From a virus (taxonomy: Duplodnaviria > Caudoviricetes): DNA of 61,640 nucleotides. The notes under the pieces were generated by a model. It was not told where the DNA came from. It saw only the letters and a program-made list of their open reading frames with translations, and did not search any database. This document shows positions 1 through 61,640 of the stretch, piece by piece (the first letter of the stretch is position 1; each line of letters begins with the position of its first letter). The stretch is from positions 1 through 61,640 of the IMG/VR virus record IMGVR_UViG_3300032326_000597. One strand, written 5' to 3'. Both the position numbers and the translations under genes were made by a program.

Positions 1-92
1 CACTCGATGTTCTCACACGTTGCCTGCATCGTGCTGTACTTAGGGATAAACTCCTGCCTACAGATCCTGCACTTCTTATTCCTCGCCTTCAT
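1..92 (-). CDS. NinG/Rap-like recombination endonuclease, N-terminus (runs off window)
   Basis: Hand translation MKARNKKCRICRQEFIPKYSTMQATCENIE; CxxC..F.P....Q..C pattern of the lambda NinG N-terminus. Confidence 0.7.
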   Translation of the reverse strand, partial: MKARNKKCRICRQEFIPKYSTMQATCENIE

Positions 93-100
93 ACGCTATC

Positions 101-376
101 TTATTTTTCGGCAGGTTTCCACTCTGCCTGTTCTTTAGCCAAGTTTGCCTTGACAGTCTCTTCAAGAATTGCTTTGAGATAGTCCGACTCTCCCGGCTCA
201 TCGATGTATTGTGCGAATTGTTCATAGTCTGCTTCTACAGCAAAGGTAGTTGATCCGTTCGTTGTACGCAAGACCGTGAAGTTCCAAAGTTTATTTTCTA
301 TGTTTGGGAACGACATGGTTATGGTTCCTGTAAAGTGTTCCACCTTCTTCGATGGCTTGTCAGAGATTTTAATCAT
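101..376 (-). CDS. hypothetical protein
   Basis: 91 aa ORF in a coupled minus-strand operon. Confidence 0.7.
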   Translation of the reverse strand: MIKISDKPSKKVEHFTGTITMSFPNIENKLWNFTVLRTTNGSTTFAVEADYEQFAQYIDEPGESDYLKAILEETVKANLAKEQAEWKPAEK

Positions 377-827
377 AGTTTTTAAAGTGTTTGTTGAAAA
401 AGTATTTTGGTATATCAGGATGACTTAGTTGTACCCTCTCGGCGTTGCCTCCGGTTGCCTTTATTCTTTCGGCCATGGGGACAAGGGACTTGTTTATGTT
501 TCCCCAGGCCGATGGGTTGTATACGATGGCCGTGTTTCTATACGTTCCCTTTAGGAAGGATGGCCTTGTCGATGGGTCTATCAGCCCCACAAACGCGTAT
601 CTGCTGTCGTAGTTCTTTAGCACGTCTATACCACCCGCGCTGAATCCCACAAGGGCTGTTGTTTGGTAGTCAACATCCGGATCAACCACGGCTAGTGGCG
701 TTCCGTATGGCACAATAAATATCTCGTACCTTGACCACATCCAATCGGGAACCTGCTTCTTCATCCAAGTAGGCGTGGCGTAGTGCATACCGCACCAGAT
801 GACTATGGTACACAGCAGGGGGTTCAC
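369..827 (-). CDS. small alpha/beta-hydrolase-fold protein
   Basis: LVGFSAGG nucleophile elbow (GxSxG), GLIDP strand, late His (SHPD). Confidence 0.55.
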   Translation of the reverse strand: MNPLLCTIVIWCGMHYATPTWMKKQVPDWMWSRYEIFIVPYGTPLAVVDPDVDYQTTALVGFSAGGIDVLKNYDSRYAFVGLIDPSTRPSFLKGTYRNTAIVYNPSAWGNINKSLVPMAERIKATGGNAERVQLSHPDIPKYFFNKHFKNYD

Positions 828-1039
828 AGCTTGATGTTGTTCTGTTCTAGCAGTCTGTAAAACTCTTGGTATATTTCATCGCACAGATCCCACTTGTCGG
901 CTGGCATCTCCTCGTACTTTACCTTGGCCCTGAGGTAGTTTCTTACGTCATTGAGCGCATGGTACATTTCACGAGCATCTACTGCGAGGTCGAACTCGTA
1001 CTGATCGTCCGGCAAATTAAATTCAAGTATTGCTTTCAT
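824..1039 (-). CDS. conserved phage hypothetical protein
   Basis: MKAILEFNLPDD start typical of a common aquatic-phage family; overlaps neighbours. Confidence 0.75.
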   Translation of the reverse strand: MKAILEFNLPDDQYEFDLAVDAREMYHALNDVRNYLRAKVKYEEMPADKWDLCDEIYQEFYRLLEQNNIKL

Positions 1040-1253
1040 GTGTTGTTTCTATTATTTCGTCAATTGGTTTAATTTCTTGTACATACCATAGATGCTCTTC
1101 TGCTTCTTGCAAGGTATAAAACAGGTCTCTTGCATACCATCCGTCGTAGTAGTCAGCCCACCAACGCTTCCATAGAAATTTCTTCTCCACTTGATAAAAG
1201 TAGTAGACCCTTCCGTCTGGCATTGTCCGTTTAACTATGCGTACATTCTTCAT
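1023..1253 (-). CDS. hypothetical protein
   Basis: 76 aa, ATGA-coupled to upstream cassette. Confidence 0.7.
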   Translation of the reverse strand: MKNVRIVKRTMPDGRVYYFYQVEKKFLWKRWWADYYDGWYARDLFYTLQEAEEHLWYVQEIKPIDEIIETTHESNT

Positions 1254-1411
1254 TTGTCACCTCCATTATGTCTGTGACCTAGTATTATTTGGTCTTTTCC
1301 TTTGTTACGTTCTAAGACATCTGACCATATCTTGATTACCATGTCCCGACGTGGAGATGGCTCCAATCTTGACCACGTATCAAGCACGTATTGAATTTCT
1401 TCTCTAGTCAT
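1250..1411 (-). CDS. 53 aa cassette protein ending GGDK (not in ORF track)
   Basis: MTREEIQYVLDTWSRLEPSPRRDMVIKIWSDVLERNKGKDQIILGHRHNGGDK; ATGA overlaps at both ends. Confidence 0.7.
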   Translation of the reverse strand: MTREEIQYVLDTWSRLEPSPRRDMVIKIWSDVLERNKGKDQIILGHRHNGGDK

Positions 1412-1557
1412 TTGTCACCTCCCTTTTTTATATGTTTCCATCTTTCTTTAAAAAAATTATGAAGCTGTTCAATAGTTGGGTTTTCGCTACCATATTCTTT
1501 AGGTGGATTCCTTGTTAAATAACTAAGGAGAGATTCCATTTTTCCTTGCTTTTTCAT
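1408..1557 (-). CDS. 49 aa cassette protein ending GGDK (not in ORF track)
   Basis: MKKQGKMESLLSYLTRNPPKEYGSENPTIEQLHNFFKERWKHIKKGGDK; ATGA overlaps at both ends. Confidence 0.7.
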   Translation of the reverse strand: MKKQGKMESLLSYLTRNPPKEYGSENPTIEQLHNFFKERWKHIKKGGDK

Positions 1558-1838
1558 TCGTCACCTCCTTTTGTTTCTTCCTTTTCCCTAGTCGCCAGCC
1601 CCGACTGCTCAACGGTTATTCCTTGGGACTTCCTGAGCTGTTTAGTCAACGTCTCATGCCTCCTAGCCCTAAGGACTGCCCGCACGTTCTTAATGATCTT
1701 GTTGGTCTCCGGGTCGATCACCTTGAAGTCCATGCTGTGAACGAGTCCGCAGTCGCAACAGGCCATCTTATATCCCTTCTCGATGGGCATCTGCCATTCG
1801 TTCTTGGGAACCTGATAAAAGTCTACTTTCTTTTTCAT
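1554..1838 (-). CDS. Cys-motif protein ending GGDE
   Basis: CCDCGLVH motif; ATGA-coupled. Confidence 0.75.
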   Translation of the reverse strand: MKKKVDFYQVPKNEWQMPIEKGYKMACCDCGLVHSMDFKVIDPETNKIIKNVRAVLRARRHETLTKQLRKSQGITVEQSGLATREKEETKGGDE

Positions 1839-2062
1839 TTGTCACCTCCGTATTCTTTATAGGTTACTGTTTTAATTTTATTTCCCCAGAATTCTTCAAT
1901 ACTACTAATCGCATCTTCTTCAGAGCCATGGATATATCTCATTGTTTTGCTTGTTGATAATTCAATTATATTTTCCCACCCACCAAAAAAATATTTTTTT
2001 ACTTGTGGAGTATAATTTTTTTGACCACTATTGAGATGCTCTATTTTGATTCTATACTTCAT
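1835..2062 (-). CDS. hypothetical protein ending YGGDK
   Basis: 75 aa, ATGA-coupled. Confidence 0.75.
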   Translation of the reverse strand: MKYRIKIEHLNSGQKNYTPQVKKYFFGGWENIIELSTSKTMRYIHGSEEDAISSIEEFWGNKIKTVTYKEYGGDK

Positions 2063-2274
2063 TTATCACCTCCGTATGTTTCGTTGTAAAATTGTGTTGC
2101 GCCTTGTCTTTCCCAATTAAAACTACCTTGTAAGTAGGCATCAATGATCTGATCGCGCTCCATTTCTTTGGCTTCCTCAATAATTTGATTTAACTTTTGC
2201 CATTCACTTGGGAATAGTTCAAAATAAACATCTAATTTCATGTGCAACCACTCTGCTGCTGTTTGCTTTTTCAT
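2059..2274 (-). CDS. conserved phage protein (KQTA.EWL...AKEME..QIIDAY...YNETYGGDK)
   Basis: Recognisable widespread Bacteroidota-phage family. Confidence 0.8.
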   Translation of the reverse strand: MKKQTAAEWLHMKLDVYFELFPSEWQKLNQIIEEAKEMERDQIIDAYLQGSFNWERQGATQFYNETYGGDK

Positions 2275-2287
2275 TTGTCAAATCGTT

Positions 2288-2521
2288 TTAGTTAATAATT
2301 GATATCAAGAACCCGATTATCCCACCGGCCTGGGTCGCCATGATGTCTCCATAGCTGAACCTCTTGCCGTTGTAGTTGTCATACAGCTCCTTTGCTACCG
2401 CTGCGGTAAACACCGCGATAAGGGAGAATATAGGCGTGATCAGAATGGAACATAGCCCATAGATTACTACGCCGTAGATGGCGTGGTTTGCCTTGTCTTT
2501 TTCGAACATTGGTAAATTCAT
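2288..2521 (-). CDS. small membrane protein (YfiM/DUF2279-like)
   Basis: DK..H...G, KE.YD, FS..D..AT..G motifs with TM helices; likely start 2521 or 2509. Confidence 0.6.
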   Translation of the reverse strand: MNLPMFEKDKANHAIYGVVIYGLCSILITPIFSLIAVFTAAVAKELYDNYNGKRFSYGDIMATQAGGIIGFLISIIN

Positions 2522-2564
2522 TTTACAAAGATAACTTATGTGTTGTTTTAATGCAATTATTTTT

Positions 2565-2597
2565 TTTGACTTTGGTGTTGTGGCCACCATATTTTTG
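2565..2597 (+). promoter_or_regulatory. Bacteroidota sigma-A promoter, antisense to the surrounding operon
   Basis: TTTG 2565-2568 and TATTTTTG 2590-2597. Confidence 0.55.
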
Positions 2598-2670
2598 CTT
2601 CATAATCCTTGTCTTTCGGTGTGTAGAGAGCGGCGAAAGGCTAAGGAAGAAGGAATAAACCCCTTTGCCC

Positions 2671-2706
2671 AAGCCCTGGTCTCTCTACACGGGGCTTTTT
2701 CTTTTT
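2671..2706 (+). terminator. terminator/attenuator hairpin
   Basis: aagccctg-loop-cggggctt then T-tract; loop is complementary to gtgtagagag at 2621-2630. Confidence 0.65.
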
Positions 2707-3056
2707 ATGTACTACGGTCTTAAAAGTGTTTCACCCGTTCCGTCCAAGCAGTCTCCGGCGGAGAATGAAAGATTCATTGTCATCCAACACAAGCCCCTCT
2801 TGAAATTTGCCTTTACAGGACTTGACCAAGAAGGGGAGATCAGTCCATGCCGCTTTCTGCTCTGTCCAGCACCCGACAACAGAACCATACTGAAAAAATC
2901 AGTCTTCGGACTGACGACCTCCAGGCATTTGGACTCCGTCACGGTATGCGGGTAGGTTGAATTGGCTTGTACTCATCTTGCTTGAAGGTGGGGAAAATCG
3001 TCTTGACTTCTTGTTTCACTAGAGGTTATTTCAGGCGGTATAGGGGATGCTATATC

Positions 3057-3281
3057 CTATAGTGAAATGGTGTCTAAAAAAGCCTCAATATCTTCGACAA
3101 TCGGATACTCAAGCGTTCCAACTATGTTTACCTTCTCGCCCACCGGATACAAATCAAGACGCGAATTGGGGCCGATTAAACGCATCTGCCAAGGCGTGAT
3201 ATAGTAAAGGTCATAGTTGTTGTCTTCAGCGTAATATTCAGCCGCTTGTGCCCAAAATTGAATGCGTTTTTCCTTGGTCAT
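3057..3281 (-). CDS. hypothetical protein
   Basis: 74 aa, ATGA-coupled. Confidence 0.7.
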   Translation of the reverse strand: MTKEKRIQFWAQAAEYYAEDNNYDLYYITPWQMRLIGPNSRLDLYPVGEKVNIVGTLEYPIVEDIEAFLDTISL

Positions 3282-3709
3282 ATTTCAAGTTGTTCATTAG
3301 GGTCAGGAATGTAAATGTCTAGCGTCTCAGCCGCAAATTGCTTGACGTGTTCCATGTATTCTATAAACTCCTCCGTTGCAAGCTCCGACGTTTTGCGTGG
3401 AATCTTCATGACTTCACCGGATGTCGGGTCGGTAAACTCCGTGTAGAGAAACCTTCCCTTGAGGAACTCATGCGTGAGGTCTCGGTCAACATCATGTCCA
3501 AGCTCGCGTAGTCTCTGCGATATCATGGCCACGACCACGCCCCAATAGTATGCGTTCTGCACGTCCGACCGGAACCGCTTCTTCAGTTTGACTTCGATGG
3601 TCACAGCCAAGTCCGTCTCACGGGACATGGCTCTGACGTCCTCTTCGAAGAGGGGGCGGTTGTAGATCCGCAACGCCCCCTGTGGTGTGATTACTGCGTT
3701 GTGCTTCAT
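3278..3709 (-). CDS. NinB-like recombination protein
   Basis: RS..QNAYYW, TSEL...EF.EY.E.V..FAA motifs. Confidence 0.7.
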   Translation of the reverse strand: MKHNAVITPQGALRIYNRPLFEEDVRAMSRETDLAVTIEVKLKKRFRSDVQNAYYWGVVVAMISQRLRELGHDVDRDLTHEFLKGRFLYTEFTDPTSGEVMKIPRKTSELATEEFIEYMEHVKQFAAETLDIYIPDPNEQLEI

Positions 3710-3939
3710 TGTATCCTCCACACTCTGACTCCGGTATCGAATACTTGAGTCTTGAATTTGTATTTGTCATTCTTCTTGCAGAACATACAAGCAGCTGCTG
3801 ATATTTTCTTGCGTACAGGTTCGGGGTCTGCATCTGTAATAAAGAATGAGTCTCCTACTACCATGTCCCTAAACGGGTATTTGCCAGACCTTGTGGTTTG
3901 TTTGGGTGCAGGCACATTCTTTTCGATTTGTATTTTCAT
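3706..3939 (-). CDS. small basic putative DNA-binding protein
   Basis: IEKNVP.P...KYPF.DM.VGDSF...GVRVWR family pattern. Confidence 0.75.
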   Translation of the reverse strand: MKIQIEKNVPAPKQTTRSGKYPFRDMVVGDSFFITDADPEPVRKKISAAACMFCKKNDKYKFKTQVFDTGVRVWRIQ

Positions 3940-4256
3940 TTGGTTGGTGTATTAAAATAATTATTGGTTACTAAATAATCGTACAGGCTGTCGAGGTCTT
4001 TGCATATCTCGTCCTTGTGTTCGTTATGCGCCTTCATGTCCTCTCTGAGTTCATATAGGTACGCCTTCTCGTACATGAACCATGAGAACCAGTCCATGCC
4101 TTCCTTGGTCAGCACGGCCTCCCATAGGTGCGTGGTTACGTAGTATTCGGAATCCATGAACTCGTTGAGGTCGATGCCCATCTTGTAGGCCGAGCTGACC
4201 TTGTTCGACGTCTCCTTCATGCGCTCACACGCTTTCTTGAATGCTATCTTTTTCAT
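3936..4256 (-). CDS. hypothetical protein
   Basis: 106 aa, EG.DW.SWF.YE motif; coupled. Confidence 0.75.
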   Translation of the reverse strand: MKKIAFKKACERMKETSNKVSSAYKMGIDLNEFMDSEYYVTTHLWEAVLTKEGMDWFSWFMYEKAYLYELREDMKAHNEHKDEICKDLDSLYDYLVTNNYFNTPTK

Positions 4257-5248
4257 GCCTCGTCCTCCTCTTCTGTTACGCCAAACCTCTTGGCTTGTTC
4301 TACTATTTGATTGAAGTCGTATCCGGCTGATTCTATCTCGGCGCGTACCTCCTCGTTCTTGGCGGTTATCTTTTCGCCTTTAGCGTAGCGGGCAATCACA
4401 CGGGTCCAACGTGCAACCTGAGACTTGACTGAGTCAGCGTAGTCTCTTGGTTCTTCGAAGTCGTATAGGAACTTGAGGTAGTTTGAATACTCGATGCCGA
4501 AGTTCTTCTTGAACTTGCCGTCTTCTACTATGATGTGTTTCTCAAGCGGAGGGCGTGTGCTCGACGTGTAGTAATGCGTGATGCCAGCAAGGTCTGCGAG
4601 GTACTCCTGCTCTAACTCTTCGTTAGGCTCGTATTGGAAGCACATCATTCGCAAGTCATCCTTGCAGATGTATACTAACTCTCCGTTGAGTCCAAGTCCC
4701 TTCATGTAGTGGAACAACTGAAGTCTGTGGTGCTTGATGGGTTTCTCGGTCTTCTCCATCATATCCATCACGAAGGATGAGCATGACTTGATTTCGAGAA
4801 CCTTCTTCTCTAATTCCTTGTCACCAAACTTCTCGTATAGCTTCTCTGCGATGTACAGGGACGATGCTTGGATAGACTCCGGCAGATGCGAGGAGGTAAT
4901 ATCTTGCTTGGCACGTTCGATGTCAATCTTGCCACCCGCTAGGAAGTCTAGGCGCCCCGATACCTTGAGCATGTTCGGGTACTCCACCATAACACGTTCT
5001 TGTGTATTGTTGATCAGTCCAGCTCGCTCTAGAACGTATCGTACCACCCATTCGACAAGGTTACCCGCTTCGAACTTGCGGAGGCTTCTCATGTTGGGAG
5101 GGTTGGTTGGTGTAACGGCTTTCATCTTGAGGTAACGGTCAACGAGAGGCTGTCCGATTTCAGATGCATAGCAATAGTCTCGTGGCTCTAGCGCACGTTG
5201 TTGGGAATACACGCATTCATTCCATAGTTGTTGTAGATTCCAATTCAT
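4253..5248 (-). CDS. PD-(D/E)XK (Cas4/RecB-like) exonuclease
   Basis: ASEIG, GRLD, EIKS, QLFHY motifs. Confidence 0.8.
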   Translation of the reverse strand: MNWNLQQLWNECVYSQQRALEPRDYCYASEIGQPLVDRYLKMKAVTPTNPPNMRSLRKFEAGNLVEWVVRYVLERAGLINNTQERVMVEYPNMLKVSGRLDFLAGGKIDIERAKQDITSSHLPESIQASSLYIAEKLYEKFGDKELEKKVLEIKSCSSFVMDMMEKTEKPIKHHRLQLFHYMKGLGLNGELVYICKDDLRMMCFQYEPNEELEQEYLADLAGITHYYTSSTRPPLEKHIIVEDGKFKKNFGIEYSNYLKFLYDFEEPRDYADSVKSQVARWTRVIARYAKGEKITAKNEEVRAEIESAGYDFNQIVEQAKRFGVTEEEDEA

Positions 5249-5258
5249 GTTGATTTAT

Positions 5259-5564
5259 TTAATTGTAAGTTGTTTTTACTTCTTCCCACACCCAGCCGTT
5301 TCCGATTCGGTAGTAGGTTTGGCCGTCGATGGTGGTTGTCGGCACGACGTCGCTACATTGCTCGTCTCGGTCGGTTTCGATAAGTGTTTCACCTTCCCAC
5401 CTGAATGTGGTCGCGCTGTCCTCGTCGAATGGTTCAGTTGCAAGGAAGCGCATTACCTCCGCCTTGCTCAGGTATGGCATTTCCCATCCGTTCCACCGTT
5501 GTCCGTCCGTGTAACCATCGTAAACGTCGCTGATTACATCGATTGAAAATTTAGTTCTCTTCAT
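5259..5564 (-). CDS. acidic hypothetical protein
   Basis: G.RWNGW.MP...IG.GWVWEE. Confidence 0.75.
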   Translation of the reverse strand: MKRTKFSIDVISDVYDGYTDGQRWNGWEMPYLSKAEVMRFLATEPFDEDSATTFRWEGETLIETDRDEQCSDVVPTTTIDGQTYYRIGNGWVWEEVKTTYN

Positions 5565-5748
5565 TTCGCTGAATGTTAAAAAAGATTGTTTTGATTTCGT
5601 TTGGTATATTCTTGAGCAGCCTTCCGCTCGATTGGTAGCTGGGTGAGACCTTGCCTATGTACTTCACGTTCTTGCCTATGATTGCATAAACGTCACGCGA
5701 ATGTTTTACAATTTCATACCCATCTTTGGTTTTAAATAGCCTTGTCAT
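5551..5748 (-). CDS. hypothetical protein
   Basis: 65 aa ORF in operon. Confidence 0.65.
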   Translation of the reverse strand: MTRLFKTKDGYEIVKHSRDVYAIIGKNVKYIGKVSPSYQSSGRLLKNIPNEIKTIFFNIQRNEEN

Positions 5749-5796
5749 TTGGATTGTAAATATAGTGTAACTTCAATGGTATCAGCTAATCTTAAT

Positions 5797-6117
5797 CTAA
5801 TTAAGACTATTTAGCTCTTCAGCGAACACCTCAGCGAGCACATCTGCGAGGTCTGCTTCTTCTGATTTAGTCAGTAGTTTGCGAAACGCGCGAGCATCCA
5901 CCCACCATACATTGTCGGTCTTCTCGTCGTTCATGTCGCACACAGGACACTTGGTAAATGGCCTGTCAGATTTCAATCCGATGTCCACAACGAGGATACA
6001 TCCACAGCTATTTCTTTGTATAGCCATAGCTGTGAACACATCCCCCTTGAGGAATACACCTTGTGAGTGGTCTTTGATTGCGACGATGTCGTCGCCGGTG
6101 CGGTAGTCGATTATCAT
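5797..6117 (-). CDS. Cys-containing hypothetical protein
   Basis: CGC and CPVC; likely start MIIDYR. Confidence 0.7.
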   Translation of the reverse strand: MIIDYRTGDDIVAIKDHSQGVFLKGDVFTAMAIQRNSCGCILVVDIGLKSDRPFTKCPVCDMNDEKTDNVWWVDARAFRKLLTKSEEADLADVLAEVFAEELNSLN

Positions 6118-6165
6118 TTGTCTACGTCTTTTAAGAGCCACATCATTAGGTTGAAGATAAGATGG

Positions 6166-6534
6166 TCAATTACGCGTTTCATTTGCGATGATTGTTGCTA
6201 AGTGTCCATGTGCTAAGTGATACTGTCCCATAAACTCGGAGCGATCAATAAAGGTAAACTCCTTGTAGTTCATTCGCAGTCTTTGTATCTCATCATTCTG
6301 CTCAGTTTGTGTCGGCTCAATCTCGTCAGTCTCTATTGCTGGAATGCTGAGGAAGTCGGTAATCGTTATGCAGTAACCTTGCTTGGTTATCATGCCGTAG
6401 GCGAATCTACCCTTGTACCCTTGCAGATACTTGAAGAATAGGGTCTCCTCAATGTAGTCGGTTGTTTCTTCGGTGTAGTGTCCGTCGTCTTCGGGGTTGG
6501 ACAACTTCCAATCGTCATAGTTGTGGTAGTTCAT
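6166..6534 (-). CDS. hypothetical protein
   Basis: YDDWKL.NP N-terminal motif. Confidence 0.75.
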   Translation of the reverse strand: MNYHNYDDWKLSNPEDDGHYTEETTDYIEETLFFKYLQGYKGRFAYGMITKQGYCITITDFLSIPAIETDEIEPTQTEQNDEIQRLRMNYKEFTFIDRSEFMGQYHLAHGHLATIIANETRN

Positions 6535-6722
6535 TCTTCAAATTTGTTAAGGATTATTGTATAGATTTCGATTCGTTCTTTAGCATTGTCGATGCAGTCT
6601 CTGATGATTTGGTCGCCCTCCCATGCTGGCTTTTTCAGTTGCTCTTCATATTTCATAACCGCTCTCCATTCGTCCATGATTTGTTGTTGGATGTGGTTGA
6701 TTACTTTCTCTTCAGTACTCAT
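6531..6722 (-). CDS. hypothetical protein
   Basis: 63 aa helical, coupled. Confidence 0.7.
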   Translation of the reverse strand: MSTEEKVINHIQQQIMDEWRAVMKYEEQLKKPAWEGDQIIRDCIDNAKERIEIYTIILNKFEE

Positions 6723-6978
6723 TTTTTATAGTGTTAATTGTTACGTTAAATTCTTTCTCTGCCCATTCTATGTCCTGTTCTATTTCACCCATGTCCATGT
6801 AGCTGAATGACTCAAGCACATTCGAGCTGTCTTTGTCGTGGGTGTCGTGAACGTCCATGTAAACGATTCCGGTTTCTTTGTCCTCGTAAACTTTGATGTC
6901 AAACTCTGCATCGTATTCATAGGATGCATTTCGCATCCATTGTGAGAAACTTACGTTGTGATAATTGGATTGTTGCAT
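6712..6978 (-). CDS. acidic hypothetical protein
   Basis: 88 aa, A-rich leader. Confidence 0.7.
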   Translation of the reverse strand: MQQSNYHNVSFSQWMRNASYEYDAEFDIKVYEDKETGIVYMDVHDTHDKDSSNVLESFSYMDMGEIEQDIEWAEKEFNVTINTIKNEY

Positions 6979-6995
6979 AGTGTTATTGTTTATGG

Positions 6996-7388
6996 TTATC
7001 CAAAAATTATTTCATTGAAAAACACTTGTTGCAGAATTACATCAGCGGTAATTGCATCTCCATTCTCGTTGATGGCATCCATCAAATGTGCGATGCTAGT
7101 GTTTTGCACTTGCTCGTGTACGTCTTTCATTGTAATGGTGCGCGTGTATTCGCCTTCGCATCCAATGTCTTCCATTGTCAATGCCCCTCCCTTTCTAAGT
7201 ATGCTCATTAGGATGTCTTCATGGCAAAGTTCGTAGCCAGAGCCATCATCCTTTTTTCGGGCATCTTGATATTGTTGTAGGTCGTAAGTCAGCTCAAGGT
7301 CGTAACCACCTTCAACCCATTCAAGCCCGTCGCATAGTGCGGTAAGAAATAGTTCTTCTGATTCTTCGTGTGTTAGTAATACTCTCAT
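6996..7388 (-). CDS. conserved acidic phage protein
   Basis: C-terminal DA..AD..LQ..FF.E.IFG family motif. Confidence 0.8.
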   Translation of the reverse strand: MRVLLTHEESEELFLTALCDGLEWVEGGYDLELTYDLQQYQDARKKDDGSGYELCHEDILMSILRKGGALTMEDIGCEGEYTRTITMKDVHEQVQNTSIAHLMDAINENGDAITADVILQQVFFNEIIFG

Positions 7389-7454
7389 AATAAATTAGTG
7401 TTTAAATGTGGGTGCAATATAATTTTAAATACTGCACCCACTTGTTAACGATTG

Positions 7455-7652
7455 TTAATTTGCCCATCCGCACCCGCCGTTGTCGCGGTTCACCCAATTA
7501 TTGGTGTGTGTTGTTCTGAGGTGGTCTTGATATCCAGCCCCCCTGTGAGTTGTGCATGACGAGAGCAGAGCTGCGATTATTGCAATGATTCCGATTGTTG
7601 CTACGATGCTGTCGTAGATTTTGAGTTTCTTTTGTTTGTCCATGATGTTCAT
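7455..7652 (-). CDS. small lipoprotein
   Basis: Hydrophobic stretch followed by LSSC lipobox. Confidence 0.65.
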   Translation of the reverse strand: MNIMDKQKKLKIYDSIVATIGIIAIIAALLSSCTTHRGAGYQDHLRTTHTNNWVNRDNGGCGWAN

Positions 7653-7671
7653 AGTGTTTATGTTTTATTGT

Positions 7672-8166
7672 TTATGATTCTAATTCGTATCTCCATAGCT
7701 CGCAAGCCCATGCCATATCCCCTTGCTCTTCGCTTATGCGCTCGCCGTTTTGATACTCGTAGCTTCCGCAGTTATATCCTAAATCTTCGTCGGCGAATGA
7801 TACTTCAAAAGTGTTTTGAGGGAATAAAAAACTGAGCTTTTCAATTACTGCAATCGGTGTACTCCATGCTGTTTGAAATTCAATGTAATGCTCGGTTTCT
7901 TCTATGTCGTAGGCGTTCCACTTCGTACCCCAATTACTCAGCCTCCAATCGTACCAATTAGACACCCCATACTTTCGCATCAGCTCATGTTGTTTGTTTA
8001 CATCGTCTTCGGTCTTCATTGGGGTCGGGGCGGGTGTATCATTTAGTTCCTCCGGCATGGGAATAATCCTGTTGAAGTCTATCGCTGCTTTTCCGCGAAT
8101 GAATGATTTAACTTCTTGTTGGTTGTCGCCATGAATGTATAGGCGGTGAATTACGTGGTTTGGCAT
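7672..8166 (-). CDS. YubB/DUF1281 ferredoxin-like domain protein
   Basis: MPNH, DFN.IIPMP, WYDWR..NWGTKWNA, F.TAWS.P, ADED.G.NCG. Confidence 0.85.
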   Translation of the reverse strand: MPNHVIHRLYIHGDNQQEVKSFIRGKAAIDFNRIIPMPEELNDTPAPTPMKTEDDVNKQHELMRKYGVSNWYDWRLSNWGTKWNAYDIEETEHYIEFQTAWSTPIAVIEKLSFLFPQNTFEVSFADEDLGYNCGSYEYQNGERISEEQGDMAWACELWRYELES

Positions 8167-8192
8167 GTTGTTTACTTTTTATTTGTTGGTTG

Positions 8193-8504
8193 TTATTGAT
8201 TTTTGTTGTTACGCATGTCGTTATGATTCTGCACATATTGGCTGTTGTCTATTTCGGTGAAGAACATATTTACAAAGTCTTGATTCCAGCCATCGCCCAC
8301 ATATATATGGCGTAGGCTTTTCAGAATCGAATCACGATGGGTAGAGATTTCCATTTCGCTTTCGTTAGCGAGTTCGGGGTTCAATAGATACAATACCGCA
8401 TCCCTAAGGAAGTCGAGGTCGTTCATGTGCTTGTTAATCTCTTTAGTCGTGTAGTCACGATAGATGATGTTGGAGTAGTAAACTCGAATCTTTTCGTTTG
8501 TCAT
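8193..8504 (-). CDS. hypothetical protein
   Basis: 103 aa, aacaacATG start. Confidence 0.7.
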   Translation of the reverse strand: MTNEKIRVYYSNIIYRDYTTKEINKHMNDLDFLRDAVLYLLNPELANESEMEISTHRDSILKSLRHIYVGDGWNQDFVNMFFTEIDNSQYVQNHNDMRNNKNQ

Positions 8505-8508
8505 GTTG

Positions 8509-8673
8509 TTATGGATTTTGTTGTTGTAGAATTGTTGGTGTTTGGTATACCTCTTTCATGTAGTCTCTTAATGCTATTTGCATTTGCAAAGTCTCATTGA
8601 ATTGGGAAGTATGGTACATGATGAAGTTGTTGATTTCATCCGCGATTAGTTGGTCGATTTCTTTTTGTGTCAT
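8509..8673 (-). CDS. 54 aa hypothetical protein (not in ORF track)
   Basis: MTQKEIDQLIADEINNFIMYH...; aacaacATG start. Confidence 0.6.
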   Translation of the reverse strand: MTQKEIDQLIADEINNFIMYHTSQFNETLQMQIALRDYMKEVYQTPTILQQQNP

Positions 8674-8687
8674 GTTGTTGTGTTTAA

Positions 8688-8834
8688 TCAGAATGAATTA
8701 AGGTGTTCTATTTCGTCATCAGTTAGGTATATGATAAGCCCGTTGTTTAGCTTTATCCAATTTTCGCCTGTGCTTTCGATTGTAAGTCCTACCAACATAT
8801 CGTTGGCTTGCTCGTTGAATTTCTGAGTTGTCAT
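8688..8834 (-). CDS. hypothetical protein
   Basis: Likely start MTTQKF with aacaacATG context. Confidence 0.6.
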   Translation of the reverse strand: MTTQKFNEQANDMLVGLTIESTGENWIKLNNGLIIYLTDDEIEHLNSF

Positions 8835-8838
8835 GTTG

Positions 8839-9081
8839 TTATTGATTTTTAGATTGGTAAGCATATACGTCATTTAGTCCCGACAGCGAGCCAATTTCTA
8901 CGCCTATATCGTTGCCGTGGTTCAGCGCGTGCTGCAACATTAGCTGTCCTGTAATTAGCGATTCCGTGTCGTCTTCGTATAGCATGTAAATTGGCAGCGC
9001 GCCCAATGAGAATAGCTCTTTGGCTGAATCGGTGACAATTAGCCACACGAAGCCATCTTTTGTAATTTTTACGTTGTTCAT
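8839..9081 (-). CDS. hypothetical protein
   Basis: DGFVWL.V...Y.LY.DD.ESLI...IG.E.G family pattern. Confidence 0.75.
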   Translation of the reverse strand: MNNVKITKDGFVWLIVTDSAKELFSLGALPIYMLYEDDTESLITGQLMLQHALNHGNDIGVEIGSLSGLNDVYAYQSKNQ

Positions 9082-9086
9082 ATTGC

Positions 9087-9365
9087 TTAGTTGTTATTGA
9101 TTAATACTTTGCTGTCGTTTGTGCATTCGTACCACTCGCCATCGTGCTTCTCATACCACTCGCCTTCATCTTGCCAGTCCCACTCAGTATAGCAATAGGC
9201 CTCGTCGTCGTATGCCTCGTCGAGGTCGGCATATCCAATCTCAATCGCGTAGCGTTCGGCATCATCCTTCTCAATGAAGTACATTAGAGATTCTTCGAAT
9301 AGGAAACCCTCATTCATGCCTTCGTTAGTCGCGGAGCATATCCGCGCAAATCTTTCGTTGCTCAT
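9087..9365 (-). CDS. highly acidic aromatic-rich protein
   Basis: About 26 D/E versus 6 K/R by hand count. Confidence 0.75.
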   Translation of the reverse strand: MSNERFARICSATNEGMNEGFLFEESLMYFIEKDDAERYAIEIGYADLDEAYDDEAYCYTEWDWQDEGEWYEKHDGEWYECTNDSKVLINNN

Positions 9366-9374
9366 GGTCTTAAA

Positions 9375-9650
9375 TTATTTGATTATTGGTAAAATTTCGC
9401 TGACTAGCTGACGTCCGTATTTTTTCGAGCTCGCCTCGTCTATATAGTGTTTTTTGATTCGGCTGTATCTCGCGGTCTTTTTTGGAATGCTCGCGTACAC
9501 GATATATCCAGCCGTTTCTTCGTGATTCGTCCACACTTGCACCTGTAACTCGCTCGCGTAGTTTATGCCGCACAAATTCACTTTGGTTGGTTTGTAAAGG
9601 TCTAGCGATACATTGCCCAACGTAGTTTGGAAATTGAAATTCTGATACAT
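9375..9650 (-). CDS. hypothetical protein
   Basis: Likely start MYQNF after A-rich leader. Confidence 0.65.
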   Translation of the reverse strand: MYQNFNFQTTLGNVSLDLYKPTKVNLCGINYASELQVQVWTNHEETAGYIVYASIPKKTARYSRIKKHYIDEASSKKYGRQLVSEILPIIK

Positions 9651-9667
9651 TGCTTTTTTGTGTTTGG

Positions 9668-9835
9668 TTATACTTTTTTGATTATTTCGTATTTTGAGAA
9701 GGTCTGCTCTATCATTCGCCCGCGTTCGGGGTATATGAACCGAAGCAATAAACCCGACGGCGTTTCCTTGTAACCTTTGAACGTTCCTACTTTGCCGTTG
9801 GATAGTAGGCACTGCGTGTTGGTTGATAGTGTCAT
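9668..9835 (-). CDS. 55 aa hypothetical protein (not in ORF track)
   Basis: MTLSTNTQCLLSNGKVGTFKGYKETPSGLLLRFIYPERGRMIEQTFSKYEIIKKV fills the gap exactly. Confidence 0.6.
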   Translation of the reverse strand: MTLSTNTQCLLSNGKVGTFKGYKETPSGLLLRFIYPERGRMIEQTFSKYEIIKKV

Positions 9836-9840
9836 GGTGT

Positions 9841-10026
9841 TTAATAGTTTAGAAGGTCTCTTAAATCTCTTTTTGCGAACATTATTTGTTCCTGTATCAT
9901 GCTGAGTTGAAAACGCGTGCTGTTTACATTGCCTCCGTTGGTCATGAAGCTAGTTGTATACACTTCGCTGTGCTTTTTTTCTAGTGCTTTGATTTTGCGC
10001 TTTAGGGCTGAAATTTGCTTTTTCAT
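9841..10026 (-). CDS. coiled-coil hypothetical protein
   Basis: 61 aa, aacaacATG start. Confidence 0.7.
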   Translation of the reverse strand: MKKQISALKRKIKALEKKHSEVYTTSFMTNGGNVNSTRFQLSMIQEQIMFAKRDLRDLLNY

Positions 10027-10057
10027 GTTGTTGTTTTTTATTGTTGTTGAAATTTTA

Positions 10058-10103
10058 GAAACAGGGAGCGGAATCGAACCGCTCCTTGCACCATTGCCTG
10101 TTT
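10058..10103 (-). ncRNA. tRNA-like minihelix (acceptor stem plus T-arm only)
   Basis: AAACAGG-caatggtgcaag-GAGCGG TTCGATT CCGCTC-CCTGTTT. Confidence 0.65.
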
Positions 10104-10287
10104 AGCAGTCTCTATTTTCTAGCTCTTTTTCAATTAGCTCGATTTCCTTTTTAACCGCTTCTGAAAACGTGTCGCCGTCGTTAAATGCATGGCGATATGA
10201 ACCCGTGAGCATTTTGTTTATTTCGTTCATACATTCAAGGCGCTCGCACAATTCGAAATCGCTCATAATTTGATAAGTGTTTTTCAT
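10102..10287 (-). CDS. hypothetical protein
   Basis: 61 aa ORF. Confidence 0.7.
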   Translation of the reverse strand: MKNTYQIMSDFELCERLECMNEINKMLTGSYRHAFNDGDTFSEAVKKEIELIEKELENRDC

Positions 10288-10309
10288 ATTGCTGTTGTTA
10301 AGTGTTTGT

Positions 10310-10600
10310 TTAATACATTGAAGCTATCAGCTGCTCCGCTTCGCCGTAGCTTTCAAAAAATGTTTCTTCGCCGTCTTCGAAGTTGGTTACTAGATACTCA
10401 ACGCCGCGCCCTAACATTGAGCATATCGAAATGCCGTTTTCTAGTGCTATATATACATAGCCGCTGTTTGAATTAAAGCCGACATCCATAATTGATTCGC
10501 CCGCGCACTCGTCCGCGTATGCTTGAAAACAAACTGCGAGCCCTTGCGCTTCGCAAAATGCGATTGAATCGTTGATTCCGTGAATTTCTAAAGTGTTCAT
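10310..10600 (-). CDS. very acidic early protein
   Basis: About 16 D/E and 1 R; GFN.NSGYVY.ALE motif. Confidence 0.75.
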   Translation of the reverse strand: MNTLEIHGINDSIAFCEAQGLAVCFQAYADECAGESIMDVGFNSNSGYVYIALENGISICSMLGRGVEYLVTNFEDGEETFFESYGEAEQLIASMY

Positions 10601-10623
10601 GATGTTGAAATTTTAAGAGTTTA

Positions 10624-10905
10624 TTATTTTATGTATTGAAAAACTTTTTCCGCTGTGTAGTCGCTTTTGATACACTTGTAAACGTTGCTTCCTTCGTTTA
10701 TAAGTTGAAGTAGTTTAGCTGTTAGTTCTGAGCGCTTGTAACAGCCAAACAAGGCGAACGGGCTTGTGTGTCCCGCAATCATTCCAATAAAATATTGAAC
10801 TGCGCTTTTGTCGGCGTTGCGCTGGTTTGTTACATAAAGTGCGAATGCTTCGCGCACTTGTTGCGCTGTGTAGCTGTTTAGCTGTGTGAGGTTTTCGGGG
10901 GTCAT
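10624..10905 (-). CDS. first gene of the leftward early block, hypothetical
   Basis: 93 aa, A-rich leader. Confidence 0.65.
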   Translation of the reverse strand: MTPENLTQLNSYTAQQVREAFALYVTNQRNADKSAVQYFIGMIAGHTSPFALFGCYKRSELTAKLLQLINEGSNVYKCIKSDYTAEKVFQYIK

Positions 10906-11752
10906 TTTGTTTAATTTTCGGCTAAGGTAGTCTAATTTTTGTCTAAATCAATAGCTTAATGAAATTTAGAATGATTCTAAATAAGAACATTCTCATTTTC
11001 AGCGATTTAAGTGAAAAAAATTTTTTTTTGGGGCTCTTTTTTTGTATATTTACGAAGCCAAAATACCCGGAATGAACAGGTATTTTTTGACGAGTCCAAA
11101 CAGCCAAACGCGGGCAAATAGTCGAAAGCTTTGCTCGATTTTCACAAAGGTAAAAGAGACAGGAAACAAGGGAAGGAGGGAAGAAAGGAAGCAAGCCGAA
11201 AGGGTAACCCCTCACGCGGGCAAATTTGCAACGGACAGCCCAAACACATAAGAGAGAGTTAAGAGAATAAGTAAAGAGCAATAAAAGCACTCATGCGCGC
11301 ACACGCATTCGGCAAACTCAATTTGAGGTTACCCCAACAAAAGAAACCCCGCACCCGCACAACTGCAAGGAAGCCCAATAAAAGCGGGCAATCTACGCGG
11401 GCGGCATATATGGTCGGCGGGCTGTTTGCATGCCTTTAAACGGGCTGAAATGCCTATTTGGAATCATTCTAAATAAGAGTGTGCGGTCTGGATGTGAAAC
11501 AATATCTACCCCGCGCACCCCTCCAAACGGGCAAATACTGCATGAAATACCCCGAAAAGGTCTGGCATAAATACGCCACGCATGGGACGCGAAATATAAC
11601 GTGCTGACTATCAATGCAAAAGTGCGGTTCGCCCACGCGGTGGAGACAAAAGACCCGCGGCATGGACAGGGGTGGCAAGATAGGCACCCCACCCCGTTTG
11701 CCAAGTCGACTTCGGGTCGGGCAGGGGGCGGTGGCCGTGTGGGGGGTGACCC

Positions 11753-11877
11753 CAACCAATATGAGTTTATGAATTATTCACCCCCACCAGGATGAGTTTG
11801 TAAAACGCGTACTACAACCATGATGGGTTTATAGTTTATTACCCCCACTATGATGAGTTTACAACCAGCATGAGTTT
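11753..11877. repeat. five phased ~16-bp direct repeats, consensus CMACCAnnATGAGTTT
   Basis: ATGAGTTT cores at 11761, 11792, 11823 (ATGGGTTT), 11853, 11870. Confidence 0.85.
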
Positions 11878-11909
11878 TCAGAATTTGTTGGATATTTCAT
11901 AACTCCATG

Positions 11910-11917
11910 TATATTTG
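11910..11917 (+). promoter_or_regulatory. Bacteroidota -7 box
   Basis: TATATTTG upstream of ATG 11931. Confidence 0.6.
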
Positions 11918-11930
11918 TAAAAAAAAGGCT

Positions 11931-12269
11931 ATGTTATACGCTTCAGAGGAATATATGGACAACATGAATGGCATTAGTTACGTCAGTCAGTTTTTGAAGA
12001 AGAGAAAGAAGAAGGGCGAGGGTTCTAAGGACGAGGTTACTTGCGGAAGGGATGGCGATAAGGCTTGTGGTGAGGAGCGTGGTGAGGTTCGCCAGGGCGG
12101 AGATGTAAAGGAAGGCAAGACGTCGTCTGGTTCAAGTGGCGAGAAAAACGAGGTCTTGACTCAAAAGCAAGCAGCCAAGAGAAAGAAGGAGTTTGAGGAG
12201 TTTCGTGAGAAGGAGAAAAAAAGACTGGAGAAGAACTCTGCATTTCAAATAGACAGAAGCAAGGCATAA
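11931..12269 (+). CDS. K/E/G-rich low-complexity protein
   Basis: ORF downstream of promoter box. Confidence 0.65.
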   Translation: MLYASEEYMDNMNGISYVSQFLKKRKKKGEGSKDEVTCGRDGDKACGEERGEVRQGGDVKEGKTSSGSSGEKNEVLTQKQAAKRKKEFEEFREKEKKRLEKNSAFQIDRSKA

Positions 12270-12272
12270 GGC

Positions 12273-12392
12273 ATGGCAAAGTCACTAGGAAACGGTCAGA
12301 AGACCACGTTTGGCAAGCGCAAGGAGGGGAAGCCCTTTAAGCGTAAGTCGCCAATGGACAAGAATGTAAAACCATCAAGAGGACAGGGATGA
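12273..12392 (+). CDS. 39 aa basic protein (not in ORF track)
   Basis: MAKSLGNGQKTTFGKRKEGKPFKRKSPMDKNVKPSRGQG. Confidence 0.7.
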   Translation: MAKSLGNGQKTTFGKRKEGKPFKRKSPMDKNVKPSRGQG

Positions 12393-12544
12393 AAGCAAGG
12401 GCAGGACTATACGCAAACATTCACGCCAAACGCAAGCGAATAGCTGAGGGATCAGGCGAGAAGATGAGGAAGCCCGGAAGCAAGGGCGCACCTAAGTTGA
12501 AGGACTTCATCAAGTCCAAGCTGACTGCTAAAAAGAAAAAATAA
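12389..12544 (+). CDS. 51 aa basic protein (not in ORF track)
   Basis: MKARAGLYANIHAKRKRIAEGSGEKMRKPGSKGAP..., a recognisable phage family; ATGA-coupled. Confidence 0.8.
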   Translation: MKARAGLYANIHAKRKRIAEGSGEKMRKPGSKGAPKLKDFIKSKLTAKKKK

Positions 12545-12557
12545 AAAAAAATAAAAA

Positions 12558-12977
12558 ATGGTTAAGGCATATACACTGCAAGACAAGATTGTACAACAGG
12601 GGTTCAACGACTTCGAGTCGTTTGTTGGCCTGGTGTTTAAAAAAGATGACGGAGACTCGACTAAGCGGTCGTCTCTTAACGAGCTACAGGCGTCCGGTGC
12701 CACACAGATAAATGTCGGACAGGTTGCTGCCGCTATATGTGACGACAACAGTCTCTATGACACGTATGGGGTCACGGAGTTGATGTTGTCTGACCCAGAC
12801 GTTTCACCCGTCTTAAGCAGGGTGATGAACGCATGGGCTGCTGTTGGTAAGACGCAGTACGTTGTTATCAGGAGGCTTGACTCCTTCCCTGTAATCGACC
12901 CTTCGAGCCCGTTGGTTCCGGTGGCTGTCTGTTACAAGGTAGTTGTTGACGCGTACCTGGCACCTGTTGCACCATAA
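12558..12977 (+). CDS. hypothetical protein
   Basis: 139 aa, A-rich leader. Confidence 0.75.
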   Translation: MVKAYTLQDKIVQQGFNDFESFVGLVFKKDDGDSTKRSSLNELQASGATQINVGQVAAAICDDNSLYDTYGVTELMLSDPDVSPVLSRVMNAWAAVGKTQYVVIRRLDSFPVIDPSSPLVPVAVCYKVVVDAYLAPVAP

Positions 12978-13003
12978 AAAAGTAAAATCTTAATTCAATC
13001 AAT

Positions 13004-13111
13004 ATGAAAAAGACTCAAAACATGCCAGGTAAGCCAATGACGCCAAATCAAAAAAAGGCGTTGGCACTTAAAGAAAAGTCAAAGACTCCAATGCCAAAAT
13101 TTAAGAAGTAA
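13004..13111 (+). CDS. 35 aa K/P/M-rich basic protein (not in ORF track)
   Basis: MKKTQNMPGKPMTPNQKKALALKEKSKTPMPKFKK; TAATG-coupled to next gene. Confidence 0.6.
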   Translation: MKKTQNMPGKPMTPNQKKALALKEKSKTPMPKFKK

Positions 13112-13374
13112 TGGCAAAGACAGCGGCATGGCAACGTAAGGAGGGCAAGAACCCGGAAGGCGGACTAAACGCCAAGGGCCGTGCCTCGTATAAGCGTGAA
13201 ACCGGAGGCACACTGAAGCCCCCAGTGTCGGCCAAGCAGGCAAAGAAGTCTCCCAAGGCCGCTGCCCGAAGAAAGTCGTTCTGTGCAAGAATGAGCGGAA
13301 TGCCAGGCCCGATGAAGAAGCCTAATGGCAAGCCAACTCGGAAGGCGTTAGCCCTCCGCAAGTGGGACTGCTAG
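13111..13374 (+). CDS. DUF6321-like basic protein
   Basis: AWQRKEGKNP.GGLN.KGR...RRKSFCARM...ALRKW.C. Confidence 0.8.
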   Translation: MAKTAAWQRKEGKNPEGGLNAKGRASYKRETGGTLKPPVSAKQAKKSPKAAARRKSFCARMSGMPGPMKKPNGKPTRKALALRKWDC

Positions 13375-13416
13375 AAAAAACACGGTCTCGTGTGGGGGAC
13401 CGTTGTAGTTACGAAT

Positions 13417-13443
13417 AAAGCCGGGGTAATACCCGGTTTTTTT
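13417..13443. terminator. bidirectional intrinsic terminator
   Basis: aaagccgggg-taat-acccggttttttt between convergent operons. Confidence 0.8.
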
Positions 13444-13534
13444 ATTCGTCAGACTTTTCAACGATCCTAACGACGGCATACACCCCAAGATATAGGGCCA
13501 CCATGGCGATTGTTCCTTGGATAAAGGGATCCAT
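13442..13534 (-). CDS. 30 aa single-TM microprotein
   Basis: MDPFIQGTIAMVALYLGVYAVVRIVEKSDE. Confidence 0.6.
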   Translation of the reverse strand: MDPFIQGTIAMVALYLGVYAVVRIVEKSDE

Positions 13535-13629
13535 TACTTTCTGTCTGTTTTTCTAATCATTCGTACCCCTAGCCAGATCAGGGCGACATACATCGCAAGG
13601 GCTATTATACCGTATACAGAATTGTCCAT
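13534..13629 (-). CDS. 31 aa single-TM microprotein
   Basis: MDNSVYGIIALAMYVALIWLGVRMIRKTDRK; TAATG overlap. Confidence 0.6.
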   Translation of the reverse strand: MDNSVYGIIALAMYVALIWLGVRMIRKTDRK

Positions 13630-13721
13630 ATTAAAAGGATTATTGAGGTTGTCATGAAAATGTAATAACCAAGGATAAAGTAGTCTGGCTTTCGAAGCTC
13701 CCGATCGACCATTCGGAGCAT
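13605..13721 (-). CDS. 38 aa single-TM microprotein
   Basis: MLRMVDRELRKPDYFILGYYIFMTTSIILLIWTILYTV. Confidence 0.55.
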   Translation of the reverse strand: MLRMVDRELRKPDYFILGYYIFMTTSIILLIWTILYTV

Positions 13722-13726
13722 TTTTC

Positions 13727-13858
13727 TTACATTAGACTTACACATAGGATGAGGAGGTAATAAAATCCGACGCCGACGGCGATCATGATTAGGTAAGGTA
13801 AAAGGGTTTCAATTTCTTTGTTAGAAAGGATACCCAACAATTTGTTTTTTAGCTTCAT
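13727..13858 (-). CDS. 43 aa single-TM microprotein
   Basis: MKLKNKLLGILSNKEIETLLPYLIMIAVGVGFYYLLILCVSLM. Confidence 0.55.
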   Translation of the reverse strand: MKLKNKLLGILSNKEIETLLPYLIMIAVGVGFYYLLILCVSLM

Positions 13859-14156
13859 CTTCGTTATTGTTTGACCATAAATCTTTGGCTACATCAAGTA
13901 GCGAATTGAAGTTGTTTGACACGTATTGTGCCTCCACCTCGCAGCCCCATGGTGTTCCACTTGGACTAAGTAGCTCGTAGCTTACACCGGTTTCGGTGCT
14001 GTAGGTGTAGTAATCAACTTGTGCTTGGTAAATTGCAATGTGATCGGTTGGACCATTGTCGTGCCACCTTGAGATTGCATATACCTTCGACCCAATTGGG
14101 TAGGCTTGGAACGTCACTTGAGTTTGTGCGCCCTCTTGTGTTTTTGCTTTTTTCAT
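13821..14156 (-). CDS. hypothetical protein
   Basis: 111 aa, aaacgaaATG start. Confidence 0.75.
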   Translation of the reverse strand: MKKAKTQEGAQTQVTFQAYPIGSKVYAISRWHDNGPTDHIAIYQAQVDYYTYSTETGVSYELLSPSGTPWGCEVEAQYVSNNFNSLLDVAKDLWSNNNEDEAKKQIVGYPF

Positions 14157-14211
14157 TTCGTTTATTTCGTTTATTCTTGTAACAAAAAAGGTAAAAATTT
14201 GTTACAGTTAG

Positions 14212-14310
14212 TAGCCAGGGCAGGACTCGAACCTGTAAGTTTTTAGTTTAACGTCTAAAACACCTCGTAAGGCAAAAATTCCATTGCGTCTACCATTCCG
14301 CCACCTGACT
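14212..14310 (-). tRNA. tRNA-like element without a canonical anticodon arm
   Basis: AGTCAGG/CCTGGCT acceptor, GGCGGAATGGTAGACGC D-arm, GGTTCGAGTCC T-arm; central region forms unrelated hairpins. Confidence 0.65.
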
Positions 14311-14315
14311 ATGTT

Positions 14316-14390
14316 GAGGGTGAGAAGTCCTCTGTGTTGTGTCATAACTGGATGACCTACCAACTAATTCCTTTCTCAAGGGAACAACAC
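14316..14390 (-). ncRNA. structured RNA with a predicted kissing-loop pseudoknot
   Basis: GTGTTGT/ACAACAC, TTCC/GGAA, GTCAT/ATGAC and GAGG/CCTC stems; loops TGAGAA and TTCTCA are complementary. Confidence 0.6.
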
Positions 14391-14393
14391 TTT

Positions 14394-14479
14394 GTAGCTC
14401 GTCTTTCCGAGCTGTCACCCACTTTGAAGCCTCTAGGTTTTCGTTCCTGTCAGGGTGAGGCAATTAACCACATTGTGGC
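14394..14479 (-). ncRNA. structured RNA ending GTGACAGCTCGGAAAGACGAGC
   Basis: TCACCC/GGGTGA stem followed by GCTCG-GAAAGA-CGAGC hairpin. Confidence 0.5.
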
Positions 14480-14481
14480 TG

Positions 14482-14554
14482 TAGTCAGGACAGGATTCGA
14501 ACCTGTATCAATGCAGAGAGCGACTCCACAGCGTCACCGTTGCGCCACCTGACT
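14482..14554 (-). tRNA. tRNA-like element with aberrant anticodon loop (nominal CGC)
   Basis: AGTCAGG/CCTGACT acceptor, ACAGG TTCGAAT CCTGT T-arm; loop GTCGCTC lacks purine 37; no encoded CCA. Confidence 0.7.
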
Positions 14555-14633
14555 AATCAAAACTACCACGTAAGTGTGCTGTTCTAATGGGAAGCATCGT
14601 GGTATTTAGTCACAATTCTTCAAATTTATGAGA

Positions 14634-14960
14634 CTAAGCTTCATTCTTCCCCTCAACGCCACGCTTGATTCTGTTGGCGGTACGAGCGGTTTGCCAGTGA
14701 ATTGCTTCTTCGATCTTTGTAATCGTGAGCGCATTTTCACGGCATGGAAACGCTTCGTTCAAGCTTTCGAAAAGACACTTCACATACTCCAGCATATCAA
14801 CTACTTGTACGCCGTTCACACCAACCTCACCGATTGGATCCGACTGAATAGTAAAAGATACTACAGGAGCGATACCCTTTATATCTTCTTCGTTTTCAAT
14901 AAAAATAAAATCTTTTGCTTTTTCTGGCATCTTGTTCAATGCCTTGGTTACATGTCTCAT
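14634..14960 (-). CDS. tad1: Tad1/Acb2-family immune-signal sponge protein
   Basis: FTIQ..PI.E.GVNG, CRENA..ITK.EEA..W..RT..R..RGVEG signature. Confidence 0.8.
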   Translation of the reverse strand: MRHVTKALNKMPEKAKDFIFIENEEDIKGIAPVVSFTIQSDPIGEVGVNGVQVVDMLEYVKCLFESLNEAFPCRENALTITKIEEAIHWQTARTANRIKRGVEGKNEA

Positions 14961-14976
14961 ATTGGTTTGTTTTAAA

Positions 14977-15189
14977 TTACATTTTCATAATCTTTTTTAG
15001 ATAAAGCGCCAGATCAAGCGCCTCCTCGTATGCGTGTTGGATCCACTCCTTGTGACTTAGGTCATTTCTGTCCATTGTCTGCTTGTATTCCGAGTATCCC
15101 TTCTTCTCACGCATGATCATGTCTACAATCACCTCGTTGAGTAGTTCTGAGGCGTATTTTATCGGCTTATCGTCGCTTGTATGTCCCAT
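14977..15189 (-). CDS. MazG-like all-alpha NTP pyrophosphatase domain
   Basis: RE.KG..EY..T.DR.DL...EW..HA.EEALD..LYL. Confidence 0.6.
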   Translation of the reverse strand: MGHTSDDKPIKYASELLNEVIVDMIMREKKGYSEYKQTMDRNDLSHKEWIQHAYEEALDLALYLKKIMKM

Positions 15190-15347
15190 CGGTAGCTTAA
15201 CCAGTTTTGTTCTTTACCCATTAGTTTATCGAGCTTGAAGCAGTCGTTCAGAGCCTTTGTTTTGGCTTGTTCTGGACTCTTTGCTTTAGCTTTAGCGTTG
15301 TGGACCAGCTTGTCCCCATCCCAAATTGTGATCACGTAGTTATTCAT
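15159..15347 (-). CDS. hypothetical protein
   Basis: 62 aa overlapping operon member. Confidence 0.65.
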   Translation of the reverse strand: MNNYVITIWDGDKLVHNAKAKAKSPEQAKTKALNDCFKLDKLMGKEQNWLSYRWDIQATISR

Positions 15348-15534
15348 GTATTCCGTAGGTTGAGTTTACCCAAACCTTCACCTGGTCGCTTTCAAAGTGT
15401 CTGATATGACCGCCGTCGAGAAGCACAACTGTTATTTCGTCGTTTTCATACATCCCGCCGGGGTTAATGTACAGGATGTATCCGTCACCGAGTGGTGTTG
15501 TTACCGGGATCGGGTATGGAGGAAAGCTCATCAT
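15340..15534 (-). CDS. hypothetical protein
   Basis: PIPV.TPLGDG...Y...G...N...TV family pattern. Confidence 0.7.
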   Translation of the reverse strand: MMSFPPYPIPVTTPLGDGYILYINPGGMYENDEITVVLLDGGHIRHFESDQVKVWVNSTYGIHE

Positions 15535-16010
15535 TGCACAGGTTCAGTAGTTGTTGGATTTCCTGCTGCCTCATTTTCCTCAACGTCGGAAGGTTCTTCA
15601 TTATTATCTGCATCACCTCCATCTTCTTGCTCGGATGAGCTGTCTTCAGCTGTTCCGCCAGATACTCCGTCAGCGCTTGCTTGGTTCTTTTCATCTATTT
15701 GTCGTTTTATATCATCAACTCCGGTGTTTATCAAGGCCCAATACTCTACGGGCAGGGTTGCAAGGTTTTGAAGGGTGACTTCCATCAGTTCTACCGCGTT
15801 TAAATACGCCTCACCGCCCTGCACGTTCCCCAAAACGCCGTATATCGGCATCAGCTCACGTTCTAACTTGGCAACTAGGTTCTTTGAGTGCATCTTGAGG
15901 TCTTGTCGGAAGAACTTCAGCTCAACACATTCGTCGTGGCACTGCGCGTAGATTTGCTGTGCTGCTAATGCGGTCACTACCAACCGTCTTTTCTTTTCTT
16001 GTTCGTTCAT
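15531..16010 (-). CDS. hypothetical protein with acidic tail
   Basis: 159 aa; TATATTTG box at 16025-16032. Confidence 0.75.
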   Translation of the reverse strand: MNEQEKKRRLVVTALAAQQIYAQCHDECVELKFFRQDLKMHSKNLVAKLERELMPIYGVLGNVQGGEAYLNAVELMEVTLQNLATLPVEYWALINTGVDDIKRQIDEKNQASADGVSGGTAEDSSSEQEDGGDADNNEEPSDVEENEAAGNPTTTEPVQ

Positions 16011-16065
16011 TTCGTTTATTTGTGCAAATATATGCCACGCAAGTCAATTTGCAAGAAAATTAACA

Positions 16066-16320
16066 TTAATTTGCGCTAAATGTGAAGCTCATGTCGCTCA
16101 TGATTATGTCGTCCACCTCCTCCATCGACAATCCTACGATAAAATCATCCCCTCCGGAGCTTACCATGCATAGATTCTTGTAGTTTAGGTAAGGGCGGAC
16201 GTTATCAATGCTGTAGAAGATGGCTGCCTCACACTCAAACTTGTCTGGAGTCACCCCGACAAGGTCGGCAAGCCTCTTCTCGTCGTTGTCAATAACTATG
16301 GGAAGTATGACTCTCAGCAT
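16066..16320 (-). CDS. hypothetical protein
   Basis: 84 aa ORF. Confidence 0.7.
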   Translation of the reverse strand: MLRVILPIVIDNDEKRLADLVGVTPDKFECEAAIFYSIDNVRPYLNYKNLCMVSSGGDDFIVGLSMEEVDDIIMSDMSFTFSAN

Positions 16321-16321
16321 A

Positions 16322-16564
16322 TTAGTCCAAATTTACTCGTCTATAACCAAGTGTCCACAGGAATTCAGATATTTTTCTCCCATATTCTTCAACATGGCTT
16401 TCCTCCCAGTGCTTGAACTCGTGGTGCAAGTATTCGTGGATGGCAACCTCCAGATGTTCCTTGGCGGGAAGGCGTGGGTCGATCTCGATAAGACCGTCCT
16501 CATGGTAAAGGCCACGCGCCTTTTCCCTGCCTAGCTTCCTGTATTTGATTCTGAACTCTTCCAT
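16322..16564 (-). CDS. small zincin-like metallopeptidase domain
   Basis: HEYLH (HExxH) preceded by G.IEIDPRL. Confidence 0.7.
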   Translation of the reverse strand: MEEFRIKYRKLGREKARGLYHEDGLIEIDPRLPAKEHLEVAIHEYLHHEFKHWEESHVEEYGRKISEFLWTLGYRRVNLD

Positions 16565-16674
16565 TGCACATCCGATTATGCAAAATACAGAAAAAAACGC
16601 ACACGTTCTGTAACAAAAACGTGCATAAAAATGTTACGAAAAATGTCAAGTTAACCGAGTTGAAAACTTGACAT

Positions 16675-17694
16675 TTACTTAATCTTTCCGTTCACGATTC
16701 GGTAGTTTGTAACCTCAAACTCCTCATTATCAAACACTTTCACGTGCGCGAAGCCGTGAGTAAACTTGTTGATCGGCATGTAGTCGGGGTGAAGCTCACA
16801 CAAACAAGCTACCGACCAACATGTTGTCACCTTCCCGTTGATGTTTGGCTCGGTATGCTCCGAGGTCTGGTGGTGGTGTCCGCAGATTGCGTTGTCCTTG
16901 GCCCGGAGATATAAACCACGGGCGATGTTCACCGGGCTGAACATGCTTGACCCAAACTCGTGGCCGTGAAGTGCTATTAGCTTGCCCATTTTTACAAGCT
17001 GCTTGTCTGGGATGAAGTTGATGTTGAGCTGCTTGAGATGCAGGATGGATTCCAAGGAAAATTCTTCAATTCCAACTAGATCGGACGCGTTGTTGATCAG
17101 ATAGTGGTCCCAACGAATGTCGTGGTTTCCTGCTTTGAAGTATATTGCCTGAGTAGGAAACAATTTCCGCAGCGTGTAGAGGAAGTCCCTTGCCATATAG
17201 ATTTCAGAGGCGAGGTCTCTCTTGCGTGGGTCTTTTTGGAAGCGGCTGATTGCGTAGAAGTCGATGAGGTCCCCATTGATGTAGATCGTGTTGACCTCAT
17301 TTTCGAGTCCGTACTTGAGCGCCGCTGTGAGAGCAGGGATGTTGTGATATGGTACGTGAATGTCGGTGAGAAATAGGATATCATTGTGGTTAACTGGGAA
17401 TTTATATGGGCTGTATTTTTTTTCCTTTGAGTCAGGCAACCCTAGTGGGTTACTGTCGGGAATCAGCTCATTAATGATATCCTCGAATGCGTTTGCGATG
17501 ACCTGCGGGTTCACCCGCGCCTTCTTTGCTGGTTCTGCTTTGTTGTTCTTCTTCCAGGCAAGAAACTGTCGTTTAAAAGACTCAAGCGTGATCCCGGACG
17601 TTACGTTATCATACTCTAATTCAATCTTTTTGCTTTGACTAAGGTCTCGCGTGTCGTTTAAGATGTTGCGATAGTTCTGTACGTTGTTTTTCAT
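16675..17694 (-). CDS. calcineurin-like metallophosphoesterase
   Basis: DIH, GD.ID, GNHD, HGHE, GHHH motifs. Confidence 0.9.
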   Translation of the reverse strand: MKNNVQNYRNILNDTRDLSQSKKIELEYDNVTSGITLESFKRQFLAWKKNNKAEPAKKARVNPQVIANAFEDIINELIPDSNPLGLPDSKEKKYSPYKFPVNHNDILFLTDIHVPYHNIPALTAALKYGLENEVNTIYINGDLIDFYAISRFQKDPRKRDLASEIYMARDFLYTLRKLFPTQAIYFKAGNHDIRWDHYLINNASDLVGIEEFSLESILHLKQLNINFIPDKQLVKMGKLIALHGHEFGSSMFSPVNIARGLYLRAKDNAICGHHHQTSEHTEPNINGKVTTCWSVACLCELHPDYMPINKFTHGFAHVKVFDNEEFEVTNYRIVNGKIK

Positions 17695-17736
17695 TAAGGT
17701 AGATATTTGCAAATATAATGAGTATCACCACGAAAG

Positions 17737-17828
17737 CAAAAACCGCCTCGCTTAGGAGACGGTTTTCACAAACGAAATGAATAAAACAAACTGAACTTGC
17801 GCTATAAAAGCACAACTCAGCAAATGTA
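17737..17828 (-). ncRNA. candidate sRNA (promoter, antisense seed, terminator)
   Basis: TACATTTG 17828-17821; seed UUCAUUUCGUUU; terminator aaaaccgtctc-ctaagc-gaggcggttttt. Confidence 0.5.
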
Positions 17829-17849
17829 TCGACAAACAATTTAGTTTGC

Positions 17850-18068
17850 TCACTTTCTTTTGATTACGATGACTTTATGCTTCTTTTCGTTATCATCGCT
17901 CTGCACCTTTATCTTCCTCCACATGTAATACTTAATTGGAAGGATGGATGCCACGATCAGAAACGAAGCAATCGCGCTTGGGTAGTTTTTCTCCCAAAGG
18001 GAAACTACAAACGCGATGACGAACGCAAACAGGAATGCTGTAAGTGTGATGTTGGGTAACTCCAACAT
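17850..18068 (-). CDS. two-TM membrane protein
   Basis: Two hydrophobic helices and basic tail; likely start MLELP. Confidence 0.65.
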   Translation of the reverse strand: MLELPNITLTAFLFAFVIAFVVSLWEKNYPSAIASFLIVASILPIKYYMWRKIKVQSDDNEKKHKVIVIKRK

Positions 18069-18088
18069 GTAGGCTGGGAATGATTTTT

Positions 18089-18235
18089 TTAGTTCCAAAA
18101 TATAAATTGTGATTTTTCGACTTTTTGATTCCTCATGATTACCAGTGTGGCAGGTACGCAAATATACATTATTTTTTCTTCGCCGTCCTCACACACATTG
18201 TATGGCACGTACATGATAGACTCAATGGTGTCCAT
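18089..18235 (-). CDS. 48 aa hypothetical protein (not in ORF track)
   Basis: MDTIESIMYVPYNVCEDGEEKIMYICVPA...; TAATG-coupled. Confidence 0.5.
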   Translation of the reverse strand: MDTIESIMYVPYNVCEDGEEKIMYICVPATLVIMRNQKVEKSQFIFWN

Positions 18236-18513
18236 TAGGAAATTGTTTCAAACTTTAGCTTGTCGTACTCTTCAAGGTCGATGATTTTACCATCAAACTT
18301 TCCGCGATACGTGCAGTCTATCACCTCAGCGTACCCCTCGCTGTTCCAAGCAAGAGCCATCGCCTTGATGTGCTTCTTCACGCTGTCGATCGTGTTCAAC
18401 ACCTCAGACGTCTGAAGTATTTCATTGTTATCTCCAACAGTACGGACCCGGTACGCGTTGACCTTCTGTCCGTCTACTGTGCGCTTTGCGTCTTTTATTT
18501 CAATTCTGCCCAT
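18235..18513 (-). CDS. YegP/DUF1508-like protein
   Basis: YRVR..G.N.EIL.TSE.......K.I.AM. Confidence 0.6.
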   Translation of the reverse strand: MGRIEIKDAKRTVDGQKVNAYRVRTVGDNNEILQTSEVLNTIDSVKKHIKAMALAWNSEGYAEVIDCTYRGKFDGKIIDLEEYDKLKFETIS

Positions 18514-18766
18514 CTTCTATTTTTTTAAGTTCGTTAAAGTGTCCGCTGATCCAAAGGTACATATCTTTCCCCGTAAGCTCGTACAATCTTATGTTGATTA
18601 GCTTCATTAGGGACTTGTCACGGTCATATTTTTTCTTCGGCTTATGAACACCCGCCTTGGGGTATTCCATGTCGTCAGTGAGGAGCTTATGCCTCAGATT
18701 CCGAAGGTGCTGCAACTCGCTCTGGTCTGACGGTGTAGGCGGTAAGTATATCGGGATTCCGTTCAT
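18500..18766 (-). CDS. hypothetical protein
   Basis: 88 aa overlapping operon member. Confidence 0.65.
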   Translation of the reverse strand: MNGIPIYLPPTPSDQSELQHLRNLRHKLLTDDMEYPKAGVHKPKKKYDRDKSLMKLINIRLYELTGKDMYLWISGHFNELKKIEDGQN

Positions 18767-19172
18767 TGAAAAAGTCTAATAAAAGTTCTTGTCTTGTTTG
18801 GTCTAGGTCGGCAATGAAGTGACGTATCTTTTTTCTTCTTGCCGCGTTGTAGTCGTAGTCAACCTTTAGTGTTTTCAAGGCGTGAGAAACCGTTGCATGG
18901 TCCCTTTCAACAAGCCTGGCGACGTCCATAAGGCTTTTTGTAGTACACACCCTTACGGTTGTCATGAACATCTGCCGGGCAAATACTACGTCTCTAAACT
19001 TTCTCTTGCCCTTGATGTCTGCCACGGGTACATGGAAGTGTCTTCCAACCTTCTCTAACAACTCGTTTTCTTGTGCGTCTTCTACCTTGTGTAGGTACTC
19101 GTAAATCTTTGTGAACTCGGCCCGGTTTTGACTTGGGACCACGTTTATTAAGTCTTTGAATGTATATCTCAT
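18687..19172 (-). CDS. DnaA C-terminal (domain IV) HTH protein
   Basis: I.GK.K.R.VV.ARQ.FM...SL..VA....RDHATV.HA. Confidence 0.85.
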   Translation of the reverse strand: MRYTFKDLINVVPSQNRAEFTKIYEYLHKVEDAQENELLEKVGRHFHVPVADIKGKRKFRDVVFARQMFMTTVRVCTTKSLMDVARLVERDHATVSHALKTLKVDYDYNAARRKKIRHFIADLDQTRQELLLDFFNERNPDILTAYTVRPERVAAPSESEA

Positions 19173-19238
19173 GTTCGTTTGTTTAAAGCCGTGGCGGGTT
19201 TACCTGCGTTTATCCCCCGCCACGACTCTTGGTTAAGA

Positions 19239-19871
19239 TTAGAATGGCAAGTCGTCTCCAGGGTCCTCGGTTATGTCGGCAGCTCCGTATGAGTCTAGTT
19301 TCTTTACGGAACTCACAGCCTTGACCTGTGGAAGGAAGATGTCGTTGAGGTGCTTCTCAAAAAACTCTTGGCGTTCTGAGTCGTCCCATACAACCTGACC
19401 CTTCACCTTGATCTGCTTCATCTCAGGCATATTGCCAGGGTTGTCTTTTGTCCAGCCCCACTTAATGTCCTCTTGGCCATGGCGCAGATAAAGCATTGTG
19501 CGAGTCTTTCCGTCGATCTCCTTAGACCATGGGGTAAGAGTAATTTCTTTCCCGGCGTCGATGTTAGGCATTGATAAAAAGAATCCTGACGAGTAGCGTG
19601 ATGACCAAGGCATTTGGATTTGATACTCTTCTCCTCCATCCTTTAGAACTATGCAGAGCTGGTCTCCATATCCTTTTTCGGATACGCGTTTGAACACGTC
19701 TACGATGTAGCCAGATAGCGAAGCAAATCGCTGCTCGTACCACACACTTGTGCCGTCCTTGCTGTTACACTTAATTGAGCCAGCTGTGCCTTCCGGAACT
19801 CGCTTGGCAATCTTACCGTTAGATATACTAAGGTAAGTGCGGTTTGATGAACCCTCTTGATTTAATCCCAT
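19239..19871 (-). CDS. putative single-stranded DNA-binding protein
   Basis: Acidic DDLPF C-terminus; adjacent to primase-helicase. Confidence 0.65.
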   Translation of the reverse strand: MGLNQEGSSNRTYLSISNGKIAKRVPEGTAGSIKCNSKDGTSVWYEQRFASLSGYIVDVFKRVSEKGYGDQLCIVLKDGGEEYQIQMPWSSRYSSGFFLSMPNIDAGKEITLTPWSKEIDGKTRTMLYLRHGQEDIKWGWTKDNPGNMPEMKQIKVKGQVVWDDSERQEFFEKHLNDIFLPQVKAVSSVKKLDSYGAADITEDPGDDLPF

Positions 19872-19975
19872 AATTTTTATGATTAATTAATTGGTTATAT
19901 TCGCAAATGTAGCATATATGTTTCTTTTGTGCAAGAAAAAAACTGTTAAATTTATACCCGATATGGTTTTTTTCG

Positions 19976-21928
19976 TCATTCCCAATCCTCCCTATACCCG
20001 TTCGGGTGTCCTGGCTCCTCATTCCATTCCTTTGCGTCTTTAGAGTCTGTCCAGTTTCTGTTTGGTCTTATCACGGAAGGCTTCGGCTCTTCGATGTTAG
20101 ACTGAACGAATTTACCCTCGATCGCCCGTTGAAGGTAATCGACGCCCTCGAACGTAAACCTGCGGGTAGACCTTACAAGCTCAAAGTCAAAGAATCCCTT
20201 TATCCCAACGATCTTTTGTCTGCGGATCTTCTTGGAGTGAAACTCACACAGCGGACTTTCGGGAGCCGTCTGAGCAACAGGTCTGTGGTAGATAATAATA
20301 TTATCAGCCTTATTGTTCCACATAGCGCCATCAGCAAGGTCAAACACCTCCGGGCATGGGTAGTTTCCGTCGTCTCCCTTCCTCATCTTGTGCGGATGGA
20401 CCACGATGTCGAAGTACACGTTGTTCTTCCTTGCAAACCTTGTGCAGTCAGATAGAAATGTCTCAAGGTACTTGTCGCTACGCCCACCGCCCTTGCTATA
20501 GTCGTTTGCCATTTGGTTGAATGGGTCGATTACCACGCGGTCGATTCCATGTTTAATAATCATGCTTAGGAAAACTTCTTTCACGTAGTCAGGAGTCGGG
20601 CTTACGTTCTTTGGATACACCATGAAGATGTGTTTGCCAATCATATCATACACCTTCTTGTACGCATCGTAACTTGGTCTGTGGTAGTTGTTGGGTGTGC
20701 AATCCTTCCCGAAGTAAATTTCGACCAGATCATGATAGAACTGTTCAGCAGGCAACTCCTCAGGGGTGAAGATGGCAACCTTCTCTCCAAACTTTACCAT
20801 GCGGAATATCATCTCCCATTTCATGAACGATGACTTACCATAGTTTCCAATTCCGGAAACAATTGTTAATTCTCCCTTGACTCTTTTGAAGTGTTTGTCT
20901 AGAAGCGGAACGCCAAGCGGCATGGCTGCCTGATAGCCCTTGTGGTAAATCTCAGACGCCTGTTCGAATACCTCTTCAGCGTAAATGACATCTTCTGCGG
21001 CGATATTCTCCGCATCTTCTGCGGTGATTACGATATTAATCTCCGCATTTGTAGACTTGGATACAAGCTGATCCTTAGTAAACTCGGCGGTATTCCACTG
21101 ATTCATGTTGGCCCGGTACGCGCTGCGGATGGCTTGCCTGCATTCCTTTTGGCTAAAGCTAGAGTTTGGAGTAACGTAGGTCATTATTAGGTTGTAGCAG
21201 GTCTCCTCAATCATCCCAAACCGGCAACAACTAGCAGCCAACTTGAACACGAAGTGATTCCTCTCCCCTTCACGGAACGCATCACCCTTGGATGTCATCC
21301 ACGTCAGAAGGTTTTGGAATATCTTGTCGTCGTCGTTTATGGTTTCAGTAGTTGTCTGTTGTGGCAACCTTCTGTCTTCCTTTTTTACAGGCAGCTTTGT
21401 GTATGTTTCGGCGTTTTCGTTATACCAAAGATTGGTATCATACGACTCAAAGCATAGGCGGGAAACATTTCTACCAGTCTTGTCAATGTCGGGCATCTCT
21501 TCCATTAGTGCATCAAAGTGTTCCTTGTGCTTGGTTTTCCACTCAATTTGGACGAGCGCTTTTAAGCCCTTTCCTGAGGGTGATTCCCAGACAGCGGTAA
21601 TATACCTCACCGAACACAATTCGCTTCGTTTTTGGGCCATATCCGCAACGTTATCGAAGTCCAACACGATGTATCCGGAGTGTTCGAGCAGCTCAGAGTC
21701 TTTTCTTTTGGAAAAGGTGCCACTGAAACAAACTGCTGGAAGTTTCTTTTTTAACTCGTCCGCCTCTTTCTTGGTCTTGGCTTCCCTCGCCTTCTCAACA
21801 AGTGCCTTTGACTTTCCAGTCCTAATTCGTTCAAGTGCGCCCAGTACACTAATTGTGTGTCCTTGCAGGTCATTGAAGTCTTTGTAGATGGATACCTTAC
21901 CATTTATTCCTTGGGTCATTTGGGTCAT
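19976..21928 (-). CDS. primase-helicase (BT4734/VirE-N-like, PriCT-1, SF4 helicase)
   Basis: LKKKLPAV.FSG.F, LDFD, SPSG.GLK, GERN, Walker A GIGNYGKS, IDPFN, VVHP.K. Confidence 0.9.
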   Translation of the reverse strand: MTQMTQGINGKVSIYKDFNDLQGHTISVLGALERIRTGKSKALVEKAREAKTKKEADELKKKLPAVCFSGTFSKRKDSELLEHSGYIVLDFDNVADMAQKRSELCSVRYITAVWESPSGKGLKALVQIEWKTKHKEHFDALMEEMPDIDKTGRNVSRLCFESYDTNLWYNENAETYTKLPVKKEDRRLPQQTTTETINDDDKIFQNLLTWMTSKGDAFREGERNHFVFKLAASCCRFGMIEETCYNLIMTYVTPNSSFSQKECRQAIRSAYRANMNQWNTAEFTKDQLVSKSTNAEINIVITAEDAENIAAEDVIYAEEVFEQASEIYHKGYQAAMPLGVPLLDKHFKRVKGELTIVSGIGNYGKSSFMKWEMIFRMVKFGEKVAIFTPEELPAEQFYHDLVEIYFGKDCTPNNYHRPSYDAYKKVYDMIGKHIFMVYPKNVSPTPDYVKEVFLSMIIKHGIDRVVIDPFNQMANDYSKGGGRSDKYLETFLSDCTRFARKNNVYFDIVVHPHKMRKGDDGNYPCPEVFDLADGAMWNNKADNIIIYHRPVAQTAPESPLCEFHSKKIRRQKIVGIKGFFDFELVRSTRRFTFEGVDYLQRAIEGKFVQSNIEEPKPSVIRPNRNWTDSKDAKEWNEEPGHPNGYREDWE

Positions 21929-22619
21929 AATTGTAGTTAGTTTGTTTTGTATTTGTATTCGTATTCGTTGTTTCGTCTTCCCATCTTCTGTCGCGAAGAT
22001 ATCGTATCGGGTCCTTCCAGTATTTGCGCTCGCGACCATTCTTGTGGTTTCCCATGCCTTCTACTGCTAGGGTTCGGTCCTCATCAGATAGTTTATTCCA
22101 AACAGCAAGGGTTTGTTTCTTATCCACCTTCTTGTCATACATCAACCAAAACTGCTCGAAAGAATACTTACTTTCTTCTTTTACTTTATTCTTTTTATTA
22201 TGTGAGCATTCCTGAGCAGGGGTATGCTCATTTTTGAGCAGGGGGTATGCAGGTTTTTGAGCAGGGGTATGATCAAAAAACTCATCTTCTTCATTTTCAG
22301 ACATTGGTATTTCGGGAGTAACCGTTCTGCTCAAAATATCAGCATCTGGATTTATCGTTAAACATCTTACCTCAACCTCATTTCGATTATTGAGTTTAAC
22401 TATTCTCCCCAAAACACCCTTCTGTTCGAGGTCGGCAATTACGCGACGAACACTATGCTTGGATATACCAAGGCACTCACCCAGGTAATGGTTTGAAGCG
22501 AAACAATAACCTTTGATGTTTGATAGATTTGATATGACACCTATGAGTAATTTCTCAGTAGATGACAATTCCTTGCTAAGCAGCACACTTGCAGGGATAA
22601 TTGAATATTGATTGTGCAT
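21897..22619 (-). CDS. phage replication initiator (N-terminal wHTH)
   Basis: IPA.VL....LS..EKL...GYCFASN.YL; FEQFW..Y.KK; internal iterons. Confidence 0.85.
   Translation of the reverse strand: MHNQYSIIPASVLLSKELSSTEKLLIGVISNLSNIKGYCFASNHYLGECLGISKHSVRRVIADLEQKGVLGRIVKLNNRNEVEVRCLTINPDADILSRTVTPEIPMSENEEDEFFDHTPAQKPAYPLLKNEHTPAQECSHNKKNKVKEESKYSFEQFWLMYDKKVDKKQTLAVWNKLSDEDRTLAVEGMGNHKNGRERKYWKDPIRYLRDRRWEDETTNTNTNTKQTNYNYDPNDPRNKW
22203..22275. repeat. iterons within the initiator gene (probable origin)
   Basis: TGAGCAGGGG(G)TATG at 22213, 22235, 22258; AT-rich tract 22170-22200. Confidence 0.75.
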
Positions 22620-22624
22620 AAGAT

Positions 22625-22746
22625 AAAAAAAGCTCGCAAGAACCACTTTGCGAGCTTTTGAGTTGGTTATGATTTGTAACCACCTTCCAACCCTAGTTTA
22701 CTGTGGTTCGTTAGCAAACGAGGGGTGAAATATTTTGGCAAACATA
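22625..22746 (-). promoter_or_regulatory. promoter and attenuator-like leader of the initiator
   Basis: TATGTTTG 22746-22739; terminator aaaagctcgcaa-loop-ttgcgagctttttt with loop GTGGTTC complementary to upstream GAACCAC. Confidence 0.65.
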
Positions 22747-22765
22747 AAACAACCACGCGAGGTTG

Positions 22766-22957
22766 TCAAGTATTTTCTTCATTATTTTTTATGTGCCACA
22801 TTTCACAGTCCCAGCACATAAACACCTGTTGGTCGTAATCGCAATGATCCTGAGCCTCCTTTCGGGTCTTGTAACACCGTTTGCCACATCCGTAAATAGA
22901 GTTCTTAATCATCAGATAGATAGATACAATAGTTAAGATAATTGAGAGGATAAACAT
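22766..22957 (-). CDS. small TM plus Cys/His finger protein
   Basis: CGKRCY.T..EA...C..C..WH. Confidence 0.6.
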   Translation of the reverse strand: MFILSIILTIVSIYLMIKNSIYGCGKRCYKTRKEAQDHCDYDQQVFMCWDCEMWHIKNNEENT

Positions 22958-23022
22958 ATTGCAAATCTACGTTGTTTAGTACTATTTCCAAGCAATAATT
23001 TGACACCGTGTTGTTTTTGAGT

Positions 23023-23030
23023 ATATTTGC
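23023..23030 (+). promoter_or_regulatory. promoter of the morphogenesis operon
   Basis: TTTG at 22999-23002 and TATATTTG just before ATG 23034. Confidence 0.65.
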
Positions 23031-23033
23031 AGC

Positions 23034-23249
23034 ATGACGAAATTGAGACCACCAGATGGGCGTGTCTTTGTGACCATTGACAAGAGACAGCCAAAGCAAA
23101 TAGACGTAACCATAACGGCGGTAGGAAACGGGGTTGAACTAGAGGTCGGCCAGAAAGCTTGCGTTATAGGTAAAGTTGAAAAAATTGAATTGCAAGACAC
23201 GGAGGTTTACTCCGTGCATGAACGAAACATTGCATTTTTATATGAATAA
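23034..23249 (+). CDS. GroES/Cpn10-like protein, short, mobile loop reduced
   Basis: LRP..GRV.V...ITAVG.G...VG......E.NI. Confidence 0.7.
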   Translation: MTKLRPPDGRVFVTIDKRQPKQIDVTITAVGNGVELEVGQKACVIGKVEKIELQDTEVYSVHERNIAFLYE

Positions 23250-23544
23250 GACAGACAACTGGAAAAGGGCCATATCAATCGTTAACCGTATGCTTGACGA
23301 CAAGATTGAGATATACGAGGTGATGAAAATATTCACACCTATGGCTACATCCGCGCGGAGAAAACTGCTTTACTGTGACCCAAACATTACAGCGGATGAC
23401 TTGGATCAGGTTGAGAAGGCCATCGTAAGATACAACAGCACGTTAGAAGAAATGGGAAAAACACAGGTAGAGACCCGAATAAAACGGTCAATGTATTTCC
23501 AAAAACTGAAGGAGCATTATGATAAGGACAAAGACAAAAAGTAA
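23242..23544 (+). CDS. hypothetical protein
   Basis: Likely start MNKTDNW. Confidence 0.7.
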   Translation: MNKTDNWKRAISIVNRMLDDKIEIYEVMKIFTPMATSARRKLLYCDPNITADDLDQVEKAIVRYNSTLEEMGKTQVETRIKRSMYFQKLKEHYDKDKDKK

Positions 23545-23767
23545 CTACTACAGGATCATAGAGGTTTACAACTACTACATCGAGCGGGAGAACACCGACA
23601 TGAAGGATGTAGAGAAGCTGATGAGTAATTGGGACGCCATAAACCTGTTTGGAACATATTCATCCCTGCGCCGGGGCGTGAATAAAATCAAGAGACGTAT
23701 GCCGGTTGGAAAGAAGAACTTCGAAACCCAAAAGCAACTTTTTGAAATTTACAAGAAGACACTCTAA
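23519..23767 (+). CDS. hypothetical protein
   Basis: 82 aa, coupled. Confidence 0.7.
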   Translation: MIRTKTKSNYYRIIEVYNYYIERENTDMKDVEKLMSNWDAINLFGTYSSLRRGVNKIKRRMPVGKKNFETQKQLFEIYKKTL

Positions 23768-24570
23768 TGAACTTTGAAGACATTGAAATAAACAGACTAA
23801 GACTTCTAAACGGAGAGTGTTTGGTCGAGATACACAGCATGGTTGAGAATGAGGTAGTCTTTAACGGTGGTAAATTGAAAATAGTTACTAGCGTAAAGGA
23901 TCACATAGAAGACTTTGCTCCAAGCGAGCTTATATCCACTCTTGAGGCATTGAAAAAGTCAAACTACAAGGACCAAAATGCTAAGAAGGAGTATATGAAG
24001 ATGATGGTTTCTCAAAAAAAGCAGGCTGACCCAAACAAGATAGACCACGAAGCGAAACAAGCTGTCCGTAGAGGAAAGATTGTAAGGTTGCCAGAACGAG
24101 AACTTGGCGATAGCGGATGGGACTTTAACTGCGAGTTTGATGGCGTTGTTGGAGACGAGGTTTGGTTTGACTCTTCTTACTCTAGAGAAAGACTTGAAGA
24201 GAAGGAAGGTGGAATTATAATCGGAGACAAGACCTATCTCCTAATACCAGCTAGATCGATATTCGCGGCCAAAAGAGGTGATGAGATATTTAGTTTGAAT
24301 GGGTATATAATTGGAAAAAGGCTTCCAAATGACAGAACCTATGGATCTTTATTCTTGCCGGAGTCTAATATAGCAAGGGTAATGGTAGATGTTGTTCCGT
24401 CTAGAACCCCAAAGTACAAGGATGCTCAATTTTGGACTAACACGGACGTTAAAAAAGGCGACGTTGTATGTTTAAAAGAAGTTTTTGCTATTAAGCTAGA
24501 CTCAACGCTTGCAAACACAACCGATCTTGTAAGATTCCAGTCCCGCGTAATACTTGCAATCGAAGAATGA
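23767..24570 (+). CDS. tandem GroES-like domain protein
   Basis: Two L.G..LV...G.I...VGD.V...Y......I.A units. Confidence 0.6.
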   Translation: MNFEDIEINRLRLLNGECLVEIHSMVENEVVFNGGKLKIVTSVKDHIEDFAPSELISTLEALKKSNYKDQNAKKEYMKMMVSQKKQADPNKIDHEAKQAVRRGKIVRLPERELGDSGWDFNCEFDGVVGDEVWFDSSYSRERLEEKEGGIIIGDKTYLLIPARSIFAAKRGDEIFSLNGYIIGKRLPNDRTYGSLFLPESNIARVMVDVVPSRTPKYKDAQFWTNTDVKKGDVVCLKEVFAIKLDSTLANTTDLVRFQSRVILAIEE

Positions 24571-25220
24571 TAAAACTAGACTTTAGTAAAATATCCTACA
24601 ACATTGAAGGCATCCCGGATGACGAGTCGGTCGTATACCGCTTCTCGGACCTGGCCAGTCAAGCCCATATTCTCGACAGGTCTGACGACCTTCCTGAGGG
24701 GGTTAGCGCCGACAAAATTGTTCGATATCTCATATATATGTTCGCTCCAGGTACACCTGTAAAAGATGCGTATCCGGACATCAACCAGCGCAAGCGATAT
24801 ACTTTGAACAAACTGAATATCATGGTTGATGACACGGATTCGGAGGACGGGTACGCTCAGCTCTGCATGATGAATGTGGACTGGGCGGTGGAGCGGTACA
24901 TTACGTTCACCCGCCTGCAATGCTCGGAGGACTACTCGATCATGAGTACAGCCGACATTCGAATCTCGGCGCTTCAGAGGGCCTTGTTGACACAGCCTGT
25001 GGACAGATCGAACGACGATAAAAACTTCCAGGCGGGTCTTGAGAGTTGGCGTCAAACACTTGTGGATGCCCGTAGTCGAATAATGAACGACGAGGTGAGC
25101 ATTACGTTACAGAAAGCAATCACGTTCTCAGTTCGGGCGGAGAACTTAGGAATACAACCCGAACACTACGCTAGAGTTTGGCGTGAAAAGAAAGAGATAT
25201 TCCCGGAGGTAATACCATGA
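24567..25220 (+). CDS. putative terminase small subunit
   Basis: Helical, ATGA-coupled directly upstream of TerL (positional call). Confidence 0.45.
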   Translation: MIKLDFSKISYNIEGIPDDESVVYRFSDLASQAHILDRSDDLPEGVSADKIVRYLIYMFAPGTPVKDAYPDINQRKRYTLNKLNIMVDDTDSEDGYAQLCMMNVDWAVERYITFTRLQCSEDYSIMSTADIRISALQRALLTQPVDRSNDDKNFQAGLESWRQTLVDARSRIMNDEVSITLQKAITFSVRAENLGIQPEHYARVWREKKEIFPEVIP

Positions 25221-27679
25221 AGTACGAATACGAAGAGGAGGATAAATTTGTTTCATTCCACGAGGATGACGACGAGTTGGATACAATCCGAATCCCTCTC
25301 CCGCGCCTTGAGGAGTGGTATTCACATCACCTCAAGCGTGAAGTTACAAGAGAGGAGGCGTTTACATATGTTGACGGATATGGTTTGGACCCAAGGGAAC
25401 AGAAGTTTACTTATCAGGAAGTGCCTGAGAAAATAAAACTTATCTACGAGGTTGTGTTCAATAAGAAACACGCAACCAACAAGTCTAAATACAAAGAGGT
25501 TGGTGACGTAAGACTTGAGGACATCTACGAAGAGATTGAATCAAACCAGAAGTACTACGCCATGGAGATTGAGTGGATTAAACTCCAAATCAAGCGTAGA
25601 TACGTTGGTTACTGGTGTTTCATTAAAGGGAAACCCACCTACATCAACGGGGCAAACTATTTCTTCCTAAACTTTTGGACGGTAAAGAATTTCGGTAAGA
25701 ACAACAACAGGCCCGACTACAGGGACTACCAGCGTAAGATGTTTCACCTGTTCATGTACGCCTACTCCACAGAGGATGCGTTCTACAAGCACAAGGTAAT
25801 ATATCGCGAAGAAGGAACGGTGAAGACAAAGTACTCAAACCAAGACGTGAAAAACGTGGTTGACGAGATGAACGAGATGGGGGTGGAGTATTTCATGGAG
25901 CCAAACGTCAACATCACTGTTAAGAAGGGGAAGCGCACCGTGCATGGGATAAACTTCGTATCCGGGCGTCGTATTGCAAAGACAGCTATTGCTTGTTGCT
26001 TCTGTACATGGGGGACACTTAACATGCCCGACCAAACCTTCATCATCCAAGCGATGAACGAGGACCAGGCGGTCAACAAGATATTCATAAAACAAATTCA
26101 AACACCTGTAAGCAAACTTCCATTCTTCTTTCGACCGTACTATCGCGGAAGAATAGAAGCAAAGGAGGGTTTGCGTTTTCAGTATGAGGGAGCAATCGCA
26201 TCAGCAGCAAGGGCAGGAATTGTCCCAGAACAAATGGAGTGCTTCATCACGCCGCTCCCTTCGACGGAGAAAGCGGCGGATGGAGAAGCGGAGATCGCTT
26301 TTGTCTACCGTGACGAGCCAGCGAAGAAAACGGATGCGAAGGCGGCGGACCAAAACATCCCGACGTGGTGGTACAACACGATGAAGCCCGCCATCGAGCG
26401 CGGGGAAAACATTCGTGGATTCTGCATCATGCCATCTACAGTAGGTGACATGGACACAGGGGGTGGAGCGCAGTTCTTTGATATTGCCAACGACTCGCAC
26501 TTCTCTGATCGTAACGAGAACGGAACTACTCCGTCTGGACTCATCAACTTCTTCTTGCCGGGTTACTACGCGGTAGAGGGATACATTGACGAGTATGGGG
26601 CAAGTATTATTGACGACCCGAAGGAACCTGTAATGTCTAACGAGGGTAAGTGGATTACCAAGGGAGCTAAGTCGTATCTTTTGAACCAAGCTGACTACTT
26701 CGAGCGTAAGAGGGAGTGGCAGAAGCTGATTAAGTTACAGCAGAACTTCCCAATGAGTTGGAAACAGGCGTTTGCTGTTATCCCCAAGGACATGGGTATG
26801 CCTATTGAGAAGATGCGCGACAGGATATCTGAACTCAAGTTCTCTCGCACCCCGATTACAACGAAGATCAACTTTAAGTGGGCGGGAGACAAGTTTGGAA
26901 GCGAGGTGTATGTAGAAAACGATTCAAGGGGTAGCTGGACCATGAGTTACCTTCCCCCCAATGAGATGCGTAACAGGAAAACAGTTGTCACACCTGAAGA
27001 GGGATATATTCCCCCAAAAGACAAAGGTGTAATTTACGCTCCCGATCCATCGGTGATGAACAAGTTTTTCCTTTGTTGTGACCCGGTAAAGTTCCATAAA
27101 AGAAATACTGTAGGTAAAAAGAAATCAAACGCTGCTGCCGCTGTGTTTTACAAAAGGGATAGCCAAGTAGATCCTGACAACAAGCCTAGGAATGAATGGG
27201 TGAGTAATGATTGGGTTTTAATTTATAATCGTCAAACAGAAGACAAGGCCGAGTACCATGAAGAGTGGCTAAAGGCGGCTGTGTTCCTCGGAGCCTACGT
27301 CTACCCCGAATGGCCAGATGGAGAGGCGCTTGTTGAATACTTTAGAGATAACGGGTTTGATGGATACCTTTTGAAGGACGTAGGTTCTGACGGAAAGCAA
27401 GACTCAAGGCCAGGTGTTTGGGCGGGTGAGTCTGAGAAGAACGAAATGGCCGGAGACATCATGACTTTCTTTAACAACAATGTTAAGTACGTGAAGATGT
27501 GGGAGATAGTCGAGGAGTGGAGTCAGATGCGGGGCATTGATGACTTAACAAACCACGACTTGTGTGCCGCTACGGGTTGGTGCATGAGGGCCATAAAGAG
27601 CCGGATGCCCGACCTTTACAAGGAGGCTTACCAACCGATAGAGGTGCAGGGAGGGTTTTCGTTTTTCGAAATAGATTGA
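25217..27679 (+). CDS. terL: terminase large subunit (crAss-like)
   Basis: YINGANYFFLN, GRRIAKT Walker A variant, RDE Walker B, STVG, CDP nuclease Asp. Confidence 0.9.
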   Translation: MKYEYEEEDKFVSFHEDDDELDTIRIPLPRLEEWYSHHLKREVTREEAFTYVDGYGLDPREQKFTYQEVPEKIKLIYEVVFNKKHATNKSKYKEVGDVRLEDIYEEIESNQKYYAMEIEWIKLQIKRRYVGYWCFIKGKPTYINGANYFFLNFWTVKNFGKNNNRPDYRDYQRKMFHLFMYAYSTEDAFYKHKVIYREEGTVKTKYSNQDVKNVVDEMNEMGVEYFMEPNVNITVKKGKRTVHGINFVSGRRIAKTAIACCFCTWGTLNMPDQTFIIQAMNEDQAVNKIFIKQIQTPVSKLPFFFRPYYRGRIEAKEGLRFQYEGAIASAARAGIVPEQMECFITPLPSTEKAADGEAEIAFVYRDEPAKKTDAKAADQNIPTWWYNTMKPAIERGENIRGFCIMPSTVGDMDTGGGAQFFDIANDSHFSDRNENGTTPSGLINFFLPGYYAVEGYIDEYGASIIDDPKEPVMSNEGKWITKGAKSYLLNQADYFERKREWQKLIKLQQNFPMSWKQAFAVIPKDMGMPIEKMRDRISELKFSRTPITTKINFKWAGDKFGSEVYVENDSRGSWTMSYLPPNEMRNRKTVVTPEEGYIPPKDKGVIYAPDPSVMNKFFLCCDPVKFHKRNTVGKKKSNAAAAVFYKRDSQVDPDNKPRNEWVSNDWVLIYNRQTEDKAEYHEEWLKAAVFLGAYVYPEWPDGEALVEYFRDNGFDGYLLKDVGSDGKQDSRPGVWAGESEKNEMAGDIMTFFNNNVKYVKMWEIVEEWSQMRGIDDLTNHDLCAATGWCMRAIKSRMPDLYKEAYQPIEVQGGFSFFEID

Positions 27680-27743
27680 TTGTTTTCAGTTATTTATGAG
27701 AAAATTTTATACATTTGTGGTTGTTTACTTAAATTTGTAAGAT

Positions 27744-30140
27744 ATGATACTACCTCAGTTGGCTGGGGGGGTCTTGTTCCCCGAAGACAATATTCCTGAA
27801 GTGGATAAGTTGAAGCCAGACTTTGGCTTACGATGCGGAAGAGCTTTGTATTCTCGATATTGTTCGGGCGGTGCATATTTTTCTTTCAATCAGCTATCAG
27901 AAATGCAGGACACCCGCAACTACGGATCCGGCATTCAAAATAACGAGAAGTATAAGAACTGGTTTTCAAATGGTTCCCCAATAGGGAACAAGTCAACAGG
28001 CGGGGCCGAGAGTGGTCCTTCGACTAAAGGAATGAGCAAGGCGCAGAGAAAGGCGATGGCTAACATAAGCTACGACATTTTCTCTCCAATGAAAAAACTG
28101 ACCAATGTTCTTCTATCAATTCTTGCAGATAACGATTATAAACTTGATTGTGTTTCTCTTGATAAAACTATCATCAATAAAAAGAAGCACGAGAAAAATG
28201 ATATCTACGCTAAAGCGAATTTTACAAATCCGTTAATGCGTGAGCTTGGACTACCAGAGTTCAAATTGCCGTTTGTGCCAAAGGACGAGAACATGCTAGA
28301 GATGGCTGACCGTCTTGGTTTTTTCAAAACCAAATATGAAGTTGCTTTGGAGAAACTAGCTGAGGCTGGTTTTCGTTCTTCTAACTGGAGTTCGATGCGT
28401 AATGAAATAAATCGTGACGCTATCGACTACCACTTCCGGGCGGCAAAGATTTACAATGACCCAATCACAGGACAGGTAAAGGTTAAGTACATTGACCCTG
28501 CTCGTCTTGTAATGCTTTGGAACGAGGACAATCAAGACGAGCCTGTTGCTATTGGCCACATTGAGATTGAAACCGTTCAGTCGATATACCCAAAACTAAT
28601 TGAGGCGGGCTTTGATGAGAAGCAGATTCAGGCCATGGCTAAGTCATATGTTCCGTATCAAACAGACGCTTCAATGATTCCCGTGTGGGCATTTGAGCGT
28701 AAGGATCAGACCACAAACCGTTGGGTGTGGATGGATTTCAAGGTTTATGTGTTGAAGTTTGAGTATCTTTCTACTGACTACAAGCAGTATGTAGAAAGAA
28801 CAAACAAGCAGGGATACGCTTCATTTCTTCGCAATAATAAGCCGGTAGAGGAAAAGAAAAAGAATCCTAACGACACCTACGAAGAGGTGTCTTGTAACTA
28901 TTGGTACGAGGGTTCATACATCATATCAGGAACCGGTCTTGACCGAATCTACGACTGGAAGAAAAAGCCTAACCAGATGCAGAAGGGACTCACTCCGATG
29001 AGTTCTTATGTTATCGACCGCATACAGGGACAATCACCCACGCGAAGCGTTAGAGGATTGCTTGACGACTTAATGTTCGCCATCCTTAAACTTCGAGCTG
29101 CTGTATGGGCCGCTGCACCTAAGGGATATCGAATTGACGTGGGTGAGGCCGCCAACATCAAGATTGGCGGGGTAGAATACGATTTGTTTGATCTTGTACA
29201 CGTACATCGTCAGAATGGTATTCAAGTTGTTGCCACCAAGTTCAATGCGGCAACAGGTAAGTACGTTTCTCAACCACTTACTGAAATGGACAACGGCTTA
29301 GGTCCACAGGGGGCTGAATGGATTCAGCAAATTGCCAACTTGCAGATGATGATCAAGGACACCATGGGTATCCCTGACGCCATGGCCGCAAGCCCAGACC
29401 AAAGCGCGGAAAGACTTGTTGGCGTAATGGAACAGGACTACCAAGCCGGAAACCACGCCAACTGGCCACTTCGAGAGTCAGAGCGTGAGTTTAAGCGTAA
29501 GGTTGGAGAGCGCATGATCCACCAGGCTCGTATAGACATAGAGTACGACTCTAAGATTCGTGATTTTTATGAGGCTGTGATTGGCAAGACTATGGTTGAC
29601 TCCTTGGATGAAATCGAGGGCTTGTCATTAGACCAGCTTGCAATTAGCGTTAAGTCTATTCCAAACGAAAAAGAAAAAAGCGCAATCCTTCAGAGGGCCA
29701 TGCAGATGTCTCAGATTCCAACTAAGGACGGTTCAGTTCTCCTTCGTCCATCAAGCGTTGAGCGTGTTGCTCAGCTTTTGAAGAATGGAGATGTAGACGA
29801 GGCACTCTGGTTCATGGCTACTGAAGAAACCGAGGCCCGTGAGCGGGAGGAAAGACACGCCCAAATGATGATGCAGCAGAATATCCAGGGCCAGCAGCAA
29901 TCAGCAATGATGGCCGAAGAAGCTAAGCGTCAAACGGCTATGCAGCTTGCTCAGATTGAAATCATGAAGCAGCGCGAGATGGCTAATATGGAGCTTATGA
30001 AGGAGCAACAGCTTGCTAAGATTAAGGCTGATGCAAACTACCAAGTACAATTATTGAAGGGTAAGCAAGCCCTCGAAGAGATACAGCTTGAGGCAACCCT
30101 TGAAGCTGAGTTAGGAAACGAAATCACAGGAAGAGTATAA
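27744..30140 (+). CDS. portal protein
   Basis: 798 aa after TerL, YIDPA motif, Q-rich coiled C-terminus. Confidence 0.85.
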   Translation: MILPQLAGGVLFPEDNIPEVDKLKPDFGLRCGRALYSRYCSGGAYFSFNQLSEMQDTRNYGSGIQNNEKYKNWFSNGSPIGNKSTGGAESGPSTKGMSKAQRKAMANISYDIFSPMKKLTNVLLSILADNDYKLDCVSLDKTIINKKKHEKNDIYAKANFTNPLMRELGLPEFKLPFVPKDENMLEMADRLGFFKTKYEVALEKLAEAGFRSSNWSSMRNEINRDAIDYHFRAAKIYNDPITGQVKVKYIDPARLVMLWNEDNQDEPVAIGHIEIETVQSIYPKLIEAGFDEKQIQAMAKSYVPYQTDASMIPVWAFERKDQTTNRWVWMDFKVYVLKFEYLSTDYKQYVERTNKQGYASFLRNNKPVEEKKKNPNDTYEEVSCNYWYEGSYIISGTGLDRIYDWKKKPNQMQKGLTPMSSYVIDRIQGQSPTRSVRGLLDDLMFAILKLRAAVWAAAPKGYRIDVGEAANIKIGGVEYDLFDLVHVHRQNGIQVVATKFNAATGKYVSQPLTEMDNGLGPQGAEWIQQIANLQMMIKDTMGIPDAMAASPDQSAERLVGVMEQDYQAGNHANWPLRESEREFKRKVGERMIHQARIDIEYDSKIRDFYEAVIGKTMVDSLDEIEGLSLDQLAISVKSIPNEKEKSAILQRAMQMSQIPTKDGSVLLRPSSVERVAQLLKNGDVDEALWFMATEETEAREREERHAQMMMQQNIQGQQQSAMMAEEAKRQTAMQLAQIEIMKQREMANMELMKEQQLAKIKADANYQVQLLKGKQALEEIQLEATLEAELGNEITGRV

Positions 30141-30145
30141 AACAT

Positions 30146-31207
30146 ATGGAAAACAACGAATTAGAAAATCAAAACGAACAAGTTAACGAACAAGTTAACG
30201 AACAGATCAACGAACAAGTAAACGAGCAAATTAACCAGGAGGATATGCCTTGGTTTTCTGCTTATGGCTACGAGAACGAAGATTCTTTTAAAACTGAATT
30301 TGAAGAGCTTCGTTCTTATAAAAGTCTAGCTGCCGAGCTTGCTGAAAAGCAAAAGGATATTGAAGAAGGAATTGCCTTGCTTCAAGAGGCTGATGACCCA
30401 TTCGGCGGAAACGAAGAGGCGCGGACACTTGTTGCGTTTGGTAAGAAGGGTATCAACCAGTCTATTGCTAATCAGATTGTATCTTCAAGCCCAGACTCCT
30501 TGATGGAGGACCCACTCAAGGCACTTGTCATTGCCGAGGCGGTAAAGAACCCAGACAAATTCAAGCGTTTAGGCCAAGCCACTATCGAGGAAGCTATTCG
30601 CGAAAAATATAACTTAGGTGACGGAGATTATTACGCCACAGCTCTTTTAAAGTCTGACGCTATAGATGCTATAGAAATAATTGAAAAGACTAAGAAAGAT
30701 GTTGAAACTGTTAAAAATCCTTTTACCTTTGCAAAAGAGCTAAAGAGCCAAAATCAAAAACAGATTGCGGAAAGACAGACATTAGCACTTGCCGAGGCAG
30801 AGTCCTACGCCAAGCAGCTAAAGGATGTCCCCTACAAATTCGGGGAATCAGAAGTTTCGTTAAAAGTTTCAAACGAAGAGATTGATTCGATTTTGAAGTC
30901 GCAGTATGCAGGTTATTTAGGTCAAGCCTTCGATACGACCACTAAAGAAGGAAAGCAAGCGGTTAGAAACTGGCTAGAGAACCAAATCCTCATTCATAAG
31001 GTTCAGTCTGGGGATCTCGGAGTTCAAATAGCTAAGTCACTTTCGGCAAGCGTAGAAAAGAAAGTGGTCAAAGAGGTCTACAATGGTCAACCTAAAACGA
31101 TTAACCGTGTAGACAAAACAACTGTAGATGCTAAGGAATTAACTCCTGCACAGCAAGACTTGTTGGCAAGAGGGCTTCCGCTACCATCTCAGAAAATAAA
31201 ATCATAA
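30146..31207 (+). CDS. scaffold-like acidic protein
   Basis: Between portal and MCP; N-terminal NEQ(V/I) 12-bp tandem repeats at 30173-30237. Confidence 0.6.
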   Translation: MENNELENQNEQVNEQVNEQINEQVNEQINQEDMPWFSAYGYENEDSFKTEFEELRSYKSLAAELAEKQKDIEEGIALLQEADDPFGGNEEARTLVAFGKKGINQSIANQIVSSSPDSLMEDPLKALVIAEAVKNPDKFKRLGQATIEEAIREKYNLGDGDYYATALLKSDAIDAIEIIEKTKKDVETVKNPFTFAKELKSQNQKQIAERQTLALAEAESYAKQLKDVPYKFGESEVSLKVSNEEIDSILKSQYAGYLGQAFDTTTKEGKQAVRNWLENQILIHKVQSGDLGVQIAKSLSASVEKKVVKEVYNGQPKTINRVDKTTVDAKELTPAQQDLLARGLPLPSQKIKS

Positions 31208-31231
31208 TAACTTTGTAAAAAATCTAATAAG

Positions 31232-32635
31232 ATGGCATTCGTACAAAGTCCCACTATTAATCCGTTGTCAGTCCCCAGAGGCGGGGCTATGACCTATGGC
31301 GGAATAATGAATAACTGGGACGCAATTAAAGAAGACTTCGACGCCGTGGCATATTTGCCTTTCGGTGATGAATACTGGAGCGCAATGAACCAAATCATGA
31401 ACGGTATTGGTAACCGCGAGGTGGCCACTAACCCTAAGGTTCGTTGGTTCGAATTGACCCGCATGGAGGTTCCTGCGTTGATTGCTACCGGAGCAACTCT
31501 TGCTGACGGTGACAATACACTCATTTTGAACACTAGCGATCGTCAAGACCTTGATGGTACTTTCTACTCTTGGCCTAATGTTCGGGAAATTTGGCGTCAC
31601 GCCCCCTCTGGTAAGCTCATTCAAATCACAGCTAAAAACTCTAACGCTATAACATTGACCGTGCGTCCTGTTACAGCTGATGGTGTTGGAACTGTAATTG
31701 CAACAGGAGACTACTTGTTCTACGTGGGTGTTTCTGTTCCTGAAAACTCAACAGCTCAAGCTGGTAAGTTCATGTTTGATGAAGTTAAGACTTCATACTT
31801 GCAGACCATGCGTCACGACATCTTGACTAGCTCTGAGTCATTGTACAACCAGTTGTGGTATTCTCAGCTTGAGAACGGTACTGCAACTCCGTACTCTAAC
31901 TCACGCGACATCATCTACTTGCAGCGTGAACACCAGGTTGCAATCGTGAACACCTTCTTGGCTGGTGAAACCACAACTAGCACTTCTTTAAGTTCGGCTT
32001 CGTCGTTCCAAACCACTCCAGGTTTGATCCCGACTATCTTTGCTGACGGTCAAACTGAAGATAGCGCTGGTGCAATCGACCAAGACACGTTCTACGCTCT
32101 TGAAGCAAAACTGACTACTCAGGACGCTTCTGTGAAGAACTACATGGTTTGGACCACTGGTCAGACTTCAGCTCAAATCGAGCAGGCTATGTTGACTTAC
32201 AACCAGAACGCTAACATCCAAATCAACAAGGTTCAGATGGAGAAGACTTTCTGGGGTGAGGGTGCATACGCTGACTTGATGTCTACTACCTACTCATTCA
32301 ACAACCTCGTGTTCAATAATAAGAACTTCGGTCTTGTTCGTATGGGTATCTTCGATAACCCACAAACCTTCGGTGTTGCTGGTTCATCTTGGTCAGACTA
32401 CGCAGTATTCTTGCCAATGGCTCCTGGTAACGTAGACGACGGTATGGGTAACCTCGGTAAGTACATCCGTCTTTGCCATAAGCCTGGTGCATTCATGAAC
32501 ATGTGGCAAACAGGTGGTCGTGCAGCAACTAACAAGACTGATGCATGGCAGCTTGGCGTTCACATCGTATCTGAAATCGGGTTCAAGTTCATCAACGCGA
32601 ACAAATACGGTATCATGTACAACGCTGGAGCCTAA
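31232..32635 (+). CDS. major capsid protein
   Basis: 467 aa, strong codon bias, WFE and SE.G motifs, followed by terminator. Confidence 0.85.
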   Translation: MAFVQSPTINPLSVPRGGAMTYGGIMNNWDAIKEDFDAVAYLPFGDEYWSAMNQIMNGIGNREVATNPKVRWFELTRMEVPALIATGATLADGDNTLILNTSDRQDLDGTFYSWPNVREIWRHAPSGKLIQITAKNSNAITLTVRPVTADGVGTVIATGDYLFYVGVSVPENSTAQAGKFMFDEVKTSYLQTMRHDILTSSESLYNQLWYSQLENGTATPYSNSRDIIYLQREHQVAIVNTFLAGETTTSTSLSSASSFQTTPGLIPTIFADGQTEDSAGAIDQDTFYALEAKLTTQDASVKNYMVWTTGQTSAQIEQAMLTYNQNANIQINKVQMEKTFWGEGAYADLMSTTYSFNNLVFNNKNFGLVRMGIFDNPQTFGVAGSSWSDYAVFLPMAPGNVDDGMGNLGKYIRLCHKPGAFMNMWQTGGRAATNKTDAWQLGVHIVSEIGFKFINANKYGIMYNAGA

Positions 32636-32651
32636 TCTAATGACTAATGAT

Positions 32652-32679
32652 AAAAGGGGGCAATGTCGCCCCCTTTTTT
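32652..32679 (+). terminator. intrinsic terminator after MCP
   Basis: aaaaggggg-caatgtcg-ccccttttttt-type hairpin. Confidence 0.8.
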
Positions 32680-32696
32680 AAAACCCAATATACGTT

Positions 32697-33620
32697 ATGC
32701 TTTTCGATATAAGTACAAATCAGCCAATCTCTATTCCAGATTGGGCTGAAAAACAAATGAAAGAGGATTTTCCAGACTTTTATAAGGGCAAGCCCGTTAA
32801 GATAAAGGTTTTGGAAAGCAAAATGAGAAGATCTTACAAGGTCCCATCAACAGACAAAGAAGGAACACCACGTTTATTTATTGAGCCGCCAAAGGGGAAC
32901 TCAAGGAAGGCTAGAGGAATCGTTGTTGACCCTGAGACAGGCGAGGAGTATTACGTTCAATACTCAACAAGCTCCCCACAGCCAGGGCCATATGGCATGA
33001 AGTTCTCTTATCCCGGAAACAATGTTACCGTTCATCACGGAATGGAAATCAGACCGGGACAGAAGGATTTGCTTTTTTACTTGCACTACATATGTCCGAT
33101 AATCTCTGACAATCGATGTTCAAGAAAATCAAGCGACTGTTGGTATGCTTATGACAAACCAGAGGTTGTTGCTAAAGCAAAAATCGAATCTGCTCGTTCA
33201 GCTCGTGAGCTAGAGAATTTGATTTATTTTGACGCTGCATACGACATGGTGTTGAAGGCAATCGATGGATTAGCTCTTCCAAAGAAAGGTTCTGAGGAGG
33301 AAAACCGCGTTATGCTTCATGATGCAATTAAGAATGGCAGCGACACGTTCCGTAAAAACGCGTTCGAAATACTTGACTCTCGTCCCAAGAAACAAGAGGT
33401 GAAGACCGAGGAAACTATCCACGAGATGGTAAATCGACTTTCTTCTGAAGGTTTTATTAAAAATGAGGACGGAATTTGGTATCTTCGCGACCGTAGAGGT
33501 GACGGAACCAAGTGGTTAAAGAATCCGTTCTTCGAATCAACAGGAGAGAAGGACGCATTTGCCTTGATTGATCACCTCAAAGTAAATGAAGAATTATTAG
33601 GTAAATTAAGAAAACTATAA
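32697..33620 (+). CDS. conserved post-capsid protein
   Basis: 307 aa in the crAss-like position after MCP. Confidence 0.7.
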   Translation: MLFDISTNQPISIPDWAEKQMKEDFPDFYKGKPVKIKVLESKMRRSYKVPSTDKEGTPRLFIEPPKGNSRKARGIVVDPETGEEYYVQYSTSSPQPGPYGMKFSYPGNNVTVHHGMEIRPGQKDLLFYLHYICPIISDNRCSRKSSDCWYAYDKPEVVAKAKIESARSARELENLIYFDAAYDMVLKAIDGLALPKKGSEEENRVMLHDAIKNGSDTFRKNAFEILDSRPKKQEVKTEETIHEMVNRLSSEGFIKNEDGIWYLRDRRGDGTKWLKNPFFESTGEKDAFALIDHLKVNEELLGKLRKL

Positions 33621-33624
33621 AAAG

Positions 33625-36558
33625 ATGATTAGCACCGTATCCCTTTCGTTTGATTTAAGCGCATCTCCACCGAGAGCCGTTATTACGGATTCAACCGACT
33701 ATGGAGCATTGTTTTCCGTGTCAACCCAACAAGCTAAGGGATACGGTGTTCTCACTTTTAATGGAGAGATAGTTCAATCGTTTGATTCTCCAAGTAATCC
33801 ACTCATTGACTTGGCTGCTGGAGATACCGTTGGATATATCAACCTTCAGCTTGATAACAACGGCAATGTGGCCAATGGTATTTATGGTTTTGAATATAGT
33901 TTAAGACTTGCAAATCAACCTTCTTCTATACCTGTCAACATCCCAAGTACATCATCTACGTTTTCATTTGTTGGATACGAATGGATGAGTGATTTTTTTG
34001 AAACAGGAAATGATGTCACATTAACCGCTATTACATCGGGAACACCAAATTATAGGACTATTTCTAGCGTAAGCTATGCAGCTGGTAGTACTACTATTGA
34101 CATTAATTCACCAATCACTACGCCTCCATCTCTTTATTATTTTACTTATGATGTAGCAAATGCTCAGTTCAGTCAAACATACACCTATGCAGGTTGTACT
34201 CAAACAACAGCAGATGTAAACTTCATTTACGATTGCGAGTATGGGGATAGCGGAACATGGTCTGTATCAAATGCTACAGTTTTAGGTTCAAACGAAATCG
34301 TATCAAGCCTAAGCTGTACGATAAACTATCCATCTTGGACGAATATCGACTCGCTGTTCAATCCACAGGTAGTTACCACGTCTCTTCCATACCCAACCTT
34401 ACCAACAGAGGACACACCTCTTGCTACGGGTACTTATAGCGTTTTACTGTCACAACAGATTCAGCAAACTCAAACCTCTGGACTTGTTGTTCTTTACAAC
34501 AATTCAATAACAAAAGAATTTACTGTAAGCTGTGCGGGAACCCTTTGTGGACTTGTTCCTTGCATTGAGAACCTTCGTGCAGCTCACGCGGCAGAACTTG
34601 TACGAAACAGAATTTCAAAATACCAAGTTTTTGTAGACAATGTCCTTCTGTATTACACAGAGGCTATGAACTACAGGTCTTGCGGAGAACTTGACAAATA
34701 CAAAGAAACTATCGCCCTTCTTCAGGCTCAATTAGACGCCTCAGGGTGCGACTGTGCTTGCTGTGACAACGAGACCTACTACTGGGTGTCAAATAACTCA
34801 GCTAACTCTATTATCGACGAGTTGCTCGCTAACTTCCAATACCGATTGTTCAATACAGGTAGCGGAGATCCTGGACCCGCCCAAGATGGGGTAGAGTTTG
34901 GGGCTATTTGGCAAAATACTAATACCGGTGTTCTTTACCGTTGCACAGACGCGACACCTACGGCTTTGATTTGGGAGGAGTATTACAACCCTTCCACCTC
35001 ATCTTCTGTTGGAGCCGCAAACGGCTTGTCTGTCACCGCAAGTGATATAGTGCTTGGTGGCACTTTAGATACTGACACCACGATTACTTTAGGTACACGC
35101 GATATTGATTTTTCTGGAACTAGCGGAAATCTAACATTTTCTGGAACTACTGGAAACGTAATAGTTTCGTCCACTACTGGATCGGCTATAGTTGCAACAG
35201 GAACAACCAACGCACTTAGCGTTGAGGGAACTACTAACGCTCTTAGCGCTCAGGCCACTAACGATGTAGCTGCTTTTCTTCGAGTAGATCGCGCTACAAA
35301 TAATACCGTTGCTAAAAATCTTGTCTTATCAACAACCGTAACAGGGTCTGGTGTTGGAGCGAACGGCTTAGGTTCTTCAATAGAATTTTTGGCTGAAGGA
35401 TCGTCTTCGTCTTTCCCCTTTACTACATCTTCTATTGAAAGTGTGGTTACTAACTCTGCGTCACAGAGAGGAGAGTTGAAGTTTAATGTAAAGGCAGGAA
35501 GCCTTGTAAATAGTCTTACTCTTAATCCGGACGCATCTGTAACCCTTCCATTTTATGGTGACGGAAACTACACCGGAACAGCTACTCAATCATTGAGTGT
35601 AGATGTAGATGGAAACGTTATTGAAACAACCCATATTTCAGGCGCGGACAATGGCCTTTCAATTTCATCAGGAAACGTAATCCTTGGGGGTTCCTTGGAC
35701 GCTCCGACTACGATTGATTTAAATTCTCAAGATTTGACTTTTTCTGGTGGAACTGTTACAGCTTCTGCTGTAGACAATGCCTTACAAGTGAATGGAGGTG
35801 TAGGCGCTCTCACCGTAACGGGATCATCAAATGTTGTTGATGTTACAGCAAACAATAGTGTAGCTGGTCGTTTTGAAGTCGAGAGAGCTACAAACAATAC
35901 TGTTGCCACAGTTTTGAGTCTAAGAACATCTGTTGACGGAGGCGATGGAGCAGATGGTATCGGTACAGCTATTCAATTTGCATCAGAATCGAGTACTAAC
36001 ATAGTTTCCACAACAGCTTCTATTGAAAGCGTTTTAGTTAGCGCGTCATCACCTTTGCAAGCGAATTTAAACTTTAAGACAAGATCAAGTTCAGGTTCAG
36101 CGCTTCTTGACAGGTTAACTCTTAATTCAGACGGTTCTGCTACATTGCCTTCCTATGGCAGCGGATCCATTGCGGGAACGCCCACGTATTCATTAAGCGT
36201 TGACTCTTCTGGTAACGTAATTGAAACAGCGCTTTCTGGTGGTCCTTTAGTTTATATAGCTAGACTTTTTCAGTCTGGCACTACTGCTCCAACAGCCGTT
36301 GAGCTTGTAAATACTACAGGCGCTACTTTTACATGGAGTTATGTAATTTCTGGTATTTATCGGGTAACGGCATCATCTGCTGTTTTAACTACAGATAAAA
36401 CAGCCATGTTTGTAACAGCGTCTGGCACTAGTCCATATATACTTATGGGTGCAATAAATACCACAACTCAAGGTACGATAATTTCATCAAATAATTTTGT
36501 TAGTTATGTGGACAACTTAATTAATGGAGCTATTGTTAAAATAGAAATTTATCCATAA
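33625..36558 (+). CDS. virion structural/fibre protein with an internal ~210 aa duplication
   Basis: T/S/G-rich; CDCACC; repeat units start at 35011 and 35641. Confidence 0.75.
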   Translation: MISTVSLSFDLSASPPRAVITDSTDYGALFSVSTQQAKGYGVLTFNGEIVQSFDSPSNPLIDLAAGDTVGYINLQLDNNGNVANGIYGFEYSLRLANQPSSIPVNIPSTSSTFSFVGYEWMSDFFETGNDVTLTAITSGTPNYRTISSVSYAAGSTTIDINSPITTPPSLYYFTYDVANAQFSQTYTYAGCTQTTADVNFIYDCEYGDSGTWSVSNATVLGSNEIVSSLSCTINYPSWTNIDSLFNPQVVTTSLPYPTLPTEDTPLATGTYSVLLSQQIQQTQTSGLVVLYNNSITKEFTVSCAGTLCGLVPCIENLRAAHAAELVRNRISKYQVFVDNVLLYYTEAMNYRSCGELDKYKETIALLQAQLDASGCDCACCDNETYYWVSNNSANSIIDELLANFQYRLFNTGSGDPGPAQDGVEFGAIWQNTNTGVLYRCTDATPTALIWEEYYNPSTSSSVGAANGLSVTASDIVLGGTLDTDTTITLGTRDIDFSGTSGNLTFSGTTGNVIVSSTTGSAIVATGTTNALSVEGTTNALSAQATNDVAAFLRVDRATNNTVAKNLVLSTTVTGSGVGANGLGSSIEFLAEGSSSSFPFTTSSIESVVTNSASQRGELKFNVKAGSLVNSLTLNPDASVTLPFYGDGNYTGTATQSLSVDVDGNVIETTHISGADNGLSISSGNVILGGSLDAPTTIDLNSQDLTFSGGTVTASAVDNALQVNGGVGALTVTGSSNVVDVTANNSVAGRFEVERATNNTVATVLSLRTSVDGGDGADGIGTAIQFASESSTNIVSTTASIESVLVSASSPLQANLNFKTRSSSGSALLDRLTLNSDGSATLPSYGSGSIAGTPTYSLSVDSSGNVIETALSGGPLVYIARLFQSGTTAPTAVELVNTTGATFTWSYVISGIYRVTASSAVLTTDKTAMFVTASGTSPYILMGAINTTTQGTIISSNNFVSYVDNLINGAIVKIEIYP

Positions 36559-37313
36559 TGATAACTACTCTAGGTGAAATATATGAAGAGTTACTCTTCC
36601 GCGCGGGTAAGGACTTGCGCGGAGGATACGTGACTCCCGAAACCTTCAACAAGGGAATCAAGACAGTTAACCAACGATACTTAAACCGCTTGGTTGACTT
36701 GTTCGAAAAGAATCGGGAGATTACGAGTGATCTTCAGACTTTTATCAAGACCTTGGGTAGCCCTCAGTATCCAGCGATGAACTTCACCCCTGTATTTGCA
36801 GGAGACCCGAAAAAGGGTGGATACACCGATATCCCAGACGACATTTGGTATGAGGCTTCTTCTAGTTATCTTGAGTTATTAAACGTGAACTGTGGGCTTG
36901 AAGCCAACTACAGAAGTGTTGAGTTTGTTAGCCAGCATCAGTTTGATGCCCGGATGAGAAGCTCTATTATAAGTCCTATAGACAACCCGGAAGAGAACGA
37001 CCCAATCCTTGTCACACGAAACGACAAATATTTCATTTATCCATACCTCCCGCGCATCACGTTTACTTACATAAGAACTCCAAATATTCCTTACTTCGAC
37101 TACGATATTGATAACGGAATTCCCGTATATTTACCACCGGGTAGCGTACATACTAACAGTACTGTAGCCGCTCAGGGATCTCCGAGTTTGAGTGTTGAGT
37201 TTGAGTATCCTGAGAGCTGCGTAGACCACTTGATCGACATGATTAAGACGTATGTTGGTATCGGTAACGAGAACCAGTGGAACATTCAGACTCAAATGCC
37301 AAGTAAGGTATGA
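36558..37313 (+). CDS. tail ring/adaptor protein
   Basis: G.VTPE.FN, TY.R.P, EFEYP; crAss-like ring position. Confidence 0.7.
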   Translation: MITTLGEIYEELLFRAGKDLRGGYVTPETFNKGIKTVNQRYLNRLVDLFEKNREITSDLQTFIKTLGSPQYPAMNFTPVFAGDPKKGGYTDIPDDIWYEASSSYLELLNVNCGLEANYRSVEFVSQHQFDARMRSSIISPIDNPEENDPILVTRNDKYFIYPYLPRITFTYIRTPNIPYFDYDIDNGIPVYLPPGSVHTNSTVAAQGSPSLSVEFEYPESCVDHLIDMIKTYVGIGNENQWNIQTQMPSKV

Positions 37314-37930
37314 TAACAAAACGCCAGGCCATAGAACTCATACAGCACAGGTTGACTGGAGGAGACACCCCAGAGGACTTGCGCCGTCTGTACCCACGCT
37401 CGGTTATCTCTCGCGTTATGAATATGGCTCTTGCAGATATTGTAAGTGCTAACCCATACGATGCGAGCGACATGGCGGTTCCATATGTTTTTACTCCGTC
37501 AACGGACGCTAACGGATACTACGTGACTCTAAGCCCACAGCCTGTGGCGGGGTCACTTGCTATATTTACGGTTACGGACGAGGGTACAGGAAGTAACGAA
37601 TACATTATTCAAACCAAGGCAGAGGCAAACGCCATGAAGGTGTTGCGCGGGGCTAATAGCTCTGCGGCTATTCTTTACAATAACAAGCTCCGCTTCAACA
37701 AGAGACCTGAAGGAGACGTAACAGTTGTTATGGTCCCCAACGTATACCAAATGGAGGATGACGATGTATTAATCATCCCATCCAATGAGACAGGTCGCGG
37801 AGAAACAATGTTATTCCAGATGTGCCTTCAACTACTAGCTTCACAGCAATATCAAGACGACTTGAACAACGACTCTGTCGATGCTCAGTCGCTTGCGAGA
37901 GATACATCAAGATTATACAGTAACGAATGA
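37310..37930 (+). CDS. tail ring protein
   Basis: Position and coupling. Confidence 0.6.
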   Translation: MITKRQAIELIQHRLTGGDTPEDLRRLYPRSVISRVMNMALADIVSANPYDASDMAVPYVFTPSTDANGYYVTLSPQPVAGSLAIFTVTDEGTGSNEYIIQTKAEANAMKVLRGANSSAAILYNNKLRFNKRPEGDVTVVMVPNVYQMEDDDVLIIPSNETGRGETMLFQMCLQLLASQQYQDDLNNDSVDAQSLARDTSRLYSNE

Positions 37931-38658
37931 CCATTAAGAATATAAAATATATCGCCACTTCGGCCCTATATCGTTTGGGGAAGAACCCGGTTGGTCGTGA
38001 GTTGAACTGGATGGTTCAAGTGGCTATTGACTACCTAAGCGAGAAGTCTCCGCTAGACGGCAACGTGTCCCTGAGAACAATCTATGGAAAGATTGATACA
38101 GGGGCGCGGGTATTTACCATGCCTGGGGACTGCATGAGAATCTCTAAAGTGGGATTAAAGTCAGGCCGTCGCATTTGGACCCTGACTCCGGACACGTCTT
38201 TGACTTATCCTGAGGAGTTCTTTCAGTGTGAAAGCGATCAGAACGATCCAGTTGTTGTTGATGGATTATTTCCTTACGGATATTTTGGGTTTTTTTATAA
38301 TCAACCCGAATATGGCCGGGGTGGTGGACGTAATGAGAACTACTACCGAATAGACGGTAACAATATCATTTTCGATCACAACATCCCCGACGGGCAGTTA
38401 GTAATCGAATACTTCTCAAACGGCTCGGACGTTAACGAGGATAGCTTGATTGACACGGCATACGCGGAGCCATTCCGTTTGTATTTGATGGCGGAGTATT
38501 GCCTGCACAAGGGTAACTCATTGGACCGCTCTAAGTTCAAAGAGTTACAGATGCAGTACGAGGCAGCCCAGTGGAGTGCCAACATTTTAGTTAAGGCCCC
38601 ACGACTGAGTGAGATGATTGACGCGCTTGCACAAAGTTCAGAGTTTAACTTAGGATAA
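37927..38658 (+). CDS. tail ring protein
   Basis: MP.D...I.KVG, Y.I.GN.I.F, VIEY.S.G. Confidence 0.65.
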   Translation: MTIKNIKYIATSALYRLGKNPVGRELNWMVQVAIDYLSEKSPLDGNVSLRTIYGKIDTGARVFTMPGDCMRISKVGLKSGRRIWTLTPDTSLTYPEEFFQCESDQNDPVVVDGLFPYGYFGFFYNQPEYGRGGGRNENYYRIDGNNIIFDHNIPDGQLVIEYFSNGSDVNEDSLIDTAYAEPFRLYLMAEYCLHKGNSLDRSKFKELQMQYEAAQWSANILVKAPRLSEMIDALAQSSEFNLG

Positions 38659-41600
38659 TGGATTTCAACGAGATAATAACATTTGAGGGTGGTATAAACA
38701 CCGACGACACGCCTCAGGGTATGCCCAAGGGCGACTATCGTGACTTTTCATACTGTCGCCTTGGTTATAACTCTGGTAACGCCTTCGCTGTAGAGACGTC
38801 GAGCGGAACTATTGAAATAAACAACTCATTTATTAGCGAAGAAGACAAGGTGCTTGGAGCTACGCAATGGCTTAAAGAAAACGCGATTGTTTATTTCGTT
38901 TACAAATACTCGCCGCCTCCAGTACCTCCATTTCCTCCGCCTCCCATACCTCACCAGATTTGGGTTTACTATATCGCGACTCAGACCCATGAGCTTGCAG
39001 TTCAAGACTTAGTGTTAAACTTTAGCCCAGACTGGCCAATCTTTCACGCGAATGTGATAGACGATATTCTAAAGTGGACTGATGGACGTTGGAATGATCA
39101 AATGTATGAGGACGACGGAACTCGACTTTTCAACCCGCCGTATCAAATCAATTTACGCAAGGCTCTTGATGGCTTTTATACATTAATTGACCTTCAGACT
39201 ATAGACGCTATTAAGTGGCCGATGGAGCCACCTATTGTGAGTTACTTTACGGATACAACCCGCAACGACAACAAGCTGCGCGGCAAACTTTTTAAGTTCA
39301 TAATTCAACCGATATATGAAAACGGAGAACTTGGTGTTTGGTCGATGTATTCTAATTTGGCACTGCCCGATCAGTCTGAGCTTGTTAGTGGAACTAACTG
39401 GGTGTTTCTTAATAACGACAACGTAATTAGGATTCAGTTTGATACAGGCCCAAAGGTTATTCGAGGCTTCAATTTAGCTGTTCAACAGTACGATAGAGAC
39501 TCATTCGGTGCTATTCCTCCATTTGGTGTTTTCTTGCAATTAGATAAAGTTCTTGACAACATAAACGATAACTCGTTTCATACAGTTAACTTTTACGGCA
39601 GTGTTGCCACAAGTCCAGCTATTGACGTACTTAAGAATTACGACAGGCTACCTGTAATTGCTGATTGTCAAGAGTACTTGCCAACTAATCAGTTGACGTA
39701 TTCAAACTTTAGAGAGGGTTACGATAAACCTACAGGCACTCCATTTACATTGAACGTTCAGGTAGGTTACGATGTCAGCGAGGTTAGATGGAACCCGGCT
39801 GATTCTAGGACACTATATAAGGCAGAAATAGAGATCGATAAGTTTATAATTCAATACGATGGCGATCCATACGCTAATGCAAGTAGTAAGTTTATATATC
39901 AAGTAGGAGATATAATTTATTTTATTACATGGAGCGATAGTGATCCTCAAAATCCATACAGCAATAGGCGACTGTTTTACAGCATATCACAAGAAGATGT
40001 AGATGTCGCGCTAACCTTTCCTCTTCCAATAGATCAAAACGGATATATACTACGGCTGATAGGCGATTCTTTTATAACACAATGGAATGCTACGGGATAT
40101 TTTCAATTGCCCGGAACCACCTCGGTTTATAGTACGGACGGAATACAGTACGAAGCAAATCGCCTAATAGGCTTTGATGGCCCAGTCAGAACTTCTGATT
40201 ATCAGAGTACAGGAAAGTTGATTGTTGGCGGTTCATTTAACGCGGCTGCAAACTCTCTTTCAAAGGGGATATGCAGGCTAAACACCCTGGGAACAACTCT
40301 GACGATTGGTTCAGTTGACCGCACGTTTAGTGAATATGCAGGAACAGGCTTCAACGGTGATGTTTATACCGTAAAGGTTCAGATAGATGGATTTGATTAC
40401 ATATTAGTGGGTGGTTCGTTTACTGAGTTTAATGGGGTTTCAAGAAACAAAATAGCTCGACTAGGTCCAGACGGTTGGCTTGACACGACATTTGATCCAG
40501 GAACGGGTTTTAATGGAAACGTATATTCAATAGATATACAAGAATCTGATAATAAGATTGTAGTTGGAGGAGACTTTACGAGTTATAACGGGCAACCAGT
40601 AAATCTGATTGCTAGGTTAAACTTTGATGGAAGTTTAGACGACACCTTTACGTCTCCTGTGACTACCGTTACTCCTGGCGTGAGTAAGGTTAATGTGGTG
40701 GCTGTTCAATCCGGAACGTCTAATCCAATGGCTGGAAAGATAATTATAGGTGGATTTCAACTCGGAATACCGTCCGCTATTTCTAGCAACATAGCAAGAC
40801 TAGGTGTTGACGGATCTTACGATAACACGTTTATAGCAAATCCGAATGGAGCTGTTTATGACATAGCCTTTTCCACACTTACCGGCACACCAGACGCCTA
40901 CATAGCTGGAGATTTTACTAATTGTAATGGGCAACTTAGAAACAGAATTGCTCTTTTATATTTTACATCAGGAATTGTAGTGCCTAGCATTTTTATAGGC
41001 TCGTCATTTAACGACACGGTCAGGTCTATAAGTATAAACCCCGTCAGTAGTGGTACACAGGAGTGGATTTATTGTGCAGGCGACTTTACGGATTATGACT
41101 CTACTGCAACTTATGGTATTGCTACATTAACAGAAACTGGATTTCTTATTCAGTCTAATGCTAGCGCAACTACAATTAACGGAACTCCCCTTAACATTAT
41201 ATTTAACGACTTCCCAAATCGTCTTTTTCTTTTTGGCGATTTTATATATGACGGTGTTACCTTACCAGATGGTAGAAACGGTGTTCTTTTATCATCCACT
41301 TTACTTCTTTATTCTACAAATGCAGGGAAACCATCTATAGATATTGGTACATTACCAACTGGCACTAACTCTGCAAAGCAAATTGATTACGACAAGGTAA
41401 CGGCGGCAACACCAAGCTTGAAGGTGGGTGCGACCCATGAGTTTGGAATTGTTTACGGAGACAGGGCATATAGGGACAGCACGGTTTACACCGTGGACGA
41501 CATGAACTTATTTGTGCCTTGGTTTTATGATATAGCTAATTCCGGGGTATTAAATGATAATAAGAATCCGTTCACTGTAACCCCAAACATTACAATCAAT

Positions 41601-43937
41601 CATGTCCCCCCTGTTTGGGCTGATAGGTACTGGATAGTAGCCAAACCTGCTACTGAAGTTTTAAGTTTTGGTCAGTATATAACCAATAACAACGACGGAA
41701 CTACAAGTTGGCAGGATTCTATAGTTTTAACCGGTGTAGGAAATAATAAACGATATAAAATATATATCGACAACTGGTATGAAAGAGAAAACAAGGGGGC
41801 TACCATCAGGCATGAAATCAAGATTGGTGATAAACTTAGATTTAAGAGGTCAAACTTTTATTATTTAGATTACCTATCATACCTAGAGCTTGATATTGTT
41901 GGTGTAGAAATTGGCGCAGGTAACGATGGTAGGACTGCTGTATATACAAATCTTTTTGACAGAAATATCATATCTGTTGCGGATGATTTCGCAGGATCCG
42001 GCAGTAAAGTGTTTGGACAAGAATTAGAGATATACACTCCAAGACCTTCGGTAGACGACACAGGTAATATATTTGTGTCTCCATGGAAGGATATAACCGA
42101 GGCGATTCAGATAAAAAATCCACACACAGAGGATAGGTCGCACGGGTCTCCTGTTCAGTATTACCTTCAGTGGAGTCCTAATTTTTTCAGTGGAAACTAT
42201 TTTTACATCAGCGGAGACCAAAGCCAACTGTCTGGAACATCTTGGCCAAACTCGACCGTCCATTATGCGGACGGAACAGTTTTCCAAGAGGCAACAAGCG
42301 TAAATACCGCATCGTATGACAGCATAGAAAACATCACAAGAATAGAACTAACAACCGTTAGTCCTGATCCGACAATTTCTTACATAACACTTAACGGTCA
42401 AGACCAAGTAGTTAACGGCCTTGTTAGCAGCACCGCTGCGTCTTATAGCATCAATTATGGAGATGTTTATTTAAGACTAAGAAACAGCAGGACTGGAACT
42501 TCGGGGGCGCAAGATGAGTTTTATTATTTCATGGAGGACTTCAACTACTCTGACTACTACCCAAGCGACGTTCATAATGACGGAAGGACTAGGATTGAAG
42601 ATCAGAACGCCAAAATGGTTCACCGCAAGGCGTCCTCTATTCATTCGGACTCTTTTATCTTAGGGACTCAGATAAACGGACTTTCTTCGTTTGGACTTGA
42701 CAATCGTAATATCGAGGACATGAATCCTCTTTATGGAGAGATAGTAAGGACTTATATGTCTGGTCGTGAGGGTAAGACATTAAAATGTCTCCAACCAAAG
42801 AGGGAGAACTCGATTTACATTCAGTTCTATCCCAACGAGGTTGGTTCCGATTCAAGTGTTCGCGTATCCAACAAGACATTTGCTTCTTGGTTTGACTACA
42901 AGAGTCTTTTCGGGTGTTCTGATGCCGGGGCTGCCGCGCTTCTTCCAAACGGAGCTGTGATGTACTTTGACAACAACTCCGGGGTGTTCGTTTACTCAGG
43001 CGGAAACGGCCAGATGGTGGTAAGTGAAATAGATCCTGATACCGCAAAAGATTACAAATTCAGAACAAAGACAAAGGAGCTTGCTAAGGCCTATAACGAG
43101 AGCGCAAATCCTCTTGTTAGGACGTATATAAACGAAACCGTTGGTGAGGTAGGTTTTGCGTTTAGTTTTGATAACGAGGAGACATACGAACACGTAGTGT
43201 TTGACTACGTAAACATGAGGTGGCGTTCAACCTACGACTACAACTTCCGTCAGTTCTGCAATTTAGGACAGACGCTAGTTGGTTGGGGTAAGAACAATCA
43301 GCTTTACCTACACAACCAAGACGGTGTTTGGACATTCCACGGAGACTCATTCATTCAGAAGGTCTCGTTCGTATCAAACGAGAATCCATTACTGTTGAAG
43401 CGTTATCAGGACATAACTTTAATATCGGACGATAAGTTTTCAATCGAGGCGGTATCTGAACCAAACAGAAGTTATCCTCTTGGAATGAAGACCATGATGA
43501 CCGAGAACTTGCTTGGAATGTATGAGGGGTATGGTAAGACGAACTACAGAAAGAACCTGTACGATCCTAGGTTCTGGATTCCTGGAAACGTGAGCGAAAC
43601 AAACACAACGACGTGGATACTAAACGGTAATCAGACCTCGCTTGTCGGGGAGACCATTACCATTGTCCAAGATGACAAGAATATATATACAGGGGTAATT
43701 ACAAACCCTGTTTATAACTCAGGACCAAACACTACAGATATCGAAATAGTAGGATTTCAGCCAGGAACTGCGGGCGTGGATGGCAAATGGTATTTGAGTG
43801 AGAAGGTGTTATTGAACGGAGAAGATGTGAGAGCAAACGCCTTAACACACACGTTGAGTTATGACCCGGCAGCATCTGGGGCATCTGGTGAAGGTTCTGT
43901 TCTTTTCTCTGTTGGAATTAAGGGTGTTTTATCATAA
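38658..43937 (+). CDS. tail stabilisation/muzzle protein (P22 gp10-like) with delta-60 repeat insertion
   Basis: F.GG.NTD......P.G.YR start, L.WTDG, SLK.G...FGIVY.D, YG.I; DUF5122-like repeats at about 40170-41250. Confidence 0.8.
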   Translation: MDFNEIITFEGGINTDDTPQGMPKGDYRDFSYCRLGYNSGNAFAVETSSGTIEINNSFISEEDKVLGATQWLKENAIVYFVYKYSPPPVPPFPPPPIPHQIWVYYIATQTHELAVQDLVLNFSPDWPIFHANVIDDILKWTDGRWNDQMYEDDGTRLFNPPYQINLRKALDGFYTLIDLQTIDAIKWPMEPPIVSYFTDTTRNDNKLRGKLFKFIIQPIYENGELGVWSMYSNLALPDQSELVSGTNWVFLNNDNVIRIQFDTGPKVIRGFNLAVQQYDRDSFGAIPPFGVFLQLDKVLDNINDNSFHTVNFYGSVATSPAIDVLKNYDRLPVIADCQEYLPTNQLTYSNFREGYDKPTGTPFTLNVQVGYDVSEVRWNPADSRTLYKAEIEIDKFIIQYDGDPYANASSKFIYQVGDIIYFITWSDSDPQNPYSNRRLFYSISQEDVDVALTFPLPIDQNGYILRLIGDSFITQWNATGYFQLPGTTSVYSTDGIQYEANRLIGFDGPVRTSDYQSTGKLIVGGSFNAAANSLSKGICRLNTLGTTLTIGSVDRTFSEYAGTGFNGDVYTVKVQIDGFDYILVGGSFTEFNGVSRNKIARLGPDGWLDTTFDPGTGFNGNVYSIDIQESDNKIVVGGDFTSYNGQPVNLIARLNFDGSLDDTFTSPVTTVTPGVSKVNVVAVQSGTSNPMAGKIIIGGFQLGIPSAISSNIARLGVDGSYDNTFIANPNGAVYDIAFSTLTGTPDAYIAGDFTNCNGQLRNRIALLYFTSGIVVPSIFIGSSFNDTVRSISINPVSSGTQEWIYCAGDFTDYDSTATYGIATLTETGFLIQSNASATTINGTPLNIIFNDFPNRLFLFGDFIYDGVTLPDGRNGVLLSSTLLLYSTNAGKPSIDIGTLPTGTNSAKQIDYDKVTAATPSLKVGATHEFGIVYGDRAYRDSTVYTVDDMNLFVPWFYDIANSGVLNDNKNPFTVTPNITINHVPPVWADRYWIVAKPATEVLSFGQYITNNNDGTTSWQDSIVLTGVGNNKRYKIYIDNWYERENKGATIRHEIKIGDKLRFKRSNFYYLDYLSYLELDIVGVEIGAGNDGRTAVYTNLFDRNIISVADDFAGSGSKVFGQELEIYTPRPSVDDTGNIFVSPWKDITEAIQIKNPHTEDRSHGSPVQYYLQWSPNFFSGNYFYISGDQSQLSGTSWPNSTVHYADGTVFQEATSVNTASYDSIENITRIELTTVSPDPTISYITLNGQDQVVNGLVSSTAASYSINYGDVYLRLRNSRTGTSGAQDEFYYFMEDFNYSDYYPSDVHNDGRTRIEDQNAKMVHRKASSIHSDSFILGTQINGLSSFGLDNRNIEDMNPLYGEIVRTYMSGREGKTLKCLQPKRENSIYIQFYPNEVGSDSSVRVSNKTFASWFDYKSLFGCSDAGAAALLPNGAVMYFDNNSGVFVYSGGNGQMVVSEIDPDTAKDYKFRTKTKELAKAYNESANPLVRTYINETVGEVGFAFSFDNEETYEHVVFDYVNMRWRSTYDYNFRQFCNLGQTLVGWGKNNQLYLHNQDGVWTFHGDSFIQKVSFVSNENPLLLKRYQDITLISDDKFSIEAVSEPNRSYPLGMKTMMTENLLGMYEGYGKTNYRKNLYDPRFWIPGNVSETNTTTWILNGNQTSLVGETITIVQDDKNIYTGVITNPVYNSGPNTTDIEIVGFQPGTAGVDGKWYLSEKVLLNGEDVRANALTHTLSYDPAASGASGEGSVLFSVGIKGVLS

Positions 43938-44010
43938 ATTTGCCGCTAATGGGTGTCGAGATACGCCAAAATGTGAAGTAGTAAGAGATTATTTAATTAA
44001 GATATAGATC

Positions 44011-44769
44011 ATGCCGTTACCTTTATTAGCAGTACCATTAATAGCAGCGGGCGCAATAGCCGCCGGAAAAGGTATACAAAGTGCTGTACGTGCCAATCAA
44101 GCTAAAAAAGAAATAGACAGGCTTAAGCAGGGTTTAGTAGACCCTTCATATGAACTTCCTCAAGAGTTGATGAGTGCCTACAATAGACAACTTGGTATGC
44201 CTACACAAATGCCAGGATCACAACTTGCTAGATATATTATGGGAGAGGATTATAGCCGGGCAATGGGAAACGCTAGTCGAGCAGCAACAAGTTCTCAGGA
44301 TTTATTGTCAGTAGCAACAGGTCTTGGTGAAAAGCAAATGATGGCAGGTTTGGACCTTGCCAAAACATCTGCTGAATACGAAAGAACCGCCGAGCAGGAA
44401 AAGATGCGTGGAATCACTCAACTTGCCGGTCAGATAGGTCAATACAGAGACGTAATGTACAGAGAGAATGAGTTAAATCCATTCTTAAGAACATCAGCCG
44501 CTATTTCTGCCCTTCGCGAAAAGCGATATAAGGAATCAAACAATACCTTTAATGCATTTGGTAATTTGGCTCAAACAGTGGCCAGTGGAATAGCTCAATT
44601 CGGCGGCGGAGCAGGAGGCGAAGGCGGTGGAGGCGGAGGAATGTCAATTGGTTCAGGTGCAACGACGCAATTAGGTCAATACACTTCAGGTGGAGGGTTC
44701 CAGGGGAATCCAAACTTTTCATCACAAATAGGTTCGGGTTTTCCTCCATTAATGCCTTTTCCGGGATAA
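44011..44769 (+). CDS. putative ejection/pilot protein
   Basis: Hydrophobic A/G-rich N-terminus, helical core, Gly-rich end. Confidence 0.6.
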   Translation: MPLPLLAVPLIAAGAIAAGKGIQSAVRANQAKKEIDRLKQGLVDPSYELPQELMSAYNRQLGMPTQMPGSQLARYIMGEDYSRAMGNASRAATSSQDLLSVATGLGEKQMMAGLDLAKTSAEYERTAEQEKMRGITQLAGQIGQYRDVMYRENELNPFLRTSAAISALREKRYKESNNTFNAFGNLAQTVASGIAQFGGGAGGEGGGGGGMSIGSGATTQLGQYTSGGGFQGNPNFSSQIGSGFPPLMPFPG

Positions 44770-44788
44770 ACGATTAAAGAATAAATAA

Positions 44789-46063
44789 ATGGGAGTACCA
44801 AGCGCGGCAGTAGTATACACAGGGGCGGCAGGCGAAATGTCTGGTTCGGGAAAAGGTGCGGCCTATTCCGAGGATGTAAGCTCTTCACTTGAAAACGTGA
44901 ATCAGTGGCTTAAGGATATTCGTGAAGACGAAAAACTTAGGAAAGAAGAGCAGCAAAAGAAGAACAACGCATGGAACACCATGCTTGAGGAGACCCCTGA
45001 CGTATGGAATTTAGACTTTGAGAAGGTTAAAGAAAAAAGTTTAGCTTATAACGACTACGTCAGATCTCTCAGAGAACAAGGATATAATCCATACGACTTA
45101 CCAACAAAGGAGTCAAGAGAACTTGAAAGACTTAGGGCTGAAGTGGTTCGAGAAACTAATGCGGCCAAGGCTAATAAAGAGTGGTGGGATAAAAACACCT
45201 TCAACATAAATGAAGATGATGGTAAAACCTGGGATAAGGGATACGCTACCAAATGGTTTGAACAATACGCCAACCCAGACATAACACCTTCTGAAAGATC
45301 CAAAATCCGTCAACAAGGCAATCCTTACCAAAGAAATGTAGATCTTGTAGATATTGTTTCTGATCTTACCGATAAAATGGAGGAGCAAAAAATAACTCAG
45401 GGCGGATACGATATAACTCAAAAAACTGAGGAAGACTTTAAGAATTTACTCTCTATTTATTTCCAAGACCAAGCGGGCATGGAGGAGTACGAGTCTCTCA
45501 TGAATCGCGGTAAATATAAGACCGACGATGACCTTATGAAGGAGGCTGTCTCCATATTCAATAGCATATACAAACCAGACAAGGTGAAAAGAAGCACCCC
45601 GCAACAACCTAAAAAAGATAAGGAAGAGAAGAAAAGTGGGTACGGTACGGGTAACTGGAATGGTCAATTAACTATAACGTATGGAAACGATGCCGCTTAT
45701 CCATCCGCTACTAGAGCAAACGCAATAAGCATTACAAGAACATCGTCAAATGATAACCTCCCATTTTTAAATCTAAAAGATGACAACGGTAATTTAATAC
45801 AGTTTCAACCGACCGATTTTTACTTAAAGGGCGATGAAGTTAGTATCAGAGGATTTAAAAAACAAGGTGGCAAAGATGTAGACTCATACATTAGTTATAA
45901 TAAAAACAAACAGGCATTGAAAGCGCAGATGAACGGCTATGATGTGATGGAAGACTTTATTCAAAAAAATAATTCAACCGATAATACAGACACATCAACC
46001 GGTACGGGTTCAACAGGAGGTAAAAAGACAATGGCCGAACTCATGAGAGAGCAAAATAAATAA
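44789..46063 (+). CDS. putative internal virion protein
   Basis: 424 aa charged helical protein in ejection-gene position. Confidence 0.6.
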   Translation: MGVPSAAVVYTGAAGEMSGSGKGAAYSEDVSSSLENVNQWLKDIREDEKLRKEEQQKKNNAWNTMLEETPDVWNLDFEKVKEKSLAYNDYVRSLREQGYNPYDLPTKESRELERLRAEVVRETNAAKANKEWWDKNTFNINEDDGKTWDKGYATKWFEQYANPDITPSERSKIRQQGNPYQRNVDLVDIVSDLTDKMEEQKITQGGYDITQKTEEDFKNLLSIYFQDQAGMEEYESLMNRGKYKTDDDLMKEAVSIFNSIYKPDKVKRSTPQQPKKDKEEKKSGYGTGNWNGQLTITYGNDAAYPSATRANAISITRTSSNDNLPFLNLKDDNGNLIQFQPTDFYLKGDEVSIRGFKKQGGKDVDSYISYNKNKQALKAQMNGYDVMEDFIQKNNSTDNTDTSTGTGSTGGKKTMAELMREQNK

Positions 46064-46075
46064 TTTGTATAAATT

Positions 46076-49000
46076 ATGAACGAGAATCAGTTAAAGTTCC
46101 TTTGGGATAATTACGCAAACAATAAGGGTTTCAATGGCTATGATGAGTTTAAGTCTTTAATGGCTAACAACAATAGTCGTAAAGTGTTTTTTGAAAACTC
46201 TAATAAGGAGCTTGGATTCAAAGACTATAATGAATTTGAGAGTATTCTTGGTGTAAAAAAAAAAGACGGTACACAAGCCGCTTCTGGTCAGCCTGTACAG
46301 CAGCCTGGTCAGCCTTCTGCGCCGAGTTTTGGCCAGAAAGTAGTAACACAAGCGTTTACTAGCGGAGAGCCGATCATGACTAAGGGCGTTCAAAAGAAGC
46401 CCATCGAGAAAAGACCCTATCAAGATATTTATTACAAGCCTGAAGCACAACCGTCTGAAACTACTCAGGCCGTGGAGACTCCTGTTATTAAGGCTGCAAA
46501 GCAAGACTTTAAGCAAACACAACTAAAGTCACCCGTAAAAGCACCCGTTACTCCTGAGGGTATACAAGAACTTGAAGAGAAGATCAAGGAGCCGGACAAG
46601 ACATTCCTCAAATTCCAAGACTATCAAACAAGCATTGAAGACTTAGATGAACTGGAGGAGTTGTATGATGAAGATTTATCCGCGTTTCAATCCAAGATAA
46701 GTAGACGGCCTGATCTATACGCTAAATATTCGGGTAGAAACGAACAGGAAGTTGCTGACTTCTTTGATGCGCTTTCTGATGACTCAAACCCATACAGACG
46801 TAATGAAGCTCAGGCTCAGTATAAAGCCGAGTCTAATGCGTTGTATGAGAACTTTGTAAAGGATTACAAATCACTAAAATCAAAGCACGGTCAAATAACA
46901 TCCGACCTGGGTGTTATGACCGATAAGTTGATTAGTGATGTGGTCAATGAAAAAACTTACAAAAAATTTTTAGCGAAAAGAGAATTTGCTGTTGGCCCCA
47001 CAAACGCAGAGGCTTCGTTTGGCGAGGTAATTAGCATTGATGATGTTGACAAGGCCGCTACAGAAATAGTTGATAGGTACGGATTACCCACGGACGGAGA
47101 GGCATGGAGACTTGTGAAGAATAAGATTAAGGGTGAAGTTTTTAATCAGTACATGAAACCTAAGGTTAATGAAGAACTGAAGAAAACAAACCCAGAGCTT
47201 TTAGCTAAGAGACAACAAATGTTTGATGCCGGCTTCAAGGCTGATGATGATATTTATGCTAAGGCAGACTCGGTATTGATTGCACTTCAAAGTCAATATG
47301 AACAAGACGCCAAGGCTGAAATGGATTTGATAAACTCAGAGTACGTAGGTGCTTCTGACAAACTAAATCAGGTTTATCAAACGGCTGTTGCCAATATAGA
47401 AAAACAACAATCCGCTTTAAATGATGCATACAAGAGTGGTAAAATAGATCAGCTTGATTATGAGTCTGCTTTTACTAAACTTGAAGATGACAAAAAGCTA
47501 TATTATGATGAGTACCAAAAGAATTATCCAAGCTACGACCAATATGTCAAGAAATCTAATGAGATAAACTCTAGGTATAATAGGAAGTTTGAGATACAGA
47601 AAAAATTAATTACAGACAAGGCCCAAGCAGAATTAGAAGCGGCATATAAAAAGTATTCCGAAACATATGAAGAGGACCCTAAGCTTCTTGAAGAATTAAA
47701 CAATGCATACAAGGTTGCATATGACAATGTTGTAAAGCAACAGGGAGATGTAATGAAGATGGGTGCTAGTATATCAGCGAACCCGCTTAGCTCTCTTTAC
47801 AATTCAACAATGAGTGCGGTTGGTGGCGTGTTCAAGGGATGGGGTGGATCGATGGGTAGCAAGTCACTAGAGCTGCTTGGTGAGACCATGGAGCAAAACT
47901 TTATGATGCCTGCCCCAAGAACTGAGGATTTTTCCGACTGGGCAGACCCTCAAAACCTATCCATGATAACAGGTAACGTGATAGGTTCAGCGGGATTATC
48001 TATGATTCCAACGGCAGCAGCAGCGGTTGGAACCGCATACGCAACCGGAGGTTTGGGACTCCCTGCGTCCGTTAATATGGTAACTTCAGGTATTGTAGGC
48101 GCATTGGTTCAATGGGGAGCTGAAACCATTGATACCGGAGGAAGATCTTATCTTGATGTTTTTGAAAGAAGCGGCGGCGATGTAGCGAGAGCAAATCAAG
48201 CCGCCAAAAGATCAGTCAAATCTCAGTTCGATATAATCGGGTTATACTCATTTGAGGCATTACCATTTATTGGAAAGGCTTTGAAGTTTATCCCCACACA
48301 AGTCGCTAGGGCGGGTGTTGGCGCCGTTGTAGAAACTACAACGGAATTTACTCAGGAGATTAGACAAGGTATTGCCGAGGAGAATATCGTGGAGTTCGAG
48401 CGTGACCCATGGTACAATTTTGACGAGGCTATAAACGATGAGAGAAGAAGAAAACAAACCTTAATCTCAATAGGCCCTGTCGGCATCTTGGGAGGTGCTG
48501 GGCAGATTGGCTCTAAGTCAATTTATCAAGAGCGAAGAGATGCGGCTATTGCCCAACAGCAAAAGTCAGCACTGGTTACTGCGCTTCCAGATCAAAGAAG
48601 ACAGTACATTCAAAACATGGTGTTTAACAGAAACGGCAAGTTCGCCAATGCTGTTATAGCATCGTTGTACGCATCAGGAAAGATAGATGAGAAAACATCT
48701 GCCGACATGATGCTCGAAATCAAAAGAGCTGAACAAATCAAGGAGGCTGGCAAGTCCGCTGGGCTGAGTGGTTCGAAACTAAACATCTACGGATTCTATT
48801 CAGCAAGGGCTGAGGAGGCTGAAAGAAATGCAGGAAAGTTTGCGGCGGACCCTATACTCTCTAAGGTGTATGAGGACATGGCAAAGCAATATCGTGATGC
48901 TGGTGTTGAATTTATGAATGGCAAAAGTCCTGATCTGTTGACGCTGACTTACGCGGACGGGTCACAAGCCATTATGCTGCCGGAGGATGTTAATGCCCTC

Positions 49001-52000
49001 TTCTCTGATCCTATAGCTCTTTCTCTTTTGAATGATAAGTCTATATCGATAGAGGCATATGATGAAAATGGTCAAGGGCCAAAAATAATTGAAGAACTAG
49101 GCCAACGTGCTGAGACATATGCTAAGAAGAATAGGTACACGGAGGCTTCTAAGTTTTCATCACCTATGCAGGGGCTGCGTCAAAACATTAGCGACAGAAT
49201 CCAGCAGCTGTATGCCATGAGGGCTGACTTGAATGAAAGACAAAAGCAGCAGGAGGCGGAAAGAATAAGACAAGAAGAAACTGCCGCATTTGAGCAGAAG
49301 CAAATGCAGAGACAGCAGCAAGAGTCTGGGGAAAGGGATTTGGAGATTGAGAGACTGCAACAGCAAAGAATGGCGTTAGGCATAGATGACGTCACCGCCT
49401 TCTTTAGCGACATGAAGCCGTTGGTAGCAACAATGGTTGAAAGAATGGAGGCTGGTCAATCCGCCCCACAGTCCGGTATAAAGGCAGCGTCTGACTATCT
49501 GTACTCAAAGTACAAGGAGTTGACAGCAATGAAGTCTGACCCTAACAGGATGATGACCATTGCTCAGATTGAATCCATACAGGCTCAGTTAGAACAAGAT
49601 TTACAAACCTTGGCGGGGAATCCTCCGTCACAAAAAACACAAGTCAATGATCAAGAAAACATCCAAGGGGTATCAGGTGAAGTCGGAGTCGGGCAAGAAC
49701 CTGTCACAACCGAACCTGTCGAAGTCCCAAGCGCAGAAACGCCTGAAGCAGGTGGAGTACTTCAAGCACAAAGGGAAGAAATAGACCCTAGGAAAATTGC
49801 AGTAGAAAAAGCTCAAAATCAATTAGATGGAGTAAACTCTAGAATAAATCCAAAGGCTAATCATCCACTTTTTAATGTTGGACAAAAGCATGATCCTGGT
49901 AATAAACTTATAGTAACAAACAGTGAAGACAGGCGAACCGACACGACTAAAGATGGCGTAGAGGTAATAACTAAAATACTTTCCCCAGCTGAAGTGGATG
50001 AGAACGGTAGAATGACTAAGGCCGCTGAAGTGGAGATAGGTATATTTGATTCGTATGAACAGGCACAGGAGTATGTAAATAGCCAGTACAATAAATATAA
50101 GGCTATAGCGGATGAAAAATTAGCTAAAGCTAAAGCAGAGCTAGCCGCCGTAGAGGCCCCTAAAACACAAGAAGAAGTAACTCCTGAAGCTGCCTCTGAA
50201 GTTAAGCAGCCTGAGATTGCAAAAGATATATACGTAGGAAGCATAACTCAAACTAGTTTGGGCTGGGAGTCAGCTACCGAAGACCAAGGTCCTGGGGATA
50301 TGAGGCAACTCAGTTATACAGCTAATTCTGGAGTGGAGGTCACAAAGGGTGAGGATGGTAAAACATACGCCGTAGCATTCACTACAAAGTCAAGCGATGG
50401 CAAGAAAAGCCTTACCGACATAAGCGGAAGACCAGGATTCTTCTCTGTGTCGGTCAATATCCCAGACGGAGCGACTCAGGAACAGATTGACAAAGCAAAA
50501 CAAAAGGCTTCAGAGCAACTCAGTTTGTTGCACCCATTCATCAAAGCTCAGAAGGGCGGAATGAACAACACATCTGTGTTGAAAAAAGTGCTGAGTGGTG
50601 AAGTAAAAATAAAACCAACAACTACAGCGGGCGGCGTATCTCAAGCAAAACAAGCCGCCCCTCAAGTAGAAGAAGCAGCTCCAGCTAAAAAAGAGAAAGC
50701 TCCAGAGACAAAGCCTGAAGTCAAAACCGAACCCGTCTTTAACGACGATATAAAAACAAACTTTAAGCCTTCTGAAAATCTGTTATTTAACCAAGGGGGC
50801 TTTGATAATCTTCAGAGTCAAATAGGTGTTGATCCAGATATAAAGACTAAGTACGTACAGTCTAAGGGGGTTAGTACTGCTGCCGGAAGAAGAAAAACTT
50901 TATCAAACAACTTGACGGATGCTTTGAGAAAGATAGGCCGCGTATTTGAAGGTGAAAAGATTGACCTGCGTGGTATGTCTGAACAGGCAATTATTGACTA
51001 CGCAAACACGCTTGATGAAATAGCGACAAAGAACGAAAGGTTTGGTGGCAAGAGAGCAACCATAACCAAGTCATCTAACTTTGGAAGAGACGTTGAAGAG
51101 TTTGACGGTCGCGTTATTGGTTATGGAAGCTTTGGTGTTCGCATAATTACTGATGGCGGCGCGATTATAGAAGGTAAGAAATTTTCTGATTACACTCCAA
51201 AAACTGAACAGAAGCCAGTATCCGAGGTCAAAGAAGCGCCTAAGGGTAAACCAGGCCGCCGTGAAAGATTAGCCAAACTATTTGAAGAACCTAAGGTAGA
51301 AGTTGTGCCTACTGAAGAGGCAGGGGTGGAAGCTGCTCCTGAAATGACTCCTGAAGAGATTAGAATCAATATGAAGCCAATCACAGATGAGATGGCTAAC
51401 ATTGAAATGGAGTTTGCTAATAACGGGTATTCTATTGACTGGGATTACGACAATGAGATAATCATCACCGATAAAAACGGGGAGATAGTAGACGCTGAAG
51501 AATTACCTAAAAAACTTCTACCTCTTGCCGCTCAATACGAAAAGGCGACAGCCGGCCTTGCAGGGTATGATTTCGATTCATATCGAAAAGCCCTTGAGCA
51601 ATCAAGAAAGGATGTTGGCGGAATAGAAACTGAGTTTGAAGAAGTAAAACCACTAGCAATAACCGAAAAGAAAACAGAGAAAGCCCCAGCAAAGCCGTTT
51701 GCCAACATCAAAAATTTGTTCAAGAAAGGATTTGGCGGCAAGAGGGTTTCAGAAAGAGAGGCTTTTTCCTTGAACAAAGAGTTAAACACCCTTATAGAAA
51801 AAGCTGAAAAAGAGAACGGTGTTCAACGTGATAATCTTAAACTCGCTACCTGGAAAACAAATGACGGCTACACTATAACCGAGTTTTTTGAAAATAAGAG
51901 AGGAGGAACAAGAGTCATCACTCCAGAAGGCGAGGAGATAAACCTGTATGATAATAAATACAAGTACGAAACTGGCCAAGAAATATCATATTTCCCAGAG

Positions 52001-53548
52001 GCGGCACTAGCAACTACTGAAAAGGCGACGGAGGAGGCTCCGCAGCCAAAACCCCAAGCGGCTCAGACAGAAATGCAGATGCCTGAACGGGTTGTTGTTG
52101 AAAAGAACAATGAAAACATAAATTCACTTATAGCCAAAAAGAGTCGTTATAATTCATTGCCAAAAACAAAAAAGGCAATTGGAGCAAATTTGCTTGAAAA
52201 GATAAAGCAGGAGGCGGCTGATATGGGCTTTAGTGTAATAACCACTTCGGGGTTAAACATAAAAATAGTAGATGCTCAAACTAGAAAGCCAATATCAAAA
52301 AGAGGAGTTTCAAGGACCTCTAACAAAGAGTATATACAAAAGAAAAGAGAAGCGCAATCATTAGCCGAAACAGGACAGCTAGGTTTAAGGGCAAGCATTT
52401 TAAATTACTTCATAGGTGGCAAAAAAATTAAGTCTAGTCAATCTGAACTTGGGGAAGGGTCTGCGGAGATAAAGTCAGCCGAAAGAAAAGGTCTCGTTTC
52501 TGCATCTGCGGAAAGCATAGATGGGGTAGCTGGAGATATTATTAGCAATATCTATGGCGATATAGAAAACGCTCCTGAAGGCATGGAGGACAATGTAATT
52601 ACTGAATTGCAGGACGTTCTTGCCACCCATGAAGATAGAGTGAGTATGGAGGAAGAATTGTTTGACTTGTATGAAAAGTTAATCAAGGATCAAGAGGAGG
52701 CGGCAAGATACAATACGGCGGAAGATGCTGATAGCGCAATGGATGAAGGATTGCTTGATGAGGATTCTCTTGTTGAGTATTACGAAACACAATCTCAGAT
52801 AAATAAATTAACAGAAAATGAACAAGAAAAACTATACAGGGAACTCTACCCAGAAGCCTTTGAGCAAGAGGCAGAAGGCACTAGTGGCATGGGCGATGTT
52901 GAAGGATCTACGCGAGAAGGGAGAGGGGCAGAAAAATCTAAATCGAAAAGACTCCAAAGGGCAGAAGAACTAAGGGCAAAGGCTCAAGATTTAAGAGACG
53001 CTTCAGGCGGAACGCTTATGGCGGGTCCAAAGTTACTTGCTGCCGCATACGAAGCTTACGCGACTATTCTTGAAACCACCGAAAGCATTATTGAGGCAAT
53101 CAAGAAGTTCAAGGGAACAAAAGAATACAAAGACCTCGATGTTAACGGCAAGAAGGAACTAGACGTTGTTCTTGCCACCGACGCGGTTGAAGAAGAGATT
53201 TCTTCGGGGAGAGATCCTCAAGAGGCTGTTGATGATTTAATCGGAAGTCAAGACTGGTATGGCGATTTGAGTGACGCTCAGAAAGAACAGTTGAATGAAA
53301 TCCTTCAAGACGATTTTGGAGTTACGGTAAGCGAGCCAAAGCAAGTGACGCCACTTGGGGAACAGATTTCAAGCATTGTTGATAATTACTACAAGCTCAA
53401 GGACAAAACGCCTGGAGCAAGGGATGCTATCAACGAAATTTTGGACGCTGACCCAAAGTTGAAGTATATTTACGACAATATTCGCAAGATTAACAAGCAG
53501 CTGCAAGAAGCAGGTGTGATAACAGATAAAACCGACGGTTGCCCGTAA
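46076..53548 (+). CDS. giant (2490 aa) internal virion/ejection protein, polyvalent-like
   Basis: Helical N-part, G/A-rich hydrophobic segment, acidic linkers between small domains. Confidence 0.75.
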   Translation: MNENQLKFLWDNYANNKGFNGYDEFKSLMANNNSRKVFFENSNKELGFKDYNEFESILGVKKKDGTQAASGQPVQQPGQPSAPSFGQKVVTQAFTSGEPIMTKGVQKKPIEKRPYQDIYYKPEAQPSETTQAVETPVIKAAKQDFKQTQLKSPVKAPVTPEGIQELEEKIKEPDKTFLKFQDYQTSIEDLDELEELYDEDLSAFQSKISRRPDLYAKYSGRNEQEVADFFDALSDDSNPYRRNEAQAQYKAESNALYENFVKDYKSLKSKHGQITSDLGVMTDKLISDVVNEKTYKKFLAKREFAVGPTNAEASFGEVISIDDVDKAATEIVDRYGLPTDGEAWRLVKNKIKGEVFNQYMKPKVNEELKKTNPELLAKRQQMFDAGFKADDDIYAKADSVLIALQSQYEQDAKAEMDLINSEYVGASDKLNQVYQTAVANIEKQQSALNDAYKSGKIDQLDYESAFTKLEDDKKLYYDEYQKNYPSYDQYVKKSNEINSRYNRKFEIQKKLITDKAQAELEAAYKKYSETYEEDPKLLEELNNAYKVAYDNVVKQQGDVMKMGASISANPLSSLYNSTMSAVGGVFKGWGGSMGSKSLELLGETMEQNFMMPAPRTEDFSDWADPQNLSMITGNVIGSAGLSMIPTAAAAVGTAYATGGLGLPASVNMVTSGIVGALVQWGAETIDTGGRSYLDVFERSGGDVARANQAAKRSVKSQFDIIGLYSFEALPFIGKALKFIPTQVARAGVGAVVETTTEFTQEIRQGIAEENIVEFERDPWYNFDEAINDERRRKQTLISIGPVGILGGAGQIGSKSIYQERRDAAIAQQQKSALVTALPDQRRQYIQNMVFNRNGKFANAVIASLYASGKIDEKTSADMMLEIKRAEQIKEAGKSAGLSGSKLNIYGFYSARAEEAERNAGKFAADPILSKVYEDMAKQYRDAGVEFMNGKSPDLLTLTYADGSQAIMLPEDVNALFSDPIALSLLNDKSISIEAYDENGQGPKIIEELGQRAETYAKKNRYTEASKFSSPMQGLRQNISDRIQQLYAMRADLNERQKQQEAERIRQEETAAFEQKQMQRQQQESGERDLEIERLQQQRMALGIDDVTAFFSDMKPLVATMVERMEAGQSAPQSGIKAASDYLYSKYKELTAMKSDPNRMMTIAQIESIQAQLEQDLQTLAGNPPSQKTQVNDQENIQGVSGEVGVGQEPVTTEPVEVPSAETPEAGGVLQAQREEIDPRKIAVEKAQNQLDGVNSRINPKANHPLFNVGQKHDPGNKLIVTNSEDRRTDTTKDGVEVITKILSPAEVDENGRMTKAAEVEIGIFDSYEQAQEYVNSQYNKYKAIADEKLAKAKAELAAVEAPKTQEEVTPEAASEVKQPEIAKDIYVGSITQTSLGWESATEDQGPGDMRQLSYTANSGVEVTKGEDGKTYAVAFTTKSSDGKKSLTDISGRPGFFSVSVNIPDGATQEQIDKAKQKASEQLSLLHPFIKAQKGGMNNTSVLKKVLSGEVKIKPTTTAGGVSQAKQAAPQVEEAAPAKKEKAPETKPEVKTEPVFNDDIKTNFKPSENLLFNQGGFDNLQSQIGVDPDIKTKYVQSKGVSTAAGRRKTLSNNLTDALRKIGRVFEGEKIDLRGMSEQAIIDYANTLDEIATKNERFGGKRATITKSSNFGRDVEEFDGRVIGYGSFGVRIITDGGAIIEGKKFSDYTPKTEQKPVSEVKEAPKGKPGRRERLAKLFEEPKVEVVPTEEAGVEAAPEMTPEEIRINMKPITDEMANIEMEFANNGYSIDWDYDNEIIITDKNGEIVDAEELPKKLLPLAAQYEKATAGLAGYDFDSYRKALEQSRKDVGGIETEFEEVKPLAITEKKTEKAPAKPFANIKNLFKKGFGGKRVSEREAFSLNKELNTLIEKAEKENGVQRDNLKLATWKTNDGYTITEFFENKRGGTRVITPEGEEINLYDNKYKYETGQEISYFPEAALATTEKATEEAPQPKPQAAQTEMQMPERVVVEKNNENINSLIAKKSRYNSLPKTKKAIGANLLEKIKQEAADMGFSVITTSGLNIKIVDAQTRKPISKRGVSRTSNKEYIQKKREAQSLAETGQLGLRASILNYFIGGKKIKSSQSELGEGSAEIKSAERKGLVSASAESIDGVAGDIISNIYGDIENAPEGMEDNVITELQDVLATHEDRVSMEEELFDLYEKLIKDQEEAARYNTAEDADSAMDEGLLDEDSLVEYYETQSQINKLTENEQEKLYRELYPEAFEQEAEGTSGMGDVEGSTREGRGAEKSKSKRLQRAEELRAKAQDLRDASGGTLMAGPKLLAAAYEAYATILETTESIIEAIKKFKGTKEYKDLDVNGKKELDVVLATDAVEEEISSGRDPQEAVDDLIGSQDWYGDLSDAQKEQLNEILQDDFGVTVSEPKQVTPLGEQISSIVDNYYKLKDKTPGARDAINEILDADPKLKYIYDNIRKINKQLQEAGVITDKTDGCP
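49647..49784 (+). CDS. 45 aa basic protein nested in the +1 frame of the giant gene
   Basis: MIKKTSKGYQVKSESGKNLSQPNLSKSQAQKRLKQVEYFKHKGKK; A-rich leader; resembles a free-standing phage family. Confidence 0.7.
   Translation: MIKKTSKGYQVKSESGKNLSQPNLSKSQAQKRLKQVEYFKHKGKK
52818..52973 (+). CDS. 51 aa basic protein nested in the +1 frame of the giant gene
   Basis: MNKKNYTGNSTQKPLSKRQKALVAWAMLKDLREKGEGQKNLNRKDSKGQKN; aaataaattaacagaaa leader. Confidence 0.45.
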   Translation: MNKKNYTGNSTQKPLSKRQKALVAWAMLKDLREKGEGQKNLNRKDSKGQKN

Positions 53549-53554
53549 TAAAAC

Positions 53555-54046
53555 ATGAAACCTTATAGCTTAGACAAAGGTGTAGTAGACCTACTAGCTC
53601 CACGCCATCTTGACGAGATGGATGCATTTTACTTCTATCGTGCCGCCAGCAACTGGTGTCAGGGTGTTGGATACTTCAAGGCAGCTGCCTTTTTCGCGGC
53701 TGAGTCTCAGGACGAACTCGAACACGCGGCCAAGATTGAAAAGTACTTGGTGGACTGGAACATCACCGTTCCACTTCCCACTGTACCCAAGCCACGTGTA
53801 GACTTCTCCGGGCTTCTTGAGGTGCTAGAGGAGGCGTACAAGATTGAGTACGATTTGTACGAGGCGTATGAAGACACGTCCAAGAAACTTTTCAACATGG
53901 ACCTTTGCACGTTTGACTTCTTGCAGCAGTTCCGTTTGATACAGACCAAGTCTGTGGCGGAATACAGCGACAAGCTTAACCTGCTTGAGGATGTGGATGG
54001 AAAGGATAAATTCAAGTTATTGCTTCTCGAAGAAAAATTGTTCTAA
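53555..54046 (+). CDS. non-heme ferritin (Ftn-like)
   Basis: E..A.Y.Y....WC...G....A.FF..ES.DE.EHA, E.AY.IE, D..TF.FLQ.F...Q. Confidence 0.9.
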   Translation: MKPYSLDKGVVDLLAPRHLDEMDAFYFYRAASNWCQGVGYFKAAAFFAAESQDELEHAAKIEKYLVDWNITVPLPTVPKPRVDFSGLLEVLEEAYKIEYDLYEAYEDTSKKLFNMDLCTFDFLQQFRLIQTKSVAEYSDKLNLLEDVDGKDKFKLLLLEEKLF

Positions 54047-57000
54047 TGGCGAAACCTTGTAAGGTAACTATAAAGATGCCGGGCGCTACTGTTGCGGAGG
54101 AAAAAACCTTTGAGCAGTACATGGAGATGCTCTATAACGGGGCGTTGCAGGAGCTTATCAACAACGACAAATTGAACGTTAACGCCCTCAAGGGTGATAA
54201 TCCGTTTAACGAGGCTCCTAAGACCACCAAGAAACAACCTAAAGAAAAGAAGAGCACGATGTCTGACTTTATGAAGTCAAGGCTGGGTGAGGCTTACGGC
54301 GACGTAAGGCAGAGGGCTTACGGAGAAAGGCTTGCAGAGCAACGAGGCATAGGTACTGAAGAGTATATTGCCATTGATCAAAGGGCCATGGAGGTTTTAG
54401 CAAACGAAAAGTTCGAGCAACTTAAAGCCCAATATGAAGCTGGAGAAACGGATATATTTAATGACTTATTAAGTGCATACGGAAACACAACCGAGAACGA
54501 ATGGATTGAAAACTCTGGGTTAAAGTATGAGTACTTAGTGGTTATGGCTAAGGCTGCTAACTACTTCTACGTGAAGGGCGACTATAAGATGGCCAAGAAG
54601 ATATATAATACTAAGGGTACATCAGGAACTACGGCGGGTCAAACAGTAGCTGCACTCGCAGCGGCGTCAACTCCAGAGCAGTTAGCAAACAGAATAATGG
54701 ACGAGGATAGTTCAAAGCGAAACTTCCTCAATCAGGTAACGTCAGGCGGAATGACTATTGGAGAGGCTATCACACAACTGCGTGAGATAGCAAAACTCAA
54801 CCAGGCCGAGGCAATCGCTATTGTTGCGGCTGCAATGCCAAAGGTTAAGAAGACGGCCACCGTTGTAACGGTCAAGCCGGAGTTTAAGGCTCAAAGAACC
54901 GCTAGTGTAAACGCAATCAAGGGTATTCTGGCAAAGAAGAGGACCCCAGGCCCACTTGCCTTGTCAAATTCAATTATAGTTGAGATAACTCCACACATCA
55001 GGGACCTTATTAGCTCATACATCGAGGAGGGTGCGTACTCGGCCAAGATGATTAAGAACAAGGTGTGGAGTCAAATCAAGGACGTACTGCCCGGTGAACG
55101 TACATCGATCGACCAAATCGTTGACGACAACATGGCCTCTTTCGATACCGATATTAAGAAGAACAAGGAGGCAAGCGCAACCAATCGTTTGGCCAAGGCG
55201 TTCGAGGGTATTGCTGATACAAGGAACATCAAGGACAAGGCCCTGAAGATGTTGTCCGACACGATTCTACAGAACGACCCTGAGTACGTCATGGCCAAGA
55301 GCCGTGGCGAGAAGGTGAAGGCAAAGGATAGGCTCAAGACAATTTTAAATAACAAGGCCCAGGTTGAGTCGATGGTGACCAAGGCCATGAATATTGCCAA
55401 GGCAAACGTAGACGCTAACGAGAAGTTAGATGCTGCGACCAAGATGGCAATCAAGAACGAGATTGACGCGCTAGTATCTGACCTGCTTGAGATGCCAATT
55501 GGTGGTGTAGAAAAAAGAGCCGCAGCCGCATCGCTTAGTAAGGAGGATATGGACAAGGAGATTGCTCGTATAGCCGCCGAACACATCACAAACCAAAACG
55601 CGGAAATACAAACCCTTGCAGAGGCAATGGTCGACAACCTTGGAATAGACCCGGCATACGCATCACAGCTACAGGCTGAAATCGAACCCTTGATTGCGGA
55701 GAAGGTTGATGAAAAAATCAAGGCCAAAAAGCAGAGCATAGACTCTATCATGCAGGGCATTAAGGACGCCGAGAGTGTGAAGAAGGGAGTTATCAGGGCT
55801 ATTGCTAAGGGGCAGGTTTCTGACTCTCAGTTTGAAACTGAACTTCTGAAGACACTTGGCTATAAGGGGATATCTCAAAGCGACATTGTGAAGTTGCAGG
55901 GATACTTTGATAGGCTGCAAGCACTCCAGCCCGGAGAGGAGTTGTACCAAGAGATTAACAGGTACATCAACGACATCCTTAGTGAGTACGACGAGACCAC
56001 TGCTGCACTTGTTGGCCGCTGGCTTACCGAGCAGTTCTATACGAACGCGCTTTCGGATATATTTAAGACGGCGATCATGGCCTCTGGTGTGGGTGCTGTA
56101 GTATCGAGCATTCAGCACGGTGCGTTCACGGCCCTTTACAACCCCGCTAGAATGGCCAGGGCGATTAAGTTTGCTAAAATGATGAGGGCCGAGGGCGCCA
56201 CAATGGGATGGGAAACCGTTGCCGCGAAGTGGGAAAAGCCACAGTCTAGGTTTGGTGAAACAACCATGCTTGAAAGACCTGAGGAAAAAGCTCACGGTGC
56301 AATATATCGTGTTACAAAGAAGGAGTACGCTCAGATACTAAGCGACTTCATAAACAAGAAGGGAGGCAGGAGAGCGCGTTACGCAACAGAAGCTTTTTTG
56401 AAGTCCTTTAGTCATTTAATGAGTTCAGGTTATAGAAAGCGCAAGTTCTTGCCTGCCATTTCAGAGATAAGTATGGTACTCATGAGCGCCCAGGATATAC
56501 TTATGGGCGGCGCCTTGCAAGACATTTACACCTACATCGAGGCTGAAAATTACCTCGACATGGTGAATAAGAAGTCAGGTGTCAAGATGAAGAAGGGGTC
56601 AGCGGTTTGGAATCAACAACTTAAGGAGCTTATACAGGCAGGTCCTGATCAGATAAACAATTTCAAAAACGAGGTTGCTCAAGAGGCGGCAGAAAGGATT
56701 GCCAACGGAGAGTCGTTACCGAAGGGTTGGTCAAAGAGAAAGCTTCGCGACAAGGTTCATAACGCAATGCCGAAGGAGGTTATCGACGAGATGGCTCACC
56801 AGGCCAGGAAGTCGCTCCTTCTTCAAAAACCGGAAACACTTGCTGGAGCAGCTGCGTTCAACCTCATATCCAAGGCAACTCCATTTCGAGATACGGACAA
56901 CCCGGTTGTTGCATTTGGAAGACTTACCCTGAGTACGGTGCTAGGCTTCATCCGATTAAACACGGTAATGGCGGAGTACTTCTACAAGTCCATACCTGTT

Positions 57001-58230
57001 GTTCCTGCTGTAATAGCGGCCATACCGGGTAAAAAGATTACTGGGGTTAAGGTTAGATACATAGACGGAAAGGCAACCACCGTACCTCTAACTAACGAGG
57101 AGAAGATATCCAGAGCGTTTAAAAACGTAGTGGCTACAATGATTTGGGGTGGTCTTATCGCGTCATTGTTTGACTTTGGCGACGAGGATGACGATGAAGT
57201 AAGACTCGACCCTAATGCGTGGATCAAATTCTATGGCTCGGCTGAGGACAGCAAGCAAAGAGCTGAGATGGAGGCTGAGGGTGCGGAGCCAAACAGTGTA
57301 ACCATAGCAGGCAAAAATATTCCTCTGTCATTGACAGGCCCTGTGTTTGGGGCAATAGGTAAAATCCTTGGCGAGGTATCAAACGATATAAGGTTTGGTG
57401 AAGGGGATAAAACAACCGTAGGCTTTAACAAGATACTTGCTCTTGTCGGCGCCCAGTTAACAGGTAGTGAGATGTCCGCGCCAAAGAGAGCGATAGAAAA
57501 ACTATATGGGGGATATGGCGAGGCAAAGGCGGCTGAAGCGTTGGAGATATTTTTCTTAGACGGTATAGAAACATCGTTCTCTCCAACCCTGTATGAAAAC
57601 ATCAAGAAGGACTACGAGGCGTGGAAGGGTATCCAAAAGGAGAAACGAAGCGGGGCGGTTGATAACATAGTGTCGGATATTTTCTTTACTGATGTATTCA
57701 TGGACACCAACGGAGGTCTGATGTACGACCACTTCGGCGAGCCTGTGTACGTGCAGCCATCGAACCCGGTACTCAAGGCTCTTCTTCCAGAAAGTGTATG
57801 GAAGGACGGAACTAGCCACGTTGAAAACAGCCCGTATTACAACCTGACAAACGAGAAGTGGTTCCCTAAGACTTACTCTAGATGGGATGCAAAGGACTGG
57901 ACAGAGGTAAACGTTGGCTCTGAGAGGGAACCTTTTGAGATGGACGACGACTTCAAGCAGTCACTTAGTCTTATAATCAACAAGGAAACCGCTCAACTAA
58001 TAAATAGTAATAAGTCAAGTATAGACGCTGCTTCACAGGCCGAAAAGATTGAGTTGTTGAGTGGCTATCGCCAGGACGCAATCGAAAATGTTCGTTATGA
58101 GTTTTGGCAAAAGATGTACGATTTAGACGTGCAGGGCATGAGCGAGAAGGGTATGCAAGAGGCGGTTTACAAAAAAAGAGAGCAAATAGTAACCGAGTTA
58201 CGAAAAAAATACGGCATCGAAACAAAATAA
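54046..58230 (+). CDS. large (1394 aa) internal virion/ejection protein
   Basis: Helical, amphipathic C-half with D.FGEP motif typical of podovirus core proteins. Confidence 0.75.
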   Translation: MAKPCKVTIKMPGATVAEEKTFEQYMEMLYNGALQELINNDKLNVNALKGDNPFNEAPKTTKKQPKEKKSTMSDFMKSRLGEAYGDVRQRAYGERLAEQRGIGTEEYIAIDQRAMEVLANEKFEQLKAQYEAGETDIFNDLLSAYGNTTENEWIENSGLKYEYLVVMAKAANYFYVKGDYKMAKKIYNTKGTSGTTAGQTVAALAAASTPEQLANRIMDEDSSKRNFLNQVTSGGMTIGEAITQLREIAKLNQAEAIAIVAAAMPKVKKTATVVTVKPEFKAQRTASVNAIKGILAKKRTPGPLALSNSIIVEITPHIRDLISSYIEEGAYSAKMIKNKVWSQIKDVLPGERTSIDQIVDDNMASFDTDIKKNKEASATNRLAKAFEGIADTRNIKDKALKMLSDTILQNDPEYVMAKSRGEKVKAKDRLKTILNNKAQVESMVTKAMNIAKANVDANEKLDAATKMAIKNEIDALVSDLLEMPIGGVEKRAAAASLSKEDMDKEIARIAAEHITNQNAEIQTLAEAMVDNLGIDPAYASQLQAEIEPLIAEKVDEKIKAKKQSIDSIMQGIKDAESVKKGVIRAIAKGQVSDSQFETELLKTLGYKGISQSDIVKLQGYFDRLQALQPGEELYQEINRYINDILSEYDETTAALVGRWLTEQFYTNALSDIFKTAIMASGVGAVVSSIQHGAFTALYNPARMARAIKFAKMMRAEGATMGWETVAAKWEKPQSRFGETTMLERPEEKAHGAIYRVTKKEYAQILSDFINKKGGRRARYATEAFLKSFSHLMSSGYRKRKFLPAISEISMVLMSAQDILMGGALQDIYTYIEAENYLDMVNKKSGVKMKKGSAVWNQQLKELIQAGPDQINNFKNEVAQEAAERIANGESLPKGWSKRKLRDKVHNAMPKEVIDEMAHQARKSLLLQKPETLAGAAAFNLISKATPFRDTDNPVVAFGRLTLSTVLGFIRLNTVMAEYFYKSIPVVPAVIAAIPGKKITGVKVRYIDGKATTVPLTNEEKISRAFKNVVATMIWGGLIASLFDFGDEDDDEVRLDPNAWIKFYGSAEDSKQRAEMEAEGAEPNSVTIAGKNIPLSLTGPVFGAIGKILGEVSNDIRFGEGDKTTVGFNKILALVGAQLTGSEMSAPKRAIEKLYGGYGEAKAAEALEIFFLDGIETSFSPTLYENIKKDYEAWKGIQKEKRSGAVDNIVSDIFFTDVFMDTNGGLMYDHFGEPVYVQPSNPVLKALLPESVWKDGTSHVENSPYYNLTNEKWFPKTYSRWDAKDWTEVNVGSEREPFEMDDDFKQSLSLIINKETAQLINSNKSSIDAASQAEKIELLSGYRQDAIENVRYEFWQKMYDLDVQGMSEKGMQEAVYKKREQIVTELRKKYGIETK

Positions 58231-58251
58231 TCTACTATATTTGTGAGCGCA

Positions 58252-58467
58252 ATGCAGCATGATATCAATCATACAGATATGACAGGAGATGGATACGTAG
58301 ACGGAGCAGCGTCAGTTTTATTAACTACATTTGCTACTGTGCTTTCATGGCAGGAACAGGCCGAATGGGCCTTCCGAATCGCGTCTCTACTACTAGCCTG
58401 CACTGTGTCTATCGTCGTTCTTTATGGACACCACAAGAAGTCCAAGGCGAAGCGTTCTACCAAGTAA
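58252..58467 (+). CDS. holin-like small membrane protein
   Basis: Hydrophobic helices and basic C-tail; TATATTTG box upstream. Confidence 0.5.
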   Translation: MQHDINHTDMTGDGYVDGAASVLLTTFATVLSWQEQAEWAFRIASLLLACTVSIVVLYGHHKKSKAKRSTK

Positions 58468-58496
58468 TTTCTCCCTTCTGTAATTGTATACCTTCT

Positions 58497-58584
58497 GAAA
58501 ACACAGAGGGCGGTGATCAGCCCGCCCTCAAAGTTCTCGTCTCCCGACTGCACTGATGTGCGCGAACTTGCATGGCAAATATAT
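58497..58584 (-). ncRNA. candidate small three-way-junction RNA with terminator
   Basis: TATATTTG box; AAGTTC/GAACTT, GCAC-atca-GTGC, GTC-ggga-GAC; GAGGGCGG/CCGCCCTC hairpin. Confidence 0.45.
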
Positions 58585-58610
58585 GACATTTCTTAATTAA
58601 TACAAAATAA

Positions 58611-58714
58611 TTTGCACAACTAAACATGAGGGTGTATATTCGCCCCGGTTTTGGTAATAATAGTGTTAGTGATTACTTATGGTTGACCCAGGCAACGGCT
58701 TGGGTTTTCTTTTT
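58611..58714 (+). ncRNA. candidate sRNA (promoter, U-rich seed, terminator)
   Basis: TTTG 58611 and TATATTCG 58635 (20-nt spacer); acccagg/cttgggt hairpin then T-tract. Confidence 0.45.
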
Positions 58715-58737
58715 ATATTTGCATCCAATACAACGAT

Positions 58738-59388
58738 ATGATAGAACTGAAAATAGCGGATCCAACCCCGCATGAATTAGGTGAATATAGAGTGCTAATT
58801 AAGGAGCTGAAGGAAAGGTTCCCAGATGCAACTGTACTTGTTGACAGGGAGTATTCAGATTACGCGATTAGTATTACATCAATATGGATAGACGGTGACA
58901 AACGCACAGACTCGCACTCCGCAATTTACCCCTCGGTTCCCAACAGGGGGACGGCGCAAATCAAGGCGGACATTCTCTCCCTTACCTTCGCTATGCGTGA
59001 ACTTGGGTTTGATATTAAGTTTTTGGACAGCGATCCGGTCATTCGCGAGAAGGTTTCGATAACCCGTGGTAAGCTCGATTCTTGCATATCTCTTCGTCAG
59101 ATGGTGGAACTGCTTGAAGAAGCGAACCACGAAAAGCTAGACGAGGTAAAGATTCTGATTGAGAACAAACGAAAGCAGGGCGGTCGTCCTAGCAAGAAGT
59201 CTGTAATCGATTTCATCTTTTCGGGAGCTAGGGAAGAGAAGCGTGGACAGGCTGTACGCACCGGCCCGGAGTGGGCGCGGGTCAAGATGGAGTGGCGTGA
59301 CAAGTTTCCTACATCTAAGTATGTGAAAATGTACAAAAGTCTCGACGAGTTTTGTACCTTTGCTTCTGACGCCGAGTGTAAATCATGA
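58738..59388 (+). CDS. hypothetical protein
   Basis: 216 aa with own TATATTTG box. Confidence 0.75.
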   Translation: MIELKIADPTPHELGEYRVLIKELKERFPDATVLVDREYSDYAISITSIWIDGDKRTDSHSAIYPSVPNRGTAQIKADILSLTFAMRELGFDIKFLDSDPVIREKVSITRGKLDSCISLRQMVELLEEANHEKLDEVKILIENKRKQGGRPSKKSVIDFIFSGAREEKRGQAVRTGPEWARVKMEWRDKFPTSKYVKMYKSLDEFCTFASDAECKS

Positions 59389-61640
59389 ATTCAAGAGTTA
59401 ACAGAATACAGATAGAGGGAAACAATACCGTTTCTTTCTTAGAGGGTACTACCTATGTGAATGGCATGAGCCAGGTCATGCCTCAGATTCCGACCTATAT
59501 TTCTTACGGGTTCGATAGCATAACTATAACCCAGGATGGCGCAAAGAGTTTTCAGTTCACCATCTACGAGATGACGCAGGTTGGTGGAAACACTTTTGTT
59601 CCGCTTAACTCCGACAATACATCCAAGGAAATTCAGGACAGGACCGTTGAGATTTACAGGCTGCTTGTAACTTCTATATTCAAGGGATGCTGCGAGTGCG
59701 GTAATACAGAGCCAGAGTGTTCGATTCAGTACACTTACGGAAATGGAACAGATCCCGGCACTATATTTTACAACGGTGGCGGGGCTATTCGAGTTAGCTA
59801 CACTACTGCGAACAACCAAGACTTCACAGGATTCTGGCCTATCATTCAAGACGGTTCGTGGATATTTATCTTCAGCAAGACAGATCCAACTGTATACGGA
59901 GTTTATCAGCTTTCGAATTATACTGACGGCGGCCCTGGTGTATATGCTCAGTTCGACGCCACGCTTATTGCTGGGCCTTCGGATTTCCCCGATGGCACTT
60001 CGGTATGCGTGGATGTGACTAGCGTTGGTGGCAATTTAATACAGACATGGCAAGAAACCTTGGTCACAGGTTCTATCCTTGACCAAAACAACACGATTGA
60101 TGGCGGAGGGTTTGACCTTTTGTTTGACAACAACTTGTCGTTCACGGCTAACTCGACCACAAGTTCATTGGAAACAGACGCCACCGGGTCTAGGATGGTA
60201 TCAGGCGCTCAGTCTGTAGAAGTTACACCAACCTACGTAGATATTATAACGCCAAACCACGGCACGGCTACAACCGGAATGGTTTTAGCTTTGGATGCCT
60301 CAGGCCACGTTGAGTATGTTTCAGCAGGAAGTGGATCAGGAACGGTCACTTCGATAACAGCGGGAACAGGGCTTGATGGCGGGACGATAACAACAAGCGG
60401 AACCATTGACCTTGCCGACACGGCTGTTACTCCTGGGGCTTATACAAACGCGAACATAACTATTGACCAGCAGGGTCGTATTACCCTTGCGGCCAACGGA
60501 AGTGGCGGAGGCTCAGGAACGGTTACATCGATCGATGTGGACGGCGGAACGGGAATATCTGTGTCTCCTGCTGGTCCTATAACCACTTCGGGTACGTTTA
60601 CCGTAACAAATACGGCTCCTGACCAGACGGTTGTCCTTACAGACGGAACAGGAATTACCACGTCAGGAACCTACCCCAACTTTACCATTACTAACTCGGC
60701 TCCCGACCAGACAGTTAGTTTAGGGACAACAGGTACTGGTTTAGCAGTTACCGGGACATATCCTAGCTTCACTTTAGAGAACACATTGCCAGACCAAACC
60801 GTTTCTTTGACTGCGGGTTCGGGGATAAGTGTGACAGGAACCTATCCTAGCTTTACTATCGCTAGTACAGGGACGGCAGCGGGATCCATTTTGTTTGGAA
60901 CCGCAAGCGGAACTGACACATACACGGTAACCATAGGAACGGTGTCGTCTTATACAGACGGAGATGCCTACATTATTCGATTTACAAACGGAAACACAAA
61001 CGCGGCTACGCTCAATATCAATAGTATTGGGGCTAAGACTTTATATCGAAACAACGACGGGCCGCTGATCGGTGGAGACATTTGGGACGGCGGAGAAATG
61101 CTTTGTATCTACAATGCTGTCAACGATGGGTTTGACTGTATCGGAACGTCTCCAAACAGTCTGTTTGCTTACATAACCAACGACGAGGCCATTACTATTA
61201 CAAGGGGGCAGGCGGTGTATGCCTTTGGTGGTACAGGCAACCGGATGACGGTTAAACTCGCTAGGGCCAACACGGATTCTACGTCTGCCCAGACCATTGG
61301 ATTTGTGTTCTCGTCAAGCATCGCGGCCAACCAGAAGGGTATAATCATTATCCAAGGATACTTTACGGACTTAAGTCTGTTCCCTCCGTCAAGTGGCTGG
61401 GTGGATGGAGACACCGTTTATCTCAGCCCGACTACTGCGGGAGCCGTAACTAGAATAAAGCCATACGCTCCAGACCATCTTGTATACCTTGGAGTGGTGG
61501 CAACTGCAAGCCCCGGCGCGGCAGGCCGTATGTACGTTCGTGTTCAGAACGGATATGAGCTAGACGAACTTCACAACGTACAGGCACAGACCCCGACGGT
61601 TAACGACGTTCTTTACTACTTTGGAGGAAGTCCTGGTCAA
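59385..61640 (+). CDS. tail fibre protein (runs off window; absent from ORF track)
   Basis: ATGA-coupled start MNSRVNRIQ; GTVTSI.AG.GL.GG.IT.SGT, TIDQQGRIT and PDQTV.L..G.G...TGTYP.FT repeats. Confidence 0.85.
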   Translation, partial: MNSRVNRIQIEGNNTVSFLEGTTYVNGMSQVMPQIPTYISYGFDSITITQDGAKSFQFTIYEMTQVGGNTFVPLNSDNTSKEIQDRTVEIYRLLVTSIFKGCCECGNTEPECSIQYTYGNGTDPGTIFYNGGGAIRVSYTTANNQDFTGFWPIIQDGSWIFIFSKTDPTVYGVYQLSNYTDGGPGVYAQFDATLIAGPSDFPDGTSVCVDVTSVGGNLIQTWQETLVTGSILDQNNTIDGGGFDLLFDNNLSFTANSTTSSLETDATGSRMVSGAQSVEVTPTYVDIITPNHGTATTGMVLALDASGHVEYVSAGSGSGTVTSITAGTGLDGGTITTSGTIDLADTAVTPGAYTNANITIDQQGRITLAANGSGGGSGTVTSIDVDGGTGISVSPAGPITTSGTFTVTNTAPDQTVVLTDGTGITTSGTYPNFTITNSAPDQTVSLGTTGTGLAVTGTYPSFTLENTLPDQTVSLTAGSGISVTGTYPSFTIASTGTAAGSILFGTASGTDTYTVTIGTVSSYTDGDAYIIRFTNGNTNAATLNINSIGAKTLYRNNDGPLIGGDIWDGGEMLCIYNAVNDGFDCIGTSPNSLFAYITNDEAITITRGQAVYAFGGTGNRMTVKLARANTDSTSAQTIGFVFSSSIAANQKGIIIIQGYFTDLSLFPPSSGWVDGDTVYLSPTTAGAVTRIKPYAPDHLVYLGVVATASPGAAGRMYVRVQNGYELDELHNVQAQTPTVNDVLYYFGGSPGQ

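Follow-up and report, generated by a model that had tools for sequence, protein, structure and literature searches.

The window analysed here, 61,640 nt of the virus record IMGVR_UViG_3300032326_000597, carries near its start a chain of seemingly unrelated small genes joined by one and the same 15-mer. This raises the question of whether the repeated sequence, the linker, serves the expression of these genes, their exchange between phages, or both. The chain consists of six minus-strand ORFs abutting via 4-nt ATGA stop/start overlaps (Table 1). Five consecutive non-homologous ORFs of 49–94 aa, ending in GGDK or GGDE and sharing one 15-mer joint, had been described in the first-pass annotation, and this description was confirmed. 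Five exact copies of GGAGGTGAYRAATGA were found in the window, all on the minus strand; 0.46 matches with up to two mismatches were expected, and none of 100 shuffles gave five. Five chain genes end at the linker with a GGDK/GGDE tail and five start at it, the frame shifting by −1 from the upstream to the downstream gene. In an all-vs-all BLASTP of the six chain ORFs, all E values stayed at 0.003 or above, and the top alignments comprised the shared tails alone; judged at the BLAST level, the chain genes hold as non-homologous. In cassettes common with relatives (fam30, fam25 and fam6 comparisons), substitutions by codon position numbered 14/2/26, and this pattern indicates that the cassettes are real coding sequence.

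Table 1. Features of the linker chain and its flanks, listed in the direction of the minus strand.
Feature	Position	Strand	Remarks
Cas4-/RecE-like exonuclease	4253..5248	minus	used as query to retrieve the 64 related loci
NinB/Orf recombination mediator	3278..3721	minus	upstream flank; phrog_72, E 2.9e-17
fam46, small membrane-like protein	2288..2590	minus	weak phrog_26616 match; contig loose ends at 2521
Degenerate linker CGATTTGACAAATGA	2271..2285	minus	no SD; 11/15 positions match; 13 nt after the stop of the preceding gene
Chain gene 1, 71 aa	2059..2274	minus	GGDK end; very large family (MKKQTAVEWL...AKAMEKEQI...YYNETY)
Linker 1	2059..2073	minus	GGAGGTGATAAATGA; short contigs match only 2058–2095, with unlike flanks on both sides
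fam514 cassette, 75 aa	1835..2062	minus	GGDK end; among the 64 loci, in the window only
Linker 2	1835..1849	minus	GGAGGTGACAAATGA; contig joints 1426→1831 and 1853→2285; loose ends 1831 and 1853
fam30 cassette, long allele, 94 aa	1554..1838	minus	GGDE end
Linker 3	1554..1568	minus	GGAGGTGACGAATGA
fam515 cassette, 49 aa	1408..1557	minus	GGDK end; unit with both linkers 94% identical in a 32-kb phage record
Linker 4	1408..1422	minus	GGAGGTGACAAATGA; breaks at 1408–1437 in contigs from the probable source run; joint 1426→1831
Cassette, 53 aa	1250..1411	minus	GGDK end
Linker 5	1250..1264	minus	GGAGGTGACAAATGA; contig loose ends 1262 and 1264
fam25, last chain gene, 76 aa	1023..1253	minus	starts at a linker; ends HESNT, no GGDK tail
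fam13, 71 aa	824..1039	minus	widely conserved; in the window 17-nt overlap with the previous gene and no linker
fam36, 139–152 aa	369..827	minus	in some relatives only
fam7, 91 aa	101..376	minus	conserved; downstream anchor; 45 members, always before fam8/NinG
NinG/Rap homologue, N-terminal 30 codons	3..92	minus	cut by the contig end; downstream flank; 30/30 identical to fam8 of L058

The linker is laid out as the 8 nt GGAGGTGA, a 3-nt spacer and ATGA, in which the upstream stop overlaps the downstream start. GGAGGTGA is the full complement of the 16S rRNA 3' tail over 8 bases, and GGAGG lies 6 nt from the AUG; a Shine-Dalgarno (SD) element is located inside the upstream gene, together with the 4-nt overlap. 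In addition, GGAGGTGA contains a second stop, TGA, so that upstream genes in two of the three frames terminate there. A peptide role for the GGDK tail was ruled out since the linker-derived tails vary (GGDK, GGDE, GGEQ) and two upstream genes read the 15-mer in another frame, stopping at its inner TGA. What is conserved in the linker is the nucleotide sequence and not the peptide. When native and shuffled flanks were compared, no occluding, conserved or excess RNA structure was found at the linker (SD accessibility of 0.43 vs. 0.45; mean MFE of −10.5 vs. −11.3).

The predicted pairing of the five linker starts with the 16S tail (−15.0 to −17.9 kcal/mol) was the strongest among the 94 called genes, which showed a median of −1.95 kcal/mol and only four further starts reaching −10, all energies being relative values against a 15-nt 16S 3' tail that served as the yardstick. 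Beyond the chain, gene starts in the window have no GGAGGTGAYRAATGA joint, are A-rich and lack an SD, as had been claimed at first. The first chain gene also has no SD ahead of its start. The true start of fam46 is probably the ATG at 2521 (77 aa), ahead of which TATCTTTG (2533–2526) fits a TAnnTTTG box.

By homology of its flanks, the chain corresponds to the nin region of lambda, since it lies between NinB and NinG homologues. The fam8 protein of the related locus L058 matches Pfam NinG with an E of 9.4e-45; the match of the window's NinB to Pfam NinB (E 0.003) stays under that profile's cut-off. In related loci, a PAPS-reductase (NinC-like) gene follows NinB, as in lambda. Like lambda ninR, the window has small accessory ORFs between NinB/Orf and NinG/Rap, 4-nt stop/start overlaps (in lambda, found at 6 of the 10 successive junctions between P and Q) and an SD-like element placed at the 3' terminus of the preceding gene. 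Unlike the window, lambda has non-identical junction sequences and a host that uses SD, whereas the window repeats one 15-mer almost letter for letter in a genome otherwise without SD, and its linker is also met in unrelated phages without a nin context. The first-pass annotation overlooked that the block is the equivalent of the nin region, where a chain of interlinked genes has long been known; lambda ninR was reportedly called a 'chain of interlinked genes' by Kroger and Hobom in 1982 (Gene 20:25).

The 64 related viral loci retrieved by the exonuclease query were compared together with the window. In the 45 loci with both anchors (NinB and fam7), the variable block measured 293–4991 nt. 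The exact 15-mer was present in 22 of the 64 loci, always on the coding strand. At called gene starts, 68 linker copies were counted in the 64 loci and the window; 66 of these were located between NinB and fam7, and the other two downstream of NinB in loci without fam7. No linker was found at the ORF starts outside the block (1203 upstream, 572 downstream and 167 unplaced). Within this phage group, the linker is confined to the NinB–fam7 block.

Gene order in the 64 loci was not fixed, as expected for the plug-in array that had been proposed. The linker occurred in 56 distinct contexts. On the upstream side, 43 flank types were counted, and on the downstream side 38; on either side, ten types had at least two and up to six partners. 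The fam25 cassette alone had seven different upstream contexts in relatives. In L040 and L059, unlike in the window, the start of fam13 lies in a linker, and fam30 also exists in relatives as a 73–74-aa allele that is linker-free and ends at a stop of its own. Across the 15-mer, identity in 30-nt bins fell from 0.87–1.0 to 0.13–0.47 at several cassette boundaries, i.e., at long fam30→515/381/fam6, at X→fam25 (seven contexts) and X→fam30, and at fam122 and fam155. Independent lake-metagenome contigs broke or jumped at the loose ends and joints given for linkers 2, 4 and 5 in Table 1, among those listed; all joints listed were skips in assembled contigs, with no back-joining one. A stretch of the array without cover in one metagenome run was not counted as evidence. 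With identity switches and contig breaks at the 15-mer, and with the linker-bounded unit described below, the breakpoints of gene gain and loss were found where the first-pass annotation had placed them. The linker marks exactly the points of cassette gain, loss, replacement and reordering.

Two crude counts were also made. Internal BLAST segment ends fell within 6 nt of a linker edge in 100 of 3189 cases, compared to 0.85% of positions, a weakly informative count since most ends reflect divergence in conserved flanks. Distinct upstream types per locus amounted to 26/37 at linker boundaries, 21/65 at other ATGA boundaries and 32/66 at gapped ones, i.e., about two-fold in favour of linker boundaries, in a measure confounded by allelic divergence. 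Boundaries without a linker inside the block, including a second junction type without SD, also exchange partners. Thus, regarding the claim that junction microhomology lets genes be inserted or excised, the breakpoints do fall at the 15-mer, but a causal role of the microhomology did not follow, since linker-free boundaries exchange as well.

This exchange at linker-free boundaries would also fit a model of the Hendrix type, in which the linker is an expression signal only: SD, spacing and overlap would have converged on their optimum, and exchange would occur anywhere, by illegitimate or flanking-homology recombination, with only the recombinants at gene boundaries surviving. Function alone would fix 12 of the 15 positions (GGAGGTGA and ATGA), the nin chain of lambda is built alike with junctions that differ from one another, and some linker chains have no Nin gene within about 6 kb. 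However, the spacer is far from free. In the 56 contexts, it reads CAA 35 times, GCA 12 times, CGA five times and otherwise four times, and GAC:GAT at the linker is 40:1 vs. a genome usage of 57:43 (p = 6e-9), though T would lengthen the SD pairing. Moreover, the spacer flavours are specific to genomes or lineages, with L044 as the sole genome mixing GCA with C-type spacers, and decayed copies have lost the SD and kept the remainder (GAAGGTGAC.., AAAGGTAAC.., CGATTTGAC..). Linkers after fam6 genes have a stretch of 31–38 nt in common. The linker copies look related by descent, as would follow if a shared linker served as a recombination substrate. Nor does the rule published for Bacteroidetes, as reported in PMC6728339, offer a reason for an SD optimum. 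Signal-only convergence has real points in its favour, and we nevertheless regard it as rather unlikely, the more so in view of one phage pair.

When window 1–20000 was compared to the record G411 (31.9 kb, 97% complete), a match of 94% was obtained over 1407–1575, i.e., linker–fam515–linker. The other matches were 747 nt at 68% and three pieces of 32–48 nt (first linker, fam6 gene), so that one cassette with both its linkers is by far the closest match of two almost unrelated phages, as convergence would not predict. A single linker–gene–linker unit moves between otherwise almost unrelated phages. Linker chains were also found in three unrelated large-phage records, and none of the 44 larger ORFs within about 6 kb of these chains matched NinB, NinG or exonuclease; the proposal that the neighbouring Nin and exonuclease genes drive the exchange was not upheld. 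Altogether, at least four distinct phage backgrounds, otherwise free of SD, carry linker chains, which stand behind a TAnnTTTG-type box. The 15-mer is common in viral contigs across all G+C contents, and a family whose tails record the linker has at least 7515 members.

The mini-genes gave no Pfam match at E ≤ 0.01, and the sole PHROG match was to phrog_2010 (unknown function; E 0.0088) for the 75-aa gene. A confident model of fam6 (pLDDT 86) had no PDB match (best E 4.4), and no deposited phage genome matched the locus or window 1–25000.

The host probably belongs to the Bacteroidota. Pointers are the A-rich starts without SD, the TAnnTTTG box at array starts and a BT4734-like_N domain. MAG contigs with fam6 homologues were labelled Bacteroidota in 5 of 11 cases, where the binning of phage contigs into MAGs is unreliable, and the two-box Bacteroidota promoter pattern was not significantly enriched in the window (6 vs. 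2.45 expected, equalled in 6 of 100 shuffles). Linker matches were absent from five MAGs representing host chromosomes. In 401 Bacteroidota genomes, 61 scattered single matches were obtained, vs. 14 for the reversed control, none of them adjacent; 12 of 12 inspected matches had no real downstream ORF, and no host arrays were seen in these genomes. Ribosomes blind to SD are reported for Bacteroidia (PMC7797042, PMC9976891, PMC13000453), and Bacteroidetes are reported to use SD for neither initiation nor reinitiation (PMC6728339). On these grounds, the inferred host would not be expected to support SD-mediated coupling. Within the phages, 17 of 19 conserved gene pairs with ATGA overlap outside the block lack an SD; thus, these phages have no general need of one.

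The contrast between host and linker might be explained by specialised translation. The extended SD would direct the cassettes to ribosomes with a free anti-SD (bS21-poor or phage-modified), as for the host gene rpsU, giving conditional expression with coupling as a secondary matter. In F. johnsoniae, stimulation by ribosomes without bS21 is reported to require an extended SD (PMC9976891), the linker pairing spans at least 8 nt, and one linker-chain record, G002, encodes a bS21 homologue. Like the extended SD of Flavobacteriales rpsU, the linker is an unusually long complement of the 16S tail in an otherwise SD-free setting; unlike the linkers, which serve serial internal phage cistrons, rpsU is described as a single autoregulated host gene with its SD in the 5' leader (PMC7797042, PMC9976891, PMC13000453). 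The linker pairing given above stands against about −20 kcal/mol reported for rpsU (PMC9976891), values that come from different programs and, here, from a 15-nt tail as yardstick, and that are not directly comparable. We hold specialised translation to be improbable, since bS21 is not encoded in the window's 94%-complete record, an SD is missing ahead of the first chain gene, and the strict ATGA overlap favours reinitiation over free initiation.

A foreign origin was considered as well, with the chain derived from phages of SD-using hosts and the SD persisting as a relic, or with the motif acting as an RNA-processing, protein-binding or frameshift site fusing cassettes. The occurrence of the 15-mer in viral contigs of every G+C content would agree with this, as would the G+C content of the block (39.8% at window 1001–2000 vs. 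a genome mean of 44%; other 1-kb windows 38–50%) and, for frameshifting, the −1 frame of the downstream gene. However, the chains in at least four SD-free backgrounds behind a TAnnTTTG-type box and the lack of a conserved RNA structure (SD accessibility indistinct from that with shuffled flanks) argue against it. For a frameshift, slippage from AAA to CAA would be unfavourable, and the distance of the SD is below that of known −1 stimulators. Foreign descent of this kind appears highly improbable.

Our preferred explanation, which we consider reasonably probable, is that the linker is both a coupling signal, made of an extended SD and the ATGA overlap, and a boundary of cassette exchange, probably being the crossover site itself. 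The nin-region equivalent of an uncultured freshwater phage would be a hyperplastic array of small genes, co-transcribed from the minus strand. A terminating ribosome at the UGA would be held by SD/anti-SD pairing and restart at the overlapping AUG, so that any cassette between two linkers would need neither its own promoter nor its own leader for expression. The recombination substrate between arrays may be the shared 15 nt (31–38 nt after fam6 genes) themselves. Termination–reinitiation coupling by an ATGA overlap with an intragenic SD is reported by Huber 2019 (PMC6728339), and the linker resembles the pairs described there in its 4-nt overlap and its strong SD at working distance in the upstream gene; if the host call is right, the phage departs from the non-use of SD stated there for Bacteroidetes. 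Counted against the preferred explanation were the reports of SD-blind hosts, the exchange at non-linker boundaries, the 17 of 19 pairs without SD, the 100 of 3189 segment ends and the lack of any recombination intermediate among the assembled contigs. Moreover, for the known phage annealases a stretch of 15 nt would be short, which counts against the crossover role.

Known systems share some of these features. PeSL cassettes of T4-type phages are also said to be the subject of Comeau 2014. According to Arbiol 2010 (PMC2839356), they are regulatory cassettes that are mobile within the hyperplastic regions of these phages. Like PeSL, the linker is a regulatory motif repeated within a hyperplastic region, where it borders the sites at which small ORFan genes are inserted, deleted or replaced. 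PeSL is described as an intergenic early promoter with a stem-loop terminator, with mini-circles demonstrated (PMC2839356); unlike it, the linker is 15 nt long, partly coding, free of structure and predicted to act at the level of translation. Compared to integron cassettes, the linker, at 15 nt, does not fold and lacks attC-type inverted repeats, and no integrase family was found among the scanned proteins (window 101–11755 and the blocks of relatives). The idea of Susskind and Botstein, as given in the introduction of PMC2327257, is that short boundary or linker sequences mediate the exchange of lambdoid modules. As in that idea, short shared sequences stand at module borders and mosaic breakpoints fall exactly at gene boundaries; unlike those linkers, the one in the window is countable (56 contexts), bounds single genes and doubles as a translation signal.

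For phage mosaicism, where linker-mediated homologous exchange is set against random joining followed by selection, a countable linker has rarely been at hand. The present material offers one, with 56 contexts in one phage group and single-gene units shared across almost unrelated phages. On the translation side, Bacteroidota ribosomes are held to ignore SD save at rpsU, and SD is held to go unused in the phylum for reinitiation as well. Provided that the host call is right, a perfect 8-nt SD is kept at dozens of internal phage cistrons, and F. johnsoniae strains depleted of bS21 or with an ablated anti-SD already exist. If the host is an SD user, the translation side would be ordinary, and the cassette-exchange side alone would remain. 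A bolder reading is offered tentatively: the 15 nt may be a universal 'plug' in aquatic phages of SD-blind Bacteroidota, in which the extended SD frees or captures the sequestered anti-SD of a terminating or bS21-poor ribosome, so that cassettes lacking a promoter are all translated, and which also serves as a crossover site by which single genes move across unrelated phage lineages. If true, this would amount to integron-like gene capture by general recombination and the ribosome, with no integrase.

The pattern GGAGGTGAYRAATGA has five exact matches in the 61,640-bp window, whose IMG/VR record is 94% complete, all on the minus strand (1250, 1408, 1554, 1835 and 2059). Even when as many as two mismatches are tolerated, chance predicts 0.46 matches; in 100 shuffles, a count of five was never attained. 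Six abutting minus-strand ORFs are joined by ATGA stop/start overlaps, and ORFs 2–6 start at the ATG within this 15-nt linker. Because the linker is read as GGA GGT GAY RAA TGA, the first five proteins end in GGDK or GGDE. A search among the six sequences revealed no similarity beyond these tails (best E 0.003). In cassettes common to the window and its relatives, substitutions were distributed 14/2/26 over the codon positions and, therefore, the chain ORFs are real genes. Thus, the chain of unrelated mini-genes on one 15-nt junction described in the first-pass annotation was confirmed.

Chain ORFs and upstream recombination genes in the window
Feature	Position	Strand	Length	Location	Match
Chain ORF 1	2274-2059	-	71 aa		
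Chain ORF 2	2062-1835	-	75 aa		
Chain ORF 3	1838-1554	-	94 aa		
Chain ORF 4	1557-1408	-	49 aa		
Chain ORF 5	1411-1250	-	53 aa		
Chain ORF 6	1253-1023	-	76 aa		
NinB/Orf	3278-3721			upstream of chain	phrog_72, E 2.9e-17
Cas4/RecE-like exonuclease	4253-5248			upstream of chain	

Downstream of the chain, three conserved small genes precede the contig end, which lies within a NinG-like gene; the first 30 residues of this truncated gene are identical to those of a relative's protein matching Pfam NinG (E 9.4e-45). In some relatives, a PAPS-reductase gene directly follows NinB, as in lambda, where NinB is followed by NinC, annotated as PAPS reductase. Of ten consecutive junctions between lambda P and Q, six show a 4-nt overlap preceded by an SD-like element, with sequences that vary between junctions. 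Kroger and Hobom (1982, cited in PMC7166090) reportedly described the lambda ninR region as a 'chain of interlinked genes'. Given the NinB and NinG flanks and the lambda-like overlaps, the architecture is therefore that of this chain. Elsewhere, the window carries a tRNA-Ala gene (anticodon CGC; 14481-14554, -) in the early region and a gene for a ferritin-like protein (53555-54046, +; Pfam E 7.7e-19) between two giant-protein genes of 2490 and 1394 aa.

The first chain gene (2059-2274, -) is part of an unnamed, very large phage family (MKKQTAVEWL...AKAMEKEQI...YYNETY), to which at least 7515 of 8000 scored candidates belong at E ≤ 1e-5. No Pfam domain was found in family members, and source names among the 120 best of at least 7515 were almost all 'hypothetical protein'. 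A GG[DE][KEQ] C-terminus was present in 89 of the best 120 matches, a count biased by the tail being part of the profile. AlphaFold predicts a three-helix fold with confidence (pLDDT 86), for which the PDB contained no match (best E 4.4). Further upstream, the box TATCTTTG at 2533-2526 (-) lies just 4 nt ahead of an ATG at 2521 (window 2519-2545); the 100-aa ORF 2288-2590 probably begins at this ATG (77 aa), with a nearly leaderless mRNA. The same box also precedes other first array genes in relatives.

A query with the exonuclease retrieved 64 related viral loci (75–98% amino-acid identity), of which 22 contained the exact 15-mer (0–7 copies each), invariably on the coding strand and downstream of the exonuclease. 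Counted at called gene starts, with one mismatch permitted outside positions 9–10, 66 of 68 linker copies lay between NinB and fam7, a conserved 91-aa gene; the other two lay downstream of NinB in loci lacking fam7. Elsewhere, none was found at 1203 upstream, 572 downstream and 167 unplaced plus-strand ORF starts, sets that include spurious short ORFs. In the 45 loci with both anchors, the block measures 293–4991 nt, and its gene content and order vary widely between phages with 92–98% identical exonucleases.

Linkers account for 56 of the 245 distinct boundary contexts in the block: 48 with a 4-nt overlap, two in which the TGA inside GGAGGTGA terminates the upstream gene, and six others. Another 43 contexts, not among the 56 linker contexts, are ATGA overlaps without a linker. 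In these 56, 43 types of upstream flank meet 38 types of downstream flank; ten of the former are found with at least two downstream partners, and ten of the latter with at least two, and up to six, upstream partners. Over the 15-mer, information content is about 2 bits and drops to 0.8 at positions 9 and 10, values inflated by the choice of contexts by motif; in the flanks it is mostly 0.0–0.7 bits. In linker-anchored comparisons (30-nt bins), identity was 0.87–1.0 on one side and 0.13–0.47 on the other. Three different genes follow the long allele of fam30 (the 94-aa cassette), and seven different contexts precede fam25 (the 76-aa last gene); fam30, fam122 and fam155 show the same identity drop across the linker. 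Thus, gene order varies and breakpoints fall at the 15-mer, which supports the plug-in array proposed earlier, by the criterion set there. Microhomology of the linker may be the cause of the exchange. In-frame fusions of two cassettes through a linker minus its stop, e.g., ...YYNETYGGDMSKQ... (L025:12484-12858; P0001, P0006, P0068), suggest that linkers also mediate domain-level joining. A second recurrent junction, ..AAATACTGAAAGAAYATGA (stop, 6 nt, start), has no SD and three different downstream partners; it belongs to the short fam30 allele (loci L043, L041, L059, L024, L013 and L025).

Parts of the stretch were present in twenty runs of 11 studies, all as assembled contigs; 19 runs carried freshwater or lake-water metagenome labels or came from the probable source study, whose label reads just 'metagenome', and one names no study. 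For four of the twenty runs, contig joints were mapped onto window 1-4300, as examples among the matches listed and not as rates (40 more loose ends exist). The jumps from 1426 to 1831 and from 1853 to 2285 were both replacements bounded by linkers within 4 nt, and loose ends lay at 1262, 1264, 1831 and 1853. The jump from 1854 to 2158 had a linker at one end only, and that from 2095 to 2248 lay wholly within the fam6 (first-gene family) gene. Contigs of the probable source run break at 1408-1437, and short low-depth contigs of that run match only 2058-2095, differing in the flanks on both sides. Source-run contigs also break at the linker-free fam36/fam13 ATGA overlap (824-827; window 811-840), which hints at variants there too.

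The linker was also found beyond this phage group. Within positions 1-20000 of the window, phage record G411 (31.9 kb, 97% complete) matched 1407-1575, exactly linker-fam515-linker (fam515 being the 49-aa cassette), at 94% identity; its other matches comprised 747 nt at 68% and three short pieces of 32–48 nt at the first linker and the fam6 gene. On these alignments, the unit has moved between phages that are otherwise almost unrelated. In G413 (39 kb, 100% complete), 221 nt matched at 81%, beginning 4 nt before a linker, together with two short pieces. The commonest 15-mer occurred in at least 123 viral stretches; among the matches listed, only 20 of 123 were homologous to the exonuclease group at the DNA level, and at least two junctions were present in 23. 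In whole records, linker copies were clustered on a single strand (7, 3, 3, 2 and 4 copies; reversed control 0), except that one of three copies in G003 lay about 16 kb away. Chains of 3–4 genes with GGDK ends, amid A/T-rich SD-less starts, also occurred in three unrelated records: a fragment of 106 kb (36% complete), a complete genome of 163 kb and a 24-kb fragment. They lie next to genes for thymidylate synthase, phosphoesterase, homing endonuclease, primase-helicase and methyltransferase. Of the larger ORFs up to about 6 kb from these chains, 44 were scanned and none matched NinB, NinG or an exonuclease; the recombination role first assigned to the adjacent Nin/exonuclease genes was not supported. 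A 106-kb large-phage fragment with a linker chain also encodes a bS21 homologue (G002:C1:84307-84465, L216; PF01165, E 2e-8), a gene absent from the window's own phage.

The other approximately 85 called starts are A-rich upstream and lack an SD (e.g., aacaacATGA). Against an assumed 16S 3' tail, which makes the energies comparable only with one another, predicted pairing at the five linker starts ranges from -15.0 to -17.9 kcal/mol, compared with a median of -1.95 over 94 genes. Just four non-linker starts reached -10 kcal/mol, three of them at ATGA overlaps, namely those of NinB, of the gene that follows the exonuclease, and at 25217. A strong SD was present at 8 of 15 ATGA overlaps vs. 1 of 79 other starts in the window (Fisher p = 5e-7), and at 3 of 10 vs. 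1 of 79 with the five linkers left out (p = 0.004). In relatives, outside the block, an SD was seen at only 2 of 19 conserved gene pairs with an ATGA overlap and in none of 83 non-overlapping families; thus, an SD is no general requirement for overlapped genes in this phage group. SD-like GGAGG is also seen at the NinB-start overlap (3706-3721, -; retained in 29 related loci) and at that of the gene after the exonuclease (4253-4270, -; 26 loci). No occluding RNA structure was predicted at the linker (SD accessibility 0.43 native vs. 0.45 with shuffled flanks). We infer a functional role for the linker SD.

The host would be a member of the Bacteroidota, to which point the A-rich SD-less starts, the TAnnTTTG box directly 5' of the array's first genes, a BT4734-like_N domain in a primase-like protein, and the Bacteroidota labels of 5 among 11 MAG contigs that carry fam6 homologues, although binning of phage contigs is unreliable. 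The two-box promoter pattern was not enriched, a weak point for this host, and no linker arrays were found in 401 Bacteroidota genomes searched. According to excerpts of three reports (PMC7797042, PMC9976891, PMC13000453), ribosomes of Bacteroidia sequester the anti-SD, rpsU is the sole F. johnsoniae gene with a strong SD, and ribosomes without bS21 use such an SD. An excerpt of Huber et al. (PMC6728339) states that the SD serves Bacteroidetes for neither initiation nor reinitiation. In the literature searched on SD use in Bacteroidota phages, no such linkers were found, which is no proof of absence in print.

Function could fix 12 of the 15 linker positions (8-nt SD plus ATGA), and the spacer, too, is constrained. 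The spacer in the 56 contexts is CAA (35), GCA (12), CGA (5), ACA (2), AAA (1) or TAA (1), and its flavour tracks genome or lineage: GCA occurs in L005, L006, L010/L011, L022, L030 and L060, C-initial spacers in most others; only L044 mixes GCA with C-type spacers, and L058 has ACA, AAA and CAA. Either flavour accompanies the same cassette in fam269 and fam155. Linkers use GAC and GAT at 40:1, compared with 57:43 across long ORFs of the genome (p = 6e-9); T at this position would lengthen the SD pairing, yet C prevails. Decayed linkers have lost the SD and retained the remainder. These patterns favour copies related by descent or conversion over pure convergence, an argument that is suggestive and not decisive because lineages are non-independent samples.

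The nin chain, linker-bounded mosaicism, PeSL-like hyperplastic regions and ATGA coupling are known already. New are the presence of one nearly invariant linker common to several phage lineages and its residence in genomes otherwise without SD.

Follow-up and report, generated by a model that had tools for sequence, protein, structure and literature searches.

A short minus-strand stretch behind the gene for a 72-aa membrane protein of an uncultured phage combines a promoter box, a conserved U-rich sequence and a terminator, and the complement of the U-rich sequence recurs at start codons of the phage's own genes. The question raised by this locus is whether it encodes a small RNA that acts in trans on those genes, or whether its features serve some other purpose. 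The window, which is the whole stretch of DNA analysed, is an entire IMG/VR virus record of 61,640 bp that is estimated to be 94% complete. Its left arm, from about 22.7 kb down to position 1, is minus-strand and carries the replication and early genes, including the following.

21897–22646, minus strand: replication initiator gene
19976–22039, minus strand: primase/helicase gene with a BT4734-like domain
18687–19172, minus strand: gene for a DnaA_C-type HTH protein
16675–17694, minus strand: metallophosphoesterase gene, with its start codon at 17694, downstream of the element

No DNA-level match of the window was found in the phage collection. The nearest isolated phages as judged by the primase, which are distant at 24–38% identity, infect Flavobacteriia. 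In the available text of a study of Bacteroidota, TAnnTTTG is given as the −7 promoter consensus of this phylum, the −33 motif is described as absent in Flavobacterium, and gene starts are A-rich and free of Shine-Dalgarno (SD) sequences (PMC7366714). A total of 21 TAnnTTTGC boxes are present in the window against 11.7 expected, a number reached by none of 100 shuffles, and several of the early genes are preceded by such a box. The carriers of the element are a group of uncultured phages with Bacteroidota-type hosts.

The element itself spans positions 17816 to 17735 of the minus strand. Its parts and its immediate surroundings, in the order in which they are met on this strand, are as follows.

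17852–17850, minus strand: TGA stop codon of the upstream 72-aa membrane-protein ORF
17828–17821, minus strand: −7 promoter box TACATTTG, of the TAnnTTTG type, within the wider GATACATTTGC at 17830–17820
17815–17797, minus strand: 5' hairpin H1, of 6–7 bp with a loop of 4–5, from folding and comparison
17796–17767, minus strand: unpaired U-rich seed GUUCAGUUUGUUUUAUUCAUUUCGUUUGUG, 30 nt, containing CAU, from conservation and folding
17766–17735, minus strand: intrinsic terminator, a hairpin of 11–14 bp followed by a U-run, from folding and comparison
17717–17709, minus strand: separate promoter box TATATTTGC of the metallophosphoesterase gene, with a column identity of 0.94

The minus-strand promoter box and terminator enclosing about 80 nt that were reported in the preliminary description are both present at this site, and the plus-strand letters of 17770–17790 are AAACGAAATGAATAAAACAAA, as given there. 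The core TACATTTGC of the promoter box is invariant across all relatives in which the region is present, while no −33 TTTG was found at the usual distance from the TACATTTG box. The predicted RNA ends, 17816 and 17735, are taken from the box and the U-run and hold to within a few nucleotides. An RNA of 87 nt folds at −28.5 kcal/mol into the hairpin, the open stretch and the terminator (z = −4.97), and none of 200 shuffles folds as well. A terminator scan of the window missed the hairpin at 17766–17735 and gave the 5' hairpin at 17815–17797 instead. The T-run of the terminator supplies a TTTG 19 nt upstream of the box at 17717–17709. As a separate observation, this metallophosphoesterase promoter box sits within a perfect 14-nt palindrome, ATATTTGCAAATAT, at 17701–17714.

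A protein search with the metallophosphoesterase gave 39 viral loci with 80–99% amino-acid identity. The element is upstream of this gene in every locus long enough to include it, always between the same two genes; two contigs (L003 and L020) end before the region and a third (L021) ends inside the element. The covariance model, built from 27 sequences, has exactly one strong match (87–110 bits) in 38 out of 40 sources with the rest at noise level, and the two misses are the contigs that end before the region. The seed 23-mer is present as a single copy in each of 35 viral contigs, and a search of 185,579 species genomes found neither it nor its complement. A metagenome scan for the promoter-hairpin pattern returned six stretches, all of them chance matches that lack the seed.

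The conservation is unevenly spread over the element. Expressed as the mean pairwise column identity among 30 distinct sequences, it reaches 0.99 in the promoter box and 0.96 in the seed, in which 24 of the 30 columns are invariant, with 0.67 and 0.71 in the 5' hairpin and the terminator. Codon positions 1, 2 and 3 of the metallophosphoesterase gene have identities of 0.77, 0.83 and 0.50, and the third codon positions of the upstream 72-aa ORF have 0.39. Conservation is thus higher in the unpaired stretch than at the neighbouring positions that determine a protein sequence, and the element is far more conserved in the relatives than expected by chance.

Pairing in the stems is kept in 97.8% of 493 cells, compared with 39–56% in slid controls, and neither the paired share nor the covariation score is reached by any of 500 column shuffles; the alignment behind these values was fitted to the covariance model, and the sequences, of which 29–30 are distinct, are related and represent fewer independent events. 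Three stem pairs show three pair types each. In H1, where 94.6% of cells are paired, columns 14–22 are UG13/UA9/CG7 and columns 15–21 are UA11/GC9/UG8; in the terminator, where 100% of cells are paired across the relatives, columns 68–78 are CG13/UA9/UG7. Changes on both sides were found in only 2 out of 17 stem pairs, which is matched by 166 of 500 shuffles. G·U pairs, which would be A·C on the plus strand, make up 69 of the 493 cells, and the structure therefore belongs to the minus-strand RNA. When folded singly, 28 of 29 distinct RNAs share the hairpin, the open seed and the terminator, the exception being the truncated L021, and the mean unpaired probability of the seed over the 29 is 0.87. 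An outer helix proposed by RNAalifold, GCUGAG/UUCAG, was set aside, being invariant and probably partly upstream of the transcription start.

An ORF that overlaps the element (17752–17853 in the window) is open in all 30 distinct sequences and is 29–54 aa long. It starts with GTG in the window and with ATG in the relatives, overlapping the upstream stop codon. Over the promoter box, the invariant bases translate as LLIHLL in one set of relatives and as VDTFAE in another; over the seed, three frames are in use among the relatives, and the ends of the ORF differ. Since the same invariant bases are read in different frames, the element is not coding and its conservation is at the nucleotide level. 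The U-rich seed is free of stop codons in every frame, so the openness of the ORF is uninformative. The discrete minus-strand sRNA gene of the preliminary description is thus upheld as a conserved, structured, non-coding element with a −7 box, a seed and a terminator, from which a separate transcript is predicted. It is likely that this is a real and new gene for a minus-strand non-coding RNA, a reading that the comparison with 37 related viral contigs supports well.

The possible partners of the seed in this genome, all of them at minus-strand gene starts, are listed here with the promoter box of one of the genes.

16019–16006, minus strand: first proposed target, leader and start of gene 15531–16010, AUAAACGAAAUGAA, with the AUG at 16010–16008
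16032–16024, minus strand: TAnnTTTGC box of gene 15531–16010
14165–14143, minus strand: second proposed target, leader and start of gene 13821–14156, a tandem AAACGAAAU AAACGAAAUG...
5568–5560, minus strand: third match, start of gene 5259–5564, CGAAAUGAA, a 9-nt run

Matches to the starts of 13821–14156 (19 out of 21, with one G:U), 15531–16010 (12 out of 12) and 5259–5564 (9 nt) had been noted beforehand, and are correct. The first target has 12 Watson-Crick pairs with the seed, or 14 counting G·U, and a cofold ddG of −18.1 kcal/mol in which both hairpins of the sRNA are kept. The promoter box of this gene is 15 nt before its ATG, which means that the leader is very short and that a duplex from −10 to +5 would leave almost none of it free. 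The second target has the best RNAduplex energy of the 100 TIRs (−23.5) and a cofold ddG of −20.6 kcal/mol, again with both hairpins kept. The 9-nt run at 5259–5564 is at the level of chance and this gene has no homologue in the five whole relatives; it is therefore excluded from the system, contrary to the earlier proposal.

Whether such matches are better than those of shuffled sequences has an answer in two parts. The exact 10-mer AAACGAAATG is present at only three sites in the window, which are the seed antisense and the starts of 15531–16010 and 13821–14156. Dinucleotide-shuffled seeds, however, reach the best RNAduplex energy in 22 out of 300 cases, and ranks 2 to 4 in 3–6 out of 300. 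An exact Watson-Crick run of at least 12 nt over the AUG is found at one TIR in 123 of 2000 shuffles and at two TIRs in 33 of 2000; if the AUG is not required, the figures are 128 and 18 of 1000. The complementarity within this genome is borderline when set against composition-matched shuffles. The U/G-rich seed pairs promiscuously with purine-rich starts. Its 5' half matches the window three times at up to three mismatches, where 1.2 matches are expected, and 14 of 100 shuffles give as many; no partner beyond chance was found in the window for this invariant half.

The relatives add to this picture. In five whole relatives of 62–70 kb, AAACGAAATGA is present in 3, 2, 3, 2 and 0 copies (0 for the reversed control), and only at the seed antisense and at the starts of the 15531 and 13821 genes. 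In the 9-kb loci, the 12-mer with one mismatch allowed is found almost only at five kinds of site.

Seed antisense
Start of the 15531 family
Start of the 13821 family
Start of an unrelated 40-aa gene (loci L009, L013, L018 and L025)
Start of the DnaA_C-HTH gene (loci L030 and L040)

With the pairing measured against each phage's own seed, 9 or more Watson-Crick pairs span the AUG of the 15531 family in 32 out of 34 loci. The contiguous pairing of this family is lost in L009 and L018, where it is down to 4 Watson-Crick pairs. By run length, the family is first or second among 88–116 TIRs in all five whole relatives, and by RNAduplex energy it ranks 4, 2, 2, 5 and below 6 in these. Its leader (−14 to −1) has an identity of 0.87, compared with 0.61 at third codon positions. 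Among homologues of the 13821 family, ACAAACGAAAUGAA with 14 Watson-Crick pairs is present at 11 of 35 candidate starts, the others having 4–13 pairs. The comparison of seed and target that had been suggested as a check is therefore divided in its outcome: the pairing is kept at the 15531 and 13821 families, but no compensatory changes were found among the relatives, where the seed variants AAUCAU (7 loci), a U insertion (3) and GUUGUG (4) are unmatched in the targets. The motif marks just one or two genes per genome, and aaacgaaAUG is therefore not a general initiation context shared by a set of genes, as had been thought.

Two further genes deserve mention. A 216-aa gene on the plus strand (58738–59388) is a weak candidate only, being 13th by RNAduplex in the window; its homologues rank 1, 3 and 5 by RNAduplex in three of the five relatives (G002, G003 and G005). 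It has its own TATATTTGC box, it matched no family, and its leader in some relatives resembles ACAAACGAAAT, offset from the ATG. A 331-aa protein encoded on the minus strand at 4253–5248 matches Cas4-domain / RecE-like exonuclease PHROGs, and the start of its gene in one relative (G001) has a 12-nt run with the seed.

The reading preferred here is that a host-type TAnnTTTG promoter of its own would drive a trans-acting sRNA of about 80 nt, whose sequence would also serve as the 3' UTR of the gene for the upstream 72-aa membrane protein. In this RNA, 30 nt of unstructured, U-rich sequence would separate a 5' hairpin from an intrinsic terminator. It is the 3' half of these 30 nt (UUCAUUUCGUUUGU) that would pair with about −10 to +5 of the short leaders of early mRNAs, placing its CAU opposite the start codon, and would do so in at least two of them, those of the 15531–16010 and 13821–14156 families. 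In an SD-less host with A-rich leaders, ribosomes would find their entire landing site occupied by the duplex, and translation would fall, probably along with mRNA stability. The element probably represents a new phage sRNA family that acts as a repressor at initiation regions. The full statement, that the sRNA represses these two early genes by covering their initiation regions, draws on conserved complementarity and could equally prove right or wrong. Transcription from this box, the ends of the RNA, its binding and the sign of the regulation are all predictions from sequence, and a search of sequencing runs listed no RNA run that carries the element. The silencing put forward in the preliminary description is a role that such an RNA might play; the timing switch proposed there finds no support in these results.

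The conservation extends beyond the element on its upstream side, where two more features are found.

17876–17850, minus strand: last 27 nt of the 72-aa ORF, AAAGTCATCGTAATCAAAAGAAAGTGA, invariant including synonymous sites
17849–17831, minus strand: possible small hairpin H0, weak, lying after the upstream stop codon and before the promoter box

The AAAGTCATCGTAATCAAAAGAAAGTGA stretch has an identity of 0.97, compared with 0.39 at third positions elsewhere in that ORF, and occurs once in the window. Pairing in H0 is present in 87.7% of cells against 28–47% in slid controls; changes on both sides are seen in only two cells, and H0 forms only weakly in L009 and L013. The sequence at 17850–17876 may serve the promoter as upstream DNA, or belong to a longer precursor RNA. 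Because the conserved island runs into the upstream ORF, the functional unit may be longer than the element or may act as DNA. This bears on a rather unlikely reading in which there is no separate sRNA, only the upstream gene's terminator and 3' UTR together with DNA-level signals, such as an operator for a phage protein that recognises ACAAACGAAAT either way, or the upstream elements of two promoters. In favour of this reading, synonymous sites are conserved over these 27 nt, the motif lies just downstream of the promoter box of 15531–16010 in a position typical for a repressor, GTTTGT is present twice in the seed, and several HTH proteins are encoded nearby. An operator, however, would have no need of the ATG in the motif, which is the actual start codon of unrelated genes in every target. 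In addition, the flanking stems keep their pairing through changes and have G·U pairs that fit one strand only, and the invariant TAnnTTTG box is well placed to start a transcript that ends at the terminator.

It is unlikely, although the sRNA of the preferred reading would remain real, that its main partners are elsewhere, either host mRNAs with A-rich starts or a protein that binds single-stranded RNA, and that the matches in the phage are incidental or secondary. The whole 30-nt seed is invariant, yet only about 14 nt of it pair with the phage leaders, its 5' half is without a partner beyond chance in the window, and shuffled U-rich seeds pair nearly as well with the phage starts. Known phage sRNAs often act on host genes, according to the available text of a review (PMC12197685). 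Against this are the leaders that carry the motif, which are conserved, and the absence of the motif from any other site in the whole relatives; the species genomes searched also contain neither the seed 23-mer nor its complement. A broader and quite improbable version is that of a general anti-initiation RNA for SD-less translation. The whole 30-nt stretch, with CAU at its centre, would then pair with many A-rich leaders and their AUG, with host mRNAs included through the 5' half, so that the phage would reprogramme translation at takeover. Among its own early genes, those with the ACAAACGAAAUG leader would bind the RNA most tightly and be kept back.

There is very little probability that the element acts in cis, as an RNA that governs read-through into the phosphoesterase operon in the manner of an attenuator leader or of an antitermination site of the put or nut type. 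The promoter, hairpin, conserved single strand, terminator and next gene do follow one another in this order on the minus strand, but a conserved promoter belonging to the downstream gene itself follows the terminator directly, the loop of the hairpin lacks conservation, and an alternative antiterminator fold is absent from the ensembles. A small hydrophobic protein of 29–33 aa is hardly credible, in that the open frame in all 30 distinct sequences, its ATGA/GTGA overlap and A-rich leader and the AQVQFVLFISFV with which most sequences end are outweighed by frames, ends and lengths that vary among relatives, by invariant synonymous sites and by a seed whose openness in any frame says nothing.

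To our knowledge, phage-encoded base-pairing sRNAs are known almost only from enterobacterial (pro)phages, and riboregulation in Bacteroidota is only beginning to be charted, with GibS and FopS. GibS of Bacteroides thetaiotaomicron is described, in the available text, as having a conserved single-stranded seed that pairs with SD-less start regions and represses the mRNAs (PMC7366714). FopS has a single-stranded 5' stretch and a terminator, a copy is reported in a Bacteroides phage, and the family is stated to have been deposited in Rfam, again in the text available (PMC11697453). The element shares with both the host phylum, the conserved unstructured seed and the Rho-independent terminator, and it would share with GibS the pairing at start-codon regions of SD-less mRNAs. 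It differs from both in that its seed is internal, behind a 5' hairpin, in that it is encoded by the phage, and in that its proposed targets are early genes of that phage itself. Experimental proof exists for GibS and FopS, whereas the element is known from sequence comparison. A further difference is that the element is without a match to any Rfam 15 family model: at the gathering score, the only matches in the window are two tRNA matches, and at E values up to 10 the best local match (E = 0.15) is an unrelated leader.

The c4 antisense RNA covers the ribosome binding site of its target and is cut from the same transcript as that target, in the context of lysogenic immunity in a proteobacterial host. 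In phages P1 and P7 its trans action is directed at an mRNA of the phage itself and blocks icd and ant, as far as the available text describes it (PMC8198154), and it is family RF01695 in a table of another partly available source (PMC2864571). This family is not among the Rfam matches of the element even at E values up to 10. The likeness is that of a short phage-encoded RNA with an action on the phage's own mRNA, which is what is proposed for the element; in contrast to c4, the element has its own promoter box, its proposed targets are downstream at distances of 1.7 and 3.6 kb, and signs of lysogeny are lacking. MicL and DapZ of the enterobacteria are sRNAs derived from 3' UTRs with an internal promoter, and are Hfq-dependent host sRNAs of Proteobacteria. 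The element resembles them in its position directly after a stop codon, in sharing the terminator of the upstream mRNA and in having its promoter at the end of that gene; it differs in being phage-borne, where they are Hfq-dependent sRNAs of the host. DicF, an E. coli prophage sRNA, pairs with the ftsZ initiation region and acts on host genes with Hfq, according to the text available (PMC12197685). It is like the element in its phage origin and in the action in trans and the pairing at an initiation region that are proposed for the element, and unlike it in its host targets and in Hfq.

In the available text of a 2025 review of phage sRNAs, the terms 'Bacteroid', 'Flavobacter' and 'crAss' do not appear (PMC12197685). 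A literature search found no Bacteroidota phage sRNA that was proposed to act on the phage's own genes, the nearest case being the phage copy of FopS in the available text (PMC11697453). The kind of RNA is known; what is new is the family, together with its host phylum and its targets. The element is a well-defined conserved candidate with named targets and a clear mechanism for translation without Shine-Dalgarno pairing, and although the phage is uncultured the proposed regulation could be tested by simple reporter and binding assays in laboratory Bacteroidota.

The product of 15531–16010 is a helical protein with an acidic tail, for which the AlphaFold model (pLDDT 55.6) has four helices and a disordered acidic tail. 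It has 172 homologues, all of them 'hypothetical' save one with an odd source name, and no Pfam or PHROG family and no usable Atlas match was found for it. The family has an invariant QQIYAQCHDEC motif in its helical N-domain, whereas the tail is variable and very acidic. For the product of 13821–14156, the Atlas matches are unnamed viral clusters only.

Directly before the AAACGAAAT leader there is a hairpin, TGTAACAAA...TTTGTTACA, at 14166–14200 on the minus strand. In the relatives, the same cassette of hairpin and AAACGAAAT leader precedes different genes, of either 93–96 aa or 40 aa, which suggests gene replacement behind a fixed hairpin-plus-leader cassette. A tRNA-like match of 99 nt at 14212–14310 (minus strand) scores 29.7 bits against an Rfam gathering score of 29, ARAGORN makes no call there, and the match adjoins a tRNA-Ala(CGC) at 14481–14554. 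Five consecutive small genes on the minus strand (1023–2062, within 824–2274) have Shine-Dalgarno-like leaders, GGAGGTGAYRAATG, which are odd in a phage whose other genes have A-rich, SD-less starts. The relatives carry paralogous 'TAVEWL' small proteins in the region that corresponds to 824–2274.

Follow-up and report, generated by a model that had tools for sequence, protein, structure and literature searches.

A widespread small gene nested in a giant mosaic ORF of a Caudoviricetes phage: probable dual coding and engulfment of the older gene

Organization of the locus

The window (the entire 61,640-nt stretch of viral DNA that was analyzed; IMG/VR record IMGVR_UViG_3300032326_000597, Caudoviricetes) contains a complete small ORF inside a giant ORF. 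The locus comprises the following features:

46076..53548, + strand: giant ORF in the late (structural) block, 2490 codons long and mosaic, with no frame-0 stop throughout
49520..49645, + strand: conserved helical stretch of the giant protein (…TAMKSDPNRMMT…QLEQDLQTL…; alignment A2), with lowered synonymous variation
49622..49646, + strand: leader of the nested gene, A-rich, G-poor, and without a Shine-Dalgarno sequence, which also codes for giant-protein residues in frame 0
49647..49784, + strand: nested small gene, an ATG-started ORF of 45 aa inside the giant ORF
49646..49786, + strand: frame-0 reading (translation) of the overlap, approximately giant codons 1191-1237

The small ORF lies entirely within the giant ORF (2490 aa) on the same strand and, because (49647-46076) mod 3 = 1, in its +1 frame; the arrangement is a same-strand internal (nested) overlap of two ORFs in different frames. 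The translation of the small ORF, MIKKTSKGYQVKSESGKNLSQPNLSKSQAQKRLKQVEYFKHKGKK*, is rich in Lys and has a net charge of +11 and no cysteine among its 45 residues. The frame-0 product of the overlap is an acidic linker rich in Pro, Gly, Glu, and Gln (net charge -9), predicted to be coil (block-mean pLDDT 51-59, based on a shallow 9-row alignment). The original prediction of a complete small basic gene in the +1 frame of the 2490-aa gene agrees with the ORF list and with the exact translation, and both the acidic linker in frame 0 (NDQENIQGVSGEVGVGQEPVTTEPVEVPSAETPEAGGVLQAQREE) and the A-rich leader preceding the small gene (cacaaaaaacacaagtcaATG) read as claimed.

The N-terminal half of the giant ORF and its last ~125 residues are common to its relatives, and the middle is variable. 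Related loci (tblastn) match residues 60-1235 with an identity of 78% (L063) or about 52% (L005, L020, and L029), and residues 2367-2490 recur in many of them. The giant protein is probably virion-associated, as judged solely by the position of its gene, which follows terminase and portal in the late block. It has no match in Pfam or among PDB sequences and only weak ones in PHROGs, and neither blastn nor tblastn of the giant gene returned a match among 50,697 phage records. Within the otherwise mosaic giant genes, the overlap stands out as an island of homology: 27 distinct tblastn segments overlap the small gene, and of these, 16 start no more than 21 codons upstream, 20 end no more than 13 codons downstream, and 10 satisfy both limits.

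A family of small basic proteins

The peptide had originally been likened to a family of stand-alone phage genes, and free-standing copies are indeed present in viruses and in bacterial chromosomes. Aeromonas phage 1233 encodes a free-standing, unannotated homolog (23/42 residues identical; pairwise E 2e-16), a word-indexed search among proteins of 24-79 aa yielded 477 matches at E ≤ 0.01, and a profile search of 1.84 billion representatives yielded 1478 clusters (50% identity) at E ≤ 0.001, with 290 at E ≤ 1e-10. The family was confirmed in 481 stretches of viral DNA and in at least 502 stretches of prokaryote genome assemblies. The family is delimited by a full-length profile match, a length of 43-58 aa, and the consensus MIKKTxKGYQVKSESGKNLSKPNLSKxQAxKRLxQVEYFKH. 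The window's protein matches the profile of this unnamed family over its full length and possesses all invariant residues (G8, V11, S13, G16-K17-N18, R32-L33, and F39; alignment A1). Replacements within the family are conservative (K/R, Y/F, S/T), and homologs in bacterial chromosomes and other phages retain 60-70% identity in a different DNA context. In some members, the domain is located at the C terminus of longer proteins, e.g., in P0192 (395 aa, domain at 355-394; profile search).

A beta-hairpin (residues 2-12) and a helix (residues 26-42) are confidently predicted for the small protein (AlphaFold2, 30-row alignment, mean pLDDT 92.0). Pfam and NCBIfam contain no matching family at either E ≤ 1 or E ≤ 10, PDB sequences gave no match, and no homolog of known function was found via these three resources; matches to PHROGs are weak (phrog_26216, E 0.065; phrog_3684, E 0.23). 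Structural searches with the 45-aa model returned nothing at E ≤ 0.001 in the PDB (Foldseek; best 3bid, E 1.3), no alignment with Z ≥ 5 among 48,161 chains (VIA-align; best Z 4.7), and only unnamed clusters in the ESM Atlas. The weak rows of VIA-align include AP2/GCC-box domains and the N-terminal DNA-binding domain of lambda integrase (Z 3.5-3.6), which is a lead only. The fold search of BFVD retrieved uncharacterized viral proteins only (E 0.03-0.5); in some of these matches, the domain is part of longer proteins labeled as prohead protease or cytidyltransferase-like.

Selection on both reading frames

Within the overlap, the nested frame is under purifying selection, as is evident from substitution rates, codon-position diversity, and a phase flip in the giant gene. 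Among the unique nested copies (n = 41, leaving out L081 and L064, which has a one-residue insertion), the NG86 estimate of dN/dS is lowest for the small frame (0.11), compared with 1.8 for the third frame and an apparent 3.0 for the giant frame. Mean amino acid identity among nested copies is 82% in the small frame versus 49% in the giant frame, and the synonymous sites of the small frame are saturated (pS 0.65). In unique nested copies (n = 39), the three codon positions of the small frame have pairwise diversities of 0.196/0.121/0.427 (positions 1/2/3), versus 0.276/0.213/0.590 in free copies. In the codon alignment of five giant genes, the flanks on both sides of the overlap have a normal coding signature, with the third position being most variable (about 0.5-0.6), whereas third-position diversity is only 0.03-0.06 at codons 1174-1235, where the first position is most variable. 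Binned from the small ATG, giant third-position diversity is 0.00 across codons 0-35 (0.07 in the last bin), and first-position diversity reaches 0.48. The original prediction depended also on the conservation of ATG and stop among related giant genes; a start codon is present in 42/42 unique nested copies, and their ORF length stays within 43-58 aa.

The giant frame is likewise intact and under selection within the overlap. Frame-0 stops are absent from 52/52 nested copies, including the window, whereas free copies have 0-7 stops in the corresponding frame and are stop-free in only 3/25 cases. If the small protein were encoded by random synonymous codons, the probability of an open giant frame would have a median of 0.001 (range 0-11.5%; 41 unique nested copies, without L064), so that the open frame in 51/80 loci is far beyond chance. 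T as the small-frame third base before AA, AG, or GA codons occurs at none of 602 sites in nested copies but at 18% of 388 sites in free copies, and the giant frame contains 2.9 K+R per 43 codons, compared to 6.5 in the same frame of free-standing copies (both counts without L064 and L081). The charge of the window's linker (-9) is lower than in any of 300 stop-free synonymous simulations (+3.7 ± 3.3), and the same applies to most other loci, although the simulation depends on the chosen codon-usage model, the charge is not extreme in 9/38 loci (fraction of simulations as low >0.04), and L061 yielded no simulations.

The dual coding that had originally been proposed is therefore backed by a low dN/dS in the small frame, a giant frame that is stop-free against the odds, and the depletion of K+R. 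At the level of sequence comparison, both readings of 49647-49784 are confirmed to be maintained by selection, from which we infer that both are translated. It is very unlikely that the 2490-codon frame represents separate genes rather than one protein across the overlap, with frame 0 being open by accident. Such a reading could draw on L058, where the small ATG is preceded by only about 64 codons of a 1339-codon gene, and on L006 and L030, where parts of the giant gene (the downstream modules) form separate ORFs. However, frame 0 has no stop through 2490 codons and is open in 51/80 loci despite a chance of about 0.001 per lineage, T is absent from all 602 risky sites, and the frame-0 coding signature resumes on both flanks; in L058, too, the frame of the downstream gene still runs across the small gene.

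Start site and leader of the nested gene

The leader at 49622..49646 is presumed to be an internal translation initiation region of the Bacteroidia type. The A fraction at positions -25 to -1 is 0.50 in 42 unique nested copies versus 0.35 (sd 0.11) in 25-mers of giant ORFs, and the frequency of A at -14/-13/-12 is 0.85/0.70/0.90 among the unique nested copies. This agrees with the published initiation signature of Bacteroidia (PMC6847099): initiation regions of F. johnsoniae are A-rich at -14 to -11, and A-12 and A-13 are positive determinants. A at -3, which is favored in F. johnsoniae, is present in just 30% of the nested copies. In the window itself, a Shine-Dalgarno-like word occurs in only 5 of 40 leaders of its own ORFs. 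The upstream flanks are unrelated between lineages, yet the A-rich leader persists. Among the 42 unique nested copies, the start codon is ATG in 36, GTG in 4, and an ATG one codon upstream in 2, and it falls where free-standing homologs begin. A small-frame stop is located 0-7 codons upstream of the start in 26 of the 42; in the window, 18 open codons precede the ATG in the small frame.

The product of the stretch at 49520..49645 is helical at model residues 14-31. In the five giant genes, third-position diversity is 0.10-0.12 at codons -18 to -7, 0.10 at codons -36 to -31, and 0.38-0.53 further upstream. This low synonymous variation could be due to a constraint on the initiation region, a promoter, or recent exchange; inspection by eye of the sequence upstream of 49647 revealed no promoter of the Bacteroidetes type. 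No RNA runs that contain positions 48600-50800 of the window are listed; the DNA runs listed number 20, and the only one with all sampled words probably derives from the source sample.

That the small frame is a fossil, i.e., a swallowed former free gene that is no longer translated and whose frame survives because the fusion is recent, is very improbable. The existence of free-standing homologs makes engulfment as such plausible, but the synonymous sites of the nested copies are saturated (pS 0.65) while dN/dS is 0.11, start codons and ORF length are maintained, and the A-rich leader is retained in unrelated upstream contexts.

A nucleic acid element (a recombination anchor, a packaging signal, or a regulatory signal) that yields the small frame as a by-product is even harder to credit and must be considered highly improbable. 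The bounds of the homology island in the tblastn segments would fit a recombination joint, but the strict three-base period in the small frame, the conservative replacements, and the preservation of the protein in chromosomes and other phages with a different DNA context argue for selection on the protein; a role in recombination may be a secondary consequence of this conservation. A programmed +1 frameshift, which would join the basic domain to the C terminus of the N-terminal half of the giant protein instead of yielding a free 45-aa protein, is extremely improbable and was rejected: it would be in line with the longer family members (e.g., P0192) and with the 18 open codons in the window, but the upstream stops in 26/42 copies allow a conserved shift site hardly any space or none at all, all 42 copies have a start codon at the position where free-standing homologs begin, and the upstream sequences are unrelated across lineages.

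Nested and free-standing loci

The comparison of loci comprises the best 80 of the 481 viral stretches (IMG/VR), ranked by similarity to the window's family, so that the sampling favors nested forms; since the loci are related metagenomic contigs, the counts do not represent independent events. The small gene is nested in 51 of these loci, always in the +1 frame of the giant gene and wholly inside open frames of 935-3423 codons; in 13 nested loci, no similarity was detected between the giant ORF and the giant protein of the window. No cultured phage with a nested copy emerged from these searches. The remaining 29 loci are free-standing; the copies adjoin TerL in 12, and a portal gene is adjacent or nearby in another 2. 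tblastn of the giant protein against these 29 loci returned no match (0/29), and the 812-aa protein encoded upstream of the Aeromonas copy has no similarity to the giant protein.

Cellular copies in Acidobacteriota and Omnitrophota are free-standing in an ordinary chromosomal setting, flanked by genes for amino acid permease, FadL-like, SDR, LemA, deacetylase, and radical-SAM proteins; one chromosome of Prolixibacteraceae holds two nested copies (L088 and L120). The survey of genome assemblies covered 80 loci (7 unparsed, 3 mis-parsed), and the proteins of the window had no tblastn match at 1e-4 in four nested loci among them (L084, L088, L112, and L120). The portal protein of the window matches only phages of Flavobacterium, Cellulophaga, and Maribacter and one unclassified Caudoviricetes record (85 records). 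These sequence matches are best explained if the nested lineage consists of phages of Bacteroidota-type hosts.

Order of events and proposed mechanism

According to the phylogenetic criterion described in the overprinting literature (PMC8227390), the frame with the widest distribution is ancestral. The small gene is far more widespread than the nesting, which indicates that it is the older partner and that the linker frame of the giant gene is the newcomer. A tree of the DNA sequences, with the Aeromonas phage copy as root, places 49/52 nested copies in one derived clade, with a minimum of 5 state changes versus a mean of 23.4 after shuffling, although it is based on 126 columns (without L064) that themselves carry the trait, most of its forks are weakly supported, and the row of L081 is misaligned. 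The occurrence of free-standing copies in 29/80 viral loci, none of them with a match to the giant protein, and in cellular genomes bears out the view, already part of the original prediction, that the giant gene grew through a small gene that is still functional.

Altogether, it is very probable that 49647-49784 is a dual-coding region in which an old small gene was engulfed by a giant gene; translation, the order of events, and function are what we infer from the comparative evidence. Ribosomes reading frame 0 would produce a 2490-residue protein of about 275 kDa, in which the overlap would form a disordered acidic linker between exchangeable modules, whereas ribosomes starting independently at AUG 49647, behind the A-rich Bacteroidia-type leader and without a Shine-Dalgarno sequence, would produce a strongly basic 45-residue protein with a beta-hairpin-plus-helix fold. 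The small gene would be the older partner, given its free-standing copies in other phages, where the gene of the large terminase or the portal is often the neighbor, and in several bacterial phyla, where the chromosomal surroundings are ordinary. In phages of Bacteroidota-type hosts, a long structural gene would have come to extend across it in the -1 frame, which is equivalent to +2, and since the engulfment, selection would have kept the small protein and, at the same time, a giant frame that is stop-free and poor in basic residues.

The notion of a basic counter-peptide that binds the acidic linker found no support: free-standing homologs of the small protein work without such a linker. A complex prediction for the small protein with the giant-frame stretch (alignments A1 and A2), run without controls, had a score of 0.00, which carries no weight for or against such binding. 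Our best guess at its function, put forward tentatively, is nucleic acid binding tied to head assembly or DNA packaging. A broader reading appears rather doubtful, namely, that the linkers of giant genes shelter older mini-genes, with the conserved island serving as a joint for module swapping and the mini-protein mimicking a cellular-type host factor that binds nucleic acids or ribosomes. If true, the mini-protein would be an unrecognized, broadly distributed host-factor mimic common to bacterial chromosomes and many phages.

A nested gene under a giant ORF is readily missed by genome annotation, and even the free copy of Aeromonas phage 1233 is unannotated. A large family of mini-proteins that spans phages and chromosomes and lacks an assignment in Pfam, in NCBIfam, or by structure is a target for small-protein biology. 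Engulfment would offer a concrete mechanism for the growth of giant phage genes and for the shuffling of their modules, and the overlap offers a natural test case in which one frame is under selection at the level of sequence and the other for composition and stop avoidance. Internal initiation within a translated ORF, at a patch rich in A and without a Shine-Dalgarno sequence, provides an expression model that is testable in Bacteroidia.

Comparison with known systems

The closest analogy in layout is Rz1 of phage lambda, which is encoded inside Rz on the same strand in the +1 frame; Rz1 is a lipoprotein and acts jointly with the protein encoded by its host gene. The nested gene of the window is likewise small and located wholly within a larger gene, with the same strand and relative frame (+1), and in both systems the two genes are presumably expressed from a single late transcript. 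Unlike Rz1, it has homologs that stand alone in phages and bacterial chromosomes, its host gene is a giant mosaic ORF rather than a spanin gene, and the nested gene is apparently the older of the two. An embedded o-spanin of the Rz1 type was rejected, because the small protein has no cysteine and therefore cannot carry a lipobox, and the 2490-aa host ORF has no spanin match.

A relative of the domain is found in T1-like Klebsiella phages, in a 466-aa protein of the head module whose residues 1-45 align with the family (hhalign probability 90.7%, E 1.3e-6). Depending on the record, this protein (e.g., XGT88803.1 of vB_KpS_GP-1) is labeled as "capsid protein" or "prohead core protein protease"; it belongs to phrog_760 and has weak matches to DUF2213 and to PHROGs of head-maturation proteases. 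Its gene is located in the head assembly block, immediately before the decoration and major capsid genes. In these phages, however, the domain is fused in frame and not nested out of frame, and its identity is only about 38%.

The polyvalent proteins of phages and conjugative elements are described as giant polypeptides with 2-15 recognizable conflict-related domains (PMC5512222). The giant ORF of the window is modular and mosaic; no Pfam domain was found in it. In the open-access main texts searched for nested or overprinted phage genes, there were reviews but nothing on the small-protein family or its arrangement.

Internal overlaps on the same strand are likewise known from overprinted viral genes of de novo origin, such as E within D and B within A of phiX174 (PMC8227390). 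These overlaps share with the window a constrained protein in one frame, a less constrained, disorder-prone product in the other, and the logic of selection at third codon positions (PMC8227390). The same source reports that de novo proteins in the +2 frame are enriched in basic residues; the new frame of the window is also +2 relative to the older frame, but its product is acidic, unlike this trend. In the usual model of overprinting, novelty lies with the nested gene, which is narrowly distributed and lacks remote homologs (PMC8227390). A de novo origin of the nested gene in the window was rejected, because the family comprises 1478 clusters, with free copies in phages and bacterial chromosomes, whereas the local frame of the host gene is confined to the nested clade. 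The usual genealogy thus appears to be reversed: an old gene would have been engulfed by a growing one, with the newcomer frame encoding a disordered linker.

A small gene within a giant open reading frame

The window comprises an entire IMG/VR virus record (61,640 bases; estimated completeness, 94%). The small gene is present in it once. It starts with ATG, encodes 45 residues, and lies in the +1 frame of a giant ORF (offset, 3571 bases); its translation returned the same peptide that the original prediction had read there. In the giant frame (frame 0), the same bases encode an acidic, Pro/Gly/Gln-rich stretch, the linker.

Features of the window
38658–43937, + strand: 1759-aa protein with DUF5122 beta-propeller repeats (E 6.2e-35), matching a "virion structural protein" PHROG
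46076–53548, + strand: giant ORF, 2490 aa
49520–49645, + strand: conserved helical motif TAMKSDPNRMMT…QLEQDLQTL (giant codons ~1149–1190), directly upstream of the nested gene; strongly conserved, with lowered synonymous variation
49647–49784, + strand: small ORF
53555–54046, + strand: 163-aa ferritin-like gene (Pfam Ferritin, E 7.7e-19; also Rubrerythrin)

The giant ORF is part of a one-strand block, downstream of the genes for the large terminase (phrog_6681), the portal (phrog_6547), and the 1759-aa protein; we infer from this position that it is a virion gene. Its product has no match in Pfam, among PDB sequences, or in 50,697 phage records, and weak matches only in PHROGs. The ferritin-like gene lies 7 bases past the giant ORF stop within the structural block, an unusual location for an iron-storage or Dps-like protein. 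The relatives of the portal (85 records) are all distant (≤23% identity) and stem from phages of Cellulophaga, Flavobacterium, and Maribacter and one unclassified Caudoviricetes record. Together with the scarcity of Shine-Dalgarno-like words, which occur in 5 of 40 leaders of window ORFs, they point to a host of the Bacteroidota type.

An unnamed family of mini-proteins

On sequence evidence, the small protein is a member of a real, large, and unnamed family. It has no match in Pfam or NCBIfam and yields weak hints only in PHROGs; the one significant tblastn match among the phage records is an unannotated, free-standing ORF.

Aeromonas phage 1233, OR359403.1 54727–54852 (6001–6132 of the fetched locus L001), minus strand of the record: unannotated family member, 43 aa

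Its product (MIVKRKGGYHVVSSDGKNLGG…EVEYFKHRK) shares 23 of 42 residues with the small protein of the window (pairwise E 2e-16). The 67-kb record of this phage has just 28 annotated features. With E ≤ 0.01, a word-indexed protein search returned 477 proteins of 24–79 aa (identity for the best 120, 73–93%), and a profile of a 30-member alignment recovered 1478 clusters (50% identity) at E ≤ 0.001, including 290 at ≤1e-10; the free-standing phage family to which the original prediction likened the peptide thus exists. Most members found with the profile have 45–110 aa. In a few longer ones, the domain occurs in two or three tandem copies or at the C terminus of a protein that has no Pfam match (P0161, 199 aa, with three tandem copies; P0206, 169 aa; P0192, 395 aa).

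AlphaFold2 predicts from the same alignment a beta-hairpin (residues 2–12) and a helix (residues 26–42) with a mean pLDDT of 92.0; sequence (PDB) and fold searches of solved structures gave no convincing likeness. In T1-like Klebsiella phages, a 466-aa head-module protein begins with 45 residues that profile comparison relates to the family (probability 90.7%); beyond them, this protein matches phrog_760 and has weak matches to DUF2213 and head-maturation-protease families.

Conservation of nesting and of an independent start

A scan of IMG/VR yielded 481 confirmed stretches, the best 80 of which were fetched. In 51 of these viral loci, the small ORF is wholly nested in a stop-free frame of 935–3423 codons, always as +1 of the giant frame, and no long frame covers it in the other 29; the 51:29 ratio is a biased frequency, because the 80 fetched loci are those that most resemble the family of the window protein.

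Every one of the 42 unique nested copies retains the start codon on which the original prediction hinged, in line with the beginning of the free-standing homologues (ATG, 36; GTG, 4; ATG one codon upstream, 2), and the ORFs encode 43–58 aa. In 26 of the 42, a small-frame stop lies 0–7 codons upstream of the start, which leaves little space for a frameshift-fusion product. Despite unrelated upstream sequences between lineages, the start is preceded by 25 bases rich in A (0.50 vs. 0.35 background), with A at −14, −13, and −12 in 85, 70, and 90% of nested copies. Flavobacterium johnsoniae, according to PMC6847099, ignores Shine-Dalgarno sequences, and initiation is promoted by adenines at −3, at −6, and from −14 to −11, in the last case chiefly at −12 and −13. 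The nested starts agree with this pattern at −14 to −12 and −6 but differ at −3 (30% A). In other host types, the free-standing copies are often preceded by GGAGG-like words instead.

Selection on both frames

Pairwise diversity at codon positions 1, 2, and 3 of the small frame is 0.196, 0.121, and 0.427 among 39 unique nested copies and has the same shape among 18 unique free copies (0.276, 0.213, and 0.590). By the Nei-Gojobori method, dN/dS among nested copies comes to 0.11 for the small frame and 1.8 for the third, with an apparent value of 3.0 for the giant frame; amino-acid identity averages 0.82 in the small vs. 0.49 in the giant frame. Five giant genes could be aligned by codon; in this alignment, third-position diversity of the giant frame is 0.5–0.6 in both flanks and drops to 0.03–0.06 at codons 1174–1235, where the first position is most variable; in six-codon bins, it is 0.00 at codons 0–29 after the small ATG and 0.07 at codons 30–35, and recovers past codon 42. 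Synonymous variation in the five sequences is reduced also ~20–55 bases upstream of the overlap (0.10–0.12).

The giant frame is under selection too. When each small protein was held fixed and recoded with random synonymous codons according to the usage of its own giant ORF, the probability of an open giant frame had a median of 0.001 (range 0–0.115; 41 unique copies). The corresponding frame of free copies contains 0–7 stops, with none in just 3 of 25. T as the third base of a small-frame codon before codons starting with AA, AG, or GA occurs in 0 of 602 nested cases vs. 18% of 388 free ones. At equal G+C, Lys and Arg amount to 2.9 per 43 codons in the giant-frame peptide vs. 6.5 when free copies are read in this frame. 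The window linker has a charge of −9 vs. +3.7 ± 3.3 in stop-free synonymous simulations, none of which (of 300) reached so low a value; 9 of 38 loci have an observed charge that is not extreme. The simulations and the depletion of Lys and Arg argue that out-of-frame reading of Lys codons does not by itself account for the acidity of the linker. Nothing in these data speaks for the linker and the small protein binding each other. AlphaFold2, with a shallow alignment, renders the overlap as a low-confidence coil between two helices. The low dN/dS of the small frame and the improbably open giant frame uphold the dual coding originally proposed.

Mosaic giant ORFs and the relative age of the two genes

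The giant ORFs are mosaic. The N-terminal half of the window giant protein is 78% identical in one viral locus (L063), ~52% in three others (L005, L020, L029), and 30–35% in five more lineages; its last ~125 residues are widely recurrent, and its middle is variable. Its modules are partly separate ORFs in L006 and L030, and in L058 a 1339-codon gene starts ~64 codons upstream of the small ATG and still overlaps the small gene. Similarity to the window giant protein is undetectable in the giant ORFs of 13 nested loci. The overlap is an island of homology: of the 27 distinct tblastn segments touching it, 16 start no more than 21 codons upstream and 20 end no more than 13 codons downstream, with 10 confined on both sides in this way.

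The small gene directly adjoins the large terminase gene in 12 of the 29 free viral loci and lies beside or near the portal gene in two more. A scan of prokaryotes (one genome per species) yielded at least 502 confirmed stretches; the best 80 (57–84% identity to the family) are mostly from Acidobacteriota, Omnitrophota, Planctomycetota, Alphaproteobacteria, and candidate phyla. Of these 80, 70 were parsed: 63 are free-standing, 4 are nested (frames of 1057–3304 codons), and three further loci have open frames of 334–601 codons. Two of the four nested loci (L088, L120) are on one Prolixibacteraceae chromosome (Bacteroidota; OY781040.1), which encodes the same small protein sequence twice, ~5 Mb apart, the enclosing giant frames having 1719 and 3304 codons; neither locus matched any window protein. 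Eight of ten neighbours of six chromosomal copies matched Pfam families, all ordinary cellular ones (amino-acid permease, twice; FadL-like porin; short-chain dehydrogenase; LemA; deacetylase; radical SAM, twice) and none phage-like. In three Acidobacteriota loci (~3700–6130), the small gene follows an amino-acid permease (L094 and L097, by Pfam) or a same-sized ORF in the same place (L099), an arrangement more like conserved synteny on the chromosome than like a prophage.

A tree was built from small-ORF DNA with the Aeromonas phage copy as its root (126 trait-bearing columns, with weak forks and one misaligned row). In it, 49 of 52 nested rows fall into one clade, and the nested/free label requires at least 5 changes vs. 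23.4 after shuffling, a number as low being reached in 0 of 500 shuffles. One free-standing copy with a TTG start (L051, 873–3800) groups with nested copies as sister to L035 (support 99) and lies two genes downstream of a portal of phrog_6547, the PHROG of the window portal; it may represent a release from nesting or a different gene order.

By the phylogenetic criterion that the widest distribution marks the ancestral frame (PMC8227390), the small gene would be ancestral and the local frame of the giant gene the newcomer. The small gene is widely free-standing, and none of the 29 free viral loci matched the giant protein, in keeping with the original idea that the giant gene grew through a small gene that stayed functional.

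Proposed expression and function

One late transcript would span the structural block. Frame 0 would yield the giant protein, with the overlap as a flexible acidic spacer where modules meet, and internal initiation at 49647 would yield the basic mini-protein. The latter might, tentatively, bind nucleic acids and have a role around head assembly or packaging, given its strong positive charge, its small sheet-plus-helix fold, the adjacency to terminase and portal, its occurrence fused into a head-assembly protein of T1-like phages, and the homologues encoded on chromosomes of several phyla. It may instead act on the ribosome or on RNA.

Comparison with known overlaps

Neither the family nor the arrangement is described in the open-access literature searched on nested or overprinted phage genes. 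Rz1 within Rz of phage lambda is a known phage gene nested in the +1 frame. PMC8227390 gives E within D of phiX174 as another. With the small gene as the older partner, the order at the window overlap would be the reverse of the classical internal overlap. New, besides this reversed genealogy, are the deep conservation of the nested pair over a clade whose giant ORFs are otherwise unrelated, the selection on both frames (one for its sequence, the other for its composition and the avoidance of stops), and an unnamed mini-protein family that crosses domains.
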